Shown: piece by piece, positions 1 through 64,000 of the stretch
Position numbering within the stretch: position 1 is the stretch's first letter
How the letters are laid out: each line of letters starts with the position of its first letter
Assembly: GCA_017409215.1 (NCBI GenBank)
Contig: JAFQTD010000034.1
Span: 431-64,430 of the forward strand
Length of the DNA stretch: 64,000 bases
From: Alphaproteobacteria bacterium
GTDB lineage: Bacteria > Pseudomonadota > Alphaproteobacteria > Rs-D84
Direction: 5' to 3'
Translations under genes and position numbers: made by a program
The notes under the pieces: generated by a model
Database searches by the model: none
Seen by the model: only the letters and a program-made list of their open reading frames with translations
Told to the model about the DNA's origin: nothing

Positions 1-423
1 GCAACTAATATGGCTGGTTCAATCCCAGAAAATTTATTTGCTGGCATCTATGGTGCACCCCATAATGGTATGTTCAACAGCACCTTTGATAATTGCAGTG
101 GTTTAACTGGCGCAATCCCCGATGGTCTATTCGGTAATCTATATGGTGAAATAAAAGATAATGTATTCCGTGGCACCTTTGGTAATTGCAGAGGATTAAC
201 ATCAATCCCAGAAAACCTGTTTGGGAATATTTCTGGCCAAATTAGTCGCGGTACCTTCTTGGGGACCTTTTCTGGTTGCAGTGGTTTAACTGGGCCATCT
301 GCGCGTATAAATGGAAAATATTTATATGAAATCTGGACAGGTTGCTTATTGAATGAAACGTATAAAGGTTGTACTGGGTTATCGGATTATAATTCTATAC
401 CGGAATGTTGGTTGACCAACTAA
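1..423 (+). CDS. C-terminal fragment of a BspA-type leucine-rich repeat protein (open to the window edge)
   Basis: Frame 1 is open from base 1. It contains ~24-aa repeats such as FDNCSGLTGAIPDGLFGN, FGNCRGLTSIPENLFGN and FSGCSGLTG, the F-x-x-C-x-x-L-T-x-I-P pattern of BspA-like LRRs. A hairpin terminator follows. Confidence 0.6.
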   Translation, partial: ATNMAGSIPENLFAGIYGAPHNGMFNSTFDNCSGLTGAIPDGLFGNLYGEIKDNVFRGTFGNCRGLTSIPENLFGNISGQISRGTFLGTFSGCSGLTGPSARINGKYLYEIWTGCLLNETYKGCTGLSDYNSIPECWLTN

Positions 424-446
424 TATGCATTTTATCGCCTGTACAC

Positions 447-483
447 ATAAAAAAACACCGGAAATAACCGGTGCTTTTTTTTT
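447..483. terminator. Bidirectional rho-independent terminator between the LRR ORF and csp
   Basis: Stem caccgg/ccggtg (456-461 and 468-473) with a 6-nt loop, an A-run upstream and a T-run downstream. Confidence 0.6.
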
Positions 484-494
484 AATCCAGAAAT

Positions 495-836
495 TTATTT
501 CTTCCAGAATGCAAAGCCACGACGGCTTGATTTGTCTTCGCGTTGTTTGCGTTCTTCGATTGCGCGACGACGTTCTGCGCGACGTTCCTGGAATCTGCGT
601 GCAGATTCTTCATCGCGTTGCACCACAGAAATAGTTGTCACTGATAACTTATCGTTGCGAACTTCTTCTTCAAATTCAACGATATCGTTTTCGTTTAAAA
701 ATCTGATGCCGGCTGCCTTTAATGAACTTGAATGTACGAATACATCATCTGTATTGCCGTTTTCGTTTGGGGTGTCTGGACTAATAAAGCCGAAACATTT
801 TTTACCATTATACCATTTTACTTTTCCTTGACGCAT
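495..836 (-). CDS. Cold-shock domain protein with an Arg/Glu-rich C-terminal extension
   Basis: GKVKWYNGKKCFGFI (RNP1-like) and DVFVHSS (RNP2-like). It is 113 aa against about 70 aa for typical CspA; the tail is RRFQERRAERRRAIEERKQREDKSSRR. Confidence 0.85.
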   Translation of the reverse strand: MRQGKVKWYNGKKCFGFISPDTPNENGNTDDVFVHSSSLKAAGIRFLNENDIVEFEEEVRNDKLSVTTISVVQRDEESARRFQERRAERRRAIEERKQREDKSSRRGFAFWKK

Positions 837-975
837 AATCCTATCCTTTCTTATGCTTGTTATAGTTCTGTAAGACCATAAGAACCTGATATCATTCTGC
901 CAATTTTATAAAATCAACGCAAGCAGAAAAGGATTATAAAGCACTGGGTATATTTTCTTGTTAAAAAGGTGGTTT

Positions 976-2376
976 TTATCTTTTGTAATACCGCTGAACT
1001 TCGCGCATCACAAAATTAAACAGACGTGCAGATTGGTTGTTGTCGGATATTGCCCAGTCTGTTTGCATATACGGCATTGCAGACACCAATATAAACCGCG
1101 CCATAAAGTGAAAGATGTTCGATTCTTGAATCTTCGATAATTTTGCCGGTGCATTTGTGATACGAAACAGTTCGTTTTCAATTGCGTCATCCAGCTTTTC
1201 CAGAATGTTATCCAGTATTTTCTGTGGATAATACAGTTTACATTCCTTTGGAAATCCTTCCAATACAGAAATATCGCTGCCTTGACTGTACAATATATTC
1301 CAACCAACCCTGTCAAACAGGTCATCCAAACATTTGCAGATCATACGATTGTATGCCTTGACGCCATCTTCGTAAAAAACAGCCAACTTTGCTTCAAGTG
1401 CATCGGATTTTTTTGATTTTGTTTTACGTGCACTTTCATACACAAAGTGTGTCTTGTTTTCAAATTCAAAGAATGTACGAACCTGACATATAATTTCCAT
1501 TGGAATAATGTTTTTTTTGTCTGGCCCGATATTAATAATTATCTTGGCGTCACGATAATTGCGCGGGTTTTGCATATTGTAAAAGCAGTCCCGAACAGAC
1601 AAAATTCTGTCAGGCATCATTGACTGAATGCGTTCAATAAATGTACGTGCCTGTGGGATTAAATCGAACAAGCATTTTACGCGCCATACATCCTGCAGAC
1701 GCATACGTGGCTTATCAATTTTATCCAGTGCGCGAACTAAATCCGCTGCAATTTTTTCATGTCCTGACCCAATAATGGCCAGCACTGTTTCCGCAGGTGT
1801 TGATATGTATTTTTCTTTCAATTTTGCGCGCGCTTTTTCTGCAACGGCCTTGGCGGATGCTTCGCGTTCGTGTGCCGCGATAACCCTGTATACAGTTTCT
1901 GCAACCTCGTCAACATAGTTTTCATAGTATTTGCCAACGATTTTATCCAGCGAACGTGAAACAGTTTTTTGTGCGCCGACAATTACAGTCACAATGGACG
2001 ATACAGCCAAATCAATTTTATGACCTGCTGAACTTGTAAAGAATTGGTTGCGCATTGGGTCGCCATCCAAACGATGTTGCACGATATACGCATTCAGCGG
2101 ATTTATATCAGCGATACTAATCGGCTCATCGATTGCGCAATCTGTCTCGTAATCATAACGCATAACGGCGGTCTTTGGCGCACCGAAACACTTGCCAAGA
2201 ATATAAAAAACTTCACGAAACCAGTGCAGACTATCTGAATATAACGTTTTCAGATAGGCTGCAGCCTCGTCATTGATGCGTCCTGCCAGACGTGCAGCCT
2301 CAAGCGCTGCAATATTCTTGCGGTCGTTTTCAATGGTCAAAGCAACCGTATCGGATTCTTGGCTTAGTGTGTTCAT
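976..2376 (-). CDS. Hypothetical protein with a RelA/SpoT-like (alarmone synthetase fold) nucleotidyltransferase region
   Basis: The segment DVWRVKCLF...NYRDAKIIINIG...PMEIICQVRTFFEFENKTHFVYE parallels the RSD motifs DxxGxR / YRSxH / EIQIRTxxxxxWxxxxHxxxYK. Its start lies 9 nt after the lysS stop. Confidence 0.45.
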   Translation of the reverse strand: MNTLSQESDTVALTIENDRKNIAALEAARLAGRINDEAAAYLKTLYSDSLHWFREVFYILGKCFGAPKTAVMRYDYETDCAIDEPISIADINPLNAYIVQHRLDGDPMRNQFFTSSAGHKIDLAVSSIVTVIVGAQKTVSRSLDKIVGKYYENYVDEVAETVYRVIAAHEREASAKAVAEKARAKLKEKYISTPAETVLAIIGSGHEKIAADLVRALDKIDKPRMRLQDVWRVKCLFDLIPQARTFIERIQSMMPDRILSVRDCFYNMQNPRNYRDAKIIINIGPDKKNIIPMEIICQVRTFFEFENKTHFVYESARKTKSKKSDALEAKLAVFYEDGVKAYNRMICKCLDDLFDRVGWNILYSQGSDISVLEGFPKECKLYYPQKILDNILEKLDDAIENELFRITNAPAKLSKIQESNIFHFMARFILVSAMPYMQTDWAISDNNQSARLFNFVMREVQRYYKR

Positions 2377-2384
2377 TTGTTGAC

Positions 2385-3863
2385 CTACTTCATCATTGGG
2401 AACAATACGACATCACGCAGTGTTGGTTGGTTAAAGATAATGCTTGCCAATCTATCAACCCCCATACCCACACCAGAAATTGGCGGAAAACCATGTTCCA
2501 TTGCGCGAACAAAGTCGTTGTCTGGATTAAATGCTTCTTCATCACCATCTGCGATATTGCGTGCCTGTTCTTCGAATGCTTGCTGTTGTTGGATTGGATT
2601 TACCAATTCGGAATATCCCTTGCAAATTTCTGCACCACAAACCAGCAATTGATACATATCGATTCTGCGAACATCGTCATTATTACGACGCGCCAAAGGC
2701 ACCATATATGCAGGATAATTATACAAGAATGTCGGGTTTACGATATCGTTACGGATTTTGCGCTTATATACATAATCGACCAACGCAGGCAAAGACTTCA
2801 GGTCTTCTAATTCTGCCATTGGGAACATACCGTTGTCGACCAAACGTTGGCGCAATTCATTAACGTCTTCGAATTCAAGAATATCACAACCAAAGAATTC
2901 ATTCATCTTGGCGGTATAGTCAACCATTTCATACTTGCTGAAATCTAACTGTATGCCTTGGTATTCGATTTGCAGTGTTCCGCGACACTTCATCAACAGG
3001 TCTTGGATTAAATCCCACGTGAATTGAATATTTTTGTTATAGTCCCAATATGCGGCATACCATTCAACCATAGTAAATTCTTGCAGGTGTGTTGCGTCCA
3101 TACCTTCGTTGCGGAAATCCTTGGCGACTTCATATATACGGTCAAATCCTGCACCGATTGCCTGCTTCAAGAACAATTCTGGGGAAATACGCAGTTGGAA
3201 ATCAGTATCCAGTGCATTGTGGTGTGTTGTAAATGGACGTGCAGCAGCCCCAGATGCAATATTTTGCAACACTGGTGTCTCGATTTCCAAGAATCCATTT
3301 TTATTCATAAAATCACGCCAATATTGTGTCATTTTAAATCTGCCCAGCAATGCATTGCGTGCCTCTGGATTAGAAATGATATCCAAATAGCGCTGACGAT
3401 AACGCGTTTCCATATCTGTCAAACCATGATATTTTTCTGGCAATGGGCGCAAAGCCTTGGCCAAGATTTCATATTCAGAAACCTTGACGGTCAGTTCGCC
3501 TGCGGTTGTGTGATACAGTTCGCCGGTAATTCCGATAAAATCACCCAAATCAACATTGGCTTTCATAAACTTATAGTTTTCTTCGCCTAATTCTTCGCGT
3601 GACATAGAAAATTGAATTTCGCCATTAATGTCATAAATACGACCAAACATCAATTTACCCAACCAACGCAGGGCGGTGACACGACCTGCCAATTTTACAG
3701 GTGTATTATCGGCCAAGTTGCGTGCTTCTTCGATTGTGTGTGTGCGGTCAAATTTGTCTTTCCAAACAACACCATCGCGTGCCTTGATATTTTCTGCCTT
3801 TTGCAGACGTGCGGTTAGTTCATTTGTTGAAATTGGTGTGTTTTGTGTTTGTTGTTCTGACAT
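2385..3863 (-). CDS. lysS: Lysine--tRNA ligase, class II
   Basis: 492 aa with an N-terminal OB anticodon-binding region, class II core motifs (FRNEG, GGAAARPF, GxGxGxDR at the C-terminus: GVGMGVDRL) and typical LysS length. Confidence 0.95.
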   Translation of the reverse strand: MSEQQTQNTPISTNELTARLQKAENIKARDGVVWKDKFDRTHTIEEARNLADNTPVKLAGRVTALRWLGKLMFGRIYDINGEIQFSMSREELGEENYKFMKANVDLGDFIGITGELYHTTAGELTVKVSEYEILAKALRPLPEKYHGLTDMETRYRQRYLDIISNPEARNALLGRFKMTQYWRDFMNKNGFLEIETPVLQNIASGAAARPFTTHHNALDTDFQLRISPELFLKQAIGAGFDRIYEVAKDFRNEGMDATHLQEFTMVEWYAAYWDYNKNIQFTWDLIQDLLMKCRGTLQIEYQGIQLDFSKYEMVDYTAKMNEFFGCDILEFEDVNELRQRLVDNGMFPMAELEDLKSLPALVDYVYKRKIRNDIVNPTFLYNYPAYMVPLARRNNDDVRRIDMYQLLVCGAEICKGYSELVNPIQQQQAFEEQARNIADGDEEAFNPDNDFVRAMEHGFPPISGVGMGVDRLASIIFNQPTLRDVVLFPMMK

Positions 3864-4000
3864 TGTTCAGCCTTTTTTTTGCTTATTTATTTGAAACGGA
3901 CGCACAAAAGTGCGTCCGTCATTATTTGATGGTCGCACTTTGCATTAAAAAAATTTTTTCGAACTGTTTTTCATAATCAAATTCGACCTTTGTTTTCAAG

Positions 4001-4028
4001 AAAAACGGTGTCAGCAATGCTGACACCG
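4001..4028 (-). terminator. Terminator hairpin downstream of tRNA-Gly
   Basis: 10-bp stem cggtgtcagc/gctgacaccg with a 3-nt loop, followed on the minus strand by TTTTT. Confidence 0.6.
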
Positions 4029-4036
4029 CAAAACTT

Positions 4037-4113
4037 TGGTGCGAGCAAAGGGGCTCGAACCCTCGACCTCAACCTTGGCAAGGTTGCGCTCTAGCCAACT
4101 GAGCTACGCTCGC
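4037..4113 (-). tRNA. tRNA-Gly (anticodon GCC), CCA encoded
   Basis: The reverse complement folds as a cloverleaf: acceptor GCGAGCG/TGCTCGC, anticodon stem CAACC/GGTTG with loop TTGCCAA, T-arm GAGGG TTCGAGC CCCTT, 3' ACCA. Confidence 0.9.
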
Positions 4114-4220
4114 ATTGCGTGGTATATGTTTACACAATTTTTTTTAGATTGCAAGCATTATTTTAATTTTTTTTATTTGCTTGCGAAAAAACAAGAAATC
4201 CCCGATTGGGGATTTCACGA

Positions 4221-4658
4221 CTATATTGCTTTTTGCAGAACTGCAGTAAATGTTGCCTCTGCTACTTTTTTACCGCCAACAAATGCGATTCCATGGAATT
4301 TGTACAGTTTCATCTTAGAAGTCAATAATTCGACGTGCAGTTCTAATTTATCCCCTGGTCGCACCATATGTGAAAATTTTATCTTCTCCATCGTGGTAAA
4401 GTACCCCAGCATACCTTCGCGTTCTTCATCTGTCATACGCTTAAACGCAACAAAGCACGCAGTTTGTGCCAGTGCTTCGACTTGCAAGACCCCCGGCATA
4501 ATCGGGTCGCCTGGAAAATGTCCTGCACACCAAAATTCATCATCACGAACGTACTTTACACCAACTGCGTTGGTATCATTAAATTCGCGTATTTCATCAA
4601 TCAGGCGCATATTGCCACGATGCGGGATAACTTGTTCAATTTGTTTTGCGTCAAACAT
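4221..4658 (-). CDS. fabZ: 3-hydroxyacyl-ACP dehydratase
   Basis: 145 aa; HFPGDPIMPGVLQVEALAQ hotdog active-site motif; directly downstream of lpxD. Confidence 0.93.
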   Translation of the reverse strand: MFDAKQIEQVIPHRGNMRLIDEIREFNDTNAVGVKYVRDDEFWCAGHFPGDPIMPGVLQVEALAQTACFVAFKRMTDEEREGMLGYFTTMEKIKFSHMVRPGDKLELHVELLTSKMKLYKFHGIAFVGGKKVAEATFTAVLQKAI

Positions 4659-4677
4659 TGTATAGTGTCCTTTTTAA

Positions 4678-5730
4678 TTATTTTTTTGAATTTTTACGCA
4701 GCCATGCATAGTGTCGCATAAATTCTGTACCAGGTCCCGCAGGGTATCCCATATGTGATTCGCCATCTGGAATATTACGAAATACGCCACTGTTTGCGCC
4801 AACCGATGCGTTGTTTCCGATATGTACACCATTTGCGACACCAACGTGTCCGCCCAGTAATGCGTTATCGCCAACAACAACCCCGCCGGCCAGTCCAACC
4901 CCGCTGGCCAAGAAGCATTCGCGACCAACGACAACCCCATGTGCGATTTGGCACAGATTATCGATTTTTGTTCCGTCGCCGACAGTTGTATCGGTCATTG
5001 CGCCCCTGTCAATACAGGTGTTTGCGCCAACTGAAACCCGTTCCCCCAGTACCACGCGTCCAACATGCGGGATAAAAATATTGTGTCCATCTTGTTTTGT
5101 GTATCCAAAACCATCTTTCCCAATAACGGCATTTGCGTTGATAACACAGTTTGCCCCGATTGTTGCATTTTCGATATGCGCACCACTATGCACGATTGTG
5201 CCACGTCCCAGAACGACGTTTCGTCCAATAAATGCGCCTGCGAATATCTTTACATCTGGTTCGATTGCAGCGCCGCGTTCAATGGTGACAAAGTCCCCAA
5301 CATAATTTGTTCTTTTTTTACGAAAGAAAACACCGCGTTCAATACGTGAATTTTTACTGATTCCAAATCGTGGCTTTTCACGATATATTTCCCCCAGTAT
5401 TTTTACGATATTTCCGCGTGGGCTGTTTGTTATCAGCAATGTTGCATCTTTGGGTGCAAACTGTGCTTGTTCTGGTTGCACCAAAATAACAGTTGCACGC
5501 GTTTTTTCAAGCACCTCAATAGGTAAGATTTTAAAAGCGTTACTGTTTTGTTCTGTTGAATAGAACGCCAATTGTCCTGCCCGCGCATCAGCGATTGGCG
5601 CGACCCCACGCACAGGGGTGTTTGGATTTCCGCGTAATTCTAAACCAAACTTAGTGGCCAATGCCCCAGCTGTTGTCTTAACAGCAGCTGGCATAAATAA
5701 AGATTTGATTAATTTTATCATAGCAAGCAA
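4678..5730 (-). CDS. lpxD: UDP-3-O-acylglucosamine N-acyltransferase
   Basis: 350 aa; N-terminal LpxD-type domain followed by a long run of hexapeptide (left-handed beta-helix) repeats; lpxD-fabZ order. Confidence 0.9.
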
Positions 5731-5900
5731 ATTATAAATAAAAAAAATATAGATTCCACATATTTATACACAGTTTTTTTCTTGCGTTTTTACGATTCGG
5801 GGTTAATAATAAGAATGTTCTTAAAATTTAATTTTGGGGGCGGGGTTGAAAAACCCCGCTCTTTCACTAAGACATACAACAAACGCAAAGGAGTATATAG

Positions 5901-7436
5901 ATGTCTTTTGTTTCGATGCCACGTCAAGATTTATTACTAGCAATTGACTCGTTGGCCCAAGAAAAACAAATTGATCGTGAAGTTGTTTTTGAATCATTAG
6001 AGGCTGCAATTGCAAAAATCGCAAAGCATAAATATGGCGAAGAATTTGATATATCTGCAACGATTGACCGCAAAAATGGTGCGATATATGTAAAGCGTTC
6101 ATTCTTGGTAATTGACGATGCAGATTCTGTCGAAGATTATAATCCTAATACAATGCTTACGGTTGCGCAGGCAAAGAAATATGCAAAAAAGCCAGTTGTT
6201 GGCGAAACGGTCGAAGACCCATTGCCAGAACCAGAATTTGGTCGTATGGCGTTTCAAACTGCCAAACAGATGATGACTGCGCGTGTACGTGATGCAGAAA
6301 AAGGACGTCAATTTGAAGAATTCAAAGACAATATTGGTGATATTGTCAGTGTCGTTGTAAAGCGTGTTGAATTTGGCAGTGTTATTGTTGATATCAATGG
6401 CAAGGCCGAAGGTTATATCAAAGGTTCGGAATTAATCCCTGGGGAACGTTTGACTGTTGGTGACAGGGTTCGTGCATTAATTATGGATGTTTCGCGTTCT
6501 AATACTGGTCCTCAGATTTTCCTGACACGTACACATCCGATGTTTATGGAAAAATTATTTACCCAAGAAGTTCCTGAAATTTACGAAGGTATAATTAAAA
6601 TCAAATCTGTTGCGCGTGCACCTGGTTCTCATGCCAAGATTGCTGTTGAAACTGCAGACCCATCGATTGATGCGGTTGGTATGACTGTTGGTATCAAGGG
6701 TACACGTATTCAGCCTGTGATTAATGAATGCCATGGTGAAAAGATTGACGTTATCCTGTATTCCGAAGACCCGGCTGTATTTATTGTGAATGCGATACAA
6801 CCAGCCAAGGTTGCAAAAATTATCGTAGACGAAGATACGCACAGCGCGGCTGTTGTTGTTAACGAAGACCAATTATCATTGGCAATTGGCCGTCGTGGTC
6901 AGAATGTTCGCCTGGCATCACAATTGACCGGTTGGAATATCGATGTTATGAGCGAGGCCGAAGAACAAGAACGTCGCGCCAAAGAATTCCAAGAAAAGAC
7001 AGATTTGTTTATTTCTGGTTTGGACGTAGACGAAATGATTGCGCGCCTATTGATTACCGAAGGCTTCCGTACAATCGAAGAAATTGCATTTGTCGACATT
7101 AACGAACTGGAAGAAATCGAAGGCTTTAACTCTGAATTGGCCACCGAATTGCAAAAGCGTGCAAAAGATTATCTGAACAAAATTGAACAAGATTATATTG
7201 ATGGCGGACATAAACTTGGAATGTCGGACGACTTGTTGAATTTCACATTTGTCAGACGTCCAATTTTGATGAAGATGGGTGAAAATGGCATCAAGTCTTT
7301 GCAAGAATTGGCTGATTTATCAACAGATGAATTGGTAGAAATTTTAGGCGAAGATACTATGTCGACTCGCTTGGCTGGACGTATTATTATGAAGGCGCGC
7401 GAAATCGCATACAATATAAACCAAGAAGAACAATAA
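5901..7436 (+). CDS. nusA: Transcription termination/antitermination factor NusA
   Basis: 511 aa with S1 and KH regions (e.g. LAIGRRGQNVRLASQLTGW) and C-terminal acidic repeats. RBS aaggag lies upstream, and infB follows. Confidence 0.95.
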   Translation: MSFVSMPRQDLLLAIDSLAQEKQIDREVVFESLEAAIAKIAKHKYGEEFDISATIDRKNGAIYVKRSFLVIDDADSVEDYNPNTMLTVAQAKKYAKKPVVGETVEDPLPEPEFGRMAFQTAKQMMTARVRDAEKGRQFEEFKDNIGDIVSVVVKRVEFGSVIVDINGKAEGYIKGSELIPGERLTVGDRVRALIMDVSRSNTGPQIFLTRTHPMFMEKLFTQEVPEIYEGIIKIKSVARAPGSHAKIAVETADPSIDAVGMTVGIKGTRIQPVINECHGEKIDVILYSEDPAVFIVNAIQPAKVAKIIVDEDTHSAAVVVNEDQLSLAIGRRGQNVRLASQLTGWNIDVMSEAEEQERRAKEFQEKTDLFISGLDVDEMIARLLITEGFRTIEEIAFVDINELEEIEGFNSELATELQKRAKDYLNKIEQDYIDGGHKLGMSDDLLNFTFVRRPILMKMGENGIKSLQELADLSTDELVEILGEDTMSTRLAGRIIMKAREIAYNINQEEQ

Positions 7437-7457
7437 ATTTATCGGAGTAAATATATA

Positions 7458-9866
7458 ATGGCAACATTAACACTTGGAAAATCTGTGACAACTGATGCTG
7501 TGCGCAGCAAAAAAGGCGATGCTGTTTTTGTAGAACGTCGTCGTCGCGTTGTTGCGCCAAACAGTAAAGAGTTGCGTGACGAGCCAACAGCGCCTGCTGC
7601 ACCACGTAATGCGGCAGACGAAAAATTGCGTGCCGTACTGGCTGCGGCCAAGGCGCGTGAAGAAGAACGCAAAAAACGCGAAGAAGAAGAGGCTGCTGCC
7701 CGCGCTGCGCGTGCTGCGGAAATAGAACGTGAAAATCGCGAATATGAACAGGTTCGCGAACAGTTGGCGGCACGTGAAAATGCAACAGAAAAAGAAAATG
7801 TTGCCGAAGAAAAAATAGAAACACCTGTGCAGAAATCGCAACCCCAACAGCGCAAGGTATTTACAAATAATGCTGTTGCAGGTGCGTCGCGCAAGAATCG
7901 TAATGACGATGATGACGAAGGGCGCAACAGCCGTTTTGCTAATTCAAAAAAAGATTTCAAAAAATCTGGTAAAATACATTTGCGTGATATTGTCATAGGT
8001 GGTGACGAAGATGATGATGAAATTGGTATTCGTGGTGCCAATCGTCGTCGTTCCGAGGCATCACTGAAACGTTTTCGTGAAAAGGCGCGTGCAGTATTTT
8101 CTGCACCTCAAAAGGTTGAGCATATCGTTTCTTTGGGTGATACGATAACTGTAAAAGATTTAGCAGCCGCCATGGCGGAAAAGGTCGGAAACGTTATCAA
8201 GAAATTGATGGAAATGGGAATGATGGTTTCCGTAAATCAATCGATTGATGCGGATACGGCTGAATTGATTGCTGGTGAATTTGGTGCGACGGTTAAACGT
8301 GTTGATGTAAAACCGTATGCAAATATTTTGGAACGCGAACCAAATCCAGAAAAGCTAACGCCACGTGCACCTGTTGTGACTGTTGTTGGTCACGTTGACC
8401 ATGGCAAGACATCATTGCTTGATGCATTTCGTAATGCGAATGTTGCCGCTGGCGAAGCAGGCGGAATCACCCAGCATGTATCATCGTATGAGGTCAAGAC
8501 ACAGTCTGGTCAGATGATAACATTCTTGGATACACCTGGTCACGAAACATTTACTGCAATGCGCGCGCGTGGTGCACAGATGGCAGATATCGTTGTTTTG
8601 GTTGTTGCGGCAAACGATTCTATTATGCCACAGACAATAGAGGCAATTAATCACATTCGTGCTGCCAAGGTTCCGTTTATTGTTGCGATTAACAAGATTG
8701 ACCTGCCAGAGGCAAATCCAATGCGTGTAAAAACAGATTTGCTGCAGCAAGAGGTTCAGGTTGAAGAAATGGGCGGCGATATTCAGTGTGTTGAAATTTC
8801 TGCAACAAAAAGAATCGGTCTGGACAAATTAGAAGAAGCGATTTTATTACAGGCAGAAATTATGGAATTAAAAGCAGATGCAGAAATGCCTGCCGTCGCC
8901 TATGTTGTAGAGGCGAAACAAGAAAAAGGACTGGGACCTGTTGCAACAATCCTTATGCGCCAAGGCACACTAAAGATAGGCGATGTTTTTGTTGTTGGTG
9001 AAACATTTGGACGTGTACGTGGTTTAATTAATTCTGTTGGTGAACGTGTAAAATCGGTTCGTCCTGGTCAGCCAGCGATGGTTCTGGGGTTGGATTCAGT
9101 CCCCAGTGCGGGTGATGATTTGCGCGTTATGGAATCCGAGGCGCAAACACGCGAAGTCGCGGCATATCGTGCACAAAAAACCAAGGACAAAGCAAATGCG
9201 GTTAAACGCACATCACTGGAAGAATTATTTGCCAAGCGCGATGATAACAAGAAATTGATTTTACCGATTGTTCTGCGTGCAGATGTACAAGGTTCTGTCG
9301 AAGCGATTTCAGATATGATAAAAGAAATCAATACGGACAAAGTTGGTGTCGAATTATTATCATCCGGTGTCGGTCAAATTACCGAAGGCGACATACGTCT
9401 TGCGACGGCATCTGGTGCGGTAATTATCGCGTTTAATGTTCGTGCAGATGCTGCGGTTCGTGATATGGCGCGCAACAATGGTGTTGACATTCGTTATCAC
9501 AGTGTTGTGTATCGCATCACAGACGAAATCAAAGAAATTTTGTCTGGAAAACTTGCACCAGAAAAACGCGAAACCTTTATCGGCTATGCGGACGTTATTG
9601 CGCTGTTTACAGTTGGCAAAGGCGTTCGTGTTGCGGGTTGTCGTATGACCGAAGGCACGATAAAGAAAGATGCTTTTGTGCGTCTGTTGCGCAACAACGT
9701 TGTTATTTACGATGGCAAGATTGGTCAGTTGCGTCGTGAAAAGAACGAAGTCAAAGAAGTTTCTGGTGGCGTTGAATTCGGTATGTCGTTTGATAAGTAT
9801 AATGACTTAAAAGAAGGCGACCGCGTTGAATGTTACGAGGTTGAAGAAGTTCGCGCACAGATATAA
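7458..9866 (+). CDS. infB: Translation initiation factor IF-2
   Basis: 802 aa; GTPase motifs [14 protein letters not shown] and NKID; Lys/Glu/Ala-rich N-terminus; nusA-infB order. Confidence 0.96.
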
Positions 9867-9886
9867 CTGTCGCGACAAAAAATTAA

Positions 9887-9913
9887 GCACCGAATTTTAT
9901 CGGTGCTTTTTTT
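9887..9913. terminator. Bidirectional terminator between convergent infB and yidC
   Basis: Stem gcaccga/tcggtgc, an A-run before and a T-run after. Confidence 0.6.
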
Positions 9914-9928
9914 ATATGCGTTTTATTT

Positions 9929-11503
9929 TTATTTATGTTTTCTTTTTATCAGTTGCATTTGCACAATACCGAACAGGTTAGATACAGTCCAGTACAACAC
10001 CAACCCTGCTGGCATCCATGCGAACATTATTGTAAACAGCAGTGGCATCCAATTCATCATTTTCTGTGTTTGTGCAACAACATCATTTGCTGGTTCTTTT
10101 TTGTTTGCAGATTGCAGATATTGTTGCAACCACATTGTCAACCCCATCAAAATCGGCAACACAAAATAAGGGTCCATTGCAGATAAATCAGAAATCCACA
10201 AGAAATGTGCGTTGCGCATTTGTACTGAAACCAACAGCGCTTTATACAGTGCAAAGAAAATGGGTATTTGAATCAACATTGGCAAACATCCCGACATAGG
10301 TGATGTCTTGTGTGTTTGATACAATTTCATCATTTCCATTTGCAGGCGCATTTTATCATTGGCATACAGTTTCTGAATACGTTGCATTTCAGGTTGCATT
10401 TTCTGCATTGCGGCCATCGAAGTATACGATTTACGTGTCAGTGGCCACATCATCAATCGCAACAATATAGTCATAATTATAATTGCAATGCCATAGTTCA
10501 TAACCACGTGATTAATCGTATTTAACAGCCATAACATAGGACGCGCCAAGAACCAGAACCATCCGTAATTTATAGTATCTGCAATACCTGCGATTTTTGA
10601 TTCTGCGGAATTCAGGACTGATTGTTCGCGTGGTCCAACAAAGACATTTGTTGTAAATGTCTTTGTTTCGCCATTTGGAATCTGTACTGCGCTGGCTGCG
10701 GAATCTGTTAAATATTTATCCCCGGACTTTTTAACGCGAATTGTTTGGTCTGTTGCATCCATCGACGCAACTGTTTCCCAGTACTGGTCTGCAAATCCTG
10801 CAAATCCAGTTTGTGTAGAATATGCATAAGATTTTTTATCTATTTGTTCCCAATTTAAATCTTCGATATCTGTGTTTACGTATGAAATTGCCCCTGTTGA
10901 AACACCAGATGCAGATTTAACATCGTTGGTTTTTACTATGCGAACATACGGTGCAACTGCGATATCTTTACCAGAGTTATTTTGAACGGTATCTGTGATT
11001 GTCACCAGATAGCCATCCGTTGCGATATTTCGTATGAATTTTACATTATCTTGGTTGGTCCAATTCATGCCACCATCGGCCTGTTGTGTCCAGACTGTTT
11101 TGGCAAGTGGGGCTGTTGTCCCGTTTGATAACAATCCCACCTCTATAAAATTATCGTCTGCCCCCAGCAATACTACACGTTCTGCAGAATCGGGATTTTG
11201 CGCAAAATCTGACAATTCTATATTTGAAATTCGCAATCCCTGCAGGTTCGCTTTTATTTTATCAGAATTGATACTTGTTGTTGGAACGTTTGATATGTCT
11301 TCACTGATAACAGTGTCCGTTGTTTCAATATTTTGATTTTTATTTTGTGTAAATGCACCAATTACCCACCATGCAAGCACAAAGACAAATGTCCACCACA
11401 AGAATCCTGAAAAAGACGATTTTTTCTGTGTTGCATTTTTATTTGCGTTCCACATATTAAAACCGGAATTTTTATCCATATATTGTACCATTTTATTTAC
11501 CAT
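9929..11503 (-). CDS. yidC: Membrane protein insertase YidC
   Basis: N-terminal TM, large periplasmic domain and a C-terminal 60-kDa IMP core (LLRLMMWPLT, GCLPMLIQIPIFFALY). The exact start is uncertain (several Met codons; overlaps the lspA stop). Confidence 0.92.
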   Translation of the reverse strand: MVNKMVQYMDKNSGFNMWNANKNATQKKSSFSGFLWWTFVFVLAWWVIGAFTQNKNQNIETTDTVISEDISNVPTTSINSDKIKANLQGLRISNIELSDFAQNPDSAERVVLLGADDNFIEVGLLSNGTTAPLAKTVWTQQADGGMNWTNQDNVKFIRNIATDGYLVTITDTVQNNSGKDIAVAPYVRIVKTNDVKSASGVSTGAISYVNTDIEDLNWEQIDKKSYAYSTQTGFAGFADQYWETVASMDATDQTIRVKKSGDKYLTDSAASAVQIPNGETKTFTTNVFVGPREQSVLNSAESKIAGIADTINYGWFWFLARPMLWLLNTINHVVMNYGIAIIIMTILLRLMMWPLTRKSYTSMAAMQKMQPEMQRIQKLYANDKMRLQMEMMKLYQTHKTSPMSGCLPMLIQIPIFFALYKALLVSVQMRNAHFLWISDLSAMDPYFVLPILMGLTMWLQQYLQSANKKEPANDVVAQTQKMMNWMPLLFTIMFAWMPAGLVLYWTVSNLFGIVQMQLIKRKHK

Positions 11504-12029
11504 CCTTTATTGATTTTATACATTTTTGTCGTGCCAAATAAACGCTTAACAAATACCATGCGACCCCCAGTACGATACAAATATCTGCGATATTGAATGC
11601 GGGCCAATGCCAACCGCCGATATGAAAGTCCAAGAAATCTACAACTGCACCAAATCGTATTCTATCGACCAGGTTCCCCAGTGCGCCACCGCAAACCAGT
11701 GCCAGTGGTGCAACCTCGTATTTTTTTGCGCGTTTAAACAGGTAATACATCAGCACACCAATAATTGCCCCTGTTGCGACAATCATTATAAAAGGTGTCG
11801 CTTCGCCCAGTGTGCGGAACATAGAAAAAGATGTGCCAAAATTCCACGTAAACACAACGTTAAAGAAATCGAAAACATTTGCCATCATATATGGTACTGG
11901 CACAATGTCCCATGCGTGTCCGATCCATGGTACTGTATCTGTAATCAGATATAACAACAATCCCTTGGATAATTGGTCTAAAAATAATGCGCCAAAGATT
12001 ATGGATAGTATAACAAAATATTTTTTCAT
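11493..12029 (-). CDS. lspA: Lipoprotein signal peptidase (signal peptidase II)
   Basis: NFGTSFSMF and GGALGNLVDRIRFGAVVDFLDF motifs. Start taken at MKKYF (the ORF-track Met at 12086 is probably upstream read-in). Confidence 0.9.
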   Translation of the reverse strand: MKKYFVILSIIFGALFLDQLSKGLLLYLITDTVPWIGHAWDIVPVPYMMANVFDFFNVVFTWNFGTSFSMFRTLGEATPFIMIVATGAIIGVLMYYLFKRAKKYEVAPLALVCGGALGNLVDRIRFGAVVDFLDFHIGGWHWPAFNIADICIVLGVAWYLLSVYLARQKCIKSIKDGK

Positions 12030-12144
12030 TTTAATTCCCTGCAAATAACAGAATTTAAATATAACAACATAACATAATAAAATCAAACAAAATGTCCAAT
12101 ATGGAAATTATCGTAAAAAACAGCGCCGAAATTGGCGCGGTCTA

Positions 12145-12639
12145 TTATTTTATATTTTGATTTTTGTACCCTGCAAATTTTAAGATAATATTACTTGGTC
12201 GTTTAAGGTCATCTTGTACCGATGCGATATGTGATAAAACCAAATTGCGCATTTTATCTAAATCATTTTTCATATTAAGCCATGTTAATGATTTGTTTTT
12301 GTTTTGTGCCAGATCCTGCATAGAAATAGCTGGATTAGATAAATATATTTTGCCAAGGGTTATCTTTTCGTTATTTTTAACGCGTACATGTTCTTGCAGC
12401 CATCTTTTAAATAAAAAGATTCCCAAAGATTTCGTGGATAATCTATCTGTTTCTGTAAAGAATATTTTATCCATATTGTATTTTTTTTCAAAATTTTTCA
12501 ACACCGTAAAAAAGCAGATTGCATACCTGTACACATCATCGCCATATGGCGCTTCATCAATTTTTATCAATGTTTCTTGCAATTCTGCAATTGCGTCTAA
12601 AAACTCTGCTCTGTTCGCGGCATTTTGAAATATGGACAT
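12145..12639 (-). CDS. Hypothetical protein (164 aa) in the position normally held by rnpA
   Basis: Clean ORF with an aaggaa RBS. No recognisable motif and no RNR motif of RNase P protein. Confidence 0.6.
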   Translation of the reverse strand: MSIFQNAANRAEFLDAIAELQETLIKIDEAPYGDDVYRYAICFFTVLKNFEKKYNMDKIFFTETDRLSTKSLGIFLFKRWLQEHVRVKNNEKITLGKIYLSNPAISMQDLAQNKNKSLTWLNMKNDLDKMRNLVLSHIASVQDDLKRPSNIILKFAGYKNQNIK

Positions 12640-12689
12640 TAATCTGTTCCTTGGTTTAATTTAATAGTCGCCCAAGGCGACTATTCTGT

Positions 12690-12842
12690 TTAGTTAACTG
12701 CTGATACAGCGATTCTTTTACGTCCAACTGCGCGACGACGGTTTAAAACTTCGCGTCCACCTTTGGTTTCCATTCTTGCACGAAAGCCGTGTGTACGAAC
12801 ACGACGCGTCTTAGATGGTTGATATGTACGTTTTGTTGCCAT
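12690..12842 (-). CDS. rpmH: 50S ribosomal protein L34
   Basis: Not in the ORF track (50 aa). Manual translation gives [50 protein letters not shown], the canonical L34 sequence. Confidence 0.93.
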
Positions 12843-13138
12843 GACTTAAACCCTTGTTTTACTGTGTGTACTTTGTTTCTTGATTTGTTTTACAGCATCA
12901 TAAACAATCCAAGAATAATTCGTTTGCGCGTATATTTAATCACACGTTTTATAAAAACGCAACCTTTTTATTTAGATTTTATTAATCCAATTTTTTTCAG
13001 CCCCTCTATCATAAGATAGTATGTGAATAATGCAACAAAAAACTTGTAAAATGGTAAAAACATAACTGCCTCTTTTGTCTTACTATATATAATACCACTG
13101 TAAAAATATTTGTCAACTAATTTTTTAACCTTTATTTC

Positions 13139-13168
13139 TTGACCAAAAGCCTAAAAATCTGCTATGTT
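13139..13168 (+). promoter_or_regulatory. Candidate sigma70-type promoter for gyrA
   Basis: TTGACC (13139-13144), an 18-nt spacer, then TATGTT (13163-13168), about 30 nt upstream of the gyrA start. Confidence 0.3.
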
Positions 13169-13198
13169 TTGTATGTTAATAACATAGGAAAGGTAAGT

Positions 13199-15946
13199 AT
13201 GTCTGAAAATATTAATGAAGTAATTGAAACACGTGTTCCGCAGTCTTCGTTGGAACATGAAATGAGAACTAGTTTCTTGGACTATGCGATGTCGGTTATC
13301 GTTGATCGTGCATTGCCTGATGTTCGTGATGGTTGTAAACCCGTTCATCGCAGGATTTTATATGTGATGAATGATGTTGCACCTGCGACTAAGCCGACTG
13401 TTAAATCTGCGCGTATTGTCGGTGATGTTATGGGTAAATATCACCCGCATGGTGACAGCTCTATTTACGAGGCTATGGTTCGTATGGGTCAGGATTTTTC
13501 AATGGGTGAAATGTTGGTCCAAGGGCAGGGTAATTTTGGTTCGCGCGACGGGGACAAGGCCGCTGCTATGCGTTATACAGAGGCTCGACTTTCCAAACTT
13601 GGCGCATCATTAATGGATGATATGGACAAGGATACCGTTGATTGGCAACCGAACTTTGATGGCAGTTTGCAAGAACCTGTTGTCTTGCCGACCAAGTTTC
13701 CAAATTTCTTGGTCAATGGCGGTTCTGGTATTGCGGTTGGTATGGCAACGAATGTACCGACTTATAATCTGGGTGAAATATGCAATGGGATATTGGCGAT
13801 TTTGGACAACAAAGAATTAACCGATGACGAATTGTTCACTATCATTCCTGGGCCTGATTTTCCAACAGGTGCAATGATTATGGGGCGTGCCGGTGCATAC
13901 AAGGCACACACCACAGGACGCGGTTCAATTATTATTCGTTCAAAAACACATATCGAAGATTTTCGTGACCACCAGGCAATCATTGTTGACGAGATTCCAT
14001 ATCAAGTAAACAAAGCCCAGATGATTATAAAAATCGCAGAATTAATCAAAGACAAACGAATCGAAGGTATATCGGAAATTCGCGACGAATCGTCCAAGGA
14101 AGGTTTGCGAATCGTTATTGAATTAAAGCGCGACGCAATTGCAGATGTTGTATTAAATCATCTGTTTCAATACACAGAAATGCAGACCAGTTTTCCTGTA
14201 AATATGATGGCGCTTAATCGTGGTCGTCCAATGTTGTTTAATGTGCGTGGTGTATTGGATGCGTTTATTGATTTTCGTGCCGAGGTTATTCGTCGTCGTA
14301 CAATATTTGACCTGAACAAGGCGCGCAATCGTGCGCATACATTGCTTGGTTTATCTGTTGCGGTTGGCAATCTGGACGAAGTAATTGAATTGATTAAATC
14401 CAGCCCAAATCCAGAGGCTGCACGTGAAGCATTAATATCACGTGGTTGGAAGGCTTCTGACATCGAATCCTATATCCAATTAATCGATGACCCGAACACA
14501 GAATACAAAGATGGAATGTTTTATATGTCCGAAGACCAAGCGCGTGCAATCTTGGAATTGCAATTGCATCGTTTAACGGGTCTGGAACGCGACAAGATTC
14601 ACGATGATTTAACATCGCTGGGTGCAACAATTCGTGATTTGTTGGAAATTTTGGGCAGTCAAGAACGTATAATTCAAATCATACGTGAAGAAACCGCATC
14701 GGTTCGTGACAATTGGGCATCCCCCAGACGTACTGAAATATCAGATGCAGAAATTGACATTGATATCGAAGATTTGATTGCACGTGAAGATATGGTTATC
14801 ACTGTATCAAACACTGGTTATATCAAGCGTGTTGCGCTGGACACATATCGTGCGCAAAAACGTGGTGGCAAGGGTCGAAATGCAATGGCAACCAAAGACG
14901 ATGATTATGTTGTTCAGGTCTTTGTTGCGAACACGCACACACCATTGCTATTCTTCAGTTCCAAGGGATTATGCTATAAGCTAAAGACCTATAAATTGCC
15001 CGAGGCTGCCGCCGCTGCCAAGGGACGTCCATTGGTAAATCTGTTGCCACTGGAAAATGGCGAAACAATTACTGCGATTTTACCTGTCCCCGAAGAGGAT
15101 GTTGCGCGTGTTGCAGAATCTGGCAAAGAACATTTCTTGATGTTCGCAACTGCATCTGGAACGGTTCGCAGAAATCGTATGTCTGATTTTGATTCGATTC
15201 GTGCCAATGGCAAGATTGCAATGAAACTGGACGAAGGTGACAGTCTGATATCGGTACTGCCATGCAACGAAGACCAAGATGTGTTCTTGGCGACCTATCG
15301 TGGACGTGCGATTCGATTCCCTGTCCCAGAAATTCGTGTTTTTGCAGGTCGTAATTCAACAGGTGTACGTGGTATAACACTTGGCACAGATGACAGAATT
15401 ATTGGAATGGCGATGTTAAATCGTGGCGAATCTGATTCTGCAATTCGTGCGGCGTATATCAAACAATCACGTGCCGCCCGACGTGCAGAAACTGGAATTG
15501 AAGAAGAAGCCGATTCTGACGAAGAAGAAACAACACTTGTTCTGGATGAAGCCAAAATGGCAGAAATGGCATCACGTGAAGAGTTTATTTTGACCATATC
15601 TGAAAATGGATTTGGCAAGCGTACCAGTTCATACGAATATCGTTTAACGCATCGTGGTGGTGGTGGCTTCACTAACATCAAGCTTGGTGGCAAGAACACA
15701 GCGGTTGCAGGTTCGTTCCCTGTTGAAAATGACCAAGATGTGATAATGGTGACCGACGGTGGCAAGATTATTCGTACACCTGTATCGGATGTTCGCATTG
15801 CTGGTCGCAGTACGGCTGGGGTGACATTGTTCCGTACGGCAGATAATGAAAAGGTTGTTTCTGCAATTTCAATCGAAGGCTCAGAAGATGCGGCCGAAGA
15901 ATCAGCAGAGGTTGCATCAGACATCACAGAAAGTATTTCTGAATAA
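13199..15946 (+). CDS. gyrA: DNA gyrase subunit A
   Basis: [26 protein letters not shown] and [18 protein letters not shown] motifs; C-terminal beta-pinwheel repeats. Start taken at MSENINE, preceded by aggaaagg. Confidence 0.96.
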
Positions 15947-16347
15947 TGCATAGGGGTGCAGGTATGGATAACAACGAATATTTTATGTCAATAAACGAAG
16001 TTTCGAAACGTTTAAACGTACCTGCACATACATTGCGTTATTGGGAACGTCAGTTTCCTGTGGCGATACGGCCAACGACTGGTGCGGGCGGTCGTCGTTA
16101 TTATCGGCCAGAAACATTTCAACGTCTAATAACAATCAAAGATTTGTTATACACGCATGGAATGACGATTGCTGGGGTCAAGAAGATGATGCGTGATGGC
16201 AATTTACCTGCATCATCGCAAGATATTTTAAAAAATGTTGTTCAAACAGGTGCAATATCTGCGAAAACAACCCCCAGTGAATACGACACAGAAGATATAG
16301 ATTTGGCAATAACATTATTAAAGAACGCAAGAAGCATATTGCAATAA
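15946..16347 (+). CDS. MerR-family transcriptional regulator
   Basis: MSINEVSKRLNVPAHTLRYWERQF is a MerR-type HTH. The start is uncertain (15946 overlaps the gyrA stop; alternative Met at 15964). Confidence 0.8.
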   Translation: MHRGAGMDNNEYFMSINEVSKRLNVPAHTLRYWERQFPVAIRPTTGAGGRRYYRPETFQRLITIKDLLYTHGMTIAGVKKMMRDGNLPASSQDILKNVVQTGAISAKTTPSEYDTEDIDLAITLLKNARSILQ

Positions 16348-16376
16348 AAACACCCCAACAATGGTTGGGGTGTTTT
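16348..16376. terminator. Bidirectional terminator between the MerR gene and the thioesterase gene
   Basis: Stem caccccaac/gttggggtg (16351-16372), flanked by an A-run and a T-run. Confidence 0.6.
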
Positions 16377-17104
16377 CATATCTGTTTCCAATGGCATATA
16401 ACCAGTGCATGTTCTGTATCGCCGGTACGGATTTTATGTCGGCTGACCAGTCCATCAATTGCGACATCAATAAATACCTCTGGCGTGTCTGGTTTAATTT
16501 CTTTTTTGAAATTAATATCGATTTTGGCCAATTTGTGTTTGCTGCGATATTCGTATCCGACGCTTTCGGTTGCCCATACTGCATAAACTGCATTATTAAT
16601 ATGCTGATTAACATCGATATCATCGAATCTGCACTTAAAGATATGCGTTTTATTTGTTTCAAAATCTGGAAACTTTTCAAATGCACAGCTATACGCACGA
16701 TTATTAACGACAACATCAGGCGACAAGTGTTTTTCCAATGGCAATGGTCTGCGGCTGGTTAAATCAATCAGAATCCACTGTGACGTTGCGCGCACCATCA
16801 GTCGCCCATCTGCACCACGCACTTCAAAATCGCGCGTTGCGCGCAATGCGTCCTGACATGATGGCCATGTTGTAAAGGTTAATTCTTCACCTTCGCGTGG
16901 CAACTCAACAATATCAACCAGATAGTACATCACAACCCATCCGACATTGTTTTCCAGACAATATGTTCGCCCACACCCCAGAATTTCAGCGTGTCTGTCC
17001 GCAATAGATTGCAATTCGTTCATCAAAATCAGCGGCCTAACATTGCTGTATTTGTCGCACTGATATGCCTGTAAAATACGTTTTTCAACCAGTTTCCCAG
17101 ACAT
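16376..17104 (-). CDS. Acyl-ACP thioesterase family protein
   Basis: 242 aa with a double hotdog layout. The N-terminal half (YQCDKYSNVRPLILMNELQSIADRHAE...GWVVMYYLVDI) and the NQHINNAVY motif in the second half are typical of the family. Confidence 0.75.
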   Translation of the reverse strand: MSGKLVEKRILQAYQCDKYSNVRPLILMNELQSIADRHAEILGCGRTYCLENNVGWVVMYYLVDIVELPREGEELTFTTWPSCQDALRATRDFEVRGADGRLMVRATSQWILIDLTSRRPLPLEKHLSPDVVVNNRAYSCAFEKFPDFETNKTHIFKCRFDDIDVNQHINNAVYAVWATESVGYEYRSKHKLAKIDINFKKEIKPDTPEVFIDVAIDGLVSRHKIRTGDTEHALVICHWKQI

Positions 17105-17106
17105 TT

Positions 17107-19509
17107 TTACCCCTGCATATTTTGTGCCACAACAAAGTCTAATTCGTCACCGATTTGAATATTATTTGCGCGCGCTGCAGATTTTATCAATCCATGCAAA
17201 ACATCAGGCACGTCATTTGTAATGGTCAGCATTTCCAGCTTTGCGCCATTTCCGACCTTGCGTTCTGTGCGCAGTCCGCGAATGTTTTTCAGCACCTCTA
17301 ATGCGATATCCATCGTTGAAACGTCTGTATCGTATTCAGGCACAACTGTTGGGTATGCAGTCAAGTGCAGTGTTTCGCCACCTTCGAACGGCTTGTATAT
17401 TTTTTGCCACAATTCTTCGGTCAAGAATGGAATAAATGGTGCATACAGACCAATTATTGCGCGCAGAACGGTATACAACGTCCATTGTGCAGACAATTTT
17501 GATTCAGCGCTATATTTTTCAGGTGCCCAGAATCTGTCTTTGATAAATTCCAAATATTGGTCACAGAAAACATCCCAAAAGAAGGTATCAATTGCTGCGC
17601 GTGAATTGTAATTATCATATCTGTCCAAATGTTTTCGTACTTCTGCGACTGTTTTGTTAAGTTCTGACAACACCCATCTATCTTCGATAAATCGTTCTGA
17701 TACAGGTATTTGCCTTGCGCAATCTGGTTCAAAATCAGACAGATTCATCAGGGTATACTTTGACGCGTTCCATAATTTAGTCAGCAGTTTAGAACCGCGT
17801 TTCACCTCGTCATCAGAATAACGAATATCTGTTCCGATTGGTGCGGTTGCAATCCAGTACCGCAACGCATCTACCCCAAACTTTTCAACTGTATCCAGTG
17901 GGTCTGTGCCGTTGCCCTTGGTCTTTGACATTTTTTGACCTTTGGAATCACGCACCAGTCCATGGAAATTAACGGTATGAAATGGTACTTTGCCCATAAC
18001 ATATATTCCCATCATAATCATACGTGCGACCCAAAAGAATATGATATCTGCACCTGTATACAACAGGTCTGTTGGGTAATATTTTTGCAATTCTAACGTA
18101 TCTGTTGGCCATCCAAGTGTTGAAAACGGCCACAGTCCTGATGAAAACCAAGTGTCCAGCACATCAGGGTCGCGTGTCAAAGATTTTCCACCTGCCATTT
18201 TAATGGCTTCATCTTCTGTTTCTGCGACATATACCTTGCCATCTTCATCGTACCATGCTGGTATATGGTGGCCCCACCATAATTGACGTGATATGGTCCA
18301 TGGTCTGATGTTTTTCATCCACGCCATGAACAGGTTATAACGATGTTCTGGCATAAATTGAACTTCACCGTTTTCGACAGCTTTGATTGCAGGAATCGCT
18401 AATTTTTCCGCATCAACGAACCACTGGTCGGTCAGATATGGTTCAACTGGTACCAGTGCGCGTTCAGAATAAGGTGTTGGAATTATCTTATCTTCGATTT
18501 TTACCAGTAATCCTGCATCTTCGATATCTGCAACGATTGCATCGCGCGCTTTATATCTGTCCATTCCGCGATATTTTTCAGGCACAACAGGATTGTCATT
18601 TAACCTTGCATCTGGTGTTAAAATGCAAACAGGTGTCAGGTTGTGACGTTGTCCGACTTCCCAGTCATCAAAATCGTGTGCAGGTGTAATTTTCACTGCC
18701 CCTGTACCTTTTTCTGGATCTGCGTGTTCATCTGCGATAATTGGAATTTCGATATTTGTCAGTGGAATAATTGCCTTGCGCCCAATCAAGTGTTTTAACT
18801 TTTCGTTTTCTGGGTGAACTGCAATTGCTTGGTCGCCGAACAGTGTTTCTGGTCGTGTTGTTGCGATTTCAATAACACCGCCACCAACCAATTGGTAATT
18901 GAAATAATAAAATTTACCTTTTTCTTCACGTGTTTCGATTTCCAAATCAGAAATAGACGTCATCTGTTTTGGGCACCAATTCACCAGACGTTTTTCACGA
19001 TAAATCAGTCCTTCGTTATACATTTTTACAAACAGCTTTGTCACTGCATCAGACAGTCCCTGGTCCATTGTAAATCTTTCGCGCTTCCACACTGGGCTGG
19101 CCCCCAAGATATGCAATTGGTTCATAATTTGGCCACCCTTTTCAGACTTCCATTTCCATGCTGCATCTAACTTTTCCTGCAAAGACAAACTGTGTGGATT
19201 AATTCCGCGCTTTGACAGGTCGCGTTCCACCAACAGTTGTGTTGCAATTGATGCGTGGTCTGTCCCAGGTTGCCACAACACATCAAAGCCTGACATACGT
19301 TTATACCTGCAAACGATATCTGTTAATACATTATCCAGTGCGTGCCCCATATGTAAATTACCGGTCACATTTGGTGGTGGCATCATAATGCAAAATGCAG
19401 GCTTATCAGATTTTACATCATTATCCCAGAAATTATTATTATCCCAAAATTCTTGTATTTTTGTTTCGATTTCGCGTGGATTGATATTTTTACCTAGTTC
19501 GATATTCAT
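17107..19509 (-). CDS. valS: Valine--tRNA ligase (short form, no C-terminal coiled coil)
   Basis: PPPNVTGNLHMGHA (HIGH) and KMSKTKGN (KMSKS). Start taken at MNIELGKN (ATG at 19509), giving about 800 aa. Confidence 0.93.
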   Translation of the reverse strand: MNIELGKNINPREIETKIQEFWDNNNFWDNDVKSDKPAFCIMMPPPNVTGNLHMGHALDNVLTDIVCRYKRMSGFDVLWQPGTDHASIATQLLVERDLSKRGINPHSLSLQEKLDAAWKWKSEKGGQIMNQLHILGASPVWKRERFTMDQGLSDAVTKLFVKMYNEGLIYREKRLVNWCPKQMTSISDLEIETREEKGKFYYFNYQLVGGGVIEIATTRPETLFGDQAIAVHPENEKLKHLIGRKAIIPLTNIEIPIIADEHADPEKGTGAVKITPAHDFDDWEVGQRHNLTPVCILTPDARLNDNPVVPEKYRGMDRYKARDAIVADIEDAGLLVKIEDKIIPTPYSERALVPVEPYLTDQWFVDAEKLAIPAIKAVENGEVQFMPEHRYNLFMAWMKNIRPWTISRQLWWGHHIPAWYDEDGKVYVAETEDEAIKMAGGKSLTRDPDVLDTWFSSGLWPFSTLGWPTDTLELQKYYPTDLLYTGADIIFFWVARMIMMGIYVMGKVPFHTVNFHGLVRDSKGQKMSKTKGNGTDPLDTVEKFGVDALRYWIATAPIGTDIRYSDDEVKRGSKLLTKLWNASKYTLMNLSDFEPDCARQIPVSERFIEDRWVLSELNKTVAEVRKHLDRYDNYNSRAAIDTFFWDVFCDQYLEFIKDRFWAPEKYSAESKLSAQWTLYTVLRAIIGLYAPFIPFLTEELWQKIYKPFEGGETLHLTAYPTVVPEYDTDVSTMDIALEVLKNIRGLRTERKVGNGAKLEMLTITNDVPDVLHGLIKSAARANNIQIGDELDFVVAQNMQG

Positions 19510-19839
19510 ATTGCATACCTTGTTGTTTGTATAATCTGTTGCAAATCGTACCAGAATAAAATCAAAATTCAAGGAAAACCCCAATAGTGAAAAATACATT
19601 ACACCGACACATTTGATACAAAGTCCCAAAAGTGACAGTGGACGATTAAATCACCACCACAACAGGTGCTTGTCCGGCCCCTGGGTATTATTTGCCACAT
19701 TTGTCAGAAGTATGCGAAAGATGCCGCTGTCATAATTTTATGACAAAAATTTATGAAAAAAACAAGATAGAGTCATCAGATATGGGAAAATTTATATTCA
19801 GTCGATTGTGCCTAAGGGGGAAAAAAATAGGATTTTATA

Positions 19840-19867
19840 TTGACATCCAGCATGGATTTGCTATTTT
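19840..19867 (+). promoter_or_regulatory. Candidate promoter for the 19897 ORF pair
   Basis: TTGACA (19840-19845), a 16-nt spacer, then TATTTT (19862-19867), about 30 nt upstream of the ATG. Confidence 0.3.
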
Positions 19868-19896
19868 TTTATTGATATAACCAAGGGGTTCTGACA

Positions 19897-20355
19897 ATGG
19901 AACGTATTTTTAAGCAGGTTATTGAAATCCTGAACCAAAACCAAGTTTATCATTCTGTTAACCAAGAAGATATCAGCAAGACAGACTTTTGTATGGTTGA
20001 TGTTTATTCTGTAAATGCTATTGTGAAACAACCACTTGCAAAAACGATTTCTAAAAAACGTTCCAAGAAAATTGCCGAACCGCAAATTGTATTTGTTCCG
20101 ATTTTACAAATCAGGCATAATCCGATAATGTGCAATCTTAAAATATTTTTGGATAACGAATGTATTTATAACAACAATAATTTCCAAGTTGAAACAATTG
20201 GTTATAATAACAACAGGGTACAATCGCCTGAACCGTCGCTTAAAAAGATTCTTGATATATGCAAAACAAAATCAACCAAGGCGCACCTACAGAACCTAAG
20301 AATGGCAAAAGAATTACTCAAGGAACAGCGCAGGTTTTTGGCCAATGTCAGATGA
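19897..20355 (+). CDS. Hypothetical protein (152 aa)
   Basis: ORF with an aagggg RBS 8 nt upstream; no recognisable motifs. Confidence 0.55.
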   Translation: MERIFKQVIEILNQNQVYHSVNQEDISKTDFCMVDVYSVNAIVKQPLAKTISKKRSKKIAEPQIVFVPILQIRHNPIMCNLKIFLDNECIYNNNNFQVETIGYNNNRVQSPEPSLKKILDICKTKSTKAHLQNLRMAKELLKEQRRFLANVR

Positions 20356-20716
20356 TTCAACCAGGATGTTTTTGTATTTGAAAAAACTTATACAGACATC
20401 ATTTGTTGGTGTGACAAGTTTATGTGGTGACGCAGTCAAGGAATATTTCATAGATATTGACGCAGGCACAACGATTTCGTTCATTGTTTCCAAAAACAAC
20501 ACAGATGGCATACCTTCGTATCAATATTTAATCGGTATGGGTGAAGACATTATCGCAAGTGCAATGATTTCTGCGCATTCTAAACACCTGACCCGCGAAG
20601 AAGAAATGATTGTTCGGTTGTTTGATTTGTGTTCTGCACGCGTTATTTTCCAAGAAACACGTGGTGCGATACGTGCGGCATTGGAATCCAACAGGCAAAA
20701 AAATCGATTAAACTAA
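20345..20716 (+). CDS. Hypothetical protein (123 aa), overlapping the previous ORF by 11 nt
   Basis: Overlapping start and stop suggest translational coupling; no recognisable motifs. Confidence 0.5.
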   Translation: MSDDSTRMFLYLKKLIQTSFVGVTSLCGDAVKEYFIDIDAGTTISFIVSKNNTDGIPSYQYLIGMGEDIIASAMISAHSKHLTREEEMIVRLFDLCSARVIFQETRGAIRAALESNRQKNRLN

Positions 20717-21435
20717 ATTGCGCGAACGACACGACAAAATGTTATTCCATATACCGCGGTTGCGCCCGCCTTTAATAAAACCTTTCTAATTTCTGCAAAT
20801 GTTGCGCCTGTTGTCATAACGTCGTCAACCAACAAGATTCTTTTACCTTTGATTGCAGATGGATTTTTGATACTAAAAACACCGCTGATATTCTGTGCGC
20901 GTTCACGTGCATTTTTGTGTCCCATATCTGGTCGATATTTTCGCACAACAGAATTCAGATCTAATTTTAGATTAAATTCTTTTGCGATTGGTCGGGCCAG
21001 TAAAGTTGCCTGATTATAACCGCGATGGAACAGCCTGCGGTTTGCCAGTGGTATCGGAATAATTATATCTGCATCAATATATAAGTCTTGCAATGCGTTA
21101 ATCATTGCGCGCGCCATAAATTTTGCATAGTTAATTTTTGCAGCATGCTTAAAGGGCAAAACTGCATTTTTGGATGCATCATCATACACGCACGCAGACC
21201 GAATCCAATCCAGTTCACATTTCCCCGCTGCACAAACTGGGCAAAGTGGATTTTGTCCTAAATCGATATTCGCAGGGAATGGATAGCCGCACTTAATACA
21301 CTTTGGGTTTGCAATCCAATTTATTTCGCCCCAGCATTTTGCGCATAATTGCCCATGAACAGAAACCGGCGTATCGCATAACGGACACGCCGGTGGAAAC
21401 AGGAAATCTGCAATAGTTCTAAGATATTTTACCAC
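20713..21435 (-). CDS. comF: ComF-family protein (phosphoribosyltransferase domain)
   Basis: N-terminal double Cys pairs (CPLCDT...CAKCW, CIKCGYP...CPVC) and a C-terminal PRTase motif ILLVDDVMTTGAT. Confidence 0.85.
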   Translation of the reverse strand: MVKYLRTIADFLFPPACPLCDTPVSVHGQLCAKCWGEINWIANPKCIKCGYPFPANIDLGQNPLCPVCAAGKCELDWIRSACVYDDASKNAVLPFKHAAKINYAKFMARAMINALQDLYIDADIIIPIPLANRRLFHRGYNQATLLARPIAKEFNLKLDLNSVVRKYRPDMGHKNARERAQNISGVFSIKNPSAIKGKRILLVDDVMTTGATFAEIRKVLLKAGATAVYGITFCRVVRAI

Positions 21436-22706
21436 GTCATACTTTTATAAGTTTTTTTACCAACATTATCGCCAAAAATATTTTTCTGTTTTTGTGTCAT
21501 TGTTTCATATTGTTCGTTTGAAATTATACGCAGAACAAAACCAGATTCGGTTCTTTGTGACAACACTGGAACGATACGTTGCTGTGAAACCCCGTTATCT
21601 GTTAAAACTTGCTCGACAATGGCCAGTCTGCGTGCCGCCAATTTTCTTTCGTCCTTGCTTTTTGTCATATATTCTGGAATTGCCACTTGAATTGCGCGTG
21701 TTGGTTTATTAACAACAATGCCTGCGTATTCGGTCAACAAAGTATAATTTTCGCGTGACAGTGCTGAATCATCGTTTCTGAATTTTATTTTTATTTCCAA
21801 CGGTCTGATTCCACTGCCTTCGGACAAATCGTGTTGTGCAGTAAACCCTTCCATTGAACTTGATGTCTCGCTAACTGTGTCAAATGCGCTGTCTATTGAA
21901 TACGTAGACAGGTGTTTATTTTCGGATAAAAAAGTCTTTCTGAATGCGCTTCTCAATTCCGCAGGGCTCATTTTTGCCATATCGTTGCGCACACGTGCGA
22001 TTCTTGGTGATTTATTTTGTTCAACCTTTCTTACGATAACATCATCTGTCATTGGAACGACCATACGATGCAAAGAAACAGGTTGTGTTTTCTCTGTGGC
22101 AACAGCCAATTTTGTATCTGTTGTCTCAGGTGTGGTTTGCATATTTGCAATTGGGCGTTTTGCAACGGTACGGACACTGTCGTCTGCGCGCTTTTGCAAA
22201 TCGATTAAACGCGCAATCTGCGAATCCAGCTCAGATGATTGTTTTGGTTCTGTTGTTTTTATTGGCGCGCTTGCCTTTGCCAGCAATGTGTTTGACTGGG
22301 GGGTACGCATATCCAGACTTTCTTCTGGCAGGATTGCATCGTTTCTTATTACAGAAAATTCGCTTGGGTGTGGCATACGCAACGAAGAATCGCTTTTTGC
22401 CCACAAATCAGCGCTTGGACGTTTTGGGTTTAATACGTCACCAACAGCAGATGCAAGAACATTATGTTGCTGGTTGATTTTTGTTTCTGTTGGCTGTTTT
22501 ATATGTGCGCTGCGCGCCACAACGGTTTTTTTGCGTGTTTGTACTGTTGGTTTGGTTGTTTTCTGCGTACTTTTATTGGTCGCTTCACCAAATGCGTTTC
22601 GCGCAGAAACACCGCCTGCGGCAATATTTACCACAGGCATCTTAGCATTCGCCAACAAATTCGTGGTCATAAATAACGACAGCAGACAGACAATAAATCT
22701 TTGCAT
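21429..22706 (-). CDS. Secreted protein with a degenerate OmpA/MotB-like C-terminal region
   Basis: Signal peptide MQRFIVCLLSLFMTTNLLANA. The C-terminus IKFRNDDSALSRENYTLL...KLAARRLAIVEQVLTDNGVSQQRI parallels the OmpA_C pattern (F..dsa.L......L...RRA.aV...L...Gv...ri). Confidence 0.45.
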   Translation of the reverse strand: MQRFIVCLLSLFMTTNLLANAKMPVVNIAAGGVSARNAFGEATNKSTQKTTKPTVQTRKKTVVARSAHIKQPTETKINQQHNVLASAVGDVLNPKRPSADLWAKSDSSLRMPHPSEFSVIRNDAILPEESLDMRTPQSNTLLAKASAPIKTTEPKQSSELDSQIARLIDLQKRADDSVRTVAKRPIANMQTTPETTDTKLAVATEKTQPVSLHRMVVPMTDDVIVRKVEQNKSPRIARVRNDMAKMSPAELRSAFRKTFLSENKHLSTYSIDSAFDTVSETSSSMEGFTAQHDLSEGSGIRPLEIKIKFRNDDSALSRENYTLLTEYAGIVVNKPTRAIQVAIPEYMTKSKDERKLAARRLAIVEQVLTDNGVSQQRIVPVLSQRTESGFVLRIISNEQYETMTQKQKNIFGDNVGKKTYKSMTW

Positions 22707-22798
22707 AATTCCTTTCCTTCCAAATCAATCATAGAACAAAAGGCGAATCGTACGCAAGCAGAAAAAACACCAAAATAAAAAAATCGCCAAATGGCGAT

Positions 22799-23518
22799 TT
22801 ATAATTCAATTTTACCGTTTGTGGCGACCAGATCTGCGGTCATCTCGATTGTTCCGCCTGCCTCGCGCAGGATTAAGTCGCCTGCGGCAATTTCAGCAAA
22901 ATCTAACGGGTCTGACACGAATGCGTCCAACTTACCCGCGGCGACCCAGGCCAAATCCATTGCCGGACAACCCGTTCTGCGAACGTCGCCAATCAATGGG
23001 CGCGCATCAGACGTATTGGATGCAATTGTTGCCTCATCACAATCTTTGATATTAGAAACCTTGATACGTGCAGAATGAAATGCGGAAAAGACGTATGCGC
23101 CACGTTCCGCCTCTGCATAATACAGCCGTTCGTCAATTGGTGAATATACCAATGCAATTTTTGTTTCGTCGTTTGTGCGCAAAGCCAATGATATTGCAAA
23201 ATTTGGATTTCCACGAACGAAATTTGCCGCGCCAGACAGCGCCAGTACAAATTCGTCACGACCATCACCTTCGCGTGACATATCTGGTGTCAAAAGACCT
23301 GCGGATGGGCGCACCAACAGCAAATCAGACAAAATACTTTCTTCGATGCGGTTTGCTGCCTTTTGAACAAAATCACTTGCGCTACGCAAGGATTGCTGCA
23401 AGTTTTCTACTTCGCCAAAATCACGACGCAGACCAGATGCGGTACGTTGCAACGCCATAAACATTTTGTTTAACTCGGTCGAACCTTTGATTAGCAGTTC
23501 CATATCGTTGCCCCCCAC
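22799..23518 (-). CDS. Inositol monophosphatase/SuhB-family protein with degenerate metal-binding motifs
   Basis: It aligns by eye to SuhB (AMDLAWVAAGKLDAF, LILREAGG). However, DPLDGT is replaced by LALSGA and the TEESG Glu region by TPDMS. Confidence 0.7.
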   Translation of the reverse strand: MGGNDMELLIKGSTELNKMFMALQRTASGLRRDFGEVENLQQSLRSASDFVQKAANRIEESILSDLLLVRPSAGLLTPDMSREGDGRDEFVLALSGAANFVRGNPNFAISLALRTNDETKIALVYSPIDERLYYAEAERGAYVFSAFHSARIKVSNIKDCDEATIASNTSDARPLIGDVRRTGCPAMDLAWVAAGKLDAFVSDPLDFAEIAAGDLILREAGGTIEMTADLVATNGKIEL

Positions 23519-23532
23519 ATTTAGTCTTGTAA

Positions 23533-23745
23533 TTAGAAATTGAACCCTGCGAATTTAGATTTAAATTCTGCTGCGCGCTGACCCTTTTCGCCTGCATTAG
23601 AACGTTGACCAGTCCATGCAGAATGATTCAAGTTGTCGGTCGACAAAATCAAGTCTTTTTTTACAGAAGAGAACATTTTTATAGTTTTGCCGTCTGTTCT
23701 TGTGACGTTGATTTCGTGGTATTCTGGATGAATTCCTTTTTTCAT
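23533..23745 (-). CDS. rpmE: 50S ribosomal protein L31
   Basis: MKKGIHPEYHEINVTRTDGKT, the canonical L31 N-terminus; 70 aa. Confidence 0.92.
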   Translation of the reverse strand: MKKGIHPEYHEINVTRTDGKTIKMFSSVKKDLILSTDNLNHSAWTGQRSNAGEKGQRAAEFKSKFAGFNF

Positions 23746-23818
23746 AGTTTTTACCCTTTTTTAATTTTAGCCACAAAATTATACAATTAATTTTACAGAA
23801 ATCAAGCAATAATGCAGA

Positions 23819-24328
23819 TTAATATCTGCCAATACAACCCAAATAAGAATTTCCCGTAGATTCCAGTATATTGATGAATTGTGTCTGGTTCCTGCCCGAG
23901 AATAGCGCCAAAATAGTCCCCGCATCTGTGGCCAGCATATCCGCAACAGTTGCAATTCCGGAATTCATTTTCTTAAAAAAGCCACTGGTTGGGTATATTT
24001 CTGCCGCCAGCAGTTGCGTTTTTCCAGTTAATTTCACTTTTTTTTCAGATTCTATGACCATCAATTGGCATTCCGATGATATTATAATCTTGTCGCTAAT
24101 TACGCCGTCGCTGCCTAATAATTCGCCCCACCAACCGGTTGAGCCACAGAATACCGGATAATAAATAATAGTGTTTGGGTTATTGCTTAATATCTCTGCA
24201 ATATCGATATCGTCTGTACAAACATCAGGCATAATGCCAGTTGTATTGTTTATTACCTTTCGTGCCAGCTGGTATTCACTGTCCCCAGTTGTCTTGCGTG
24301 GCCAATAAAGAATCGGAAACTTTGTCAT
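23819..24328 (-). CDS. Hypothetical protein (169 aa)
   Basis: ORF between rpmE and the first VirB6-like gene on the same strand; no motif recognised and no clear SD. Confidence 0.45.
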   Translation of the reverse strand: MTKFPILYWPRKTTGDSEYQLARKVINNTTGIMPDVCTDDIDIAEILSNNPNTIIYYPVFCGSTGWWGELLGSDGVISDKIIISSECQLMVIESEKKVKLTGKTQLLAAEIYPTSGFFKKMNSGIATVADMLATDAGTILALFSGRNQTQFINILESTGNSYLGCIGRY

Positions 24329-24395
24329 TGCTATAAATTATAGCAGATTCGGCATACATAAAAAAGGGGGGTGGGTTAAATAAAGGACTTGATTT

Positions 24396-25685
24396 TTATT
24401 TTTTTATCGATTCGAATATTTTTTTTGCGCCCTTCCACAGAATATCTGTATTGTTTTTAGCTGTTTTATAGAAGTCGTCAGAAATATTTACATTAAATAT
24501 AGATTTAGAAAGTGCGGGAATCATTGTCATAAACATTGCTAAAAACAGCCCCATCAGTATAACTGTCACCAGACTGTCATTATTTAACATTAACGCATCC
24601 ATCAAGAATTTCGAATCGTTTTCAGTCAGTGCTTTTGCCAGTGCTGATTGTCCCTGCCAATCACCAAAAACAGCATTTATAAACATTGTTGCAAAGGCTA
24701 CAAATACACCTGTTATTGCCAATCCCAGTGTTCCATTAATTGCATTATCTATTATCTTAGAAATGGTTGTTCCTGCGCCTTGTGGAAAAATTTTCCAACC
24801 CTTGAACAGCCACGACAGCAACATAAATGGCAGCATAACCAAATCCATTGATAACTTTATAAATATTTCCAAGAAATATATGGGGATTGGCACCAGTGCT
24901 AAAAAGAACAGTACCAAAACCAGTGCGCCCGCAAACAGCAAAATTACGTTTGGAAATATCGGAATTTCCCACATTATTTTGTGCATATATTCATCATTAA
25001 ATGCCATATTTACCATTGTCCATCCGACCGCCATCCCCAGTCCAGTCATCTGGTGAACCCCAGACAATTCGCATGCCAGATTATGTCTTAACTTGGGCGA
25101 GAATGCCCCATAACTTGCGGCACGTTGGTCTATTGATGCCTGGTCTGCGATTGCGGTTGCAATAACACACGAATCGAAAGTGTCGTCATGTACGACCGCG
25201 CGATTCAAAGATAGTCCGACATTAAATATAGGTTGTATCGCGATATCGCTAATTAATCTGGGCAATGGTGCAAGCAAAACAATGGAAACGATTGCCAGCT
25301 TAACTATTTTGTTTGTAAAATCGCTGGCCTGTGACCAAGGGTTATCAAATTTTGAGTCCATCATATTGCTGGTCAGTGTCCAAGCAAACCAAATCGCCAT
25401 CAATATTGCAGCAAACGGAATAATAGTTTTTCCCAAGCTTGAATATATGCGTGGTAAAATATCTGACATTGTTGACATAATGCTGGCGAACATATCACAG
25501 GTCCAGCACGAACTAAAAAATTGATATGCTTCATTTGTGTTTACTGGAAATGCACTTCGGTATATTGAAAATCCAGCGATTGTGGTCAGGCCACCGACCA
25601 CCGCGACAACAACAGGTGCCCACGCTGCGGCTGTCAGTGGCAGGAATGATAAAAACGTTATCCAAAATTTTTTTAGTCGACTCAT
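24396..25685 (-). CDS. VirB6/TrbL-like polytopic membrane protein, paralogue 1
   Basis: 429 aa and multi-TM. N-terminal SCWTCDMF motif, a Cys pair in the central loop, the Trp-containing TM GMAVGWTMV and a Lys-rich tail WKGAKKIFESIKK. Paralogous to the four ORFs on the opposite strand. Confidence 0.6.
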   Translation of the reverse strand: MSRLKKFWITFLSFLPLTAAAWAPVVVAVVGGLTTIAGFSIYRSAFPVNTNEAYQFFSSCWTCDMFASIMSTMSDILPRIYSSLGKTIIPFAAILMAIWFAWTLTSNMMDSKFDNPWSQASDFTNKIVKLAIVSIVLLAPLPRLISDIAIQPIFNVGLSLNRAVVHDDTFDSCVIATAIADQASIDQRAASYGAFSPKLRHNLACELSGVHQMTGLGMAVGWTMVNMAFNDEYMHKIMWEIPIFPNVILLFAGALVLVLFFLALVPIPIYFLEIFIKLSMDLVMLPFMLLSWLFKGWKIFPQGAGTTISKIIDNAINGTLGLAITGVFVAFATMFINAVFGDWQGQSALAKALTENDSKFLMDALMLNNDSLVTVILMGLFLAMFMTMIPALSKSIFNVNISDDFYKTAKNNTDILWKGAKKIFESIKK

Positions 25686-25718
25686 TGTTTTTAATTATAC
25701 CATATTTTGCAATAAATG

Positions 25719-25727
25719 TGATATAAT
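25719..25727 (+). promoter_or_regulatory. Extended -10 promoter element (TGaTATAAT) for the plus-strand VirB6-like operon
   Basis: TG-n-TATAAT at 25719-25727, 24 nt upstream of the 25751 ATG, inside a 65-bp divergent intergenic gap. Confidence 0.4.
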
Positions 25728-25750
25728 TGAAAAGATAAAAAAATCAGAGA

Positions 25751-27010
25751 ATGTATTTATTGAAAAAAAACTTGTTTTTTGTCGCGGTGTTATTGGCATT
25801 ATTTATGCCAGATGTTGCGTTTGCTAATATCGTGGACAATTTGAATATTGCGCCATTTGTACCGATTGTATTAAATTCTATGATGATGATTGCAACACGT
25901 GGCTATGATTTTTTTGTTGGTAATGGTGACGGGATAATATATTTACTGATTTGGGGTTTTTTAGGGTTAACAACGGTATTGTATGTTGTAAAAATGTATT
26001 TTCCCAAAACGTGGCTGGGTTTTCTGGGGTTTTCTGGTGGTGGTGAATTGTATGAAGGCAAAATAACAGGATGGCAAATCGCTGAAAATTTATTACGTCC
26101 TGCGATGCGCGCGGCGATTGCGGCCATATTGTTATTACAGATACGACCAATGTTTTTAACCCACTGGTTGGTCAACCCGTTCTTAGAGCTGGGGTCGATA
26201 TACACCACTGCAATAACCAATACGATAAATGATTCTGGCACTGCGCCCAAGATAGAATGTCCATCGGATATATTATCTCAGGGCTGGATATCACAGGATT
26301 CGTGTGTTTTTCTGACACAACCTGTTTCAGATTTATCGCATGCAAACAATCAGATTATAAAACGTGGTTTTGATTATTTGACCAGTGGCATTCGCGGGCT
26401 TTTTTCACCTATACCTGCTGGTGGGCAAAATTTTATGAATGTTATAACTGGTGTGTTATTGATATTTACATTTGTCAGTTGTAATTTATTTATGGCGTTA
26501 TTGATTATTCAAGGGATTTTTAATTTCGGTATGCAGCTAATTTTATATCCATTTAGTGTTCTTACCTATGTTGTAAAATCCAGTGACAAGTGGCTTGATA
26601 TATGGCCTGCATTTGGCGGAATTACCAAGGCATTACAAGATTTAATTATCACGATGATTTCGTGTTCATTTATGTTATGTGTTGATTTAGCGATTGTTCG
26701 TGCATTATTTCATATGAACAAATCTATATATGTTGTTGCGGCAGATGGTTCTGCATACACTAATATGCCCCAGGCTGCAGATACTGCGATGGGTTTTGGC
26801 GAGCATTCTGTGACGTGGTTATCGGCAATATTGACTTTTTATTTGTTTTTCAAGTTATTTGATATGACGCAGAATCAATTAAAGTCCTATGTCGGCAGTG
26901 GTATGGACGGTTTGTATAATGCTGTAAAGTCTGACAGTAAACGTATGTTTGAAAAAGCAAAAAATATAAAGGACACATTTCAGTCTGTAAAGAAGTGGAT
27001 AAAAAAGTAA
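25751..27010 (+). CDS. VirB6/TrbL-like polytopic membrane protein, paralogue 2
   Basis: 419 aa. Signal-peptide-like N-terminus (LLALFMPDVAFA), loop Cys pair (IECPSD...DSCVF), multiple TMs and tail KDTFQSVKKWIKK. Confidence 0.55.
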   Translation: MYLLKKNLFFVAVLLALFMPDVAFANIVDNLNIAPFVPIVLNSMMMIATRGYDFFVGNGDGIIYLLIWGFLGLTTVLYVVKMYFPKTWLGFLGFSGGGELYEGKITGWQIAENLLRPAMRAAIAAILLLQIRPMFLTHWLVNPFLELGSIYTTAITNTINDSGTAPKIECPSDILSQGWISQDSCVFLTQPVSDLSHANNQIIKRGFDYLTSGIRGLFSPIPAGGQNFMNVITGVLLIFTFVSCNLFMALLIIQGIFNFGMQLILYPFSVLTYVVKSSDKWLDIWPAFGGITKALQDLIITMISCSFMLCVDLAIVRALFHMNKSIYVVAADGSAYTNMPQAADTAMGFGEHSVTWLSAILTFYLFFKLFDMTQNQLKSYVGSGMDGLYNAVKSDSKRMFEKAKNIKDTFQSVKKWIKK

Positions 27011-28207
27011 ATGGAAAATTTGATATCATCTTCAATAGATAATACGATTCAGTGTTGGGGCTGTTCTGTGTTTGACAGGTTGTTTCAGCTTGTTTCAACG
27101 GTCGCTACATCCATATATGATTATTTTAGTGCGATATGCATTGTGTTATTTCTTGCGGCATTTACTGTTTTGATAGTCAACGCGATATTTATAAATGGCA
27201 AAAACGATTTTTCTGACCCGTGGTACAAGGATTCCATTCAAAAAGTATTCATATCTGGCATTGTCGCATTGGGTATAATGGGGGCCGGGGTTATGTTTCC
27301 GCGGGTGCTGACCATGATTACGTTTGAACCTGTTGCGCAAATGACCACGACGTATACACAGTATATGTTGCGTCAGGATACAGCTGCAATCGAACAGCGT
27401 GTTTCCTATACCCCGGTTGAGATGCAAGACAATGGAATTTTTCGTCCACAACTGCGCGACAAAATAATTCTGTTAATGAAAACATCGATATCCCAGTTTC
27501 AATCTTATATAAAACTTGGTGTTGCTGTAATGGACAGTGCGTTTACGTGGAATGCATTGTTGGGGATTGGTGCATTACTTAAACATATTGTTTTGTTTTT
27601 TATAGGTCTGGCACTAACGATTGGTTTTTTTAGGTTGTTCTTTAAATACAGTTGTTATTTTATCGATGTTATAATTGCGATGGCTCTGTTTGCTTTTTTC
27701 TTTCCGTTATCTTTGGCGATGTTTCCGTTCCAAGGCGTAAAATCTGCGCCGAAATGGGCGCAAAATCTGGGGGGCAGTGTTGGTACCAAACAAATAAAAT
27801 CCTTGATAAATTCGATTGTCACATTGGGGGCTGTTGTTATCAGCTATACTGTAATAATGTTAATTCTTGCAAATTTCTTTATCGCGACGGACCAGAATAT
27901 AAATGATTTAATGACAGCAATAACCAGTGGCGAAATATTTGCATTTGATTTAAATACAGAAAACATAGCTGCGATGAGCTTAATGAGTTGTATTGTTTTG
28001 ATGTATGTGCTAAATTACATAGAATCCCAGATTCCACAGATATCAAAGACAATATTAAGCGCATTCAATGTAGAAGAAAAGAAGGATGCTGGCGAGAAGC
28101 TTGGCAACGATATGATGCGTCTGGGCGAACTGGCGCTGGGTAAAGTGTTGCAAACAGGCAAGATAATATTGTCTGGCGGTAAAGATAAAGAGGAAAGTGC
28201 TAAATAA
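27011..28207 (+). CDS. VirB6/TrbL-like polytopic membrane protein, paralogue 3
   Basis: 398 aa. The QCWGCSVFDRLFQLVSTVATSIYDYF N-terminal segment, then a TM, then GKNDFSDPW mirrors the VirB6 N-terminal layout. Its start abuts the previous stop. Confidence 0.6.
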   Translation: MENLISSSIDNTIQCWGCSVFDRLFQLVSTVATSIYDYFSAICIVLFLAAFTVLIVNAIFINGKNDFSDPWYKDSIQKVFISGIVALGIMGAGVMFPRVLTMITFEPVAQMTTTYTQYMLRQDTAAIEQRVSYTPVEMQDNGIFRPQLRDKIILLMKTSISQFQSYIKLGVAVMDSAFTWNALLGIGALLKHIVLFFIGLALTIGFFRLFFKYSCYFIDVIIAMALFAFFFPLSLAMFPFQGVKSAPKWAQNLGGSVGTKQIKSLINSIVTLGAVVISYTVIMLILANFFIATDQNINDLMTAITSGEIFAFDLNTENIAAMSLMSCIVLMYVLNYIESQIPQISKTILSAFNVEEKKDAGEKLGNDMMRLGELALGKVLQTGKIILSGGKDKEESAK

Positions 28208-29697
28208 TGTTAAAGGCGCAATTGATTATAGCCGCTGTTAAATTAATTATGGGTGCGATTGCGCTGGGTATTGGTATTTGGTATTTGTCGTCATCATTGG
28301 GTGGTGCGGCATTAACCTATACCAGTATGGATAATTTTTTAACATCAATTGGTGTTGAAAACGGTGATATTACGACATCTAATGGTTGTTTTTTGTGTCA
28401 GTATATATCGGATTTGTTCGCTGTGCTAAGCGATGCAACCGCGCGTTTTTGGGGTGTTATGGTTGATTGGGTATGGGTATTGGTTGCGCTGGGGTTTGGT
28501 GTTTTTATTTTAATTCATACCATGCAGTATATGTACGATAATGCTAAAAAGACCGCAACACTAGATGCCAAAGAGCATAAATTTGTATTCAAAGACTGGT
28601 TTGATAAAGTATGGAAACAGGGGGTTCGTGTTTTACTTGTTGGTGCATTAATTGGCGCGCTTGGTATGGGTGGGACAGATGCGCTAAAAACGATAACGCA
28701 AATAACTGTGACACCTGTATTATATGTTGGGTCTGAACTTTCGATGGCGGCAACCGGCGTGACCAGTGCCGCGCAATGTAATGCATTGGTCGCGATTGGC
28801 GAAGATGGCAACGACCAGATTTTTAATTCGGTTATTCGTCCATTTATGTGTGTTATTGGTAATTTGAACAGTGTTATGCTTGCTGGTGCTGCGGGTGGAT
28901 TTGCCTTGATGAACTATGCATGGTTGGGAATGGGTGGTGGTGTTATAACATGGTTTGCTGGTTTGGCGCTTGTTATACTGTTTCTGATAATTGGTTTTAA
29001 TTTATTTTTCCAGGTTTTATCGGTTTTCTTCAAGTTGATATTTTTTATAATATTTTTGCCTTTATTATTGGCTGCTGCAGCCTTTGAGGGTGTTTGGTCC
29101 AAGGTAAACTCTTTGGTAAATAATGGGATTAGTATGCTGGTTTCATCTGCGGTCAACATTATTGCGATAACGTTAAAGGTTGTTATTTTGTATGCAACGA
29201 TATCGTTTGCGGCCGACACGTATTTCCCTGGTCCGATGGATGGCTACAGTACGATTTTGCCACCGATGATGGGTACACACACAGAAAATCCTGATTCCCA
29301 AACCTTGTCCGTTATGAATGTTTTTTCAGAGTGCGAATCGATTTCAATGACAGAACAGGGGCTGGACAAAGAAATATTCAAGAATTGTTTTTCCGCCAAA
29401 CGCGCCCAGGTTGAACGTCAATATCCTGGTGCATTTGATTTTCTGCGCGATGGGTGGGATTTTCTGTTGTTAATGTTGTGTTTGTTCTTTTTATATAACT
29501 ATATCATCAGTCCCAAGATTGATAAAATATTCCCCAAGGGTTTCAAGTTAGTAAACTTCACAAATGGTAATGAAAAGAAATTCGAAACAACCGGTGAAGA
29601 ATTTGATTATGGTGCATGGGTTCACAGTCTGGGCAAAAAGGCGTGGGGAATTCCAAAACAGATTGCAGAGGCTGCAACAAAAAATATGTCAAACTAG
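28207..29697 (+). CDS. VirB6/TrbL-like polytopic membrane protein, paralogue 4
   Basis: 496 aa. GCFLCQYISDLF motif, loop Cys pair (AAQCNAL...PFMCVIG) and MNYAWLG. One-base TAATG overlap with paralogue 3. Confidence 0.6.
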   Translation: MLKAQLIIAAVKLIMGAIALGIGIWYLSSSLGGAALTYTSMDNFLTSIGVENGDITTSNGCFLCQYISDLFAVLSDATARFWGVMVDWVWVLVALGFGVFILIHTMQYMYDNAKKTATLDAKEHKFVFKDWFDKVWKQGVRVLLVGALIGALGMGGTDALKTITQITVTPVLYVGSELSMAATGVTSAAQCNALVAIGEDGNDQIFNSVIRPFMCVIGNLNSVMLAGAAGGFALMNYAWLGMGGGVITWFAGLALVILFLIIGFNLFFQVLSVFFKLIFFIIFLPLLLAAAAFEGVWSKVNSLVNNGISMLVSSAVNIIAITLKVVILYATISFAADTYFPGPMDGYSTILPPMMGTHTENPDSQTLSVMNVFSECESISMTEQGLDKEIFKNCFSAKRAQVERQYPGAFDFLRDGWDFLLLMLCLFFLYNYIISPKIDKIFPKGFKLVNFTNGNEKKFETTGEEFDYGAWVHSLGKKAWGIPKQIAEAATKNMSN

Positions 29698-29700
29698 GAA

Positions 29701-31047
29701 ATGAAAATGCGACAATGCATAAAACGTTTTTTATCTATTATTTGCATAACGCTTGTATCGTTGTGTTTTCTTGCGCCATCGTTTTGTGAAACAACAAATT
29801 TACCGTCTGGTGATATTGGTGATTATGGTGCATGGGCGACAGAAAACAATCGTAAAAAGTTTACGGCAGACCTATCGTCGGATATTGAAAATTTCCAAGG
29901 CGATTTTCAAAACAAAGTTGTTGCAGATTATGTCCCAGCAGAGGCAAAAATAGGCCTTGCCTTTATGAATGGTTTGTCATACATTGCGCAGGTTTTAAAT
30001 TCGTCATTAGTTCGCTTTATGATAGTGTTTATCATAGTTATGTATTTATTATGGGTCACATTCGAAGCGTATACTATAATAATAGGACAGGGTAAAGTTG
30101 AAGGTTTTGCATCAGGCAAAGGCACAATGTTCGAGATAGTAAAAAGAGGCGGTCTTGTACTTATGTGGATTGCTGTCCTAAAAGTTGGTCCCGCCCAGGC
30201 GTTTATGGTGGTTATGTCGCCTATTTTACAGGTTGCAAATTATATTTCTGATGGGATATTAACTGTTGCATCTGGTGCGATGGGGGTGGACGAATTGCCT
30301 GATACATGTGCGGCGATACGTGAATATGCGGCTGCGCATATTTCGGATAGTAATATATTAAGTGCATCTCAGGTCAGTGATATAATGTGCCTGCCATCAC
30401 GTTTGTCTGGTTTTTGTTATTCTGCGGTTGCTGTTGGCTGGCGATGGATGTTATACGGTATTGGTACCAGTGCGTTTTCGTTTTTGTGTGGTTTAATATT
30501 TGTTTGTGGTTTTGTGTATCTTACCTGGCGGTTTGTTTTTATTGCATTTGGTGTTATTGCCGACTTGTTCCTTGCGGTAATGTTATTGCCGTTTACAGCC
30601 TTGTCTGAAACGATTAAAGAAACATCGTACAAAGGAATAATAGGCAGATTTTATAACGGTTTTCTGGGCGTGTTCAATGTTTCTAATATAAACAAAGAAA
30701 TAGGTTCCTTAGAATCGCAGGTTGGCAGAATTATTGATGCTGCGCTTCATTTCATAGTTTTGTCTATTGTTGTCACACTGTGTTCTGCATTTTTGTCTCA
30801 GACAGTGACAGTAAATTCTATGAACGGGGTGCCACATTTTAACAGTCCTGGGTTCTTTATAACCATATTGATTTTAGCATTGGCGATTTATTTTGCCAAA
30901 CAAGCGGAAACTATTGCCACAGAACTGGGTGGTTCTATAAACACATCGATTGGTGATAATTTACGAAACGATGTAAAGGGACGTTGGAAATCGATCAAAA
31001 AGAACGCAGAAAAAATACGCGATATAATTCGTGACAGAAAAAAATAA
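29701..31047 (+). CDS. VirB6/TrbL-like polytopic membrane protein, paralogue 5
   Basis: 448 aa. Signal-like N-terminus, loop cysteines (DTCAAI...IMCLPSRLSGFCY), VAVGWRWMLYG and tail WKSIKKNAEKIRDIIRDRKK. Confidence 0.55.
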   Translation: MKMRQCIKRFLSIICITLVSLCFLAPSFCETTNLPSGDIGDYGAWATENNRKKFTADLSSDIENFQGDFQNKVVADYVPAEAKIGLAFMNGLSYIAQVLNSSLVRFMIVFIIVMYLLWVTFEAYTIIIGQGKVEGFASGKGTMFEIVKRGGLVLMWIAVLKVGPAQAFMVVMSPILQVANYISDGILTVASGAMGVDELPDTCAAIREYAAAHISDSNILSASQVSDIMCLPSRLSGFCYSAVAVGWRWMLYGIGTSAFSFLCGLIFVCGFVYLTWRFVFIAFGVIADLFLAVMLLPFTALSETIKETSYKGIIGRFYNGFLGVFNVSNINKEIGSLESQVGRIIDAALHFIVLSIVVTLCSAFLSQTVTVNSMNGVPHFNSPGFFITILILALAIYFAKQAETIATELGGSINTSIGDNLRNDVKGRWKSIKKNAEKIRDIIRDRKK

Positions 31048-31051
31048 AAAA

Positions 31052-32641
31052 TCAGACGAACTTTTCTGGCACCAGATTACAAAGTGTTTTCCATATTCTG
31101 CGGAATATGCTGGTATCTGGGTCGTGTCGGTATACACGTTCTTTATCATCGCCGGTTCGTTTGCCTGTCCAGACTGGTTTATTGTTTCTGTCCAATGAAA
31201 CGCGCCAAGATGTTTTTGTGTCTTGTATAATCATATTTCTTAGTTTATCTGCGAAATCGCGACTTTCAAATATTGCGACGTTTTCTGTATTATAGTATGC
31301 GCTACGTGGGTCCAGATTAAAACTGCCAATCCAAGAAATATCATCATCAAAGACCATTGTTTTGCTGTGCAATACAGAAAAACTGGATTGTTTTCTTTCG
31401 CGGTCGTGTTCTCTGCCGCGCAGATTTTCTGCAGATTCCATAAATTCATAGACTTCCGCCCCAGATTGGATTAATTGCTTTCTGTATTTTTCCCATTTTG
31501 CATAAACGGTTGGCGCATTCGTAGACGACAATGAATTTGTGACAATTGTCAAATGCACCCCAGAATCTTCTTCGCGCAACATGTGTTCCAGTCCGCCTTG
31601 TCCAGGCACAAAATATGCCGCGGACATATAAACAGATTTTTTAGTTTTATCCCACAGGTGTTGCAGTGCTTTTACTATATCGCCACGATAAGATTCTTTT
31701 TCTTCCATTGTCATTTCGACCTTTTGTGGTGGGTCTGCCAGAAACTTTCCGTGTCCCCAACTAAAATCGAATTTTTTATGCTTAAATTCGCGTTTTGCAA
31801 GATTGATAATGGTATTATATCTGCGGACTTCTTCGGTGCTGCGTTCTTCCAGCTCTGCAAAAGATTTTTCCAGTTTTCGCAGTGCGCGCTTTGATTTTGC
31901 CTTTGGAAATACTGATGCAGGAATTGACAAGTGGTGATTCCAATATTCGTTAAAGCTGTTTGTTGCGTATCTTGTCATATCGCCCAAGAACAAAACGTCT
32001 GTATCGGAAAAATTCGATGCAGTTTCTGGATAGAAATAATTACTGCCAACATTTCGTCCGCCTGTTATATATGCAACATTGTCAACAATGAACAATTTGT
32101 TGTGCATACGTGAATTCAGCCTATTAAAATCCGTCAAGAACTGTGGGTAATACAACAGTTTTGAACGATTACTGACGGTATTAAAAACTTTTACTTCTAT
32201 ATTAGGATGTTGATTCAGCAGCATAACATCAACGATATCAGACTTTGTTCCATAATCGTCCAGCAGTATACGAACCTTGACCCCGCGGTCTGCGGCATTT
32301 TTTAGTTCTGCAATCAAAACGCGTGAAGTAAAATCATTACTATAAATATACGTTTGTAAATCAATTGTCTTGGTTGCCATTCTTGCGAACGCAGACCTGA
32401 TTACAAATGCAGACAATCCATCTTCGATAAGTGTTGCCCCTGAAATATTTGGTGCAGAATTAAGTTCATCTATATAGCATTTTGCAATTGGTGTTTCGTA
32501 TGGGTTATAATCAAAGTCACCGTCTGTAATCTTCGGGGAATAGTGTTCCAGTCGTGTATCATGTATGGTTGTTGGTACGGTCGTACATCCGGCCAAAGGC
32601 AATGCCAAAATCCATATTGAAACCTTTTTTAAAATCCCCAA
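31052..32641 (-). CDS. Phospholipase D / cardiolipin synthase-family lipoprotein (two HKD motifs)
   Basis: Lipobox LPLAGC; HKD motifs HNKLFIVDN...GGRN and LHSKTMVFDDD...GSFN. Confidence 0.85.
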   Translation of the reverse strand: MGILKKVSIWILALPLAGCTTVPTTIHDTRLEHYSPKITDGDFDYNPYETPIAKCYIDELNSAPNISGATLIEDGLSAFVIRSAFARMATKTIDLQTYIYSNDFTSRVLIAELKNAADRGVKVRILLDDYGTKSDIVDVMLLNQHPNIEVKVFNTVSNRSKLLYYPQFLTDFNRLNSRMHNKLFIVDNVAYITGGRNVGSNYFYPETASNFSDTDVLFLGDMTRYATNSFNEYWNHHLSIPASVFPKAKSKRALRKLEKSFAELEERSTEEVRRYNTIINLAKREFKHKKFDFSWGHGKFLADPPQKVEMTMEEKESYRGDIVKALQHLWDKTKKSVYMSAAYFVPGQGGLEHMLREEDSGVHLTIVTNSLSSTNAPTVYAKWEKYRKQLIQSGAEVYEFMESAENLRGREHDRERKQSSFSVLHSKTMVFDDDISWIGSFNLDPRSAYYNTENVAIFESRDFADKLRNMIIQDTKTSWRVSLDRNNKPVWTGKRTGDDKERVYRHDPDTSIFRRIWKTLCNLVPEKFV

Positions 32642-32794
32642 AATAAAACCCTCTTTTGTATTTTGCTTGCAATTATAAATAAAAGTAAATGCGCCTGCAA
32701 GTGAAAATCATTATATTTTTTAATGAATTGGAAAAAATACCTTTATTAACATAGCTTAGTTGTTGTATTATGCAAAAAAACAAAGGGGCAAGAA

Positions 32795-33808
32795 ATGCAA
32801 AAGATTATTATTACTGGTGGGGCAGGGTATATTGGTTCGCATACTGCGGTCGCATTACAAGAATCAGGATTTGATGTTGTTGTTATTGATAATCTGTCGA
32901 ATTCTTCGGTTGCGTCGCTTGACGGTGTCGCGTCAATAACTGGGACACGTCCATGTTTTGAATGTGTTGACTGTACGAATATTGAAGCGTTGCGTTCGGT
33001 TTTCAACAGGCACAGTGATGCGGTGGGTGTTATTCATTTTGCTGCGCTCAAGGCTGTTGGCGAATCGGTACAGCAACCATTGTTATATTATCGTAATAAT
33101 CTGGATGGTTTGATTAATGTTCTGACGTGTATGTTGGAATTTCAGATACCAAACATTGTCTTTTCATCATCTGCGACGGTCTATGGTGTTCCATCTGTAT
33201 TACCTGTCACCGAAGAAACCCCGCTTCAGCCTGCCACATCGCCGTATGGTCAGACCAAGGTTATTGGTGAAAATATAATACGTGATACCGTATTGGCAAA
33301 TCCGGTGTTGGGTGCAACATTGTTGCGTTATTTCAATCCGATTGGTGCGCATCCATCAGGGTTGATTGGCGAACATCCCAATGGTATCCCAAATAATTTA
33401 ATGCCATATATTACACAAACTGCGGCGGGCATTCGTCCGATGTTGCGTATTTTTGGTGATGATTATGATACGCCTGATGGTTTTTGTGTGCGTGATTACA
33501 TTGACGTGAATGATTTGGCTGCTGCGCATGTTGCAGCATTGCAATATATGCTAAAAGGTGCGACAGGCATCAGTACTTTTAATCTGGGTACTGGTCGCGG
33601 TTATTCTGTTATGGAATTGGTCAACGCGTTTCAGGAATCGACTGGGGCTGATGTTCCTTATCAGATTGTTGCACGTCGTGCAGGGGATGTTCCTGCGATT
33701 TGGGCAGATGCATCATTGGCGGGTCGTGTTTTGAATTGGCGCGCAGACACTCCGCTGTCTGAAACTCTAAAATCCGCATGGCGCTGGCAACAGAATTGCA
33801 AGAAGTAA
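32795..33808 (+). CDS. galE: UDP-glucose 4-epimerase
   Basis: ITGGAGYIGSH Rossmann motif, YGQTK catalytic motif, 337 aa. Confidence 0.9.
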   Translation: MQKIIITGGAGYIGSHTAVALQESGFDVVVIDNLSNSSVASLDGVASITGTRPCFECVDCTNIEALRSVFNRHSDAVGVIHFAALKAVGESVQQPLLYYRNNLDGLINVLTCMLEFQIPNIVFSSSATVYGVPSVLPVTEETPLQPATSPYGQTKVIGENIIRDTVLANPVLGATLLRYFNPIGAHPSGLIGEHPNGIPNNLMPYITQTAAGIRPMLRIFGDDYDTPDGFCVRDYIDVNDLAAAHVAALQYMLKGATGISTFNLGTGRGYSVMELVNAFQESTGADVPYQIVARRAGDVPAIWADASLAGRVLNWRADTPLSETLKSAWRWQQNCKK

Positions 33809-33883
33809 ATTTGTGAAAAAATACGCTTGTATTAGCACGTGATATATGATAAAATAATCTGTAAAGAGAAGGGAAATTTAGCT

Positions 33884-36028
33884 ATGAAAAGATTTGTTGC
33901 AGTACTAAGCAGTTTATTGGTTTTACCCGCATTTGCAGAGGTTGCGCCCATAACCTATGATGAATTTTATGACGAAGAAGTCGCGGATTATGTGGATGAT
34001 TCTGATGCAGAATCAGCCGATATGGTTGCGGATGAAACGACAACGGTTGTGGAAAAAAGCGCGCCTGTTGTTCAACCATCGCGCAGGGGTGTACGTACTA
34101 CTGCAAATTCTGGACGTTCGGTTTCGCGTGTGTTGCCTTCATCTGTGACGAATGCGAATAATGTATCGAAACGCACTGCGTCGGCTGCTCGTGTAATGCC
34201 CAGTTCGCGTACTGCGACAACGCAACGCGTTGCGGCGCGTACTGCAACCACACAAAATGCACAGTCGCGTGGTACGGTTTCCCGCACTGCGACACGTTCA
34301 AACACGCGTGTTGGTGCGACCGCTGCGCAACAGATTGCCCAGACACGTCGTGCAATGCAGGGGGCACCGTCTGTAAATAGTGCTCGTGCATCTATTGTTC
34401 AAACAGATACTGTTAACACACCGCTTTATACTGGACGTGTTGCAATGCGTTCTGGTGCAGTGCGTGCACGTGTTCCATCGGCTGCGTCTGCTGTGTCGGC
34501 ATCTTCTGTTGTGACTGAAACGGTCGAAGAAACTGCAGTGTCAATGGATGAATTGGCGCAAATCACAGATTTTTGCAAGGCGCAATATACACAATGTATG
34601 GATAATTATTGCAATGTGCTTGACGATAATCAGGGACGTTGTTCTTGTTCTAAAAATTTAAAGAATTATGCAAAAACAGAAGAGGCATTAAAAGCCGCGA
34701 CTGAGGCATTACAAGACGTCGCACAACAGATTCAATATATTGGTTTGACCGGTGACGAAGTTGAAATATTGTTTACGCAAACTGTTGCCGAAGATCAAAT
34801 GCAATCATCATCTGATAATACCCAGTTGAAAAGTGATTTAGACAAAATTAAAAACCTGATTGTTGATGTCAAGACAGGGTCTGCATCATCAACTGAAACA
34901 GGAATGAGTTTTGATTTGTCTGGCCTGTTGGACTTCAGTGTTGACAGTACTGGTTTTGACTTGTCATCACTGTTTGGTGGCGGTCAGGCGAACACATCCA
35001 GTATCAGCAATCAACGTGGTGAACAATTGTACAAGACCGCGACTGCACGTTGCAAGGCGGCGGTTCTGTCGGATTGTCAATCCCAGGGGGTTGATATCTC
35101 GATTATCACAAACGCGTATGATTTGGAAATTGACAAACAGTGTTTGGCATACGAACGTAAATTGACAGACAGCAACGAAGAAATGGGTCGCACAGTACGC
35201 AATGCAAAAAGTGTTTTGCAACGCGCGCGCTTGATGGTTGCCCAGAACAAGAATGTTTATCAAGATATGCGCAGCTGTGTAAATGCACTTGATTCATGTA
35301 TGCAAGACGACTTTGTCTGTGGTACAGACTATGAAAACTGCATTGACCCATCCGGTAAATATATCGTAAACGGCGAAGTCGTTGTTGGTTCAATGCCAGG
35401 ACAAGTTATTGATAATAATAAACCAGGTGCGCCTGGATTCTATGGCACAGGGCTGTATGCCACATGGGAATATGATGAATCAAATGCATGGGATGATGAT
35501 GGAAGTCTAGAAGATTTTATTAACAGTACTGTAACGTCTGCGTTTCCAACTGAGTCTGGTACCAACATTTCTAAGTTCCTGCAAAATAAAATCGGCTATA
35601 ATGACAGCAGTGACGGCAGAAACTATGGTATGTGCATATCGGAATTGAATAAATGTCAGAATTTGACATACAATTCCGACGGTAAATACAAACCCGATAA
35701 TCCAGTGGTCAAGGAATATCTGCGCCGCACATTGATTCAAATCAAGAATATGCAGGATAACATCTTGGCATCCTATGCAGAAAATTGCATACCAGAGGTT
35801 AAAGCCTGCCTGACGCAAAACGGCTTTGATTTTGTGGATTACATCACTGACTTAGAACCATCTAAGTCGTCACCTACAAACAATGTTGCGATGAATGCGT
35901 GTAGACAGCAAATCATAACTTGCATGTCTGTAAATGGTGATGCAGAGGCTGATCCAACACCGAATTCAATGTTGAAATGGGTAAATAGCGCAACTGGTGC
36001 AACAAAGGCACCAACGCCAGAATCGTAA
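33884..36028 (+). CDS. Secreted 714-aa protein with an acidic stretch, an Arg/Thr/Ser/Ala-rich repeat region and an 18-Cys C-terminal region
   Basis: Start taken at MKRFVAVLSSLLVLPAFA (signal peptide, RBS agaaggg). Degenerate R-T-A-T-T-Q repeats; Cys clusters such as FCKAQYTQCMDNYCNVLDDNQGRCSCS and SCVNALDSCMQDDFVCGTDYENC. Confidence 0.7.
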   Translation: MKRFVAVLSSLLVLPAFAEVAPITYDEFYDEEVADYVDDSDAESADMVADETTTVVEKSAPVVQPSRRGVRTTANSGRSVSRVLPSSVTNANNVSKRTASAARVMPSSRTATTQRVAARTATTQNAQSRGTVSRTATRSNTRVGATAAQQIAQTRRAMQGAPSVNSARASIVQTDTVNTPLYTGRVAMRSGAVRARVPSAASAVSASSVVTETVEETAVSMDELAQITDFCKAQYTQCMDNYCNVLDDNQGRCSCSKNLKNYAKTEEALKAATEALQDVAQQIQYIGLTGDEVEILFTQTVAEDQMQSSSDNTQLKSDLDKIKNLIVDVKTGSASSTETGMSFDLSGLLDFSVDSTGFDLSSLFGGGQANTSSISNQRGEQLYKTATARCKAAVLSDCQSQGVDISIITNAYDLEIDKQCLAYERKLTDSNEEMGRTVRNAKSVLQRARLMVAQNKNVYQDMRSCVNALDSCMQDDFVCGTDYENCIDPSGKYIVNGEVVVGSMPGQVIDNNKPGAPGFYGTGLYATWEYDESNAWDDDGSLEDFINSTVTSAFPTESGTNISKFLQNKIGYNDSSDGRNYGMCISELNKCQNLTYNSDGKYKPDNPVVKEYLRRTLIQIKNMQDNILASYAENCIPEVKACLTQNGFDFVDYITDLEPSKSSPTNNVAMNACRQQIITCMSVNGDAEADPTPNSMLKWVNSATGATKAPTPES

Positions 36029-36074
36029 TCAAACAGTTCCCTTCCTCTTTCTCTCGAAAGAGAAAACCGCAAAA

Positions 36075-36100
36075 AGTCGTGTTCTCTCACGACTTTTTTT
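36075..36100 (+). terminator. Terminator after the Cys-rich protein gene
   Basis: Stem agtcgtg/cacgact followed by a T7 run. Confidence 0.55.
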
Positions 36101-36712
36101 ATTTGTTTCCCATAAACCACATCCCGAACTTTTAACAAAACCCGCACTCACACATTCGTCATTCCCGCGAAGGCGGGAATCCATTGCCCCGCAGGGACAT
36201 CTAAAACATTATCATGCCCCCCACACACATCATCACTTTCGTACATCGCCCCCCACATCCACTTTTCGTCATACCCGCATCGGGCCCCGCAAAAATTGGA
36301 AATTTTTGTGGGTGATTTCCAGGCGGGTATCCATTGCCCCGCAGGGACATATTATTGTGAATTTTTCACACCCTACAAAAATTACAAATTTTTAGCTCTT
36401 GTCATCCTGTGGCTTGACCACAGGACCCAGGTGTATTCCTTTAAAACATTACTACACACACACTCTCTCTTCGTCATATCCGCACATCGCCCCCAACACC
36501 CTCTTTTCGTCATACCCGCGCAGGCGGGTATCCATTGCCCCGCAGGGACATCTAAAATATTATCAAGCCCCCCCCACACATCATCACTTTCGTACATCGC
36601 CCCGCACTCACACACCCGTCATACCCGCATCGGGCCCCGCAAAAATTGGAAATTTTTGTGGGTGATTTCCAGGCGGGAATCCATTGCCCCGCAGGGACAA
36701 TTTTGTATATAA
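36100..36712. repeat. Mosaic palindromic (MITE-like) repeat cluster A
   Basis: Four copies of the 30-bp core aggcggg(a/t)atccattgccccgcagggaca(t) at 36171, 36321, 36522 and 36671. Two ~194-bp direct repeats (36157-36350 and 36508-36699). Palindromes cccgcg.aggcggg, caaaaattggaaatttttg and cctgtggcttgaccacagg. Confidence 0.85.
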
Positions 36713-36714
36713 AG

Positions 36715-36745
36715 ACACCGGTAAGGAAGGGCGACCGGTGTTTTC
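36715..36745 (+). terminator. Orphan terminator-like hairpin at the right edge of repeat cluster A
   Basis: Stem acaccggt/accggtgt (36715-36722 and 36734-36741) followed by TTTT. No annotated gene ends here. Confidence 0.35.
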
Positions 36746-37032
36746 TGTGCAGTTTACAGAAATTGTGAATGGGATTACTCTGTTGTATTTGATAATTTTT
36801 ATTCTCTTGATTTCAGACAATTTTGCACTATTATATACCAGTACCCAGAGAATGTAAGAACCCCGATGGGTTCTGTTGGAACAAATCCCTATGTCTTTAT
36901 TGGTCATAATAAAATACCATAGGGGGTGTTGGGTGTGCGACCCTCAGATTTACTGCGTATAAAGTCGTTTTACTTTATTGGCAATGAATTTGCAGGTCGC
37001 ACAAGAATATTAACTATAAAAAAGGAAAATAA

Positions 37033-38829
37033 ATGGTAAAAGTAAAAGAAAAAAAGACGGTGTCGGCCAAAGAAACTGCACCAAAATCGCCACAAAAAAT
37101 ACGTGGTATGAATCGACACGAAACAGATGCCAACGATGACAAGATTTATTTTATGGCGCTTGGCGGACTGGAACATATTGGTCAAAATATGTATGTCTAT
37201 AAATATCGCGGTAAATACCTTGTCGTAGATTGCGGTATGGGATTCCTGGACGAAGAAATCGGGGCAGGGGACGTCCAATATTGTGACACCACATGGTTGG
37301 AAAAACGCAAGAAAGACGTTGTTGGATTTATTGTCACGCATGGCCACGAAGACCACATTGGGGCGTTAAAATATATCTGGCCAAAATTCAGAAAGCCGAT
37401 ATACTGCACGCGTTTTCCCGCAGAAATTTTGCGTCGCACATTTGCTGGGATTGAAATGGACTTTAATCCCCAGACAGACATTGTTGAATTTGACCACAAT
37501 GGCGCGACACTTGATATTGCACCTTTTGAAGTCGAAACATTTCACGTCACACATTCTGTACCCGAAGCGCAAATGTTAATAATCAAAACCCCTGCGGGCA
37601 AGATTCTGCACACAGGCGACTGGACATTCAACGATGATATTCCAATCGAGGCCCCAACAAACTTTGCGCGTCTGTCTGAAATTGGTTCTGATCCGATGTT
37701 GTTGGCATGTATGTGCGATTCAACAAATTCTTCACGTCAGACCAAGCAGGTCACAGAAACTCAGGTTCGTGAAACCCTGACTGAAATTATGAAGAATGCC
37801 CCAGGTCGCGTATTTGTGACTGGCTATTCACGCAGTTTGGCGCGTATCAAAATGTTTGCCCAGGCTGCACGCGCCGCTGGTCGTGTTGCTGCGATAAAAG
37901 AACGCAGTAATCCAAATCCAGTGCCATATGTTGGCCTGCCAGAATTTCGTGAAATGGGGATTGCGTTTGGTTATCTGAACAAAGACGATGTCTATCTGCA
38001 CAGCGAAATCAAAGACCTGCCCGCCGAAAAGCAAGCAATATTCTTGACAGGTTCCCAAGGCGAAAAGTTTGCAATGTTGACACGCCTGTGCCATGGTCAG
38101 GTCAAAGAATTAAAATTGCAACCGACAGACACTGTTGTTTTCAGTGCGATTATTATTCCAGGTCGCGAACAAGACGTTTCATATCTGTACAACAAATTGG
38201 CGCGTATGGGGATTAAGACACACACAATATTTGATACAGACAACGTTCATGCCAGTGGTCACGCAGGCCGTCCAGAATTGGAACGTTTCTATGATATGGT
38301 TCACCCCCAGGTGTCCGTACCAATGCATGGTGACTATATCAATGAAATGCTGAACGGCAAAATGGCAATGGAACGCGGTGGCGCAAAGCATATGATGGTC
38401 TTGCACAATGGCGAAATGTTGGCACTCAGCAACGGCAATGAACCGTATGTTGCCGAAACAATCGAAACCAGTTATGTCGTTATGGAGGGCGAAACAGAAC
38501 GCAGTGCAGACGACCAAGTCTACAAGAACCGCAAAAAGATTGCGGCAAATGGTGCGGTATTTGTCACATTGCCTGTTGACAAGCGCGGTTTCCTAAAAGG
38601 CACGCCAGAGGTTTCCAGTGCCGGTATCTTTGAATCAGACGAAACAGGCTTTATGAAGCGTCAGATTCAAATTGAAATCACACGTGCGATTGATGGTTTG
38701 ACCAAAACGGAACGCAAGGACAAAAACAATCTGGTTCGTGCAGTTCAAGTTGCATCGAACAAGGTTGTCCGCGCGGCACTTGGTGCAGACAAGAAACCGC
38801 AATACAGTGTTCACTTTGTGCAAAAATAA
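37033..38829 (+). CDS. rnj: Ribonuclease J (metallo-beta-lactamase/beta-CASP family)
   Basis: ALGGLEHIGQNMYVY...VDCG and THGHEDHIGAL motifs; HASGHA near the C-terminal part; 598 aa. Confidence 0.88.
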   Translation: MVKVKEKKTVSAKETAPKSPQKIRGMNRHETDANDDKIYFMALGGLEHIGQNMYVYKYRGKYLVVDCGMGFLDEEIGAGDVQYCDTTWLEKRKKDVVGFIVTHGHEDHIGALKYIWPKFRKPIYCTRFPAEILRRTFAGIEMDFNPQTDIVEFDHNGATLDIAPFEVETFHVTHSVPEAQMLIIKTPAGKILHTGDWTFNDDIPIEAPTNFARLSEIGSDPMLLACMCDSTNSSRQTKQVTETQVRETLTEIMKNAPGRVFVTGYSRSLARIKMFAQAARAAGRVAAIKERSNPNPVPYVGLPEFREMGIAFGYLNKDDVYLHSEIKDLPAEKQAIFLTGSQGEKFAMLTRLCHGQVKELKLQPTDTVVFSAIIIPGREQDVSYLYNKLARMGIKTHTIFDTDNVHASGHAGRPELERFYDMVHPQVSVPMHGDYINEMLNGKMAMERGGAKHMMVLHNGEMLALSNGNEPYVAETIETSYVVMEGETERSADDQVYKNRKKIAANGAVFVTLPVDKRGFLKGTPEVSSAGIFESDETGFMKRQIQIEITRAIDGLTKTERKDKNNLVRAVQVASNKVVRAALGADKKPQYSVHFVQK

Positions 38830-38831
38830 AT

Positions 38832-38856
38832 AATCCGGCATTGCCGGATTTTTTAT
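38832..38856 (+). terminator. Terminator after rnj
   Basis: Stem aatccggca/tgccggatt followed by a T-run. Confidence 0.65.
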
Positions 38857-39490
38857 TTCTCGTTCTTCATCATTCCCGCATCAGACCCCATACTTACACT
38901 TTCTCGTCATACCCGCGCATCGCCCCCCATCCTCACATATTCGTCATTCCCGCGCAGGCGGGAATCCATTGCCCCGCAGGGACATCTAAGACATTATCAT
39001 GCCCCCCCACACATCATCACTTTCGTACATCGCCCCCTACAAAAATTGCAAATTAAACCTTTGTCATCCTGTGGCTTTTTCGGGCCCCGCAAAAATTGCA
39101 AATTTTTAGCTCTTGTCATCCTGTGGCTTGACCACAGGACCCAGGTGTATTCCTTTTTTTAATCAGCATAACCTAGGTTCCATGGTCAAGCCATGGAATG
39201 ACAATTTTTTTTACAAAAAATTGTTAAAACAAGGAAAACAAAACCAACCGCACCCATCACCCACACCCCGAATTTTTAACAAAACCCGCCTGCAACACGA
39301 AGTTTTAACGAAGTGTTGTCATACCCGCACATCGCCCCCGCGCCCTCGTTCATCGTCATTCCCGCGCAGGCGGGAATCCATTGCCCCGCAGGGACATATT
39401 TTTGTGAAATTTTCACACCCTACAAAAATTACAAATTTTTGTGGGTGATTTTCAGGCGGGAATCCATTGCCCCGCAGGGACATTATTAAA
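38857..39490. repeat. Mosaic palindromic (MITE-like) repeat cluster B
   Basis: Three more copies of the 30-bp core (38956, 39368, 39454). It shares modules with cluster A: tcgtcattcccgcgcaggcggg, caaaaattgcaaattttt, tcttgtcatcctgtggcttgaccacaggacccaggtgtattcc and ccgaatttttaacaaaacccgc. It also has ttccatggtcaagccatggaa. Confidence 0.85.
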
Positions 39491-39615
39491 TCCCTTCCAC
39501 CCAAAAGTTTTTTATGATTTTTGAAAAATAATATAGGCAACGCTATTTAAACGGATTGACAATGTATTTTATTTGTGTTACTTTTTTGAGAAAATAATAG
39601 CCAAAAGGATTTTTT

Positions 39616-40407
39616 ATGAATGATAAAGTAGAACAGGTTTTTTTACAAATAGTGGCCAACGTGACGTATGGCGGGGATATTAAGTACGTTCTGGAAAATA
39701 AAGAAGAAGATCGTTTTTTTGAGGCCATAGGTGCGGATTCTCTGGAAGTAGTTGAGATTGTGATGGCACTTGAAGACACATTTGATATAAATATTACAGA
39801 TGAAGAAACGGAAGCTTTTGTAAAAATGAGCTGTAATGAAATATTACATATGCTAGAGTCAGCAGGCGCATCAGCAGAATCTATGCGAAGAGCAAGAGCA
39901 CAGAAAGAAAACCAAAAACCAGTTGCTGATAAGAAACAGGCGCAGGAATCCTCAAATCCTGGTGCTGATAAGAAACAGGCGCAAGAATCCTCAAATCCTG
40001 GTGCTGATAAGAAACAGGCGCAGGAATCCTCAAATCCTGGTGCTGATAAGAAACAGGCGCAAGAATCCCCAAACCCTGGTGCTGATAAGAAACAGGCGCA
40101 GGAATCCCCAAAACCGGTTGCTGATAAAGAACAAACACAGAAAATAGAATTTAAAACTATTTTACATCAGGCAGAAAATTTGCTCGCTTCGATAAAGTTG
40201 TTTGAAACTGTACAGAATAACATAACCGCGCCGTCAAAACAGCAACCTAAACCTGCCATAGAATTGCGTACAATGAAAGACGGCAAGCCATACTGTGAAT
40301 TACTGGGCAAAAAATGCAACCGCCCAGAAAGACCAAATAACACAGGCAAGGTTTATTGTGAATTTATGAATTGCAGAATATATAACAACTTCCAAAGACT
40401 TCGTTAA
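39616..40407 (+). CDS. Acyl-carrier-protein-like domain fused to a 13-aa tandem repeat region and a 4-Cys C-terminal tail
   Basis: The N-terminus [27 protein letters not shown] matches the ACP DSL phosphopantetheine-site helix. [13 protein letters not shown] is repeated about 5 times. C-terminus: CELLGKKC...CEFMNC. Confidence 0.65.
39925..40140 (+). repeat. 39-bp in-frame tandem repeat, about 5.5 copies
   Basis: Unit gctgataagaaacaggcgca(g/a)gaatcc(t/c)caaa(t/c)cctggt starts at 39925, 39964, 40003, 40042 and 40081, with a partial copy from 40120. Confidence 0.9.
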
Positions 40408-40419
40408 TAAATCATTAAA

Positions 40420-40455
40420 AAACACAGCCGCCCAAATGGACGGCTTTGTTTTTAT
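40420..40455. terminator. Bidirectional terminator between convergent ORFs
   Basis: Stem agccg/cggct with flanking A- and T-runs (aaaaaacac...tttgttttt). Confidence 0.4.
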
Positions 40456-41789
40456 CGTTTATTTGTTGTGTATCTTTTAACAATTTGCTGTTGTGCCTTG
40501 TTTAGCGGTTTTTTTGCCTGTAATTTCTCTACGGTTTTCTTTTTATCAACAGGCGCAACCCCGTATTCATTATATAGTCTTGCGATATCATCTGCAATCA
40601 CCGCGCCACTGCGCGCATTGCCAGACTTTATACGGTCCGCGGCATCGGCTAAATTTTTGCGTTTTTCCACTTTTGTTTTTTTGATATCTTGTTTTGGTGA
40701 TGGAAAAACTTCATAACAATTCTTTAAACCAAATGTTTCCTGCATATTCTTTTTCATAGCAGGGTCTTTTGTCACTTCATGCAAGGCCCGAACAAAATCA
40801 ACCACTTCTTTTGACTTGCTAAACTTGCTATAGTTATGTTTAACAGAATCATATAACAATTTAATTATATCTTGATTGTAATAATCTGTGTTCATCCTTA
40901 GCTGTTTCAAGAATGACGATATATCGCGTTTTTCTGCGATAATTTTCTCGATTCTTTGTTTAATAACCAATGCGTTTTCAAAGTATTGAACTGCGCCTGG
41001 GCCATATATTTTTGCAATTTGTTCGTCAGACAATGCATTCAGCGCTGTTTGGTCTGCCTTATCAAAGAAAATTTCAAAATTCTTTGTTTTTTTATAATAT
41101 TCCCACTTCAACCTATCTGCCAAGACTGTCACAGCCGCCCGCATAACGATATTATAGAAGTTCTTTTTCGTAAAATCATTATCTTCTGGGTTGTTCTTAA
41201 ATTCCTTGTCTGATTGTTCGCGTCCATGTGCGTGCCATTCTGAATGCGAGATATTAAAATTATGTTCCTTTGCGAATTTCAGCATTTCAGTGCGTTTTTC
41301 TTTTGGTAACGCGTTAATAGCATCTTGAATATTTTCTCGGTCAACAAGGCGTAAAAAATCAAAGACAGCTGTCCATCGTGGATATTTCATTCCAGTCAGC
41401 ATAGCTTCAACACCAACAGGCGTAAAATTTGACATTTTCTGTGTTATATTATAGTAATCGTTCGCTATGTGCTGTTTTTTCCAAAAGCCTGCGATTTCCT
41501 GAAAATATTTCTCAATTTTTGCATCTGTACTTTTATACAAATGTGGGAAATCTAATTTATGCCTCATTTTTGCTGGGGCCATATTGGTATCAATTTTAAT
41601 AGTTTTTAAATTATCATCCACAAACTTATCAATATTTGCAAACAAGTTAGATTGATTTTGTCCATCGACACCATTTATTGTGTTTTCAAAAAAATCATAA
41701 TGTTGATTTCCATCTGTCACCGATATGCCCACTAATTCACCTTCGTTATTTCCGAAATAAGCGCGTCGTTTTGTGAAAGTATATCTCAT
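40452..41789 (-). CDS. Hypothetical protein (445 aa) with a Lys-rich C-terminal tail
   Basis: Clean ORF with an aggag RBS and no recognisable motif. C-terminus: KKKTVEKLQAKKPLNKAQQQIVKRYTTNKR. Confidence 0.6.
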   Translation of the reverse strand: MRYTFTKRRAYFGNNEGELVGISVTDGNQHYDFFENTINGVDGQNQSNLFANIDKFVDDNLKTIKIDTNMAPAKMRHKLDFPHLYKSTDAKIEKYFQEIAGFWKKQHIANDYYNITQKMSNFTPVGVEAMLTGMKYPRWTAVFDFLRLVDRENIQDAINALPKEKRTEMLKFAKEHNFNISHSEWHAHGREQSDKEFKNNPEDNDFTKKNFYNIVMRAAVTVLADRLKWEYYKKTKNFEIFFDKADQTALNALSDEQIAKIYGPGAVQYFENALVIKQRIEKIIAEKRDISSFLKQLRMNTDYYNQDIIKLLYDSVKHNYSKFSKSKEVVDFVRALHEVTKDPAMKKNMQETFGLKNCYEVFPSPKQDIKKTKVEKRKNLADAADRIKSGNARSGAVIADDIARLYNEYGVAPVDKKKTVEKLQAKKPLNKAQQQIVKRYTTNKR

Positions 41790-41848
41790 AAAAAACTCCT
41801 ACTTTTTTGCTCCAATTATATCACAAAGCCCGCAATAAACAAAATATT

Positions 41849-42208
41849 TTATTGTGTGCGGTTAGTATGCTTTGATAATTCTTTATACAGTGCATCTGGG
41901 GTTTGTATCCGCCAATTTCGTAGCCCTATCATATTCTTCGCCAGTTGTACACAGCTAATCATATATCGTATATTCGTACAATCGGCATTACAGTTGTCCA
42001 AGACTATGAACACCCAACCATATTTTGACAAGATATTTAAATCCCGCAATTTTAGCGGGATTTTAACAATTTTATTAAATTTAACAAATTGCCACATTTC
42101 TAAGTCTGATTTGCGCACCAGTATCGGTGCTGTATGTACAAAATTTCTGCAAAATAAGCGTGGCAATATTTTTGATGTATTTCTGCAAAAGCCGATAATA
42201 ATCATCAT
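41849..42208 (-). CDS. Hypothetical protein (119 aa)
   Basis: A ggag RBS lies directly after the upstream ORF stop, so it is probably co-transcribed with the 42226 ORF. Confidence 0.45.
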   Translation of the reverse strand: MMIIIGFCRNTSKILPRLFCRNFVHTAPILVRKSDLEMWQFVKFNKIVKIPLKLRDLNILSKYGWVFIVLDNCNADCTNIRYMISCVQLAKNMIGLRNWRIQTPDALYKELSKHTNRTQ

Positions 42209-42225
42209 TTACTCCATAAACAAGT

Positions 42226-42567
42226 TTAATCAATCCATCCCCGTTCTTGTGCTGCAACCCCCAGCACATTCATTGCGTGTGCCCAAATTGTGACAGCATA
42301 ATTTTCACACCATATATGTTGATGGGGTGCGCGTTTTTTATCGCCAAATTTTTTCATTACCGACAAATCATCATCGGTTAATTTTCCACACAAATACAGT
42401 TTTGTAATCAGTGTTTCTACATCCAGAATTTCACAAGGTCTGCGTGTTTGGCTGTGCCTTCTGTATGAAAAATCATTTCGCACAGATTTAGAATACAAGA
42501 ACCAGAACCATAATTGTTCTGGGGATTGGAATTTTTCAGTTGCATAGTTAGCCAAGCTTTGTGTCAT
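42226..42567 (-). CDS. Hypothetical protein (113 aa from MTQSL)
   Basis: An aaggag RBS lies 9 nt upstream of the ATG at 42567. The ORF-track start at 42609 is probably read-in. Confidence 0.5.
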   Translation of the reverse strand: MTQSLANYATEKFQSPEQLWFWFLYSKSVRNDFSYRRHSQTRRPCEILDVETLITKLYLCGKLTDDDLSVMKKFGDKKRAPHQHIWCENYAVTIWAHAMNVLGVAAQERGWID

Positions 42568-42847
42568 TTTTTCTTTCTCCTTTGTTTTTTTTATTTTGTT
42601 TTTGGTCATCGATATATATACCCAAAGAAAAGATTCTTGTAAAATATTACAACCAGCGGTTGAATTGCGAATCGAAAATCCGATTCAAAACGCATATTTA
42701 TAAAATGGTACGCGAATCGGCTTTTATTCCTAAAACGGGTATTACATCAGCTTATTTAATAAAAAAAAGTGCGCGATAATGCGCACTGAAAATAAAATAT
42801 CAATATACTAATTTTCGTTTATCTCCTTTGCTTAATCGTTTGTTGTC

Positions 42848-42874
42848 TAAAAACAAACCCGCCAATGGCGGGTT
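42848..42874 (-). terminator. Terminator after virB10
   Basis: Stem aacccgcc/ggcgggtt (42856-42874), followed on the minus strand by tgttttt. Confidence 0.6.
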
Positions 42875-42889
42875 GTAATTTCAAGACGT

Positions 42890-45370
42890 TTATAACAACG
42901 GCGGGAAGCAGTCGCCACCGGCCTCTGGACAGCAATTGAAACCCATTTCACCCATATCTGTATAGATTTCACCTGCACAGCAACCATTTTCATCTGGTAA
43001 ACTGCCATCCATACAGGTCAGTGCCGTATCTTCTGCAGCTGGCGCTTCTGTCACAGGGTTTTCGTATGGATTAACAACAGTGCCGTCATCGTTATATTGT
43101 ATCCCCAGAATTTCTTCGTTAAACTGTTGTGTTCCTTCGCCACCCAGTTCTTGAATCTTTTTCTGATACTGTTTCGTTTGGTCTTCAGTATAGGTCTTAT
43201 ATTGTAAAGCTTTCTTTGATTGATAGCTTTGCGATTGGCACCAGAACAGCAGTGTTTGATAAGAATAACCACCACATGCCGCATTGTTAGCATTAGTATT
43301 TTTACGGCATTCTTCAATTGGTCGGCACTGTCCCGATACTTCATCGCACTCACAAAAGTTCAATGTTTGAAACGCTCTCGATTGTCCCATCCATTCCGGT
43401 GATTCATAATCAATTGGGTCGAAAGCATGCATTCCTTTGCCCGTTGAACGTCGCGATCCGTTATCGTATCCCAAGGCGCATTTTTTCCCACTATTTGTAT
43501 CGTCACCACATGATGCGACCAAATCCACAGGTGAATATACGGTTATACGTGTACCTGCGGCAATTGTAAATGGCGGAACCGAACTGTTCATCATATCCAG
43601 CATTAATTTTTGTGCAACCGCATTCCACGCGCTAATAATTTCAGACTTTGCTAACTCAGATGAACGCACTGTTCCACTTTGAACAACTGTATTGTTATCC
43701 AGGTCAATCTGGTTAACAAACGCATCCGCCACTGGATTAATCAGGTTAATCGCCGCAGGAACAAAAGAAGTCAACATTGGCATAAAGAATTGTTCCAGAT
43801 AGTCTGTACTGCCACGTCCCAGAACACCTTCACGTCCTTGTGCGTCACCAGAAAAAGGATCGTTATTTCCTTCTCCTGTAAAATTATACTCCATCCCATT
43901 TGGTAAGACGAACTGGTACCATTTTATCGACATACGCCCGATTGATGCGTATGGCCCGGGCAACTTGCCTGTCACATACCCCAGCATTAATGTCCCAGCC
44001 GGTATAATAACATTGCGTCCTGAATCAGAATAAACGTTTCTATCAACAGTTGCGCGCACTGGCAAGAAACTGTTTTCTAACGCTTCGGGGTCTGCACGCA
44101 CCTCTGACACAATTGTTGCAGGAATTGGTTTATATTGACGTAATATGAATTGTCTGTCGTATGGTCGTGTTGGTCTTAATCTGTCTTCTCCAGACCCCAG
44201 ATATTCGTCTACATCAATTGGCGCTGCTGGCTTTACAATATCTTGACCTGATGATAACTCACGCCCCATTGTTCCAGTAGGTGTTGAAGGGGTATCGCTT
44301 TGTTTTGCACGAATAACTTGTTTTATTGCGGGTCTCATTTTTAATTCAGGCAACACACCACTATTTACCACCGACAAACCGATATGTTCTGCATCTGTTC
44401 CGATTTTTTTACCACTGTCATCTGTGATGATACCATTGTCTGGATTATAAGTCCCTTCGGCATTGGTACAGTCCTTGTCCGCAAAAGAATGATAATAATA
44501 CGCACCACCCGATGGCTTTACCCACCCGATTTGTTTGCCTGATGTTCCGTATGCAGGGAATGCAAAATCTGAACATCCATCAGGAATCACAATTTCAATA
44601 TCTTTCTTTGCTTTTTTTGCAGGCTTTTTAATTGCCGGTGCCAATGCATTAACAGATTTTTTGACGTTTTCCTTTACAGGCTCTGGTTCTGGCTCTGGTT
44701 CTGGTTCTTCCACAGGTTCTGGTTCAAAATCAAGTTCTTCTTCTGGCTCTTGATTTACGAATGGCTCTTCCTCTGGTTCTTCCGCTGGTTCAGGTTTTGG
44801 TTCAGGCTCTGACACAGACATTGGCACAGGGGTTGGTTCTTTGATTGGTGCTTGCGCCCCCAGTGTCAAAACGATTTTAGATTCTTTTTTCATTGTTTGT
44901 GGTTCTTTTACGTCATGCCATTCGACGAACAAAGAAACGTTTGTGACGGGCTGAACAGTGGTTGGTTCATATTTCAAAAATATTTTGCACCCAATTGTTT
45001 TATTAATGGGCTGGATTACAGTGCAATTCTGCTGTACGTTTAACCCGTTAATTTCTGTATAATTATTAACCGCCAAGACATTCACATCCGCACTTGCAGT
45101 TATACTGATTTCTTGATTTTTTGTGTCACCAACCAAGACTTCAGCCCAGTTGATGATATCAGGTTCGATTTTTATTTCTGCTGTTGCCTTTTCTACATCA
45201 TTCAAGTTGGCTTTTTTATTGCTATCATCGCCAAACAATAACATCAATAATATCAACACCAACACAAACGCAGTCAGCATCAACAGCCATTGCACGCGCT
45301 TTGGCATTCCCTGTGTCAAACCCGCCAGTTTTGTTTTCAGAACATTAAACTTTTCTTTTATCTTTGCCAT
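42890..45370 (-). CDS. virB10: VirB10/TrbI-family T4SS protein, enlarged (826 aa)
   Basis: N-terminal TM, Pro/Glu-rich linker (PEPKPEPAEEPEEEP...EPEPEPEPEPV) and a TrbI core (VIIPAGTLMLGYVTGK...IKWYQFVLPNGMEYNF...DAQGREGVLGR...TIAAGTRITVYSPVDL). It follows virB9. Confidence 0.8.
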   Translation of the reverse strand: MAKIKEKFNVLKTKLAGLTQGMPKRVQWLLMLTAFVLVLILLMLLFGDDSNKKANLNDVEKATAEIKIEPDIINWAEVLVGDTKNQEISITASADVNVLAVNNYTEINGLNVQQNCTVIQPINKTIGCKIFLKYEPTTVQPVTNVSLFVEWHDVKEPQTMKKESKIVLTLGAQAPIKEPTPVPMSVSEPEPKPEPAEEPEEEPFVNQEPEEELDFEPEPVEEPEPEPEPEPVKENVKKSVNALAPAIKKPAKKAKKDIEIVIPDGCSDFAFPAYGTSGKQIGWVKPSGGAYYYHSFADKDCTNAEGTYNPDNGIITDDSGKKIGTDAEHIGLSVVNSGVLPELKMRPAIKQVIRAKQSDTPSTPTGTMGRELSSGQDIVKPAAPIDVDEYLGSGEDRLRPTRPYDRQFILRQYKPIPATIVSEVRADPEALENSFLPVRATVDRNVYSDSGRNVIIPAGTLMLGYVTGKLPGPYASIGRMSIKWYQFVLPNGMEYNFTGEGNNDPFSGDAQGREGVLGRGSTDYLEQFFMPMLTSFVPAAINLINPVADAFVNQIDLDNNTVVQSGTVRSSELAKSEIISAWNAVAQKLMLDMMNSSVPPFTIAAGTRITVYSPVDLVASCGDDTNSGKKCALGYDNGSRRSTGKGMHAFDPIDYESPEWMGQSRAFQTLNFCECDEVSGQCRPIEECRKNTNANNAACGGYSYQTLLFWCQSQSYQSKKALQYKTYTEDQTKQYQKKIQELGGEGTQQFNEEILGIQYNDDGTVVNPYENPVTEAPAAEDTALTCMDGSLPDENGCCAGEIYTDMGEMGFNCCPEAGGDCFPPLL

Positions 45371-45405
45371 CGGATAATCTGCTTTGTTTGTGTTGTTGAT
45401 ATTGT

Positions 45406-46950
45406 TTATTGTAATCTAACGACACTGCAACTTGTGCCACTAAATTTCAGCATTTTATCGCACAGTTTTTGCGCCGTATCAATACTTGCAAACGGCCCGA
45501 TACGCAGGCGATACATTCTGGCGCTGGTTGATGCGGCACCCAAATCACCAACCCCCTGTGTATCAACGGAATAGAATACCATATCTTCGTATGGTGTTAA
45601 CAACCCCTGACCATCTTCACCACTAAATTTAGCCAGCAACATTGCCCAATAATCATCCAGTGCCTTAACGGACGTATCTGATTTTAATTCCACTGCGACC
45701 CCAACTTGGTTGCTGGAAATCAGTGGTATATTTGTCTGTGGCAGGTATGCGCCCGCAGTATTGCGTTGTTGTGGCAACATATTAACGACACTGCCCGACG
45801 ATTGTACTGTATTCTGTGGCATGCCATAAAATCCCGCTGGTGTATAATACCCCGCGCCTGTCATTGGGTTAACAGTTTGTGTATTTCCCATAAATACAGG
45901 TGACCCTGTATAATTTGTTCCCATACTCATTGCGGCCATACTGTCGGTGTATGCGATATTATTCAAAGATTGACCAGACAACATACTTTGTGCGACGTTG
46001 GCCTCTGCCAGTGCCATAACAGATGCAGTATCGGCAATCAAGAATGGTTTTTCACGTTTCTTGATACAGACGATACGCTGACCGCTGCGTAAAACCATAT
46101 CTCCGACCGCCTCGACAATTAACAGTCTGCCGTCTTCCCCGTCTGTGCGGAATCCAACAGGGGATTCGCCACCTTCGACCAACAGGGAAACCACAGGTCT
46201 TTGTGTCATCGAAATAACCTTGTCACCAAAGTCAATATATGTAAAGATTCTGTCGCGCCATACGCGTTCTGGTGCGATAACATAATCGTCTGGGTTTGGA
46301 ACAAAGATATCTAAATCAAATCTAAATTCAGATGGGTCGATTTTCATAGACTTAATCCAACCGTAATCTTCGCCATCTACCCCGACAACATTTGATGTGG
46401 TTGGCGCTGCCTTGAATATAGAACGTGCCCCCCCAGATGTTTTGCCAGTTGTTCCCATTGCGACTGGCAGACTGCCATTCCCATCCAGCACAACATCGAC
46501 CTGAGAATACATAATTTCGCTGGCATTACTTGGGTGTGCCTGTAAATAAAAGATGTATTTATTCCCAGATTTGCCGGTCACAATCATATTTGTATCAGAA
46601 CCCTGATTGCCTTGCTCGGGCGAAATAAACATTGTTCTATCGCCTTGTGTTGTGTCAATCTGGAATTGTCCAGTATCACCTACGATTGCATCCTCAATCT
46701 GTTCGCCGTTTGGCAACGTGACCATTGTCACCATTCCATTGCGCAATTTTAATGGTAATACACTGCCTGGGGACCAAGCCAATTGTGCATAGCCTGGTTT
46801 TATACTGCCGTCAACCATATTGGCATTTGGATTATCCCAGGCCTCTTGTATCCCATATGGCTCATTATCATTAGAATACGCAGGTAATGAAACCAGTCCC
46901 ATCAAACAAAAAACAGAAACGCTAAACTTTAATTTTCTTAAAAAAACCAT
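45406..46950 (-). CDS. virB9: VirB9/CagX-family T4SS protein with a C-terminal SPOR-like module (514 aa)
   Basis: Signal peptide (LVSLPAYS). VirB9 N-domain (LKLRNGMVTMVTLPNGEQIEDAIVGDTGQFQI) and C-domain (DRIFTYIDFGD...PVVSLLVEGGESPVGFRTDG..LLIVEAVGDMVLRSGQRIVCIKK). Tail MYRLRIGPFASIDTAQKLCDKM. Confidence 0.8.
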   Translation of the reverse strand: MVFLRKLKFSVSVFCLMGLVSLPAYSNDNEPYGIQEAWDNPNANMVDGSIKPGYAQLAWSPGSVLPLKLRNGMVTMVTLPNGEQIEDAIVGDTGQFQIDTTQGDRTMFISPEQGNQGSDTNMIVTGKSGNKYIFYLQAHPSNASEIMYSQVDVVLDGNGSLPVAMGTTGKTSGGARSIFKAAPTTSNVVGVDGEDYGWIKSMKIDPSEFRFDLDIFVPNPDDYVIAPERVWRDRIFTYIDFGDKVISMTQRPVVSLLVEGGESPVGFRTDGEDGRLLIVEAVGDMVLRSGQRIVCIKKREKPFLIADTASVMALAEANVAQSMLSGQSLNNIAYTDSMAAMSMGTNYTGSPVFMGNTQTVNPMTGAGYYTPAGFYGMPQNTVQSSGSVVNMLPQQRNTAGAYLPQTNIPLISSNQVGVAVELKSDTSVKALDDYWAMLLAKFSGEDGQGLLTPYEDMVFYSVDTQGVGDLGAASTSARMYRLRIGPFASIDTAQKLCDKMLKFSGTSCSVVRLQ

Positions 46951-46973
46951 TTTTTCATCCTTATATGTTTCTT

Positions 46974-47651
46974 TTAGTTGATTTTGTAAAAAACGCTATC
47001 AAGTGGATCGCCATCACCTTCGACGATTTTGTATTCACTGACACGCAACCCCAATGGGTTATCGATACGTCCTGCCGTATCTATCTCTGTATCACCGATT
47101 TCTTTTAATTTGATTTGAACGGTATAGTTTTTGGCGCTGTTTGTTAAAACGTCCCCATTAATATCGGTACAAAAATAGCGAAAGTTGATTCTGTATGCAT
47201 TTTCAGACGCAAAGTACATCATTTTATCTTCATACGACACATGGCACGAGAAGTCAAAATCTGACGTCGTTCCCATAATTCCCTTGAACATTTCGGTATT
47301 GATAAAGTCCGCATAAACATCTTCTGCTGACATTGCGCGCACTTTACCATTCCAGATATTCTGCATAGTTTCTGTGTTGTTAAACACTTCGTTCCTGTGT
47401 CTAATATATTCACGAATAAAGGCGCGTTTGTACAATTCAATATTTTTATCATTGTTTGCTGTTGACATTTCAACCAGCCTTACTGTCTTAGCACTAGATG
47501 GTTCTGTCAATAAAAAGAATATCTGTGGTCTGTTCAGCGGGAAAGTTTTTATCAGCGCAATCAGCAAACCAACCAGCACAACAATTGCAGTTGCGCACAC
47601 AAAGACCAGCAGTCTTGATACTAAAATCGGCGGTTCTACGCGTTTTGACAC
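46974..47651 (-). CDS. virB8: VirB8-family T4SS protein
   Basis: 225 aa with a single N-terminal TM, an NTF2-like periplasmic part with FIREYIRHRN, and the C-terminal NPLGLRVSEYKI motif (compare NPLGFQVTSY). First gene of the operon. Confidence 0.8.
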   Translation of the reverse strand: MSKRVEPPILVSRLLVFVCATAIVVLVGLLIALIKTFPLNRPQIFFLLTEPSSAKTVRLVEMSTANNDKNIELYKRAFIREYIRHRNEVFNNTETMQNIWNGKVRAMSAEDVYADFINTEMFKGIMGTTSDFDFSCHVSYEDKMMYFASENAYRINFRYFCTDINGDVLTNSAKNYTVQIKLKEIGDTEIDTAGRIDNPLGLRVSEYKIVEGDGDPLDSVFYKIN

Positions 47652-47872
47652 AAAATCCTTCCTATCAATTTAAAATGATTGTAGAAAAAAATATATAACT
47701 TATGCAAGAAAAAACTAATATAAAAGTTGCAAAAACGACCGATTAAATTTTTCTTGCACAAAACAAGCAAAAATATTATAATATTTCCGCTTGATTTTTT
47801 GTATTTGTGTGCTATTCTTTTGCGGACTGTATATAATGGCATGCGGTACGTCGGGCTAAAAAAAGCAGCCAC

Positions 47873-47946
47873 AGGGGCATAGTTCAACGGTAGAATATCG
47901 GTCTCCAAAACCGCGGATGAGGGTTCGATTCCTTCTGCCCCTGCCA
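47873..47946 (+). tRNA. tRNA-Trp (anticodon CCA)
   Basis: Acceptor AGGGGCA/TGCCCCT, anticodon loop CTCCAAA, T-arm GAGGG TTCGATT CCTTC, 3' GCCA. It sits in the classical position upstream of secE-nusG. Confidence 0.9.
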
Positions 47947-48007
47947 GATTTCTAAGGGGTGTTGTTATATATGGTTGCGGGTAAATTACGTAATACTGGA
48001 CAGTTTT

Positions 48008-48187
48008 ATGAAAAAAATACTGGATTTTTTTAAGTCGGTTCGCAGTGAATGGTTCAAGATTGTATGGCCATCACGCGATACTGTTGTGCGTTCAACAATA
48101 ATGATATTGGTGTTTTCTGGATTGGCGACACTGTTTTTCTTTGTAGTGGACAGTGTGTTGAATGCGTTGGTTGGTTGGATTTTTTAA
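48008..48187 (+). CDS. secE: Preprotein translocase subunit SecE
   Basis: FFKSVRSEWFKIVWPSRD followed by one TM; about 59 aa from MKKIL; lies between tRNA-Trp and nusG. Confidence 0.88.
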   Translation: MKKILDFFKSVRSEWFKIVWPSRDTVVRSTIMILVFSGLATLFFFVVDSVLNALVGWIF

Positions 48188-48208
48188 TGCTGGCAAAGGA
48201 TGTGCGAT

Positions 48209-48742
48209 ATGGAAGAAAGAATGCAGTGGTTTGTTGTTAATGTTCATACTGGGTGCGAAGACAAGGTTGCGCGCGGTTTGCGTGAACAGATTGATAAACG
48301 TCGCTTGAATGCTTTATTTGGCGAAATTTTGGTTCCGACACGTGAAGTGACCGAGATTAAGGGTGGTCGTCGCGTAAAAAGCGAAAAGAAATTTTTCCCG
48401 GGCTACATTGTTGTCCAGATGGTTATGAATAATGAAACTTTTTCGCTGGTAAAATTGATGCCTCAGGTTGTTATGTTCTTGGGTGCCAAGAACAAGCCGA
48501 TTGCTGTCAGCGAAGAAGAAGCACGTCGTTTGTTAAAACAGGTCGAAGAAGGTTCTGTTGTTGCAGATGATGTTCAGTACGAAGTTGGGCAAGAAGTGCA
48601 TGTTATCGACGGGCCGTTTGCTGGCTTTAATGGCGTCGCGTCAGAGGTTGATAATGTCAAGCAGAAAATGACGGTGACTGTATTGGTGTTTGGTCGTGAA
48701 ACCAGTATGGAGCTGGAGTTTGAACAGGTTGAAAGGGTTTAA
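48209..48742 (+). CDS. nusG: Transcription termination/antitermination factor NusG
   Basis: WFVVNVHTGCEDKV NGN domain, FPGYIVVQM, and the KOW motif GQEVHVIDGPFAGFNG. Start at 48209 is preferred (RBS aaagga 8 nt upstream); 48200 is also possible. Confidence 0.93.
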   Translation: MEERMQWFVVNVHTGCEDKVARGLREQIDKRRLNALFGEILVPTREVTEIKGGRRVKSEKKFFPGYIVVQMVMNNETFSLVKLMPQVVMFLGAKNKPIAVSEEEARRLLKQVEEGSVVADDVQYEVGQEVHVIDGPFAGFNGVASEVDNVKQKMTVTVLVFGRETSMELEFEQVERV

Positions 48743-48743
48743 G

Positions 48744-48929
48744 ATGGATGTTCGTAAAAATCCTAAAACCAACAAGATAGAGTATGTAATCACACGCGAA
48801 GATGTTATTCGTTATGTGCAGAAATTTCGTGAGTCTGAAGAAATGAAAGAATATCTTGCGAAGTTTGAAAAAATGCGTGAAGATTATAAACTGTCTATAC
48901 TAAAATCTGCCGAACGCGGTGGAAGATAA
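48744..48929 (+). CDS. Small hypothetical ORF (61 aa, Lys/Glu-rich) between nusG and rplK
   Basis: The ATG lies immediately after the nusG stop. No motif; coding status uncertain. Confidence 0.3.
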
Positions 48930-49048
48930 AGTTTCTGTCTGGGCGATTCGGTAAACGAATTGTCTGGCAAAAAACTGTGGTAGATACGCCATATCGAACC
49001 ACAGCACATTCAGGTGCAATAACGCACCGCAAAAAATGGAGTGAACAA

Positions 49049-49480
49049 ATGGCAAAAAAAGAAGTTAAGGGACTGGTAAAACTGGTTGTCCCTGCAAAGC
49101 AAGCGAATCCTGCGCCACCAATTGGTCCGGCTTTGGGTGCTGCTGGTGTGAACATTGCAGAATTCTGCAAACAGTTTAATGACAGGACTGCTGATAAAGA
49201 ACCTGGAATGCCAATTCCTTGCATTATCACAGTTTATACAGATCGCAGTTTCGAATTTATTATGAAATTGCCACCTGTTTCGTATTATATTAAAAAGGCA
49301 TTGAAATTAAAAATCGGTTCTCACAAACCTGGTCGTGACTTTGTTGGTACATTGACACAGGCGCAATTAAAAGAAATTGCCGAAGCAAAAATGCCAGACT
49401 TAAATTGCTCTACCATTGAATCAGCAATGAATATTGTTGCGGGTCAATGCCGTTCTATGGGCGTAAAGGTGGAGGAATAA
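49049..49480 (+). CDS. rplK: 50S ribosomal protein L11
   Basis: [30 protein letters not shown], the canonical L11. Start moved from the ORF-track Met. Confidence 0.95.
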
Positions 49481-49484
49481 TATC

Positions 49485-50159
49485 ATGAAATTGACTAAGA
49501 AACAGCAAACTTGGAAAAACTTGGACACAGACAAAGTTTATACTTTGGCCGAAGGTATCGAAGCGTTGCGTGAATACGCATCCAAGAAATTTGATGAAAC
49601 ACTAGAAATTGCAATTCGCTTAGGTATTGACGTGACCAAGGCAGACCAAAACATTCGTGGAATGTTGTCTTTGCCAAACGGTACTGGTAAAACTGTACGT
49701 GTTGCAGTATTTACAGCAAATGCCCAAGACGAAGCAAAGAAAGCTGGTGCAGACGTTGTTGGTGGCGAAGAATTGATTGATGCAGTTGCTGCAGGTAATA
49801 TTAACTTTGACCGCGTAATTGCAACACCTGATATGATGCCAAAAATGTCAAAAATTGCACGTGTTTTAGGGCCTAAGGGTTTGATGCCAAACCCAAAATT
49901 GGGTACTGTGACAAACAACGTTGCAGATGCAGTTGCGACTGCCAAGGCTGGTCAAATTGAATATCGTGCGGAAAAGAAAGGTATTATTCACGCAGGTATT
50001 GGTAAAATGTCATTTGCGACAGAAAAATTGGTTGAAAACGCAAATGCATTGATTGACCAACTGAAAAAGGTTAAACCATCATCTACCAAGGGTCAGTACA
50101 TATTGGGTGTATCGATTGCAACAACCCAAGGGCCTGGTATCAAAGTAGATGCAAAATAA
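49485..50159 (+). CDS. rplA: 50S ribosomal protein L1
   Basis: 224 aa; FDETLEIAIRLGIDV...IRG..SLPNGTGK motif; rplK-rplA order. Confidence 0.95.
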   Translation: MKLTKKQQTWKNLDTDKVYTLAEGIEALREYASKKFDETLEIAIRLGIDVTKADQNIRGMLSLPNGTGKTVRVAVFTANAQDEAKKAGADVVGGEELIDAVAAGNINFDRVIATPDMMPKMSKIARVLGPKGLMPNPKLGTVTNNVADAVATAKAGQIEYRAEKKGIIHAGIGKMSFATEKLVENANALIDQLKKVKPSSTKGQYILGVSIATTQGPGIKVDAK

Positions 50160-50342
50160 TAACGTGCGACTGAATTAACATTCGGTCGCACAAACAGATT
50201 TCTGTCCAAGACTGATGGTGTGGTGACACTTAATTTCCATCATAGACAAAGAAAGATTCTTTGGGGCAGGAACCTTAGCCCCACCCAAGGGCAACCTTGG
50301 ATGGAAAGTTAACAAAAACAGAAGCTTGAAGGAAAAATAGAC
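50160..50342 (+). promoter_or_regulatory. rplA-rplJ intergenic leader with several hairpins (candidate L10 leader/attenuator)
   Basis: Hairpins gtgcgac...gtcgcac (just after rplA), ggggc aggaaccttag cccc and ccaagg gcaa ccttgg. The position equals the L10(L12)4 autoregulatory leader of other bacteria. Confidence 0.35.
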
Positions 50343-50822
50343 ATGAGACGCGAAGAAAAATCAGATTTGATTTCAGCGTTACAGTCGTCCCTGAAAGAAG
50401 CAAACGGTGTTTTCGTTATTGAAAACCATGGCTTGACTGTACAGGAATTCGAAGGGTTGCGTAATGAATTGCGCCCAATGGTATCCTTGTTCAAGGTTGT
50501 CAAGAATCGTTTGATGAAGTTGGCGTTAAAAGACACCGACTTTGAATCTGTATCCGATATGTTAAAACGTCCAACTGCGGTTGCTGTTGCAACAGACGGT
50601 TTGGCGGTCACCAAAGTATTGGCCAAATTTGCCGAAGAACATCCAAATTTGACAATCGTTGGTGGTAAAATGGATGCGGACGTTCTGGATGCGAACGGCG
50701 TATTGCAATTATCCAAGCTTCCTTCACTGTTGGAAATTCGTGGCACAATTGCGCGTATATTGGTCGAACCTGCATCGCGCCTTGCACGTGTTTCTGCAGA
50801 GTATGGAAAAAAAGAACAATAA
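50343..50822 (+). CDS. rplJ: 50S ribosomal protein L10
   Basis: 159 aa; position between rplA and rplL; typical L10 N-terminus (K..li..l...l.......v....GltV.e...LR). Confidence 0.92.
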   Translation: MRREEKSDLISALQSSLKEANGVFVIENHGLTVQEFEGLRNELRPMVSLFKVVKNRLMKLALKDTDFESVSDMLKRPTAVAVATDGLAVTKVLAKFAEEHPNLTIVGGKMDADVLDANGVLQLSKLPSLLEIRGTIARILVEPASRLARVSAEYGKKEQ

Positions 50823-50866
50823 ACATCAGAATAGGAATATTCTGACCTACCCAATAGGAGTAAAAA

Positions 50867-51232
50867 ATGGCAGACATTCAAAAATTAGTTGAAGAATTGT
50901 CAAAATTGACTGTTTTGGAAGCAGTTGAACTGTCCAAAGCATTAGAAGAAACATGGGGCGTAAGTGCTGCTGCTGCTGTTGCAGTTGCTGCTGGTCCTGC
51001 TGCAGCTGCTGCAGAAGAAAAGTCAGAATTTGACGTTGTCTTGGCAGAAATTGGCGCAAACAAATTGGCTGTTATCAAAGCGGTAAAAGAAGCAACAGGT
51101 CTTGGCTTGACCGAAGCAAAAGCTTTGGTAGAATCTGCACCAAAGGCAGTTAAAGAAGCCTTGGCAAAAGATGAAGCCGAAAAATTGAAGGCTGCATTAG
51201 AAGCCGCTGGTGCAAAGGTTGAATTGAAATAA
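50867..51232 (+). CDS. rplL: 50S ribosomal protein L7/L12
   Basis: Ala-rich hinge [19 protein letters not shown] and C-terminal domain [24 protein letters not shown]. Confidence 0.96.
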
Positions 51233-51511
51233 TTTAACTTTTAACCAAAACGGTTTTTTATAACCGTTTCGTGGAAACACGAAAAAACGCCGCCCACCTA
51301 GGGGAAACCCTATGTGGGCACCAAGGCGTAAAAACAGTAAAAAAACAAAAAATACAAAAAGCGGATTGAAAAAGGAGATTATTAAACAAATAAATGGAAT
51401 TTACAAAGACTGAAAATACCATTTAAGAATATAGATATTCAAATTTGTTTAAGAATCTCATTTTTTTAACCGCTTCGTTTGCAAAACGCACAGAATAAAG
51501 GATTAAAACCG

Positions 51512-54500
51512 ATGGCAGTTATCCAGAAACTAAGAAAATCTTTTGGGAAAAGTTTTTTGCAAACTCCGCTTCCTGATTTAGTTGAAATACAATATAATTC
51601 CTACAAGGATTTCTTGCAGGCAGATGTTGAACCCCAGAATCGCAAAAATATGGGGTTGCAAAATGTGTTTTCTTCAATGTTTCCAATCAAAGACTATGCC
51701 GGCATTGCCGATTTAGAATTTGTTGAATATACATTGGACAAACCTGTCTATAATGTAAAAGAATGCATGTTGCGCAATATGACATATTCCAGCAAGTTGA
51801 AATTGAAGCTGAGATTGATTTTATGGGACATCGCCGAAGATGGCAAAAAAACTTTGCGTGATATCAAAGAACAAGAAATATTTATGGGCGAAGTTCCACT
51901 TATGACAGAACGCGGCAGTTTTATCGCCTCTGGGGTAGAGCGGGTTATTGTTTCCCAGATGCATCGTGCCCAAGGTGTAGTATTCGCAACAACCAAAGAA
52001 GCCAAGATTGCTGGCAATCCTGTCACATATACGGCACGTATTATCCCAGAACATGGTTCCTGGATTGATTTCGAAGAATCCAAGGGTGTTATTTATGTTC
52101 GTATTGACCGCCGTCGCAAGATTCCTGCAACTGTCTTGTTGCGTTGCTTGCCTGCGGCCGAAGATGAAAAGAAATGGCTGGCTGATCCACGCAAGACCAC
52201 AATTCGTGGTATGTCTGATGCCGAAATTTTATCTGCTTTCTACAAGCGCATCCCTCTATCATTCGATGGCAAACTTTGGACAGGTGACATCACCAGTTTT
52301 GAAGGTTTGGATAAATACCGTCTGAATTATGATTTGATTAATCCAAAAGATAAAGCGGTTTTGGCATCCAAGGGCGACAGATTAAACGCAAAACGTATGA
52401 AAAAGATTTCAGACGCATCCAAGAAGTTTGGAATTTTACCAGAATCCTTGGTCGGTGAATATCTGTTTGATGCGGTAATGAATGGCGAAGAAGTTGTCTT
52501 CCCAGCTGGCACAGAAATAACCGAAGAAGTCTTGAACGATTTGGATAAAATGAACGTCAAAGAAATCAGTTTGATTTCAATTGATAATGCCACAATCAGC
52601 GCGCATATTCGCAACACTTTGATGGCGGACAAAACAACCAATCGTGAAGAAGCCTTGATTGAAATATACAACATCATTCGTCCTGGTGAACGTCCAACCC
52701 TAGAAGCGGCAATTAATCTGTTTATGCGCCAAGGTTTCGATGCGACATATTACGATTTGTCTGCTGTTGGTCGTTTCAAAATGAACAAACGTTTGAAAAT
52801 CGATTCCGGTAAAAAACCAGAAGACGAACGTTTATTGACCAAGGCGGATTTCTTGGCGGTGTTAAAGACATTAACAAATATTATCGACCGCAAGGACACA
52901 GTTGATGATATTGATAATCTGTCTAATCGTCGTGTTCGTACGGTCGGTGAATTATTGGAACAGAATTTCCGCACCGGTATGGTTCGTATTGAACGTTTGG
53001 TTCGTGAAAGCTTGTCTTCACCAAACATTGCAAATATGCAACCCCAAGATGTTATCAATGTAAAACCATTGATGTCATTGGTGTCTGAATTCTTGGGAAC
53101 GTCTCAATTATCACAGTTTATGGACGCATATAATCCATTATCAGAATTGGAACACAAGCGTCGTATTTCTGCATTGGGACCTGGCGGTTTGAATCGTGAA
53201 CGTGCTGGCATTGATGTTCGTGACGTTCATCCAACACACTATGGTCGTCTATGTCCAATTCACACCCCCGAAGGTGCAAATATTGGTTTGATTAATCACA
53301 TGGCTGCTTATGCACGTGTGAATCCATACGGGTTTATTGAAACACCATATTACGTTGTTGAAAACAGTCGTATCACTGATAAATTGGTATACTTGACTGC
53401 CGATGAAGAATTGGGTCACAAAATTGCCCAGGGTAATACCCCAACAACGAATGCTGGTGTTTTGGCCGAAGATATGGTGACCGCACGTGTTGACGGTGAA
53501 TTTACGATGGTACCAAAAGAAGAAATTGACTTGATTGACGTTGAACCACGTCAGGTTGTGTCAATTGCAACTGGTTTGATACCATTCGTTGAAAATGACG
53601 ACGCGAACCGTGCATTGATGGGTTCGAATATGCAACGTCAGGCCGTTCCACTATTGCGTGTACAGGCACCATTGGTTGGTACTGGTATAGAACGCGAAGT
53701 TGCACGTGATTCCCGCACAGGCAAGGTTGCAAAGCACAGTGGTATTGTTGAATCTGTTGATGCAAACCGTATTGTGGTAAAATGTATGAACAGTCGCAAC
53801 GTTGTGACGGGTGTTGACATTTATAACCTTGAAAAGTTTGAACGTTCCAACAGTGAAACGCTTATCCATCAGAAGCCATTGGTCAAGGTTGGTGATCGTA
53901 TTTCTGCAGGCGACATTATTGCAGACGGTTCATCAATGAACTATGGTGATTTGGCATTGGGGCGCAATGTATTGGTTGCCTTTATGCCATGGCGTGGATA
54001 TAACTACGAAGACTCTATCGTAATTTCTGAAAAGATTTCACGTGATGACGTATTTACATCTGTAAAAATCGTTGAAAAGGAATTCAAAGTTCGTGATACC
54101 CAGCTGGGGCCAGAGGCATTAACCCGCGACATTCCAAACATTGGTGAAGAAGCCCTAAAGAATCTGGACGAATCTGGTATTATTTATGTTGGTGCGCGCG
54201 TAAAGCAGGGCGACATATTGGTCGGTCGTGTCACACCAAAATCAGAAACACTATTAACCCCAGAAGAGGCTTTGTTGCGTAATATCTTTGGTGAAAAAGC
54301 ATTGAATGTAAAGGACACATCATTGCGCGTTGGGCCAAACGAAGAAGGTACAGTTATTGGTGTAAACGTTCTGACACGTCATGGTGTCAAAAAGGATGAA
54401 CGCACACAAATGATTGAACTGCAAAAAATCGAAGCTATCAACAAAGATCGCGAAGAAGAAATCACGATTATTGAAAAAGGCTTTGCAGATCAAGTATTTC

Positions 54501-55648
54501 AGATTGCAGAAAATATGGTGATTGAATCTGGTACCGGCAGTTTGAAACCTTTTGTTGGCAAGAAATTGACATCCGAAGTGTTCGAAGGCATTCGTCCATC
54601 AGATTTAAAGAAACTGGTTGTTTCCGACAAGGAGGCCCAGACCAAGATAGAAGAATTGCGTGAACAACACTTGATAAAGTTAAAGCAATTAAATGAAAAG
54701 GCCGATGCAGAAGTCGCCAAAGCAACAGAAAGCAATTCATTGAATGCCGGTGTATTAAAAGAAGTAAAAGTATACATTGCACACAAAATGAAATTGCAAC
54801 CTGGTGATAAAATGGCAGGACGCCATGGAAACAAGGGTATCGTATCCAAGGTTGTTCCAGTTGAAGATATGCCATATCTTGCGGATGGAACACCTGTTGA
54901 TATTGTTTTGAATCCATTGGGTGTGCCATCACGTATGAACATTGGTCAGATACTGGAAACCCATCTTGGGATGGCGGCCCGTACATTGGGTGCCCAGATT
55001 GGTGCGGTTCTGGACGAAGTCAAGGCCAAACGTGCTGTCACAGACGATTTGCGTTCAGTAATGGGCAAGGTATATGGCAAAGAAATTGCGGACAAGCTGG
55101 AAAAAATGACAGACACAGATGTTCGTGCACAGGCGGCATTACTGCGTGACGGTGTTCCGATGGCGACACCAACATTTGATGGTGCGACTGCCGAAGACAT
55201 TCGTGGTATGTTAAAGATGGCTGGTTTACCAGAAACGGGTCAGTTTGATTTGTACGATGGTATGACTGGTGAAAAATTTGCCCGTCCTGTGACTGTTGGT
55301 GTTATGTACATGCTGAAGTTGCATCATTTTGTAGATGACAAAATTCACGCACGTTCTGTTGCTAATTATTCATTGGTGACACAGCAACCATTGTCTGGTA
55401 AGGCCCACATGGGTGGTCAGCGTTTGGGTGAAATGGAAGTTTGGGCGCTTGAAGCCCATGGTGCAGCGCACTTATTGCGTGAAATGTTGACGGTAAAATC
55501 TGACGACATTACCGGCCGTAACAAGATGTATGAATCCATCATTAACGGCAACAACGACATTCAAACCGGCACGCCTGAGGCATTTAACGTACTTGTACGT
55601 GAATTGCGTGGGTTGGGCTTGGCGATGACACCAAAAAAAATTGATTAG
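51512..55648 (+). CDS. rpoB: DNA-directed RNA polymerase subunit beta
   Basis: Conserved blocks are present, e.g. SQLSQFMD..NPLSE..HKRRISALGPGGL, GRHGNKG and NPLGVPSRMNIGQ. Start taken at MAVIQK with an aagga RBS. Confidence 0.97.
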   Translation: MAVIQKLRKSFGKSFLQTPLPDLVEIQYNSYKDFLQADVEPQNRKNMGLQNVFSSMFPIKDYAGIADLEFVEYTLDKPVYNVKECMLRNMTYSSKLKLKLRLILWDIAEDGKKTLRDIKEQEIFMGEVPLMTERGSFIASGVERVIVSQMHRAQGVVFATTKEAKIAGNPVTYTARIIPEHGSWIDFEESKGVIYVRIDRRRKIPATVLLRCLPAAEDEKKWLADPRKTTIRGMSDAEILSAFYKRIPLSFDGKLWTGDITSFEGLDKYRLNYDLINPKDKAVLASKGDRLNAKRMKKISDASKKFGILPESLVGEYLFDAVMNGEEVVFPAGTEITEEVLNDLDKMNVKEISLISIDNATISAHIRNTLMADKTTNREEALIEIYNIIRPGERPTLEAAINLFMRQGFDATYYDLSAVGRFKMNKRLKIDSGKKPEDERLLTKADFLAVLKTLTNIIDRKDTVDDIDNLSNRRVRTVGELLEQNFRTGMVRIERLVRESLSSPNIANMQPQDVINVKPLMSLVSEFLGTSQLSQFMDAYNPLSELEHKRRISALGPGGLNRERAGIDVRDVHPTHYGRLCPIHTPEGANIGLINHMAAYARVNPYGFIETPYYVVENSRITDKLVYLTADEELGHKIAQGNTPTTNAGVLAEDMVTARVDGEFTMVPKEEIDLIDVEPRQVVSIATGLIPFVENDDANRALMGSNMQRQAVPLLRVQAPLVGTGIEREVARDSRTGKVAKHSGIVESVDANRIVVKCMNSRNVVTGVDIYNLEKFERSNSETLIHQKPLVKVGDRISAGDIIADGSSMNYGDLALGRNVLVAFMPWRGYNYEDSIVISEKISRDDVFTSVKIVEKEFKVRDTQLGPEALTRDIPNIGEEALKNLDESGIIYVGARVKQGDILVGRVTPKSETLLTPEEALLRNIFGEKALNVKDTSLRVGPNEEGTVIGVNVLTRHGVKKDERTQMIELQKIEAINKDREEEITIIEKGFADQVFQIAENMVIESGTGSLKPFVGKKLTSEVFEGIRPSDLKKLVVSDKEAQTKIEELREQHLIKLKQLNEKADAEVAKATESNSLNAGVLKEVKVYIAHKMKLQPGDKMAGRHGNKGIVSKVVPVEDMPYLADGTPVDIVLNPLGVPSRMNIGQILETHLGMAARTLGAQIGAVLDEVKAKRAVTDDLRSVMGKVYGKEIADKLEKMTDTDVRAQAALLRDGVPMATPTFDGATAEDIRGMLKMAGLPETGQFDLYDGMTGEKFARPVTVGVMYMLKLHHFVDDKIHARSVANYSLVTQQPLSGKAHMGGQRLGEMEVWALEAHGAAHLLREMLTVKSDDITGRNKMYESIINGNNDIQTGTPEAFNVLVRELRGLGLAMTPKKID

Positions 55649-55750
55649 TGGTTAAGATTTCTCCCCAGGTTGGCAAATGGCAACTTGGGGGAAACACCCT
55701 AACTGCTAACCACTAACAACTTTTTAAGCGACTGAAAGGAGCAAAATATA

Positions 55751-58700
55751 ATGAGCAATATGTTGCAAAAGATATTTGGACAAATCGAAAATAAAGAGCA
55801 GTTTGATGCCCTGCGTATTACGATTGCGTCCCCCGAAGAAATTTTATCTTGGTCACATGGCGAAGTTAAAAAACCAGAAACCATTAACTATCATTCAATG
55901 AAGCCAGAGGCCGAAGGTCTGTTTTGTCAGCAAATTTTTGGTCCTGTCAAGGATTACGAATGTGCATGTGGTAAGTACAAAAGAATAAAGTATCGTGGTG
56001 TTGTTTGCGAACGTTGTGGGGTAGAAGTTGGTTCTGCCTCGGTTCGTCGTGAACGTATGGGACACATCAAGCTTGCGATGCCTGTTGCGCACACATGGTT
56101 CCTGCGCGAAGGAAAAATCGCAACATTATTAAATAATTTGCCACAAAAGAAATTAGAACAAGTTGTTTCTTATGATGCCTATATTGTGATTGAACCAGGT
56201 TTGACCAATCTGAAACAATATGATGTTATCAGTGAAGACGAATATCAGGCTGCGGTTGAAGAATTTGGTGCAGACGCGTTCCGCGTTGGCATCGGTGCCG
56301 AAGGCATTCGTTCAATCATTGCTAATCTGGATATGGGCGACGAACGCACTCGTTTGCGTGCAGAATTGTCCGAAACAAAATCAGAAACAAAACGCAAGGC
56401 ATTAATCAAGCAATTAAAATTGGTCGAAGCATTTTTGGATTCTAAAACAGATCCATCTTGGATGTTGCCTGATATTATCCCTGTTATTCCACCGGATATG
56501 CGTCCATTGGTCACATTGGATGCCGGGCACGTTGCGGCATCTGATTTGAACGATTTATATCGTCGTGTTATCATTCGTAACAATCGTTTAAAGCGTTTTA
56601 TGGAAATGCACGCGCCAGACATCATTGTTCGCAATGAAAAGCGTATGTTGCAAGAAGCGGTTGATTCACTGTTTGACAACGCGCACAAGGCACGTCCAAT
56701 GGTATCCCAGAACCGTCGTCCATTGAAGTCGTTATCTGATTCTTTGCGCGGTAAGTCTGGTCGTTTCCGTATGAATATGCTGGGTAAACGTGTTGATTAC
56801 TCGGGTCGTTCTGTTATTGTATCTGGTCCAACATTGAAATTACATCAGGTTGGTTTGCCCAAGACAATGGCACTTGAACTGTTCAAACCATTTGTTTATG
56901 CCCGTCTGTTGGCTGGTGATTATGCAAACACATTAAAGACTGCGCGCAAGATGGTTGAAAATGGCGAAGATGTGGTATGGGAAATTTTGGAAAATGTTAT
57001 TTACGAACATCCTGTATTGTTAAATCGTGCACCATCATTGCACCGTCTATCGTTGTTGGCATTTGAACCTATATTAATCGAGGGCAAGGCAATCCGTCTG
57101 CATCCATTGGTATGTTCTGGCTTTAATGCTGACTTTGACGGCGACCAGATGTCTGTACACGTTCCAATTTCATTAGAGGCACAACTAGAAGCGCGCACAT
57201 TAATGTTATCATCGAATAACGTATTGTCGCCTGCGAACGGTGCGCCTATGATTGTACCATCACAAGATATGGTTTTGGGTGTTTATTACATTTCATTGAT
57301 TAATGGTGAACACAACGAAAAATCGCCACGTTTTGCGAATATGGACGAAGTGAAATTGGCATTAGAAAACAAGACAATCACATTACATACACCAATTGTT
57401 GCGCGTATCAAGGGCAAGACCTATCAAACAACAGCGGGTCGTATGATATTGGGTGAATTGTTGCCTGATTCTGAAAATATGCCATTTGACTTGGTTAACA
57501 AAGTTATGCCAGTGAACGAGATAAGAGCGCTATTGGCGACAACATATGAACGTTGTGGCGACAAAGCGATGATTTTACTTGCAGACGCATTGAAAGATAC
57601 TGGCTTTGAACAGGCTGCACGCAGTGGTATTTCGATTGGTTATGACGATATTGTTATTCCATCAGAAAAGAAAGACATTATTGCTCAATCTGAAAAAGTC
57701 GCAAAAGAAATCGAAGAACAATATCAAAACGGTTTGTTGTCTGGTGGCGAACGTTATAACAAGTTAATTGACTTGTGGCATGGCACAACTGACAAATTAG
57801 GTGATATGGCGTATGCTGCATTGGGTAAAAGCAACGGTGACAATTGGAATTCTGTATATATGATGGCATTATCTGGTGCGCGTGGTTCCAAGCGTCAGAT
57901 TCAGCAGTTGGCTGGTATGCGTGGTATGATGCAGAAACCAGACGGTTCTATTATCGAAGTTCCAATTATTTCGAACTTTAAAGAAGGCTTGACCATGTCT
58001 GAATACTTTACATCGACCCACGGTGCGCGTAAAGGTATGTCGGACACTGCGCTTAAAACTGCTGACGCTGGATATTTGACACGTCGTCTGGTTGAATTGG
58101 CGCAAAACACAGTGATTACAGAACACGATTGTGGCACAACTGAATTTATTACGGCCAAACCTGTATATCAGGGTTCAACATTGTCTGTTCCATTGGGTGA
58201 TGTTGTTTTGGGACGTACTGCTGCGCACGATATTGTTCATCCATTAACCAAGGAAGTCATTGTTCCTGCTGGTGAACTGATTACAAAATCTGCTGCCAAG
58301 GCAATCAATGAATCTGGCCTGCCAAGTGTTGATGTACGCAGTGTGCTGACCTGTTGTTCAGACGGCTTGTGTGCAAAATGCTATGGTATGGATTTGTCGC
58401 GTAATGCGCTGGTTCACGTTGGCGAAGCAGTTGGTGTTATTGCGGGTCAGTCGATTGGTGAACCTGGTACTCAGTTGACGTTGCGTACCTTCCACATTGG
58501 GGGTGTTGCATCAGGTGGTGCCGAAAGTCACTTTATCGAAGTTCCTGTTGCTGGTCGCATTAAATTGTCAGGTGTTGAAACCATTAAAAACAGCGCGGGT
58601 CGTGTTGTGGTATTAAGTCGCAATGGCAAGATGATTGTTGTTGACGATAACGACAAAGAATTGTTCAGCAGCAACCTGCCATACGCATCAATGTTGATTG

Positions 58701-59860
58701 TAAACGATGGTGATACAGTTGAAAAAGGCGCCAAAGTTGCAGAATGGGATCCATATTCCAATACAATCATCGCGGAAAAAGACGGTATTGTTAACTTTAA
58801 CGACTTGATTGAAAACGTTTCATACCAAGAAGAAGTTGATTCTATGACTGGTATCGTTTCTCGCAAGGTTATAAATTGGAAAACGAACACCAAAAAGGCA
58901 TTAAAGCCTGCGATTACATTGGTTGATGCCAAGGGTAATGTTATCAATCTGGGTGGCAAAAAGATTGCAGAATATCTGTTGCCGATATATTCAGTATTGA
59001 ATGTTGCCAATGGTGACAAGGTTGTTGCCGGTGATATTTTGGCACGCATACCTGTTCAGGCAAAGCGTACAGGTGACATTACTGGTGGTCTGCCACGTGT
59101 TAACGAATTGTTGGAAGTTCGTCGCCCAACAAATCCTGCATTGCTGGCTGAAATCGATGGTACTATTGACCTAGAAGATTCCAAAGCCAAGATAGTAATT
59201 CGCATTGAACCAACTGATGGTACTGCGCCGGTTGAATACGCTGTGCCAAAGGGTACAAACCTGTTGGTTCGCAGCGGTGATTTTGTTCACAAGGCAGACA
59301 AATTGGTTGACGGTGACCCTGTACCACAAGATATCTTGCGTATTTTGGGGCAAAAGGCCTTGGCAACATTTATGGTTGACCAAATCCAACAGGTTTATCG
59401 TTTACAGGGCGTGGTAATCAATGACAAGCATATCGAAATTGTTATTCGTGAAATGACCCGTCGTGTAGAGATAACAAATCCAGGCGACACAGGCTTCTTG
59501 ATTGGTGCCGTTGTTGACAGGGTTGATTTTGACGAAGAAAATGCACGCGTTGCACGCGAAGGTGGCAAAATTGCCGAGGCATCTCAGGTCTTGGTTGGTT
59601 TGACACGTGCGTCATTGACATCACGTTCATTTATCTCTAACGCATCGTTCCAACAGACAACCAAGGTCTTGGTGGATGCTGCGATAAGTGGTTCAACCGA
59701 CAAACTGGTTGGTATCAATGAAAACTTGATTGTTGGTCGTTTGATTCCAGTTGGTACTGGTGCATACGTTCGTCGCGTTCGCGAAATTGCCAAAGAAGAA
59801 GAAAAAGCAGAACGTTTGGCACGCGAAGGCAACGGTCAACAGCAGTTGTTGGACATCTAA
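55751..59860 (+). CDS. rpoC: DNA-directed RNA polymerase subunit beta'
   Basis: Zn-binding CACGKYKRIKYRGVVCERCGVEV, catalytic NADFDGDQM; 1369 aa. Confidence 0.97.
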   Translation: MSNMLQKIFGQIENKEQFDALRITIASPEEILSWSHGEVKKPETINYHSMKPEAEGLFCQQIFGPVKDYECACGKYKRIKYRGVVCERCGVEVGSASVRRERMGHIKLAMPVAHTWFLREGKIATLLNNLPQKKLEQVVSYDAYIVIEPGLTNLKQYDVISEDEYQAAVEEFGADAFRVGIGAEGIRSIIANLDMGDERTRLRAELSETKSETKRKALIKQLKLVEAFLDSKTDPSWMLPDIIPVIPPDMRPLVTLDAGHVAASDLNDLYRRVIIRNNRLKRFMEMHAPDIIVRNEKRMLQEAVDSLFDNAHKARPMVSQNRRPLKSLSDSLRGKSGRFRMNMLGKRVDYSGRSVIVSGPTLKLHQVGLPKTMALELFKPFVYARLLAGDYANTLKTARKMVENGEDVVWEILENVIYEHPVLLNRAPSLHRLSLLAFEPILIEGKAIRLHPLVCSGFNADFDGDQMSVHVPISLEAQLEARTLMLSSNNVLSPANGAPMIVPSQDMVLGVYYISLINGEHNEKSPRFANMDEVKLALENKTITLHTPIVARIKGKTYQTTAGRMILGELLPDSENMPFDLVNKVMPVNEIRALLATTYERCGDKAMILLADALKDTGFEQAARSGISIGYDDIVIPSEKKDIIAQSEKVAKEIEEQYQNGLLSGGERYNKLIDLWHGTTDKLGDMAYAALGKSNGDNWNSVYMMALSGARGSKRQIQQLAGMRGMMQKPDGSIIEVPIISNFKEGLTMSEYFTSTHGARKGMSDTALKTADAGYLTRRLVELAQNTVITEHDCGTTEFITAKPVYQGSTLSVPLGDVVLGRTAAHDIVHPLTKEVIVPAGELITKSAAKAINESGLPSVDVRSVLTCCSDGLCAKCYGMDLSRNALVHVGEAVGVIAGQSIGEPGTQLTLRTFHIGGVASGGAESHFIEVPVAGRIKLSGVETIKNSAGRVVVLSRNGKMIVVDDNDKELFSSNLPYASMLIVNDGDTVEKGAKVAEWDPYSNTIIAEKDGIVNFNDLIENVSYQEEVDSMTGIVSRKVINWKTNTKKALKPAITLVDAKGNVINLGGKKIAEYLLPIYSVLNVANGDKVVAGDILARIPVQAKRTGDITGGLPRVNELLEVRRPTNPALLAEIDGTIDLEDSKAKIVIRIEPTDGTAPVEYAVPKGTNLLVRSGDFVHKADKLVDGDPVPQDILRILGQKALATFMVDQIQQVYRLQGVVINDKHIEIVIREMTRRVEITNPGDTGFLIGAVVDRVDFDEENARVAREGGKIAEASQVLVGLTRASLTSRSFISNASFQQTTKVLVDAAISGSTDKLVGINENLIVGRLIPVGTGAYVRRVREIAKEEEKAERLAREGNGQQQLLDI

Positions 59861-59964
59861 AAAAAACATCCGCCCAGTTAAATCTGGGCGGACGTAAAGT
59901 TTTCCTTGCAAATCGTAATGATTTGAATAAAATAGGACAGTTATAAAATAAAAAGGATAAAAAA

Positions 59965-60114
59965 ATGGCAACGCCAAAAAGTAAAACAAGTAAAGCACGC
60001 TCTGCACAACGTCGTTCACATGATGTATTGTCTGTAATGCCATGTGGTGTATGCAAAACATGCGGTGAAAAGAAACGTCCGCATCATGTTTGCCCTGCAT
60101 GTGGTGCAAAATAA
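59965..60114 (+). CDS. rpmF: 50S ribosomal protein L32
   Basis: Not in the ORF track (49 aa). Manual translation gives MATPKSKTSKARSAQRRSHDVLSVMPCGVCKTCGEKKRPHHVCPACGAK. It lies upstream of plsX, as is usual. Confidence 0.9.
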   Translation: MATPKSKTSKARSAQRRSHDVLSVMPCGVCKTCGEKKRPHHVCPACGAK

Positions 60115-60186
60115 TATAATAATACAAACGATTAAGGCAGAAGCAGGGCGCATCAAATGTGCCTTTCTGCTTTTTTATTAGAAACG

Positions 60187-61254
60187 ATGACAGACGATAA
60201 AAAAATCATATCGATTGACACAATGGGGGGCGACAAAGGGCCAAATGCGGCGCTGGGGGGTGTTAATCAATATTTATATCAATATGGCGAAGATTCTGTT
60301 TTCTTTCGCCTGTTTGGTGATGAGAAAGTTTTGCGTAAATTATTGGGTAAATACCCACGTGTTTCCCGTAATTGCGAAGTTGTACATGCCCCAAATTCCA
60401 TCAAAGGCACAGACAAAGTTATGGATGTGTTGCGCCACGCACAGGACACGTCCATGTATATGGCGATAAAAGACGTCCGCGAAGGTAAATCGTCGGCTGT
60501 GATTAGTGCGGGAAATACCGGTATTTTGATGTCTTTATCCAAACTTGCGCTAAAGACCATCGACGGTATTTCGCGTCCTGCGATAACGACTATGCTGCCA
60601 TCTGGCGCTGGGGACAGTCGTGTTGTTGTGCTTGATTTGGGCGCAAATGTTCATTGTGACGAAGGAATTTTATTTGACTTTGCTGTTCTGGGCAGTGTCT
60701 ATGCCGAAGTTATCGGAAAAATGCCAAAACCAAAACTTGGTGTCTTGAACATCGGGTCCGAAGAAACCAAAGGAAACGAAACTTTGGTTCACTTGAACAA
60801 GGTTTTAACAGCAAACAAAGATAAATTACCCTATGACTATATCGGTTTTGTAGAGGCAAACGATATCAGTGCCGGCAAGGTTCAAGTTGTTGTCACCGAT
60901 GGTTTTACAGGTAATATCGTATTAAAGACCGTCGAAGGTACCGCAAAATTAATCAAGCGCGTAATTGTTGAAAACTTCAAGAAATCTGTTTTGGCGATAA
61001 TCGGTGCATTTTTCTTGGTACATGTGTTCAAGCGGTTAAAGTATAAAATTGACCCGCGTTCGTATGCCGGTGCGACATTCTTGGGGTTGCGTGGTTTTGC
61101 GGTCAAGACCCATGGCAACAGCGATGCATTATCATTTGCAAATTCGATACATTATGCCGCCCAATTGACCAAGGCAAATATGAATGGCTTAATCGAAGAA
61201 CGCGCCCGCGCGCTATCATCCGTTCGTACGGAATTAAATAATATAACAGAATAA
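60187..61254 (+). CDS. plsX: Phosphate acyltransferase PlsX
   Basis: ISIDTMGGDKGP N-terminal motif and VVTDGFTGNIVLKT motif. Start taken at MTDDKK. Confidence 0.92.
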   Translation: MTDDKKIISIDTMGGDKGPNAALGGVNQYLYQYGEDSVFFRLFGDEKVLRKLLGKYPRVSRNCEVVHAPNSIKGTDKVMDVLRHAQDTSMYMAIKDVREGKSSAVISAGNTGILMSLSKLALKTIDGISRPAITTMLPSGAGDSRVVVLDLGANVHCDEGILFDFAVLGSVYAEVIGKMPKPKLGVLNIGSEETKGNETLVHLNKVLTANKDKLPYDYIGFVEANDISAGKVQVVVTDGFTGNIVLKTVEGTAKLIKRVIVENFKKSVLAIIGAFFLVHVFKRLKYKIDPRSYAGATFLGLRGFAVKTHGNSDALSFANSIHYAAQLTKANMNGLIEERARALSSVRTELNNITE

Positions 61255-61279
61255 AAAACGCCCGTTCGGGCGTTTTTTA
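61253..61279. terminator. Bidirectional terminator between convergent plsX and pyk
   Basis: Stem cgccc/gggcg (61259-61263 and 61268-61272) with loop gttc, flanked by A6 and T6; overlaps the pyk stop codon. Confidence 0.6.
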
Positions 61280-62647
61280 ATCCAGTGTTCGCAGGCTAAT
61301 TTTGTCTTCATCAACAATAACCAGTTTTCCTGAATTGATATTAAACTTGCGTGCAGAATTAAATGCGTCGCGCATACCAAACAGTTCGGTATCGTATATT
61401 GGGCAAATTCCGCGTACCAAGCATAATTGATTTGCAATTACAGATTCATTGCAAACTGCGATAATTGGAATATCTGGTTTTCTGCATGAAATCTGGGTTG
61501 TTGTAATTGTATCGCGTGCAAATACAACGATTGCGGATGCTTTGTTCAGGTACGCCATTGATGCAACTGAACGTGACCAATCGTTCTCTGGCAGGTGTTC
61601 TACGCGTGACCAATCGTATGGATTTGTGATTGCATCGCAATCTGCGTATGCCAAGATATTATACATAGTATTAATCACATTAACGGGGTTAATTCCCATT
61701 GTTGTTTCTTCGCTGGTCATCGTTGAATCCGCGCGCAGATATGCCGCATTTGAAACGTCTGTAATTTCTGCGCGTGTTGGGAATTCACTGTTAATCATTG
61801 TCCCCAGCATTTGTGTTGCAACGATAACAGGGCGGTTCATTTTTCTGCATTCGCGAATTATATGGCGCGAAATAGCCGGCACTTCTGCATACGGTACTTC
61901 GACGGCCAAATCGCCACGTGCAATCATAATTCCATCTGCAGCGGCTGCGATATCTGTGATACGTTCAACTGCGTTTGGTCGTTCTATCTTTGCGATAATT
62001 TTAATCGGGTGTGATGTACGTTGTGTGATAAAGTCACGTACTTCTGCGACATCTTCTGGTTTTTGCACGAATGAAATTGCAACATAGTCTGGTTTTTTTG
62101 TGATTGCATATTCTAAATCTTCGCGGTCTTTTTTTGTCAGCACAGAAGTATCAATTTCTGTATCAGGCAAATTAAATCCGCGTCTGGACCAGATTTCATT
62201 ACCGCGCACAACGGTTGCATCAACTTTATCAGGTGATGCAAATTCGACCTTCATTTCGATTTTTCCGTCATTCAGCAATATTCTGTCCCCCACACGCAAC
62301 GAAGACAACACATCTGTATCCGGCAGGTATACACGACTTGCATCCCCAGGGGCTGGATTTGAATCAAAGGTGAATTTTTGTCCGATTTCCAGTGGATATT
62401 TATCTTCGGTTTCAAAGTTCCCAATACGATGTTTTGGGCCCTGCAGGTCAATCATAATCGCAACAGGCGTATTTAGTTCTGTGGAAATTTCACGAATAAG
62501 GTCAATTTTTTTACCCTGTGCATCACCTGTATCATGGCTGAAATTCAGGCGGCATACGTTAACACCGGCTTGAATCATACGGGTCAGCGTTTCGCGGTCT
62601 TCGCATTTTGGACCAATGGAAGCGGTAATTTTTGTAAACTTATTCAT
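61277..62647 (-). CDS. pyk: Pyruvate kinase
   Basis: KITASIGPKC, VNVCRLNFSH, MIARGDLAVE and VIVATQML motifs. Start taken at MNKFTK. Confidence 0.93.
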   Translation of the reverse strand: MNKFTKITASIGPKCEDRETLTRMIQAGVNVCRLNFSHDTGDAQGKKIDLIREISTELNTPVAIMIDLQGPKHRIGNFETEDKYPLEIGQKFTFDSNPAPGDASRVYLPDTDVLSSLRVGDRILLNDGKIEMKVEFASPDKVDATVVRGNEIWSRRGFNLPDTEIDTSVLTKKDREDLEYAITKKPDYVAISFVQKPEDVAEVRDFITQRTSHPIKIIAKIERPNAVERITDIAAAADGIMIARGDLAVEVPYAEVPAISRHIIRECRKMNRPVIVATQMLGTMINSEFPTRAEITDVSNAAYLRADSTMTSEETTMGINPVNVINTMYNILAYADCDAITNPYDWSRVEHLPENDWSRSVASMAYLNKASAIVVFARDTITTTQISCRKPDIPIIAVCNESVIANQLCLVRGICPIYDTELFGMRDAFNSARKFNINSGKLVIVDEDKISLRTLD

Positions 62648-62738
62648 TATAATTCCTTTGATTTTTTTGATTTTGTTTTTCTTGATTTTTTCGAATAATT
62701 GTATATCATAAAAAAAGCAAATAAACAAGGGGAATTAG

Positions 62739-62990
62739 ATGATGAAACAAGCAAATCATGGTGCAATCGATAATCAACAATTATTAAGCATTATTGAAAG
62801 AATTGAAAAATTAAACGAAGATACAGCCGCGATTGCCGCTGATATCAAAGAGATTTATAGCGAGGCTAAATCCGCAGGCTTCGACCCGAAATATATTCGT
62901 CAAATGATACGTCTGCGCAAACTTGACCCAGATGAACTGGACGAAGCAGACGAATTAACACAAATGTATCGCAACGCATTGGGGATATAA
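62739..62990 (+). CDS. gapR: DUF2312/GapR-family nucleoid-associated protein
   Basis: LLSIIERIEKLNEDTAAIAADIKEIYSEAKSAGFDPKYIRQMIRLRK, the characteristic UPF0335 sequence; 83 aa. Confidence 0.85.
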   Translation: MMKQANHGAIDNQQLLSIIERIEKLNEDTAAIAADIKEIYSEAKSAGFDPKYIRQMIRLRKLDPDELDEADELTQMYRNALGI

Positions 62991-63304
62991 TGAAGGGTTT
63001 TACAAAAACTGTTGAAGATTTTAACTGCGCCCATTGTGGCGCAGTTGTTCGTGGTAATGGCTATACAAATCATTGTCCGCGGTGTTTGTGGTCGCGTCAT
63101 GTTGATGAAAATCCAGGTGACAGGGCGGCGACCTGTGGCGGGATGATGCGTCCGATTTCGGTTGCACCTGATGGGGTGCGTTTTGTGATAACGCATCGGT
63201 GTGAAATTTGTGGCAAGACCAAGCGTCAGCGTACAGCGGACGATGATGATATCGATACGATAATAAAATTATCGCGAAACGAAGATTTTCTTTATGGCAA
63301 ATAA
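62990..63304 (+). CDS. RNHCP-domain zinc-ribbon protein
   Basis: CAHCGAVV...YTNHCPRCLWSRHVD...ATCGGMM...HRCEICG. One-base overlap with the gapR stop. Confidence 0.7.
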   Translation: MKGFTKTVEDFNCAHCGAVVRGNGYTNHCPRCLWSRHVDENPGDRAATCGGMMRPISVAPDGVRFVITHRCEICGKTKRQRTADDDDIDTIIKLSRNEDFLYGK

Positions 63305-63331
63305 AAAAAATCCCAAACGGGATTTTTTTTT
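63303..63331. terminator. Bidirectional terminator between the RNHCP gene and secB
   Basis: Stem atccc/gggat with loop aaac, flanked by A8 and T9 runs. Confidence 0.6.
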
Positions 63332-63344
63332 GATATTTTTTTTA

Positions 63345-63770
63345 TTATTTTGCATTCTTTTGTTCGTACAACTGTGCAAAGTCCACAGGTTGCATTGTAA
63401 ATGCTGGGAATCCTGATTCAGATGTTGTTCTGGTGATAAGTGCGCGAACGGCTGGGAACAACAATGTTGGGACATCAATCAACAACGTGCGTTTTTTGAC
63501 TTCTTCGTCTTTTTCTTCTTCCATTTGAACCAGTCCAGAATAAGTTGTTTCGATTAAGAAGATAGATTTATCGTCTTTTTCCAATTTTGAGTGTGCCTTG
63601 ATAATCAAGTCGACCATAAACAAGTTGTTTTCTGCGCCTTTGATTTGAATATCGATATTGATTTCTAATTTTGCCTGACCATTGTCTGATTTGAAAAATA
63701 ATTCAGGAACATTTGGGCTTTCAAACGAAAAGTCTTTCAAGAATTGTGAAATAATATTAAATTTTGCCAT
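63345..63770 (-). CDS. secB: Protein-export chaperone SecB
   Basis: FNIISQFLKDFSFESPNVPELFF N-terminus typical of SecB; 141 aa. Confidence 0.88.
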   Translation of the reverse strand: MAKFNIISQFLKDFSFESPNVPELFFKSDNGQAKLEINIDIQIKGAENNLFMVDLIIKAHSKLEKDDKSIFLIETTYSGLVQMEEEKDEEVKKRTLLIDVPTLLFPAVRALITRTTSESGFPAFTMQPVDFAQLYEQKNAK

Positions 63771-63877
63771 AATTATATCTCCTTTGATTTTGGCGAATGT
63801 AAAGTCTGGACTTTGGTCCGCATTTTATGTTAATATAGCATTATAAAATTGTTTTACAAGTGGGGGGATTAAGAAAT

Positions 63878-64000
63878 ATGCGAATTTTTGATAAAAAAAA
63901 TTTTGTTCGTTGTTTTTCTGGGTTGTTATGTGCGTTTGCATTATCGTCTTGTGACGTATCAACACCGACTGTATCTGGGGATAATTCTGTATTACCATCA
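63878..64000 (+). CDS. N-terminal fragment of a putative lipoprotein (runs off the window)
   Basis: MRIFDKKNFVRCFSGLLCAFALSSCD has a signal sequence with lipobox LSSC. Only 41 codons are visible. Confidence 0.4.
   Translation, partial: MRIFDKKNFVRCFSGLLCAFALSSCDVSTPTVSGDNSVLPS

What the first reader, a model, noticed from the sequence alone, without database searches (positions are those of the whole stretch)
24396..31047. Five-paralogue array of VirB6/TrbL-like polytopic membrane proteins, one copy divergent, with no virB3/virB4 nearby
Five consecutive ORFs (429, 419, 398, 496 and 448 aa) share one architecture. Each has an N-terminal segment and a TM, then a short polar D/K/W-rich stretch (DSKFDNPW, GKNDFSDPW), then a TM bundle. 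A central loop follows, with a Cys pair in 4 of 5 copies, then a G/W-rich TM (GMAVGWTMV, VAVGWRWMLYG, MNYAWLG) and more TMs. Three copies end in a Lys-rich amphipathic tail (WKGAKKIFESIKK, KDTFQSVKKWIKK, WKSIKKNAEKIRDIIRDRKK). Three copies carry an N-terminal C-x2-C-aromatic motif (SCWTCDMF, QCWGCSVF, GCFLCQYI). The other two start with signal-peptide-like segments instead. Four genes are translationally coupled: 27010/27011 abut, 28207 is a TAATG overlap, and 29697/29701 are 3 nt apart. The fifth is divergent across a 65-bp gap that contains an extended -10 element. The layout matches VirB6/TrbL, and tandem VirB6 expansion is a hallmark of the Rickettsiales vir homolog (rvh) T4SS. Here, however, no virB3/virB4 is adjacent, one copy is inverted, and the proteins are shorter than rickettsial RvhB6 proteins generally are. 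If profile searches do not support VirB6, this is an uncharacterised five-paralogue membrane system.
Basis: partly seen in the sequence, partly recalled or inferred. Interest (0 to 1): 0.7.

Follow-up and report, generated by a model that had tools for sequence, protein, structure and literature searches.

The report
Five divergent VirB6-like secretion-system paralogues
Five neighbouring membrane-protein genes in an uncultured, small-genome gut alphaproteobacterium (Candidatus Enterousia) are very distant copies of VirB6, the inner-membrane core of a type IV secretion machine, so the "many VirB6 copies" design regarded as a signature of Rickettsia-like bacteria also occurs in this lineage, where databases call the genes hypothetical.

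Summary
Five ORFs (A 24396-25685 on the minus strand; B, C, D, E 25751-31047 on the plus strand) have the stated junctions, motifs and divergent promoter gap. Profile-profile comparison with reversed-sequence controls shows they are true paralogues. The block keeps its order and orientation in all 80 related species-level genomes (Ca. Enterousia, order Rs-D84).

No Pfam or NCBIfam model hits any of the five directly. Three independent lines still place them in the TrbL/VirB6 superfamily:
- An exhaustive profile search finds remote relatives, and 22 of 73 carry PF04610. Four pass the curated cut-off on the same region.
- The extended family profile aligns collinearly with canonical VirB6 (92.6%; reversed control 1%). 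The alignment includes the P-x7-F...W motif.
- Two AlphaFold models of C have R388 TrwI/VirB6 chains as their top PDB matches.

The lineage's T4SS genes are scattered: virB8-9-10 lies 12 kb away in this window, virD4 occurs in at least 297 genomes, and virB3-virB4 was found in one MAG.

The proteins form a largely unannotated clade marked by a CxxC motif. Relatives in other uncultured alphaproteobacteria also sit in tandem arrays of four or five genes. Best reading: non-redundant, co-assembling VirB6 subunits of an rvh-like T4SS. This is a new variant of a known kind, of moderate interest.

The parts
24396..25685 (-). Paralogue A (429 aa). VirB6-like, with an extra N-terminal TM, CxxC at 60/63, a loop Cys pair at 173/205, and the motif LPFMLLSWLFKGW. 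Transcribed divergently from B.
   Evidence: ORF. Paralogy to C at P=4e-12. The orthologue HMM hits the Pfam-TrbL-positive P0241 at 8e-17 and P0265 at 1e-14. Cys and Trp are 100% conserved.
25686..25750 (.). 65-bp divergent intergenic region. It carries an extended -10 (TGATATAAT) for B-E on the + strand. On the - strand a TATAAT lies 7-8 nt before A's ATG.
   Evidence: Read directly from the sequence and found by the consensus scan. These are consensus matches only; function is inferred.
25751..27010 (+). Paralogue B (419 aa). It has a signal-like N-terminus, no CxxC, a loop Cys pair at 170/185, and the motif YPF...DKW.
   Evidence: ORF. Linked to E at P=3e-7 and to A at 4e-5. The B HMM hits family member L186:13681-15744 at 8e-7. 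All B orthologues are recruited at iteration 2. B is the weakest member.
27011..28207 (+). Paralogue C (398 aa). Domain-only form with CxxC at 15/18 and P232-x7-F240...W249. Its ATG abuts B's stop codon.
   Evidence: 862 homologues, all unnamed. Two AF2 models whose top PDB hits are TrwI/VirB6. Motif map.
28207..29697 (+). Paralogue D (496 aa). It has an extra N-terminal TM, CxxC at 61/64, Cys pairs at 191/215 and 376/394, and the motif LPLLLAAAAFEGVW. Its start overlaps C's stop as TAATG.
   Evidence: The D HMM hits L186:15734-17278 at 1e-24 and the Pfam-TrbL-positive L190:7528-8805 at 3e-5.
29701..31047 (+). Paralogue E (448 aa). It has a signal-like N-terminus, no CxxC, and a loop Cys pair at 203/230. 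The Pro of the motif is kept but the Trp is not. E is the most divergent copy (48% mean identity among its orthologues).
   Evidence: The E HMM hits the Pfam-TrbL-positive P0265 (= L187:2685-4379) at 7e-8.
46974..47651 (-). virB8 homologue (225 aa). Part of the same scattered T4SS.
   Evidence: PF04335 at 1.3e-9. Conserved next to nusG in 14 or more genomes.
45406..46950 (-). virB9 homologue (514 aa) with a C-terminal SPOR domain.
   Evidence: PF03524 at 5e-23 and PF05036 at 2e-5. Synteny.
42890..45370 (-). virB10 homologue (826 aa), with a TrbI domain at residues 412-615.
   Evidence: PF03743 at 1.5e-13. tblastn finds annotated plasmid VirB10 genes. Synteny.
42226..42609 (-). orf127, a conserved small gene directly downstream of virB10. 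Role unknown; possibly T4SS-associated.
   Evidence: Conserved at 60-81% identity at this position in 12 or more genomes. No Pfam hit.
23819..24328 (-). hyp169, a very conserved 169-aa soluble protein directly downstream of A on the same strand. Whether it belongs to the system is uncertain.
   Evidence: Syntenic in all loci that reach it. 83% mean column identity. No Pfam or PDB-sequence hit. Absent from the arrays of other lineages.

Best explanation
The five genes encode strongly diverged members of the TrbL/VirB6 superfamily. VirB6 is the polytopic inner-membrane subunit that, in solved T4SSs, forms the pentameric platform at the base of the stalk or channel.

**What the proteins are**
- They belong to a largely unannotated clade found in uncultured alphaproteobacteria.
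- The clade's hallmarks are an N-terminal CxxC just before the first helix of the domain, a central loop with a conserved Cys pair, and a conserved P-x7-F-polar-W segment equivalent to the VirB6 segment AP-x7-F-E-x-TR-x-Y-x3-W.

**How they likely work in Ca. Enterousia (order Rs-D84; genomes of about 0.75-1.0 Mb in the nine MAGs of PMC12306168)**
- They are chromosomal and are kept as five one-to-one orthologues in every genome examined.
- They belong to a T4SS whose genes lie in separate islets: virB3-virB4; the five virB6-like genes; virB8-virB9-virB10-orf127; and virD4.
- Inferred: the five products are non-redundant and are made together. B-E form a translationally coupled operon, and A is read from the divergent promoter region.
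- Inferred: they co-assemble into the inner-membrane and periplasmic core of this machine, which most likely translocates effectors into a partner cell.

**Shown versus inferred**
- Shown: paralogy, conservation, remote homology and fold resemblance to VirB6, and presence of the other T4SS genes in the lineage.
- Inferred: periplasmic location of the Cys motifs, co-assembly, and substrate or target.
For: **Paralogy**
- hhalign of orthologue profiles gives P from 4e-12 to 4e-5 for eight of the ten pairs, which link all five collinearly. Reversed controls all give P>=0.014.

**Conservation**
- The order and orientation suhB-hyp169-A(-)|B-C-D-E(+) are kept in 80 species-level genomes.
- Orthologues are 48-64% identical on average, against about 20% between paralogues.

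**VirB6 link, line 1: transitive homology**
- An exhaustive search of 1.84 billion representatives with the A/C/D profile finds 563 clusters.
- 22 of 73 full-length remote hits match PF04610, and no competing membrane family appears.
- P0221, P0254, P0241 and P0265 score 34.2, 29.3, 29.0 and 28.6 bits against a gathering cut-off of 25.9. For P0254, P0241 and P0265 the TrbL match overlaps the best stretch matched by our profile; for P0221 it overlaps the second matched stretch (residues 314-392). Their library-wide E-values are 2e-15 to 4e-11.
- PGAP names P0254 "type IV secretion system protein".

**VirB6 link, line 2: profile-profile alignment**
- The extended family profile, built without canonical sequences, aligns with an 82-sequence canonical VirB6 profile at 92.6% and P=4.5e-7. 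The alignment is collinear over 267 columns. The reversed control gives P=0.057.
- The best-supported column block aligns P232/F240/W249 of C with P179/F187/W197 of VirB6.
- The Pro is invariant in all five. The Trp is conserved in A, B, C and D.

**VirB6 link, line 3: fold**
- Two AF2 models of C (pLDDT 64 and 69) have R388 TrwI/VirB6 chains as their top PDB matches: four of the top six, then the top seven. The best hit has E 4e-3, probability 1.0 and TM up to 0.48.

**T4SS context**
- virB8, virB9 and virB10 are in the window and conserved across the lineage.
- virD4 (PF02534, 7.6e-54) lies next to the array in L027. tblastn also finds VirD4-like segments about 5 kb upstream of suhB in L040 and L041. 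virD4 is present in at least 297 genomes at 69-92% identity.
- virB3-virB4 is present in a MAG that also carries the array (L270 and L071).

**Recurrence in other lineages**
- Tandem arrays of five (L186; L188/189, with virD4 nearby) or four (L190) members of the same family occur elsewhere.
- Some relatives are fused to an M23 peptidoglycan hydrolase.

**Background**
- VirB6 and DotA form pentamers (PMC9259494, PMC12857230).
- Four VirB6 paralogues are reported to be expressed and to interact in Ehrlichia. This rests only on the title of Bao et al. 2009 as cited in PMC12857230; the paper itself was not read.
Against: - No direct hit of PF04610 or any NCBIfam model to any of the five, even at E<=1.
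- Direct hhalign of each paralogue profile against canonical VirB6 is not significant.
- PDB sequence and profile searches never find VirB6.
- Foldseek E-values are only 4e-3 to 0.1 and TM is 0.3-0.48. The models have medium confidence.
- The local iterative search that finally recruits canonical VirB6 used a small pool and could drift.
- B connects to the family only through E, A and one remote member.
- E lacks the Trp that is essential in A. tumefaciens VirB6.
- virB11 and virB2 were not found, and virB3-virB4 was seen in one MAG only, because whole genomes could not be scanned.
- There are no expression or interaction data.
- Arrays of four copies (L190 here; Wolbachia, and Ehrlichia, the latter by a cited title only) show that five is not a fixed number.
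Confidence: 0.72

Rival explanations
1. The five are VirB6-family proteins that do not co-assemble. Each would form its own homo-oligomer, or act as a regulator or decoy. They would then be alternative, condition- or substrate-specific versions of the T4SS core, as has been hypothesised for duplicated rvh components ("autoregulate effector secretion", PMC11077975).
For: - The paralogues are very divergent, at about 20% identity, and differ at the N-terminus: CxxC, signal peptide or extra TM.
- E lacks the conserved Trp, so it could be a non-canonical or regulatory copy.
- A has its own divergent promoter region.
- Copy number differs between lineages, at four or five (PMC12407924).
Against: - B, C, D and E are translationally coupled, which favours joint and roughly stoichiometric synthesis.
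- All five are retained one-to-one in 80 species with genomes of about 1 Mb, where redundant genes are normally lost.
- VirB6 paralogues are reported to interact in Ehrlichia. This rests only on the title of Bao et al. 2009 as cited in PMC12857230.
Confidence: 0.2
2. The array is a T4SS-independent envelope system, such as a transporter or other membrane complex. It would share only an ancient fold or ancestry with VirB6, and its position in a genome that also has T4SS genes would be coincidental.
For: - No direct Pfam or NCBIfam hit.
- The array is never adjacent to virB3, virB4, virB8 or virB11 in the loci examined.
- The structural match is weak in absolute terms.
Against: - Family members that pass the curated TrbL threshold are its own close relatives.
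- No transporter family appears among the Pfam hits of 73 relatives.
- virD4 sits next to the array in several genomes and lineages.
- No other virB6 candidate was seen for a T4SS that otherwise has B3, B4, B8, B9, B10 and D4.
Confidence: 0.06
3. The genes are decaying remnants of an integrated conjugative element and no longer function.
For: VirB6 genes are typical of conjugative elements.
Against: - All five ORFs are intact in 80 species, with invariant Cys, Pro and Gly positions.
- The flanks are housekeeping genes, and no integrase or relaxase is present.
- GC content matches the surrounding DNA.
Confidence: 0.02

Closest known systems
TrbL/VirB6 family (Pfam PF04610, COG3704), e.g. A. tumefaciens VirB6 and R388 TrwI
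   Same: - A polytopic helical inner-membrane protein with a large central loop.
- A collinear profile alignment that includes the N-terminal helix/TM1 and the TM segment AP-x7-F...W.
- TrwI chains are the best structural matches in the PDB.
- Encoded in genomes that also carry virB3, B4, B8, B9, B10 and D4.
   Different: - Below the detection limit of PF04610 and NCBIfam models.
- An invariant CxxC lies before TM1: 109 of the 110 remote members that cover the site have it, against 0 of 82 canonical VirB6.
- Conserved Cys pairs in the loop.
- Five paralogues instead of one gene.
- Not located inside a virB operon.
RvhB6a-e / tandem VirB6 paralogues of the Rickettsiales vir homolog (rvh) T4SS (PMC2653234, PMC11077975, PMC12407924)
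   Same: - Four or five tandem, mutually very divergent VirB6-domain genes on the chromosome of a reduced-genome alphaproteobacterium. Rickettsia paralogues are about 80% divergent from one another, and the copies here are about 20% identical.
- T4SS genes scattered in islets.
- The VirB6 domain averages 413 aa in Rickettsia, against 398-496 aa here.
   Different: - The proteins here are domain-only. RvhB6 proteins are 674-1154 aa, although relatives in other MAG lineages are 550-1300 aa.
- virB3-virB4 is not upstream of the array.
- One copy is inverted.
- All Rickettsia copies hit PF04610 and COG3704 (PMC2653234). None of the copies here does.
- The host lineage is order Rs-D84, which NCBI places in Alphaproteobacteria incertae sedis, although some MAGs are labelled Rickettsiales.
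- Direct sequence comparison with Rickettsia RvhB6 could not be done.
DotA of the Legionella Dot/Icm T4SS (functional VirB6 counterpart, per PMC12857230)
   Same: A polytopic central T4SS component that forms a pentamer on the machine's axis. This serves as a functional analogy for a channel or protochannel role.
   Different: No sequence or structural match to DotA was seen in any search here, and it belongs to a different T4SS class (T4BSS).

Membership tests
TrbL/VirB6 superfamily (PF04610) | Direct significant match to the curated family model | tested here: not met
   No PF04610 hit at E<=1 for any of the five. No T4SS model in NCBIfam hits them either.
TrbL/VirB6 superfamily (PF04610) | Homology demonstrable through intermediate sequences or profile-profile comparison | tested here: met
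   - 22 of 73 remote relatives match PF04610, and four pass the gathering score, with the TrbL match overlapping a stretch matched by our profile.
- The extended profile against canonical VirB6 gives 92.6% and P=4.5e-7, against P=0.057 for the reversed control.
- Individual paralogue HMMs hit Pfam-positive members: A 8e-17, C 3e-8, D 3e-5, E 7e-8. B reaches the family only through a Pfam-negative member.
TrbL/VirB6 superfamily (PF04610) | Four to six hydrophobic helices with a large central (periplasmic) loop | tested here: met
   Hydropathy analysis finds about 5-7 TM-like segments around a polar loop of 90-110 residues in each protein. AF2 gives an all-helical model with very long helices. 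The periplasmic location of the loop is inferred, not tested.
TrbL/VirB6 superfamily (PF04610) | Conserved TM/cytoplasmic segment with the invariant, essential Trp (PMC2653234) | tested here: inconclusive
   The P-x7/8-F segment aligns with high confidence. A Trp 3-10 residues after it is conserved in A, B, C and D, but its exact spacing varies. E has none.
TrbL/VirB6 superfamily (PF04610) | Fold like solved VirB6 (TrwI of R388) | tested here: inconclusive
   TrwI chains are the top hits for two models (E 4e-3 to 0.1, probability 0.85-1.0). However, TM is only 0.3-0.48 and rmsd about 10 A, with model pLDDT 64-69. Only paralogue C was modelled.
TrbL/VirB6 superfamily (PF04610) | Encoded together with other T4SS genes in the same genome | tested here: met
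   - virB8, virB9 and virB10 lie 12 kb away in the window.
- virD4 is adjacent to the array in L027 and present in at least 297 genomes of the lineage.
- virB3-virB4 is present in MAG SC0338_S5_7, which also carries the array.
TrbL/VirB6 superfamily (PF04610) | Forms the pentameric stalk base and contacts VirB5, VirB2, VirB8 and VirB4 | not testable with these tools
   Needs multimer modelling or experiment.
Rickettsiales vir homolog (rvh) T4SS | Multicopy, tandemly arrayed VirB6 | tested here: met
   Five paralogues: four in tandem and one divergent.
Rickettsiales vir homolog (rvh) T4SS | virB3-virB4 directly upstream of the virB6 array | tested here: not met
   No VirB3 or VirB4 in the window or within 10 kb of the array in 80 genomes. 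In L270 they form a separate islet.
Rickettsiales vir homolog (rvh) T4SS | Duplicated RvhB4, RvhB8 and RvhB9, and no VirB5 (hallmarks listed in PMC11077975) | not testable with these tools
   Only single copies of virB8 and virB9 were seen in the DNA held. Whole genomes could not be scanned.
Rickettsiales vir homolog (rvh) T4SS | T4SS genes scattered in several chromosomal islets | tested here: met
   Four separate islets: B3-B4, B6x5, B8-B9-B10 and D4.
Rickettsiales vir homolog (rvh) T4SS | Specific sequence relationship (orthology) to RvhB6a-e of Rickettsia, Wolbachia or Ehrlichia | not tested
   No rickettsial RvhB6 sequence could be fetched.
Rickettsiales vir homolog (rvh) T4SS | Host organism belongs to Rickettsiales | tested here: not met
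   Ca. Enterousia is GTDB order Rs-D84 (PMC12306168) and NCBI Alphaproteobacteria incertae sedis. A few related MAGs are labelled 'uncultured Rickettsiales bacterium'.

The most novel reading that the evidence does not exclude
The five paralogues are the five protomers of one obligate hetero-pentameric VirB6 platform, with one copy of each per machine. The homo-pentamer seen in R388 and Dot/Icm would then have been replaced by five specialised positions. This would explain three things:
- why exactly five copies recur in Ca. Enterousia, in two other uncultured alphaproteobacterial lineages (L186, L188) and in Rickettsia;
- why all five are retained one-to-one in genomes of about 1 Mb;
- why four of them are translationally coupled.

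It would give the long-unexplained VirB6 proliferation of rvh-type systems a structural rationale. It would also imply that this design predates, or lies outside, the Rickettsiales.
Probability: 0.22. Interest if true: 0.8.

Novelty: new variant of a known kind. Interest (0 to 1): 0.55.

Why it matters
- **It extends a supposed Rickettsiales signature.** Multicopy VirB6 is listed among the hallmarks of the rvh T4SS, which has been called "a bona fide rickettsial signature" (PMC11077975). The purpose of the duplications is still described as "a mystery" (PMC12407924). The same design appears here in gut-dwelling, reduced-genome alphaproteobacteria of order Rs-D84, and in at least three other uncultured lineages.
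- **The genes are invisible to current annotation.** The proteins are so diverged that Pfam and NCBIfam do not match them and the source records call them hypothetical. The published metabolic reconstruction of these bacteria never mentions secretion or VirB (PMC12306168). A conserved T4SS suggests that they interact directly with another cell, whether host, protist or bacterium.
- **The family offers compact study material.** Its members are short, domain-only VirB6 paralogues with clear signatures: CxxC, loop disulfide candidates, and the P-x7-F...W motif. They could be used to test whether VirB6 paralogues build a mixed pentamer.

Tried and rejected
**Searches that found nothing**
- Direct Pfam and NCBIfam scans of the five proteins.
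- phmmer and hmmsearch against PDB sequences with C and with alignments A1, A5 and A6. There was no VirB6 hit, and the best matches were chance helical proteins.
- Direct hhalign of each paralogue profile against 3-sequence and 82-sequence canonical VirB6 profiles. None was significant.

**Attempts to reach true Rickettsia RvhB6 sequences**
- The search for related loci with the 12-sequence bridge alignment failed because no stretch was conserved enough.
- The same tool with the long TrbL-positive P0315 found no relatives.
- The search for homologous proteins with the bridge profile returned only 28 hits, all uncultured.

**Search for T4SS ATPases**
- tblastn with three plasmid VirB4, VirB11 and VirD4 sets against the window and all array and virB10 loci found only VirD4.
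- VirB4 and VirB3 appeared only after fetching the virD4 neighbourhoods, and in one locus only.
- VirB11 and VirB2 were never found.

**Other dead ends**
- Extending the window through proteins encoded at its edges gave only short contigs, or no record at all.
- hyp169 was tested as a possible system component. It has no family or PDB match and is absent from the arrays of other lineages.
- The paper on Ca. Enterousia genomes (Begmatov et al. 2023) is not in the library.

**Evidence deliberately down-weighted**
- The local iterative HMM search eventually recruits canonical VirB6. I treat it as weak evidence because of possible profile drift.
- The promoter and terminator scan is not above shuffled expectation.

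**Hypothesis rejected**
- A mobile-element remnant, on the grounds of conservation and context.

Full report
The five ORFs are present at exactly the stated coordinates: A 24396-25685 on the minus strand (429 aa), B 25751-27010 (419 aa), C 27011-28207 (398 aa), D 28207-29697 (496 aa) and E 29701-31047 (448 aa).

The junctions are as described. B's TAA is followed directly by C's ATG. C and D overlap as TAATG. D's TAG is separated from E's ATG by GAA. The 65-bp A/B gap contains TGATATAAT on the + strand. The consensus promoter scan of the region is not enriched over shuffles, so these promoter assignments are readings of the sequence and not findings.

- CxxC at A60/63, C15/18 and D61/64 is 100% conserved in about 80 orthologues of each.
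- The loop Cys pairs A173/205, B170/185, D191/215 and E203/230 are also 100% conserved.

**2. The five are paralogues, beyond shared hydrophobicity.** Single sequences already link A, C and D: phmmer gives A-C 4e-14 and C-D 4e-9, and BLASTP gives A-D 1e-6. B and E are only marginal at that level.

I extracted the orthologues of each gene from 80 related genomes and compared the five profiles with hhalign:

| Pair | Result |
|---|---|
| A-C | 97.6%, P=4e-12 |
| B-E | 93%, P=3e-7 |
| A-D, A-E, C-D, D-E | about 85%, P about 5e-6 |
| A-B | 70%, P=4e-5 |

These alignments are long and collinear, apart from a short 63-column C-E match (P=2.4e-5) that is not in the table. All 20 comparisons against reversed templates gave P>=0.014. 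B-C and B-D are not significant on their own, so B joins the family through E and A.

**3. Organism and conservation.** Homologues of C are all unnamed or "hypothetical", carry no Pfam domain, and come from uncultured Alphaproteobacteria MAGs of animal guts. The genome scan names many of them Candidatus Enterousia. This genus belongs to GTDB order Rs-D84. The nine Enterousia MAGs described in PMC12306168 are about 0.75-1.0 Mb and lack a TCA cycle, respiratory chains and standard transporters. NCBI places the genus in Alphaproteobacteria incertae sedis.

The block suhB - hyp169 - A(-) | B-C-D-E(+) keeps the same order and orientation in all 80 species-level genomes. Mean orthologue identity is 64% for A, 60% for B, 54% for C, 62% for D and 48% for E, against about 20% between paralogues. 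The window itself is ordinary chromosome: nusA-infB, yidC, lspA, gyrA, a class I tRNA synthetase, and nusG-rplK...rpoBC.

**4. Is it VirB6? The direct tests fail.**
- PF04610 and all NCBIfam models miss all five, even at E<=1.
- PDB sequence searches find nothing.
- hhalign of each paralogue profile against canonical VirB6 is not significant. I built that canonical profile from plasmid and genome VirB6 genes that Pfam confirms as PF04610.

**5. Three indirect and independent lines support VirB6.**

(a) *Transitive homology.*
- An exhaustive HMM search of 1.84 billion representative proteins, using a profile of C orthologues plus window A and D, found 563 clusters at E<=1e-3 and 150 at E<=1e-10.
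- Of 73 full-length remote hits, 22 match PF04610 at E<=0.01. The only other recurrent family is Peptidase_M23, which occurs as an added domain.
- P0221, P0254, P0241 and P0265 score 34.2, 29.3, 29.0 and 28.6 bits against a gathering score of 25.9. The TrbL match overlaps a stretch matched by our profile in each: the best stretch for P0254, P0241 and P0265, and the second stretch for P0221.
- My independent canonical-VirB6 HMM hits the same proteins collinearly.
- PGAP names P0254 "type IV secretion system protein".
- Individual orthologue HMMs of A, C, D and E each hit Pfam-positive members. B hits a Pfam-negative member of the same arrays.

(b) *Profile-profile alignment.*
- I built a family alignment from the window family plus its remote relatives, without any canonical sequence. 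It aligns with the canonical VirB6 profile at 92.6% (P=4.5e-7), collinearly over 267 columns. The reversed control gives 1% (P=0.057).
- The highest-confidence block aligns the family's P232-x7-F240...W249 (C numbering) with VirB6's AP-x7-F-E-x-TR-x-Y-x3-W. That VirB6 segment holds the invariant Trp, which is essential in A. tumefaciens (PMC2653234).
- The Pro is invariant in all five paralogues and in the remote members. A nearby Trp is conserved in A, B, C and D. E has none.

(c) *Fold.*
- Two AlphaFold2 models of C were made with 32 and 66 sequences (pLDDT 64 and 69; pTM 0.61 and 0.64) and searched against 350,542 PDB chains.
- In absolute terms these scores are modest. The consistent ranking is the evidence.

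**6. T4SS context.** The window nevertheless holds virB8 (46974-47651), virB9 (45406-46950, with a SPOR domain) and virB10 (42890-45370) on the minus strand. This trio, followed by a small orf127, lies beside nusG in at least 14 related genomes.
- A bona fide virD4 (PF02534, 7.6e-54) stands alone next to suhB, beside the array, in L027. tblastn also finds VirD4-like segments about 5 kb upstream of suhB in L040 and L041. virD4 is present at 69-92% identity in at least 297 genomes of the lineage.
- In one virD4 neighbourhood I found a 98-aa VirB3-like gene followed by an 805-aa VirB4 (L270, from MAG SC0338_S5_7, which also carries the array in L071). The VirB3-like gene scores 21.6 bits on PF05101, just under the cut-off. 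The VirB4 scores 30.4 bits on PF03135, above the cut-off, and matches Sinorhizobium VirB4 at 2e-40 by tblastn.
- The lineage's T4SS is therefore dispersed over at least four islets. virB11 and virB2 were not found, but only fragments of genomes were accessible.

**7. The family beyond Enterousia.** The bridge proteins themselves sit in tandem arrays.
- L186 (28% GC) has five consecutive members of 557, 678, 687, 514 and 858 aa.
- L188/L189 (GCA_017958225.1) has five members of 705, 497, 687, 634 and 605 aa, with virD4 about 8 kb upstream.
- L190 (33% GC) has four members of 466, 425, 399 and 471 aa.
- The CxxC before the first helix is present in 109 of the 110 remote members that cover the site, and in none of 82 canonical VirB6 proteins. 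P107, G170, G199 and P232 are family-wide invariants.
- The D-type HMM prefers one specific member of the L186 array (1e-24, against 4e-11 or weaker for the other paralogue HMMs). This suggests that at least part of the duplication predates the split of these lineages.
- Wherever a name was found, these proteins come from uncultured "Alphaproteobacteria bacterium" or "Rickettsiales bacterium" MAGs and are called hypothetical.

**8. How it most likely works.** In the R388 structure VirB6 forms a pentamer at the base of the stalk, and DotA does likewise in Dot/Icm (PMC9259494, PMC12857230). Rickettsiales carry four or five tandem VirB6 paralogues whose role is unresolved (PMC2653234, PMC12407924).

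I infer that A-E are the VirB6 subunits of the Enterousia T4SS, and that they are non-redundant and made together:
- B-E are translationally coupled, and A is read from the divergent promoter region.
- All five are retained in every genome of a strongly reduced lineage.
- I also infer that they co-assemble into the inner-membrane and periplasmic core.

By analogy with the VirB6 topology recalled from the literature (N-terminus in the periplasm; not checked in any paper read here), the CxxC and the loop Cys pair would be periplasmic and could form disulfides. The extra N-terminal TM of A and D and the signal-like segments of B and E fit that orientation. None of this topology has been tested.

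The substrate and target of the machine are unknown. The lifestyle of the organism suggests effector delivery to a partner cell.

The bolder reading is an obligate hetero-pentamer with one copy of each paralogue. It fits the recurrence of five copies, but four-copy arrays argue against it. I give it about 0.2.

**9. Comparison and novelty.**

*What it works like:* VirB6 of an rvh-like, dispersed T4SS.

*Membership:*
- The TrbL/VirB6 superfamily is supported by indirect evidence. The curated model is not matched, and the Trp criterion is met in only four of the five.
- Strict membership of the rvh system is not established. The virB3-virB4 adjacency is not met, and the host is not an accepted Rickettsiales lineage. 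The B4/B8/B9 duplication and the absence of VirB5 could not be tested, and no direct comparison with rickettsial RvhB6 was possible.

I rate it a new variant of a known kind: a distinct, unannotated CxxC clade of short, domain-only VirB6 paralogues in tandem arrays outside the recognised Rickettsiales.

*Interest:* moderate (0.55). The kind of system is known. The finding widens the distribution of a supposed order-level signature, reveals a T4SS in gut bacteria whose biology is unknown, and gives a compact system for testing what VirB6 proliferation is for.

Noticed in passing
window 23819-24328 (-): hyp169 is a 169-aa soluble protein directly downstream of paralogue A. It is more conserved than any of the five (83% mean column identity across 12 species). 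It has no Pfam, NCBIfam or PDB-sequence match, and it is absent from the VirB6-like arrays of other lineages.
   Followed up: partly
window 25686-25705 and 24329-24348 (- strand): Both A and hyp169 have a perfect TATAAT ending 7-8 nt before their ATG (GGTATAATTAAAAACA-ATG and GCTATAATTTATAGCA-ATG). This suggests leaderless or nearly leaderless mRNAs.
   Followed up: no
window 36156-36700 and 38941-39483: A family of short interspersed repeats flanks the RNase J gene on both sides. It has seven copies of a 45-nt core (TCGTCATTCCCGCGCAGGCGGGAATCCATTGCCCCGCAGGGACAT) plus longer composite units of 83-102 nt. The repeats create spurious ORFs.
   Followed up: partly
window 45406-46950 (-) and 42890-45370 (-): The VirB9 homologue carries a C-terminal SPOR (peptidoglycan-binding) domain. 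The VirB10 homologue is unusually long (826 aa), with a Pro/Glu-rich linker and a Cys-rich C-terminal extension.
   Followed up: no
window 42226-42609 (-): orf127 is a small basic protein with no family match. It is conserved directly downstream of virB10 in 12 or more genomes and may be an unrecognised T4SS accessory gene.
   Followed up: partly
window 40452-41789 (-): A 445-aa Lys-rich soluble protein with no family match lies between the virB8-10 islet and an ACP-like gene. tblastn finds no homologue of it in the related virB10 loci. It could be an effector candidate.
   Followed up: no
window 39616-40407 (+): A 263-aa protein has an N-terminal phosphopantetheine-binding (ACP-like) domain followed by about five tandem repeats of roughly 13 residues ([13 protein letters not shown] and variants).
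   Followed up: no
window 33839-36028 (+): A 729-aa secreted, Cys-rich protein with no family match. Homologues at 33-38% identity lie a few kb downstream of the array, on the opposite strand, in many related genomes.
   Followed up: partly
L270 1701-4415 (+); also L270 4282-5691: A virB3-like gene (98 aa) and a virB4 gene (805 aa) form an islet in a MAG of the same lineage. Two unknown genes of 247 aa and 219 aa follow. The 247-aa ORF overlaps the 3' end of virB4, and the 219-aa protein has TM-like ends. Either could be a further T4SS component.
   Followed up: partly
P0228, P0264 (remote relatives; no window coordinates): Some members of the CxxC VirB6-like family are fused to an M23 peptidoglycan metallopeptidase domain. 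This combines a cell-wall hydrolase with the T4SS core subunit in one protein.
   Followed up: partly
L186 9734-10000; L190 5980-6135; L187 4383-5201; L188 12127-12984: Small conserved genes accompany the arrays in other lineages. An 88-aa and a 51-aa TM protein sit directly upstream of two arrays. A conserved pair (63/76 aa and 205 aa) lies on the opposite strand inside the L187 and L188 arrays. None has a family match.
   Followed up: no

Follow-up and report, generated by a model that had tools for sequence, protein, structure and literature searches.

The virB8, virB9 and virB10 genes found in a genome of Candidatus Enterousia very probably constitute the tricistronic core operon of a scattered, vertically inherited P-type type IV secretion system (T4SS) of the order Rs-D84. 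This genus comprises gut alphaproteobacteria lying outside the Rickettsiales (order Rs-D84 in GTDB; Alphaproteobacteria incertae sedis in NCBI), and the genome is a MAG of 37 contigs and 1.13 Mb, with a completeness of 95.7% and a contamination of 3.7%. The operon was located in a stretch of 64,000 nucleotides, referred to here as the window. In the whole genome the T4SS genes were split over around seven islets: virB8-9-10 and at least six others, which contained five copies of virB6, virB3-virB4, virB11, virD4, virB7 together with two virB8-like ORFs, and a candidate virB2 (Table 1).

Table 1. Features of the operon, its surroundings and the remaining T4SS islets. Coordinates without a prefix are those of the window; C plus a number denotes another contig of the same genome.
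Feature	Coordinates	Strand	Description
tRNA-Trp	47873..47946	plus	first gene of divergent housekeeping cluster
virB8 operon promoter	47678..47707	minus	predicted, sigma-70-type; motif conserved in genus alignment
virB8 RBS	47657..47662	minus	GGAAGG, 5 nt ahead of GTG start
virB8	46974-47651	minus	225 aa; Pfam PF04335 match, residues 13-210
virB9	45406-46950	minus	514 aa; Pfam CagX/VirB9, residues 56-298
virB10	42890-45370	minus	826 aa; Pfam TrbI/VirB10, residues 412-615
Operon-ending intrinsic terminator	42846..42874	minus	predicted; hairpin and T-run
Second terminator-like hairpin	42760..42787	minus	AGTGCGC-ATTATC-GCGCACT, then T8; partly conserved in genus alignment
Control region of next transcription unit	42610..42720	minus	predicted; conserved in 9/9 genus genomes
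orf113	42226..42567	minus	127-aa ORF of the preliminary description, read from Met15
orf119	41849..42208	minus	conserved partner gene of orf113
orf445	40452..41789	minus	strain-specific; only true orphan of the three downstream ORFs
VirB6-like array	24396..31047		five polytopic membrane proteins; separate islet; identified by hhalign
VirB4	C6:9771-12203		810-aa open frame; PF03135, 49.9 bits
VirB11	C5:2063-3058		331 aa; T2SSE, 78 bits
VirD4	C32:46577-48835		PF02534, 113.7 bits
VirB7 lipoprotein	C18:148798-148944		48 aa, LAGC lipobox; directly upstream of two VirB8-like ORFs

The virB8-virB9-virB10 operon

The three genes lay on the minus strand with intergenic gaps of 23 and 35 nt, as given in the preliminary description, and the VirB8, VirB9/CagX and VirB10/TrbI signatures recognized there all scored above the Pfam gathering thresholds. 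VirB8 (38.6 bits vs. a cut-off of 23.2; E 1.3e-9), a predicted bitopic inner-membrane/periplasmic assembly factor, presented an N-terminal transmembrane helix and an NPLG motif close to its C-terminus; in hhalign comparisons, the order-wide orthologue profile of this protein matched both VirB8 copies of a sister lineage at 99.6%. VirB9 consisted of a signal peptide, the CagX/VirB9 domain (82.4 bits vs. 34.2), a Q/N/G-rich linker and a C-terminal SPOR peptidoglycan-binding domain at residues ~476-512 (25.1 bits vs. 21), and was matched over its full length (residues 1-514) in all families of the order. In VirB10, a transmembrane anchor, an extra beta-rich module and a Pro/Glu-rich linker preceded the TrbI barrel domain (51.5 bits vs. 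35), which was followed by a Cys-rich C-terminal extension of 208 aa. The last ~45 aa of this protein were common to three other ORFs of the genome. The NCBIfam search agreed on the three identities, although below the strict equivalog cut-offs (T4SS_VirB10 reached 46.3 bits, with T4SS_ComB10 as the second match of VirB10). The three proteins diverged strongly from solved structures (E 0.003-0.1, the best match of VirB10 being ComB10 with E 0.003), and their core complex may therefore not follow the known ones in every detail.

A run of T, a -35 box TTGCAT (47707-47702), an 18-nt spacer and a -10 box TACAAT (47683-47678) made up the putative promoter of the operon, and the motif 'ttttt-aCTTGCa-N17/18-tcTACAAT' recurred some 20-30 nt ahead of the RBS in 10/10 aligned genomes of the genus. 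In the same number of genus genomes (10/10) virB8 started with GTG or TTG. The RBS of virB9 (AAGGA) sat 8 nt ahead of its ATG. Upstream, the divergent cluster tRNA-Trp-secE-nusG-rplKAJL-rpoBC carried a separate conserved promoter around 47760-47800 in the genus alignment, and this synteny was kept in 9/9 genus loci. At the other end, the good rho-independent terminator noted earlier was borne out: a strong hairpin (AACCCGCC-ATT-GGCGGGTT, then TGTTTTT) began 15 nt past the virB10 stop codon, with a stem of 8 bp including six G-C pairs and a folding energy of -20.5 kcal/mol (z = -5.26; 0/200 shuffles folded as well). A hairpin with a T-run stood directly 3' of the virB10 stop in every one of the 10 genus genomes, and one genome from family f2 had it as well; in three other families there was no terminator past virB10, and a fourth gene occupied this place instead.

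Past the terminators, the control region of the next unit displayed four GANTC sites (42718-14, 42686-82, 42673-69 and 42636-32) and a palindrome, TTCAACC-N3-GGTTGTA, whose looser pattern matched once more in the genome, on C18; the core GGTTGTA-N3-TTTTACA had its sole match in the 1.13-Mb genome in this region. The three ORFs that follow had been taken for orphans, and this was right for orf445 only, which tblastn did not detect in the fetched loci of relatives and which had no second copy in the genome and no significant match in Pfam, NCBIfam or PHROG. The other two were conserved across the genus. Thus, orf113 (58-67% identical) stood directly 3' of virB10 in 8/9 genus genomes, always followed by orf119 (36-53% identical) in the same eight. 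The orf113 product is predicted to be a conserved helical, cytoplasmic protein; it matched no family in Pfam, NCBIfam or PHROG, and its AlphaFold2 model (pLDDT 70) gave no Foldseek match in the PDB. Family searches with orf119 were likewise without match.

Other T4SS parts in the window and in the genome

As reported previously, the operon was separated from the VirB6-like array: 11.8 kb lay between the virB10 stop codon and the end of the array (31047), and the genes in between included PLD, galE, a gene for a secreted 729-aa protein, rnj and an ACP-like gene. The array gave no match in the Pfam search, and with hhalign the five paralogues aligned to 19 genuine TrbL/VirB6 sequences (95.4% probability, E 1.8e-8, 189 columns), which supports its assignment as the probable VirB6/TrbL inner-membrane component of the same machine. 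All 18 genus genomes had a VirB6 orthologue, located either at a distance of 13-60 kb from virB10 or on a different contig.

Neither virB11 nor virD4 was found within the window, and the earlier expectation that the ATPases had to be elsewhere or absent was settled in favor of the former. VirB4, VirB11 and VirD4 were encoded on three other contigs with intact motifs (GPTGGGKT and IMIDET in VirB4; GATATGKT and the His box GHDHFYTTIHA in VirB11; APAGTGKT and FVLDEM in VirD4); virB11, on a contig of 7.8 kb, was assigned to this genome because it was present in all relatives. A second T2SSE-family ATPase of 544 aa was encoded 6 kb from virD4 on C32. VirB3 (PF05101, 28.1 bits vs. a cut-off of 23.9) was encoded directly upstream of virB4. 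The VirB2 candidate (C20:12095-12460) was weak, scoring below the cut-off (15-20 bits vs. 27.9), but its sequence included two hydrophobic helices in addition to a signal peptide. VirB7 matched an HMM of the sister-lineage VirB7 candidates with E 4.8e-13. Of the two ORFs beside it, the second matched VirB8 at 87.6% by hhalign and occurred in 18/18 genus genomes, and the first remained below the cut-off (20 bits). Second copies of both virB8 and virB9, as in rvh systems, had been considered; VirB8-like copies were thus found, whereas VirB9 was single-copy in this genome and its relatives. No match to VirB5 was obtained in the profile search of the genome even at E <= 1, and no dedicated VirB1 was found in it.

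Conservation and descent in the order Rs-D84

VirB4, VirB10, VirB11 and VirD4 were each present in 22/22 high-quality sampled genomes of the order, belonging to six families; they were single-copy, and unlinked save in one genus. Within the genus, VirB11 was 86-91% identical and VirB4 73-82%. In near-closed relatives virB11 and virD4 lay 50-115 kb from virB10, and in a two-contig genome (G003) virB4 and virB6 were located on C1 (at 21 and 124 kb) and virB11, virB8-10 and virD4 on C2 (at 176, 275-280 and 392 kb, respectively). In two genomes of genus g3, virB11 adjoined the virB8-10 operon in convergent orientation.

In the VirB4 tree, the order was monophyletic (support 100) and sister (support 99) to other gut MAG lineages, the relatives compared being all metagenomic (gut MAGs and one Paracaedibacteraceae MAG, with no Rickettsia, Wolbachia or Ehrlichia among them). 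The tree followed taxonomy, which indicates that the T4SS is probably inherited vertically in Rs-D84. In the sister clade of gut MAGs, B2-like-B3-B4-...-B8-B7-B8-B9-x-B10-B11 formed one uninterrupted cluster, and D4 was located elsewhere; a VirB11 orthologue (57-59% identical) was encoded there directly 3' of virB10, and more distant relatives presented B10-B11-D4 contiguously. Since the sister cluster is contiguous and distant relatives keep B10-B11-D4, the break past virB10 appears to be derived, and the loss of virB10-virB11-virD4 linkage to have proceeded by stepwise fragmentation.

Proposed function and alternative explanations

The operon would be transcribed from its own sigma-70-type promoter, divergently from tRNA-Trp/secE, as far as the terminator past virB10, and its products would be a periplasmic assembly factor and the outer-membrane core complex. 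Together, the parts from all islets may build a single translocon across the envelope, where VirD4 would recruit substrates, VirB4 and VirB11 would supply energy, VirB6/VirB8 would form the inner-membrane channel, and VirB7/9/10 the outer-membrane cap, presumably tied to peptidoglycan via the VirB9 SPOR domain. Delivery of protein effectors to a host or partner cell, or contact with such a cell, is the most likely role of the machine, rather than conjugation.

A ComB-like competence system, for uptake or release of DNA instead of effector translocation, is an unlikely alternative. ComB systems are not known to contain VirD4 or VirB11, whereas both are present and highly conserved here, and the ComB10 matches mentioned above, which would favor such a system, are weak (E 0.003). 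Also in favor of it, the 'KLSPC' of the VirB7 candidate recalls, as a resemblance and not as a test, the [KI]KSP motif noted in ComB7 and in Rickettsia VirB7 (Gillespie et al., PMC2653234), and imported DNA could be of benefit to a bacterium unable to synthesize nucleotides (PMC12306168).

That the genes are the pieces, scattered by rearrangement, of a DNA-transfer machine from an integrated mobile element (ICE) seems very unlikely. VirB/VirD4 systems with the VirD4 coupling protein are typically conjugative, the relaxase search covered two families, PF03432 and PF08751, and the genome is incomplete. However, neither family gave a match, the operon was flanked in every member of the genus by tRNA-Trp-secE-nusG-rpl on one side and by conserved chromosomal genes on the other, its flanks, when examined, showed neither a plasmid-like nor an integrase context, and the parts were single-copy in every sampled genome of the order, with a VirB4 tree mirroring taxonomy.

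It is highly improbable that the two unlinked ATPases, VirB11-like and VirD4-like, belong to another machine and that VirB4 is the sole ATPase of the virB8-10 core. Although virB11 and virD4 never share an operon with virB8-10 in the genus, and a second T2SSE-family ATPase is encoded near virD4, the genome contained a single gene of each type, VirB11 and VirD4, and lacked a further set of T4SS structural genes; moreover, virB11 directly follows virB10 in the sister lineage and adjoins the operon in genus g3 of the same order.

Of the two options left by the preliminary description, a fragmented non-canonical T4SS or a remnant, the first was favored, and the second, a decaying leftover, deprived of its motors and no longer functional, is scarcely credible in spite of an operon without virB11 and virD4, very divergent VirB8, VirB9 and VirB10 (far under the NCBIfam equivalog cut-offs) and a strongly reduced genome; it was excluded because the ATPases, full-length and with intact Walker motifs, are encoded on other contigs and in 22/22 sampled genomes, where the components are open frames, while the conservation of VirB11 within the genus and that of the operon promoter and terminator argue in the same direction.

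Taking the scattered, vertically inherited T4SS as the preferred reading, a possible but tentative extension is that Rs-D84/Enterousia rely chiefly on this ancient, order-wide system of about seven islets both to attach to partner or host cells and to exploit them; the peptidoglycan-tethered VirB9-SPOR and the enlarged VirB10 with its Cys-rich tail would, equally tentatively, be part of it. The rvh-type 'archipelago' design has been regarded as characteristic of intracellular Rickettsiales. If the extension holds, this design would reach extracellular gut symbionts or parasites, a co-ordinated trans-regulation of the islets would be implied, and orf113/orf119, behind a GANTC-rich operator, would be a candidate regulator. 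Rs-D84/Enterousia also lack standard transporters. These widespread uncultured gut bacteria have genomes of about 0.7-1.1 Mb without most biosynthetic pathways and are suspected to live off other cells (PMC12306168); neither 'secretion' nor 'VirB' occurs as a word in that genome analysis, and our literature search returned no paper linking Rs-D84 to type IV secretion. Even VirB4 is named 'hypothetical protein' in public records. The T4SS is kept in every good genome sampled, so that the interaction machinery now has a concrete candidate. The lineages provide a graded natural series of operon break-up, from a contiguous cluster through the splitting off of D4 to full scattering, which can be used to ask how an unlinked multi-protein machine keeps stoichiometric expression; for annotation, virB11/virD4 missing beside virB10 is no evidence of decay in these lineages.

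Comparison with known systems

The closest VirB4 clade, the sister lineage (e.g., CAYPFN010000007.1, labelled 'uncultured Azospirillaceae bacterium'), keeps in a co-oriented cluster of ~24 kb the parts that are in separate islets in Enterousia, with membrane genes after virB4 and a 1225-aa beta-flower protein between virB9 and virB10. Both lineages have an enlarged VirB10 (about 1400 aa in the sister), an unlinked virD4 and homologous VirB7 lipoproteins, and the sister VirB9 may also bear SPOR, with a weak match of 19.3 bits that falls short of the cut-off of 21.

The archetypal systems, Agrobacterium tumefaciens VirB/VirD4, pKM101 Tra and R388 Trw (PDB 7o3j, 6gyb), belong to the same Pfam families and share with Enterousia VirB3, B4, B6, B7, B8, B9, B10, B11 and D4 as well as the order B8-B9-B10, and by these genes the Enterousia system would fit the VirB/VirD4-type (P-type, type IVA) class. 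In contrast, they form one plasmid operon of 11-12 genes that includes VirB1, VirB5 and a relaxase, whereas the Enterousia genes are dispersed on the chromosome and none of these three was found, the relaxase in a search of two families. Similarity to the proteins of the solved core complexes was marginal (E 0.004-0.18).

The rvh system of Rickettsia/Anaplasmataceae is also a chromosomal, vertically inherited P-type T4SS of small-genome alphaproteobacteria. Both show an 'archipelago' of islets, tandem VirB6 proliferation (four to five copies in rvh, five in Enterousia), no VirB5, and a small VirB7 lipoprotein beside a VirB8 paralogue with extra VirB8-like copies; no relaxase was found in Enterousia (two families searched). 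Unlike rvh, the Enterousia system occurs in an extracellular gut lineage outside the Rickettsiales, its VirB9 has a SPOR domain and its VirB10 extra N- and C-terminal modules, and VirB4 and VirB9 are single, with only VirB8-like extras, whereas virB4, virB8 and virB9 are duplicated in rvh. The rvh order virB8-9-10-11-D4 cited in the preliminary description agrees with the published islet C of Rickettsia, B9a-B8a-B7-B8b-B9b-B10-B11-D4 (Gillespie et al., 2009, PMC2653234). This unit is absent in Enterousia, with a terminator past virB10 and virB11/virD4 on other contigs, while the sister lineage keeps an rvh-like B8-B7-B8-B9-...-B10-B11. Thus, islet C is broken in Enterousia into B8-B9-B10, B7-B8'-B8'', B11 and D4, and islet A (B3-B4-B6a-e) into B3-B4 and B6x5, giving about seven islets vs. 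five in rvh. No description of such a variant was found in the literature search. By gene content and order, the system would be an rvh-like T4SS in a new and more broken-up form, in which the 'archipelago' seems to have been carried further than in Rickettsia.

Results

Structure and boundaries of the virB8-virB9-virB10 operon

The three minus-strand ORFs of the preliminary description were recovered at exactly the same coordinates, with gaps of 23 nt (virB8/virB9) and 35 nt (virB9/virB10), and the signatures it had named all scored above the Pfam gathering cut-offs (38.6 vs. 23.2 bits for VirB8, 82.4 vs. 34.2 bits for CagX/VirB9, and 51.5 vs. 35 bits for TrbI/VirB10). NCBIfam returned the same three names with scores far under the equivalog cut-offs, and solved VirB8, VirB9, and VirB10 structures displayed only marginal similarity to the window proteins, which are true yet highly divergent members of their families. 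VirB9 carried a C-terminal SPOR domain (25.1 bits vs. a cut-off of 21), and VirB10 had an additional module at its N-terminus, a linker rich in Pro and Glu, and a Cys-rich tail of 208 aa. A six-Cys motif, C.DG..PD.NGCC.GE...DMG..GFNCCP..GGDCFPP, made up the final ~45 residues of this tail (window 42890-43030, minus strand) and also terminated three more ORFs of the source genome (C13:26319-26783, C13:25838-26452, and C36:50881-53409; C denotes its contigs) and many ORFs in relatives.

A 220-nt spacer separated virB8 from the divergent tRNA-Trp gene (47873-47946). The virB8 promoter in this spacer was conserved in all 10 aligned genomes of the genus Candidatus Enterousia, in each of which the ribosome-binding site GGAAGG followed it, and then a GTG or TTG start codon (window 47651 and orthologues in nine relatives); these start codons suggest that translation of the first gene is initiated at a low rate throughout the genus. 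Another promoter, likewise conserved and sharing the consensus of the first, pointed in the opposite direction, toward tRNA-Trp-secE-nusG, and the terminator-like hairpin 47793..47764 was discarded as a leader terminator since it overlaps this divergent promoter. No promoter or terminator consensus was found at the virB8/virB9 and virB9/virB10 junctions; virB9 had the ribosome-binding site AAGGA upstream of its start.

The rho-independent terminator proposed after virB10 was borne out by its 8-bp stem and T-run and by its folding energy (-20.5 kcal/mol, z = -5.26; 0 of 200 shuffles as stable). A hairpin with a T-run stood 3' of the virB10 stop codon in 10/10 genus genomes, with differing sequences, and in one genome of another family of the order (f2), whereas in families f3, f4, and f5 it was absent and a small secreted fourth gene lay 14-24 nt downstream instead. 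The product of this gene (loci L022-L025 and L027) was a conserved protein of 119-135 aa with a signal peptide and the signature 'EGFMSAFEEIPLQ...PLVVLFSLKP'; no homologue was found in the source genome, and it may be a lineage-specific accessory subunit of the type IV secretion system (T4SS). Because a terminator follows virB10 and a separate, conserved control region precedes the next unit, the predicted operon would really end at virB10.

The core motif of that control region, GGTTGTA-N3-TTTTACA, matched only once in the whole genome, so that its interpretation as the multi-copy leader RNA of this genome was rejected. GANTC is the methylation motif of CcrM, and the region may act as an operator or, alternatively, as a promoter sensing the cell cycle or methylation state. 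Of the three downstream ORFs regarded as orphans, only orf445 kept this status, whereas orf113 and orf119 were conserved across the genus, in which both were single-copy and genus-specific; orf119 invariably followed orf113 (36-53% identity). The 127-aa ORF described earlier corresponded to a 113-aa protein starting at Met15 of that frame. No family matched orf113 or orf119 in Pfam, NCBIfam, or PHROG, and the AlphaFold2 model of orf113 (helical, pLDDT 70) gave no Foldseek match with E < 3 against the PDB. Their tie to the T4SS is positional only, and a regulatory role would be speculation. Elsewhere in the window, a palindromic repeat (39093-39224) within the repeat cluster flanking rnj matched Rfam WsnRNA46 (Wolbachia sRNA 46) on both strands at sub-gathering scores (46.7 and 37.2 bits vs. 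65.3).

Coordinates of the T4SS genes and associated signals (window positions, or contig:positions in the source genome)
Feature	Position	Strand	Characteristics
virB8	46974-47651	minus	225 aa, GTG start
virB9	45406-46950	minus	514 aa
virB10	42890-45370	minus	826 aa
virB8 promoter	-35 TTGCAT 47707-47702; -10 TACAAT 47683-47678	minus	18-nt spacer; T-run precedes; genus alignment
Intrinsic terminator after virB10	42874-42846	minus	8-bp stem, 6 G-C pairs, T-run
Putative control region of next unit	42610-42720	minus	four GANTC sites and palindrome TTCAACC-N3-GGTTGTA; conserved across genus
orf113	42226-42567	minus	113 aa from Met15; 58-67% identity across genus
VirB6-like five-gene array	24396-31047		profile-profile alignment to TrbL/VirB6
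virB3-virB4	C6:9771-12550		genome-wide family search
VirB11	C5:2063-3058		331 aa
VirD4	C32:46577-48835		752 aa
VirB7-like lipoprotein	C18:148798-148944		48 aa, LAGC lipobox, '...EPVGVG...ELKLSPCAC'; sole HMM match in genome (E 4.8e-13)
VirB2 candidate	C20:12095-12460		signal peptide and two hydrophobic helices; score below threshold

Other T4SS genes in the genome

Profile searches by family covered the whole source genome (1.13 Mb, 37 contigs, 95.7% complete), in which contig C30 contains the window. The ATPases, predicted to be elsewhere or absent, were found elsewhere, VirB4 on C6, VirB11 on the 7.8-kb contig C5, and VirD4 on C32; all three displayed Walker A and B motifs, and VirB11 a His box as well. 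The gene upstream of virB11 (C5:58-1041), truncated at the contig end, encoded a protein composed of roughly 11 copies of a nearly invariant 'F.GCSGLTSIPENLFAGISGAPA' unit, a leucine-rich repeat of the BspA type.

Neither the genome nor the five VirB6-like paralogues gave a match to Pfam TrbL, nor was any obtained in a PDB profile search. Alignment of the five-paralogue profile (hhalign) with a TrbL/VirB6 profile built from 19 genuine proteins of 17 other alphaproteobacterial genomes reached 95.4% probability (E 1.8e-8, 189 columns). The five-paralogue HMM did not match the membrane genes between virB4 and virB8 of the sister lineage, a group of gut alphaproteobacterial MAGs.

The VirB7-like ORF was detected with an HMM built from the small lipoprotein lying between the two virB8 genes of this sister lineage. 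Its 'KLSPC' recalls the [KI]KSP motif reported in Rickettsia VirB7 and ComB7 (PMC2653234). Two VirB8-shaped ORFs (234 and 218 aa) followed directly; the first scored 20.1 bits on Pfam VirB8, slightly under the cut-off, and the second, present in 18/18 genus genomes, reached 87.6% against sister-lineage VirB8 (hhalign). The group (C18:148798-150330), placed directly downstream of bamA, is a separate T4SS islet, one that annotation would overlook. Second copies of virB8 and virB9 had been considered; the C18 ORFs would provide the former, whereas VirB9, like VirB10, was single-copy. VirB5 and a dedicated VirB1 were not found in the family searches of the whole genome, nor was any relaxase (PF03432 and PF08751 searched). 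Taken together, the predicted machine appears essentially complete, over about seven islets.

Gene order in relatives

In eight of nine genus genomes the order was rplA-rplK-nusG-secE-tRNA-Trp, divergent virB8-virB9-virB10, terminator, and orf113-orf119, the remaining one being without orf113 and orf119. Within the genus the remaining T4SS parts were never adjacent; in the two-contig genome G003 they lay at C1:21k (virB4), C1:124k (virB6), C2:176k (virB11), C2:275-280k (virB8-10), and C2:392k (virD4). Positions varied among families of the order, and in one other genus (g3) virB11 adjoined the operon convergently.

In the sister lineage, whose genomes measure 1.3-1.7 Mb, a single co-oriented cluster of ~24 kb comprised, in sequence, virB2-like, virB3, virB4, three or four membrane/secreted genes, virB8, virB7, virB8, virB9, a 1225-aa beta-flower repeat protein, virB10 (~1400 aa), and virB11; virD4 was outside the cluster, and VirB9 gave a weak, sub-threshold SPOR match. 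The VirB10 of locus L112 (sister-lineage MAG CAYPFN010000007.1), whose size recalls the giant VirB10s of the CagY type, combined beta-flower (PF21785/PF21784) and DUF3659 repeats, and the 1225-aa repeat protein between virB9 and virB10 was its paralogue (L112:1847-5524 and L112:5502-9731). In the next relatives outward virB10-virB11-virD4 were contiguous. Since both the sister lineage and the outer relatives keep virB10 and virB11 linked, the break after virB10 would, by parsimony, be derived and reached stepwise.

Conservation and descent

Thirty relatives from six families of the order were surveyed, and VirB10, VirB11, VirD4, and VirB4 were each present as single open frames in all 22 high-quality genomes. 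Within the genus, identity to the proteins of the source genome was 86-91% for VirB11, 73-82% for VirB4, 57-82% for VirD4, 65-83% for VirB9, 40-58% for VirB10, and 33-49% for VirB8. The cytoplasmic motors are under tight constraint and the periplasmic and surface parts are fast-evolving, a pattern that fits a machine in use rather than decaying.

Named loci placed the genome among Candidatus Enterousia excrementavium, scatequi, and onthequi, a genus assigned to order Rs-D84 in GTDB (PMC12306168); NCBI lists it under Alphaproteobacteria incertae sedis. The VirB4 tree united every family of the order in one clade (SH-aLRT 100), whose sister (99) was made up of other gut MAG lineages with small genomes, representing at least eight further GTDB families; this topology fits vertical descent, not recent transfer. 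The related-locus search returned gut MAGs only, and protein relatives were near-identical or 'hypothetical protein' MAG entries.

Discussion

The preliminary description had left two readings, a fragmented T4SS of non-canonical organization or a remnant. The former stood and the latter was rejected, the ATPases of the source genome having intact Walker motifs and each being conserved in 22/22 high-quality genomes of the order. The system is best read as a working T4SS of the VirB/VirD4 type, encoded on the chromosome and inherited vertically, of which virB8-virB9-virB10 would be the core-complex operon. Given the presence of VirD4, the lack of any PF03432 or PF08751 relaxase in the searches, and the proposed lifestyle of these bacteria, the system most likely delivers effectors to partner or host cells or mediates contact with them; DNA uptake in the manner of ComB is possible. 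The words 'secretion' and 'VirB' are absent from the published Rs-D84/Enterousia genome analysis (PMC12306168), and in the searchable literature no paper connects type IV secretion to Rs-D84 or RF32.

Among known systems, the Rickettsiales vir homolog (rvh) T4SS is similar in its scattered islets, five VirB6 copies, lack of VirB5, VirB7 beside VirB8 paralogues, and lack of a detected relaxase. Rickettsia islet C reads virB9a-virB8a-virB7-virB8b-virB9b-virB10-virB11-virD4 (PMC2653234), an order mirrored by B8-B7-B8-B9-...-B10-B11 in the sister lineage. Judging by the shared features, the Enterousia T4SS would work like rvh. In contrast to rvh, the B8-B9-B10-B11-D4 islet is broken in Enterousia, and VirB4 and VirB9 are unduplicated. 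With these two rvh-defining features absent, the predicted system would be a more fragmented variant of an rvh-like T4SS.

Follow-up and report, generated by a model that had tools for sequence, protein, structure and literature searches.

Canonical VirB10 proteins stop a few residues beyond their beta-barrel. The question raised by a gene of the gut bacterium Candidatus Enterousia is what a VirB10 does with a long cysteine-rich tail on that end, and on which side of the outer membrane the tail lies. VirB10 is the only subunit of the type IV secretion system (T4SS) to span both membranes and form the outer pore, and structural work so far has been almost all on short VirB10s that stop at the barrel. 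The organism belongs to a family of uncultured, reduced-genome gut Alphaproteobacteria, thought to live off other cells, the whole of which retains a T4SS in every genome. Coordinates in Table 1 are those of the window, the whole stretch of 64,000 nucleotides that was analysed.

The product scores 51.5 bits with the Pfam TrbI family (PF03743), for which the cut-off is 35; the match extends over aa 412-615 and takes in positions 4-184 of the 188 in the profile, and so the family domain ends at about aa 617. Searching the 1.13-Mb genome with the same profile gave 55.1 bits and one VirB10 only. The NCBIfam T4SS_VirB10 model (NF038091) spans aa 405-617 with 46.3 bits, far below its curated cut-off of 220, and the protein is, as judged by sequence, a divergent superfamily member outside that equivalog. 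virB8 and virB9 are immediately upstream, and other contigs of the genome encode VirB3-VirB4, VirD4 and a VirB11-sized ATPase. The bitopic topology of a VirB10 is evident from the anchor, where W28, L30, A34, F35 and I40 are invariant, followed by a Pro/Glu-rich stretch at aa 176-262. The Ig-like domain resembles PapD-like/ASH domains (Foldseek E=2e-5), and the conserved 'CSDFAFP...' beta domain has two invariant cysteines, C266 and C301, with no Pfam match at E<=10. A two-helix antenna inserted in the barrel is present in the AF2 prediction, at low pLDDT in the monomer model; its column identity of 0.90 (barrel, 0.77) puts it with the best conserved parts of the protein, and by analogy (PMC4182333, PMC6536674) it is the predicted outer-membrane pore. 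Because the full-length AF2 monomer has a pLDDT of 54.6 (barrel, 26-54), its domain arrangement is unreliable and it is unusable for the geometry of tail and barrel; Foldseek recovered the N-terminal Ig-like domain alone from it.

Table 1. Features of the virB10 locus in window coordinates
Feature	Position	Strand	Basis or remark
virB8, 225 aa, at the start of the operon	46974..47651	-	Pfam VirB8, 38.6 bits
virB9, 514 aa, CagX and C-terminal SPOR-like domain, same operon, upstream of virB10	45406..46950	-	Pfam CagX 82 bits, SPOR 25 bits
virB10 ORF (P0001), 826 aa and stop	42890..45370	-	uninterrupted frame; Pfam TrbI
N-terminal transmembrane anchor, aa 24-47	45230..45301	-	hydrophobic helix H24-47 in AF2 model
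Ig-like (PapD/ASH-like) beta-sandwich, aa 60-175, outside the tail	44846..45193	-	AF2 pLDDT ~80-87
'CSDFAFP...' conserved beta domain, aa 263-331, outside the tail	44378..44584	-	column identity 0.78
TrbI/VirB10 beta-barrel domain, aa 405-617	43520..44158	-	PF03743 aa 412-615; NCBIfam T4SS_VirB10 aa 405-617
Predicted antenna, helices aa 523-558 and 571-594 with 12-residue loop	43589..43804	-	AF2 secondary structure
C-terminal extension (tail), aa 619-826, 14 Cys	42893..43516	-	translation is exactly 208 residues
First Cys loop C621-x9-C631, immediately past the barrel	43478..43510	-	both Cys invariant in 65 loci
Helical core of tail, variable, aa 665-757	43100..43378	-	AF2 pLDDT mostly 87-95, tail modelled alone
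Pro/Glu/Ala-rich linker, aa 758-785	43016..43099	-	pLDDT 65-71; column identity 0.42
Terminal six-Cys knot, aa 786-826, C-x10-CC-x14-CC-x6-C-FPPLL-end	42893..43015	-	column identity 0.82

The original prediction, a 208-residue extension with 14 cysteines past the barrel, is borne out to the residue by translation. The cysteines are at aa 621, 631, 673, 675, 682, 688, 699, 711, 786, 797, 798, 813, 814 and 821, and make up 6.7% of the tail compared with 1.46% in a crude proteome for this genome; the first 618 residues of the protein have four. Homologues with identities of 50-93% number more than 900 and align over 99-100% of the query. Among 65 species-level loci and in five further genera of the Enterousia family the frame runs unbroken from barrel into a tail of 191-233 aa with the same ending, uninterrupted in 70 of the 70 relatives checked; by their sequences, all members of the family that were sampled have conserved the tail. 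An assembly or annotation artefact, in which a missed stop or a frameshift fuses a downstream gene to virB10, had been named as what might undo the prediction. Its probability is negligible: the frame is equally continuous in those loci and genera, and again in protein clusters, more than 900 of them, that stem from independent assemblies. Short stand-alone matches to the tail (P0124, P0129, P0132 and P0148) look like truncated VirB10 gene calls, and one further candidate, P0131, appears chimeric. Searched alone the tail proved to be uncharacterized: Pfam gave no family at E<=10, NCBIfam gave nothing within the tail, phmmer and profile sequence searches of the PDB gave no match, and Foldseek with the tail model gave best E values of 3.9 (PDB) and 1.3 (BFVD), neither significant. 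Kinship with a neighboring Cys-rich protein had also been suggested, but homology of the tail to that protein (33839-36028; 729 aa, earlier given as 714 aa) was rejected, the best BLASTP E value being 3.6.

Modelled alone, the tail has an overall pLDDT of 77, with a flexible opening segment of about 45 aa (pLDDT ~50-60), a confident helical core and, at its end, a beta-hairpin of pLDDT 83-88, the knot. The helical core, at a column identity of 0.42, holds C673-C711 and the lineage-variable pairs C688-C699 and C675-C682. Column identity reaches 0.82 in the knot, on a par with the barrel, compared with 0.36-0.42 in the remainder of the tail, and the six knot cysteines are invariant in every relative compared (65 loci and five genera). 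From the alignment and the model the tail is bipartite, with a fast-evolving spacer, comprising the Cys loop and the helical core, followed by a near-invariant knot of 41 residues with which the protein ends. The knot is without a match in Pfam, NCBIfam or the PDB, where a profile search gave nothing at E<=10; it is an undescribed mini-domain and a candidate for a new Pfam-type domain family.

The knot is not confined to VirB10. A phmmer search of 1.8 billion representatives found the final ~45 aa of the tail also terminating proteins of about 80 aa that consist of a transmembrane segment and the knot, secreted proteins of about 200 aa, and bitopic proteins of about 700-850 aa. The ~200-aa carriers have one to three copies, internal tandem copies among them, and nearly all carriers terminate one to seven residues past the motif. 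The Enterousia genome encodes four carriers, VirB10 and three other exported or membrane-anchored proteins: a bitopic inner-membrane protein of 838 aa, a secreted protein of 205 aa and a mini-protein of 75 aa. In the mini-protein the knot begins 13 aa past the membrane anchor, a short tether from which less can be argued should that hydrophobic stretch be a signal peptide that is cleaved off. The bitopic carrier is VirB10-like, with a large cytoplasmic domain. No T4SS gene is beside the other carriers, and their neighbors on contigs C13 and C36 look unrelated. There are two to four carriers per genome in 36 of 36 congeners; in other genera of the family the knot is almost confined to VirB10. 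It was absent from 24 of 24 genomes of sister families in the order Rs-D84 and from all of the ~398 other Alphaproteobacteria sampled, and within the genomes sampled it was found by sequence in the Enterousia family only.

How the tail cysteines are used is indicated by how they evolve. Their number among the 70 relatives is 14, 12, 10, 8 or 6 and never odd, and variable cysteines occur only in pairs: in tail numbering, 70 and 81 in 27 sequences, 54 and 81 in five, 70 and 86 in two, and 57 and 64 in addition to 70 and 81 in two. One relative (G068) has lost C55 and C93 jointly; another (G099) has lost both C3 with C13 and C55 with C93, and its six knot cysteines remain. Even counts and gain or loss strictly by pairs imply disulfides, and the pairings predicted from the sequences are C621-C631, C673-C711, C688-C699 and C675-C682, with three more in the last 41 aa. 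A thioredoxin-fold protein with a transmembrane anchor and a CGYC motif, DsbA-like, is encoded in the genome, where even cysteine counts exceed odd by 79 to 52 (p=0.02) in signal-peptide-like ORFs compared with 151 to 146 in cytoplasmic-like ORFs. By the topology of all carriers of the knot the tail is extracytoplasmic, with cysteines even in number and evolving pairwise and an oxidoreductase in the same genome, as expected of a disulfide-bonded periplasmic domain; the bonds are predicted. The cysteines might instead be ligands for Zn, Fe-S or Cu, with the knot metallothionein-like or cluster-binding, as its vicinal CC motifs, its six invariant cysteines inside 36 residues and an anaerobic habitat with fermentative metabolism (PMC12306168) would allow. 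DsbB and VKOR were looked for in the genome and neither was found, which also speaks for metal; as the lineage is in addition reported to be without respiratory chains (PMC12306168), re-oxidation of the DsbA-like protein is hard to explain. Metal binding is nonetheless quite improbable: beyond the knot, cysteines appear, vanish and change position by twos, cases among them in which one partner position is swapped for a neighboring one, and such pairwise relocation is a signature of disulfides and not of a four-ligand metal site. The module is extracytoplasmic in all its carriers, and the DsbA-like protein and the even-cysteine bias of exported-like proteins count against metal as well.

The tail is outside the cytoplasm. 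The cap that solved T4SS cores have in the outer membrane is a two-helix antenna inserted within the C-terminal domain, and in the periplasm the VirB10 barrel lines the O-layer as its inner wall (PMC4182333, PMC6536674); VirB10 makes the whole of that wall, with VirB9 and VirB7 wrapped outside (PMC4182333). The original prediction took the C-terminal region for the pore cap, but the cap corresponds to the antenna insertion, here aa 523-594, and the tail is elsewhere. Most likely it hangs, on the periplasmic face, from the final strand of the barrel, and is in the periplasm rather than at the cell surface. Its supposed role as a surface adhesin or host-contact tip, outside the outer membrane and binding a partner cell, fares badly with this, though it would suit a reduced genome in a lineage thought to be dependent on other cells (PMC12306168). 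VirB10 is encoded in 80 of the 81 genomes of the order, which makes a contact function biologically sensible; extracellular proteins typically have disulfide-rich domains, and the tail varies in its middle part (0.36-0.42), as is often so in adhesins. Against it, the part of VirB10 that spans the outer membrane is the internal antenna rather than the C-terminus, the tail is without any hydrophobic or membrane-spanning segment, and 14 folded domains of 23 kDa would, by inference, be too big for a cap opening of ~20 A with a constriction of 10 A (PMC4182333). The knot, likeliest of its parts to bind anything, is nearly invariant over species from many animal hosts and is carried also by the bitopic inner-membrane protein and, on its 13-aa tether, by the mini-protein, which favors a periplasmic module over a host-contact tip and leaves the adhesin improbable. 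We think a lumenal plug or lining no likelier. With VirB10 as the entire inner wall (PMC4182333), the most direct route for a tail at the C-terminus may run into the chamber, and the flexible segment with which the tail opens would permit this. By our estimate, however, 14 copies of 23 kDa come to ~320 kDa, which would more or less fill the chamber of an O-layer as large as that of pKM101 and block the path, and a plug leaves it unexplained that three unrelated envelope proteins have this knot at their ends.

We take the tail, with somewhat better than even probability, for an accessory domain that is specific to the family and fused to VirB10 at the last strand of its barrel; it is extracytoplasmic, most likely stapled by disulfides, and would have a docking role. 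After membrane insertion, the membrane-anchored DsbA-like oxidoreductase would make seven disulfides, and the outer-membrane core complex would bear an added decoration of about 14 tails, suspended from its periplasmic O-layer. The knot would be kept at a distance by the spacer and might dock on a hypothetical conserved envelope partner or on other knots, so that VirB10 and the other knot-bearing proteins would be brought to one periplasmic site. A bolder proposal is that the knot is a family-specific address module, ancestral on VirB10, and that three further Enterousia envelope proteins acquired it for docking at the same site, building an enlarged, disulfide-locked outer-membrane complex as the contact organelle of a bacterium obligately dependent on partners. 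We regard this as speculative and rather unlikely; if true, it would be a new route for recruiting accessory subunits to the type IV secretion machine.

The function of the tail is putative and read from sequence, and the tail leaves the general understanding of T4SS unchanged. The 41-residue knot is a clonable handle for finding the attachment partner of the machine in an organism that cannot be cultured, and the disulfide map derived from evolution is directly checkable by mass spectrometry.

Comparison with known modules provides analogies for the knot. Granulin-type stacked beta-hairpin modules also have CC doublets flanking a beta-hairpin, but the spacing in the knot, C-x10-CC-x14-CC-x6-C, differs from theirs; granulin-like identity was rejected with Foldseek E values of 5.8 and 7.0 (granulin A and its N-terminal subdomain), not significant, and the likeness can be taken as an analogy of shape only. 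In being a short conserved C-terminal domain on several unrelated exported proteins of one lineage, the knot is like PEP-CTERM, GlyGly-CTERM, MYXO-CTERM and the T9SS CTD. As a C-terminal sorting signal, however, it was rejected: its last cysteine is followed by FPP and two residues with neither a hydrophobic helix nor a basic cluster, internal tandem copies occur, and no NCBIfam sorting-signal model matches.

Within Rs-D84, VirB10 of the sister families often runs past the barrel too, and that of one family has at its end a C-x10-C loop similar to C621-C631. Those tails, which are without the knot, consist of the loop alone (~20 aa), of an acidic, Cys-free stretch of ~20-110 aa, or of ~120 aa with none to two cysteines. 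With canonical VirB10/TrbI proteins of minimized T4SSs (A. tumefaciens VirB10, pKM101 TraF, R388 TrwE and X. citri VirB10; PDB 3JQO, 7O3J and 6GYB) the Enterousia protein shares the anchor, the Pro-rich linker, the antenna-bearing barrel and a gene position after virB8 and virB9. By sequence it is only marginally similar to the solved structures (E=0.003-0.18), and its 826 aa contrast with the ~380-410 aa of canonical VirB10 (406 aa in the 6GYB chain, 395 aa in that of 7O3J), the extras being the Ig-like domain, the conserved beta domain with its Cys pair, and the Cys-rich tail of 208 aa. Lineage-specific extra mass in the outer-membrane core is found likewise with the extra N0 domain at the C-terminus of X. 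citri VirB7, the VirB7 of the X-T4SS being far larger than usual (PMC6536674), and with the accessory proteins of Cag and Dot/Icm. Unlike any of those extras the Enterousia domain is probably disulfide-rich and is without a detectable structural relative, and it is carried on the C-terminus of VirB10 itself, whereas the extra mass is on VirB7 in X. citri and on separate proteins in Cag and Dot/Icm.

The VirB10 of the window carries an undescribed, family-restricted C-terminal tail that ends in a portable six-cysteine knot. Its gene forms a tight operon with virB8 and virB9 (see table), and by profile matching the product belongs to the VirB10/TrbI superfamily but is divergent: it clears the Pfam TrbI threshold, lies far under the cut-off of the NCBIfam equivalog and matches PDB sequences at E = 0.003-0.18. 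The TrbI match (51.5 bits, aa 412-615) spans profile positions 4-184 of 188, almost its full length, which places the end of the family domain near aa 617 (...AAGTRITVYSPVDLV). The 208-aa continuation beyond the barrel in the original prediction is borne out, the DNA translating to exactly the residues quoted there, as are its 14 cysteines, 6.7% of residues as against 1.46% for the genome's crude proteome; the first 618 aa have 4.

Locations of features in the window and on other contigs (C numbers) of its genome; aa, residues of VirB10
Feature	Position	Strand	Remarks
virB8	46974-47651	-	Pfam VirB8, 38.6 bits
virB9	45406-46950	-	Pfam CagX/VirB9, 82.4 bits
virB10 ORF	42890..45370	-	uninterrupted 826-codon frame; gene 3 of operon
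Ig-like beta-sandwich-type domain, aa 60-175	44846-45193	-	AF2; Cys pair C116, C128
Beta domain, aa 263-331	44378-44584	-	strong conservation; 'CSDFAFPAYG...GTYNPDNGIITD...GTDAEHIG'
Antenna helices and loop, aa 523-594	43589-43804	-	AF2 model; N-terminal to tail
Tail, aa 619-826	42893-43516	-	
DsbA-like protein	C26:11779-12294 (L099)	-	thioredoxin fold, CGYC motif, membrane-anchored
205-aa signal-peptide protein	C13:25838-26455 (L100:684-1301)	+	variant knot PNKYGCC...FACCP...CFPPIQ at end
75-aa mini-protein	C13:26559-26786 (L100:1405-1632)	+	only hydrophobic anchor, 13-aa tether, knot
838-aa bitopic protein	C36:50878-53394, beyond window	-	divergent C-terminal knot
Cys-rich ORF	C18:130783-131430, beyond window		
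Cys-rich ORF	C1:252-9476, beyond window		
Cys-rich ORF	C9:45546-49256, beyond window		
Cys-rich ORF	C36:28352-38800, beyond window		
Cys-rich ORF	C21:885-3059, beyond window		

A word-seeded HMMER search with this VirB10 as query gave 932 homologous protein clusters, the best 120 of which are 780-837 aa long and 50-93% identical, nearly all with 99-100% query coverage. Relatives are present in 289 species (one genome scanned per species), and the top 80 of these loci are from uncultured gut Alphaproteobacteria, many named Candidatus Enterousia. In 65 of the 80 the barrel end was placed by motif, giving the tail set used for comparison, and in all 65 the frame runs on for 191-233 aa to close with ...GCCxGExYTDMGxxGFNCCPxxGGDCFPPxx. 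The same architecture is found in five other genera of the Enterousia family, and because of the unbroken frames in all these relatives a missed stop or frameshift between virB10 and the tail is ruled out as its origin.

Over 64 full-length homologues, column identity is 0.77 in the barrel and 0.90 in the antenna (the two-helix insertion in the barrel domain), 0.36 in the loop that starts the tail (aa 618-664), 0.42 both in its helical core (aa 665-757) and in the following linker (aa 758-785), and 0.82 in the terminal 41 aa (aa 786-826), the knot. Modelled by AF2 on its own, from 65 sequences, the tail (mean pLDDT 77) has an ill-defined first ~45 aa, then a helical core of high confidence (helices at tail positions 47-54, 86-97, 101-123 and 130-135, pLDDT mostly 87-95), the linker and a small beta-hairpin knot (pLDDT 83-88). 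From the identities and the model together, the tail is a variable spacer domain followed by a near-invariant terminal knot.

All 65 loci share ten invariant tail cysteines (aa 621, 631, 673, 711, 786, 797, 798, 813, 814 and 821), and the total is even in every one (12 in 36, 10 in 28 and 14 in one), as in the five other genera (10, 10, 10, 8 and 6). The variable cysteines come solely in pairs: by tail numbering 70+81 in 27 sequences, 54+81 in five, 70+86 in two and an inserted column with 81 in one, with 57+64 on top of 70+81 in two, the window VirB10 among them, and none in 28. Losses are also paired, C55 and C93 both being missing in one genus (g13), and C3+C13 as well as C55+C93 in another (g17), where the six knot cysteines alone are retained. 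This paired gain and loss yields an evolution-derived bond map, in which C621-C631, C673-C711, C688-C699, C675-C682 and three bonds within 786-821 are predicted. A distant tail match, the 255-aa P0199 of the representative library, has four tandem repeats, 'CADGSLPDVNGLCPDGNPPP', and because these retain just the first knot cysteine and the second of the first CC doublet, there is a hint that those two may pair.

The tail is probably disulfide-stapled. The genome encodes a DsbA-like protein, and its signal-peptide-like ORFs are biased to even cysteine counts (79:52 even:odd, p=0.02), with no bias in cytoplasmic-like ORFs (151:146), though the classification is crude. Neither DsbB nor VKOR was detected in the genome, which counts against the disulfide reading; the lineage is said to be without respiratory chains (PMC12306168). 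Several other ORFs of the genome are richer still in cysteine than the tail, with 17-31 per 208-aa window; very large ones (1368 and 3482 aa) are among them, and a high cysteine content seems to recur in the proteins encoded here.

With the tail as query, phmmer found 209 matches among 1.84 billion representative proteins. Whole-tail matches are VirB10-sized proteins or truncated gene calls of such, and the last ~45 residues match three further architectures: proteins of ~70-100 aa with a hydrophobic anchor and the knot; proteins of ~180-270 aa with a signal peptide and one to three knots; and bitopic proteins of ~650-850 aa, in which a large N-terminal region without signal peptide is followed by a single TM helix and then by a long linker, acidic and Pro/Val/Glu-rich, that leads to the knot. 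Almost all carriers have their last knot 1-7 residues, usually 2, from the stop, and the canonical spacing C-x10-CC-x14-CC-x6-C is kept in 100 of 158 distinct copies. The genome of the window has four carriers, VirB10 and the three others in the table. The genes for the 205-aa and 75-aa proteins adjoin as a conserved two-gene cassette, and many congeners have the same pair. The 838-aa protein, whose overall layout is like that of VirB10 or TonB, has a conserved N-terminal region with a coiled-coil-like stretch and no signal peptide, one TM helix and a ~290-aa acidic Pro/Val/Glu-rich linker ahead of the knot; its relatives (P0163) gave no significant match in Pfam. A knot profile finds 2-4 copies in each of 36 congeneric genomes and also the knot in all five other family genera, almost solely on VirB10, but no copy in 24 sister-family genomes (five families) or in ~398 other Alphaproteobacteria of ~306 genera. 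On this distribution VirB10 is the universal knot carrier, and by inference it was probably also the first.

Lacking any hydrophobic segment, the tail starts on the periplasmic side. In all other carriers the knot is extracytoplasmic, and that of the mini-protein, if the anchor is uncleaved, is held at the periplasmic face of the inner membrane. With these features, the short tether and a knot that hardly varies among species of a wide range of animal hosts, docking or a structural role in the periplasm is the best reading of the function we infer for the tail, and a somewhat probable one. The original prediction, partly supported otherwise, had suggested that the tail could be exposed at the surface as an adhesin or host-contact tip. 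That is unlikely, since the outer-membrane cap is formed by the antenna, whose connecting loop faces out (PMC4182333; PMC6536674) and which is N-terminal to the tail, and both the constancy of the knot and its closeness to an anchor in the mini-protein speak against it. The tail may sit at the periphery of the O-layer or inside its chamber, and a role there as a plug is a candidate of similarly low probability. Metal binding by the cysteines is more doubtful still, as their pairwise evolution fits it poorly.

Elsewhere in VirB10, the antenna helices and loop are among the best-conserved regions; the antenna of Xanthomonas-type VirB10s is described as rather variable next to the remaining C-terminal domain (PMC6536674). 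The beta domain that follows the Pro/Glu linker and precedes the barrel has an invariant cysteine pair (C266, C301), column identity of 0.78 and pLDDT of ~75-81, and is without a Pfam match. The Ig-like domain matches PapD-like/ASH domains in Foldseek (E=2e-5) and, weakly, NCBIfam 'choice-of-anchor D' (E=0.004). The genome (1.13 Mb, 95.7% complete) has one VirB10, with VirB3-VirB4 on a different contig, and VirD4 and a VirB11-sized ATPase present; a Pfam TrbL search for VirB6-like proteins gave nothing. Of 81 genomes sampled in order Rs-D84, 80 have VirB10. Enterousia and this order are described as having reduced genomes, without respiratory chains or the majority of biosynthetic pathways, and as probably dependent on other cells (PMC12306168, which makes no mention of T4SSs).

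Sister-family VirB10s (L087-L098) also extend beyond the barrel in differing ways: one family has a bare C-x10-C loop resembling C621-C631, another an acidic, Cys-free tail of roughly 20-110 aa, and another ~120 aa with 0-2 cysteines, one ending ...DETLDCF. Because these differ, the Cys-rich tail is, on sequence comparison, a family-level innovation at a position tolerant of additions. The tail matched nothing in Pfam at E<=10, in NCBIfam or, by sequence or profile, in PDB, and nothing significant in Foldseek (best E=3.9 in PDB, 1.3 in BFVD). A full-text literature search combining VirB10, C-terminal extension and cysteine gave only extensions on VirB7, VirB8 and VirB2. The weak Foldseek matches to granulin (E=5.8, 7.0) are an analogy of shape only. 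In position the knot is like C-terminal sorting domains, but it is without their hydrophobic helix and has internal tandem copies. Functionally, the closest analogues of the tail are additions to the outer-membrane complex that are specific to a lineage, for instance the enlarged Xanthomonas VirB7 (PMC6536674).
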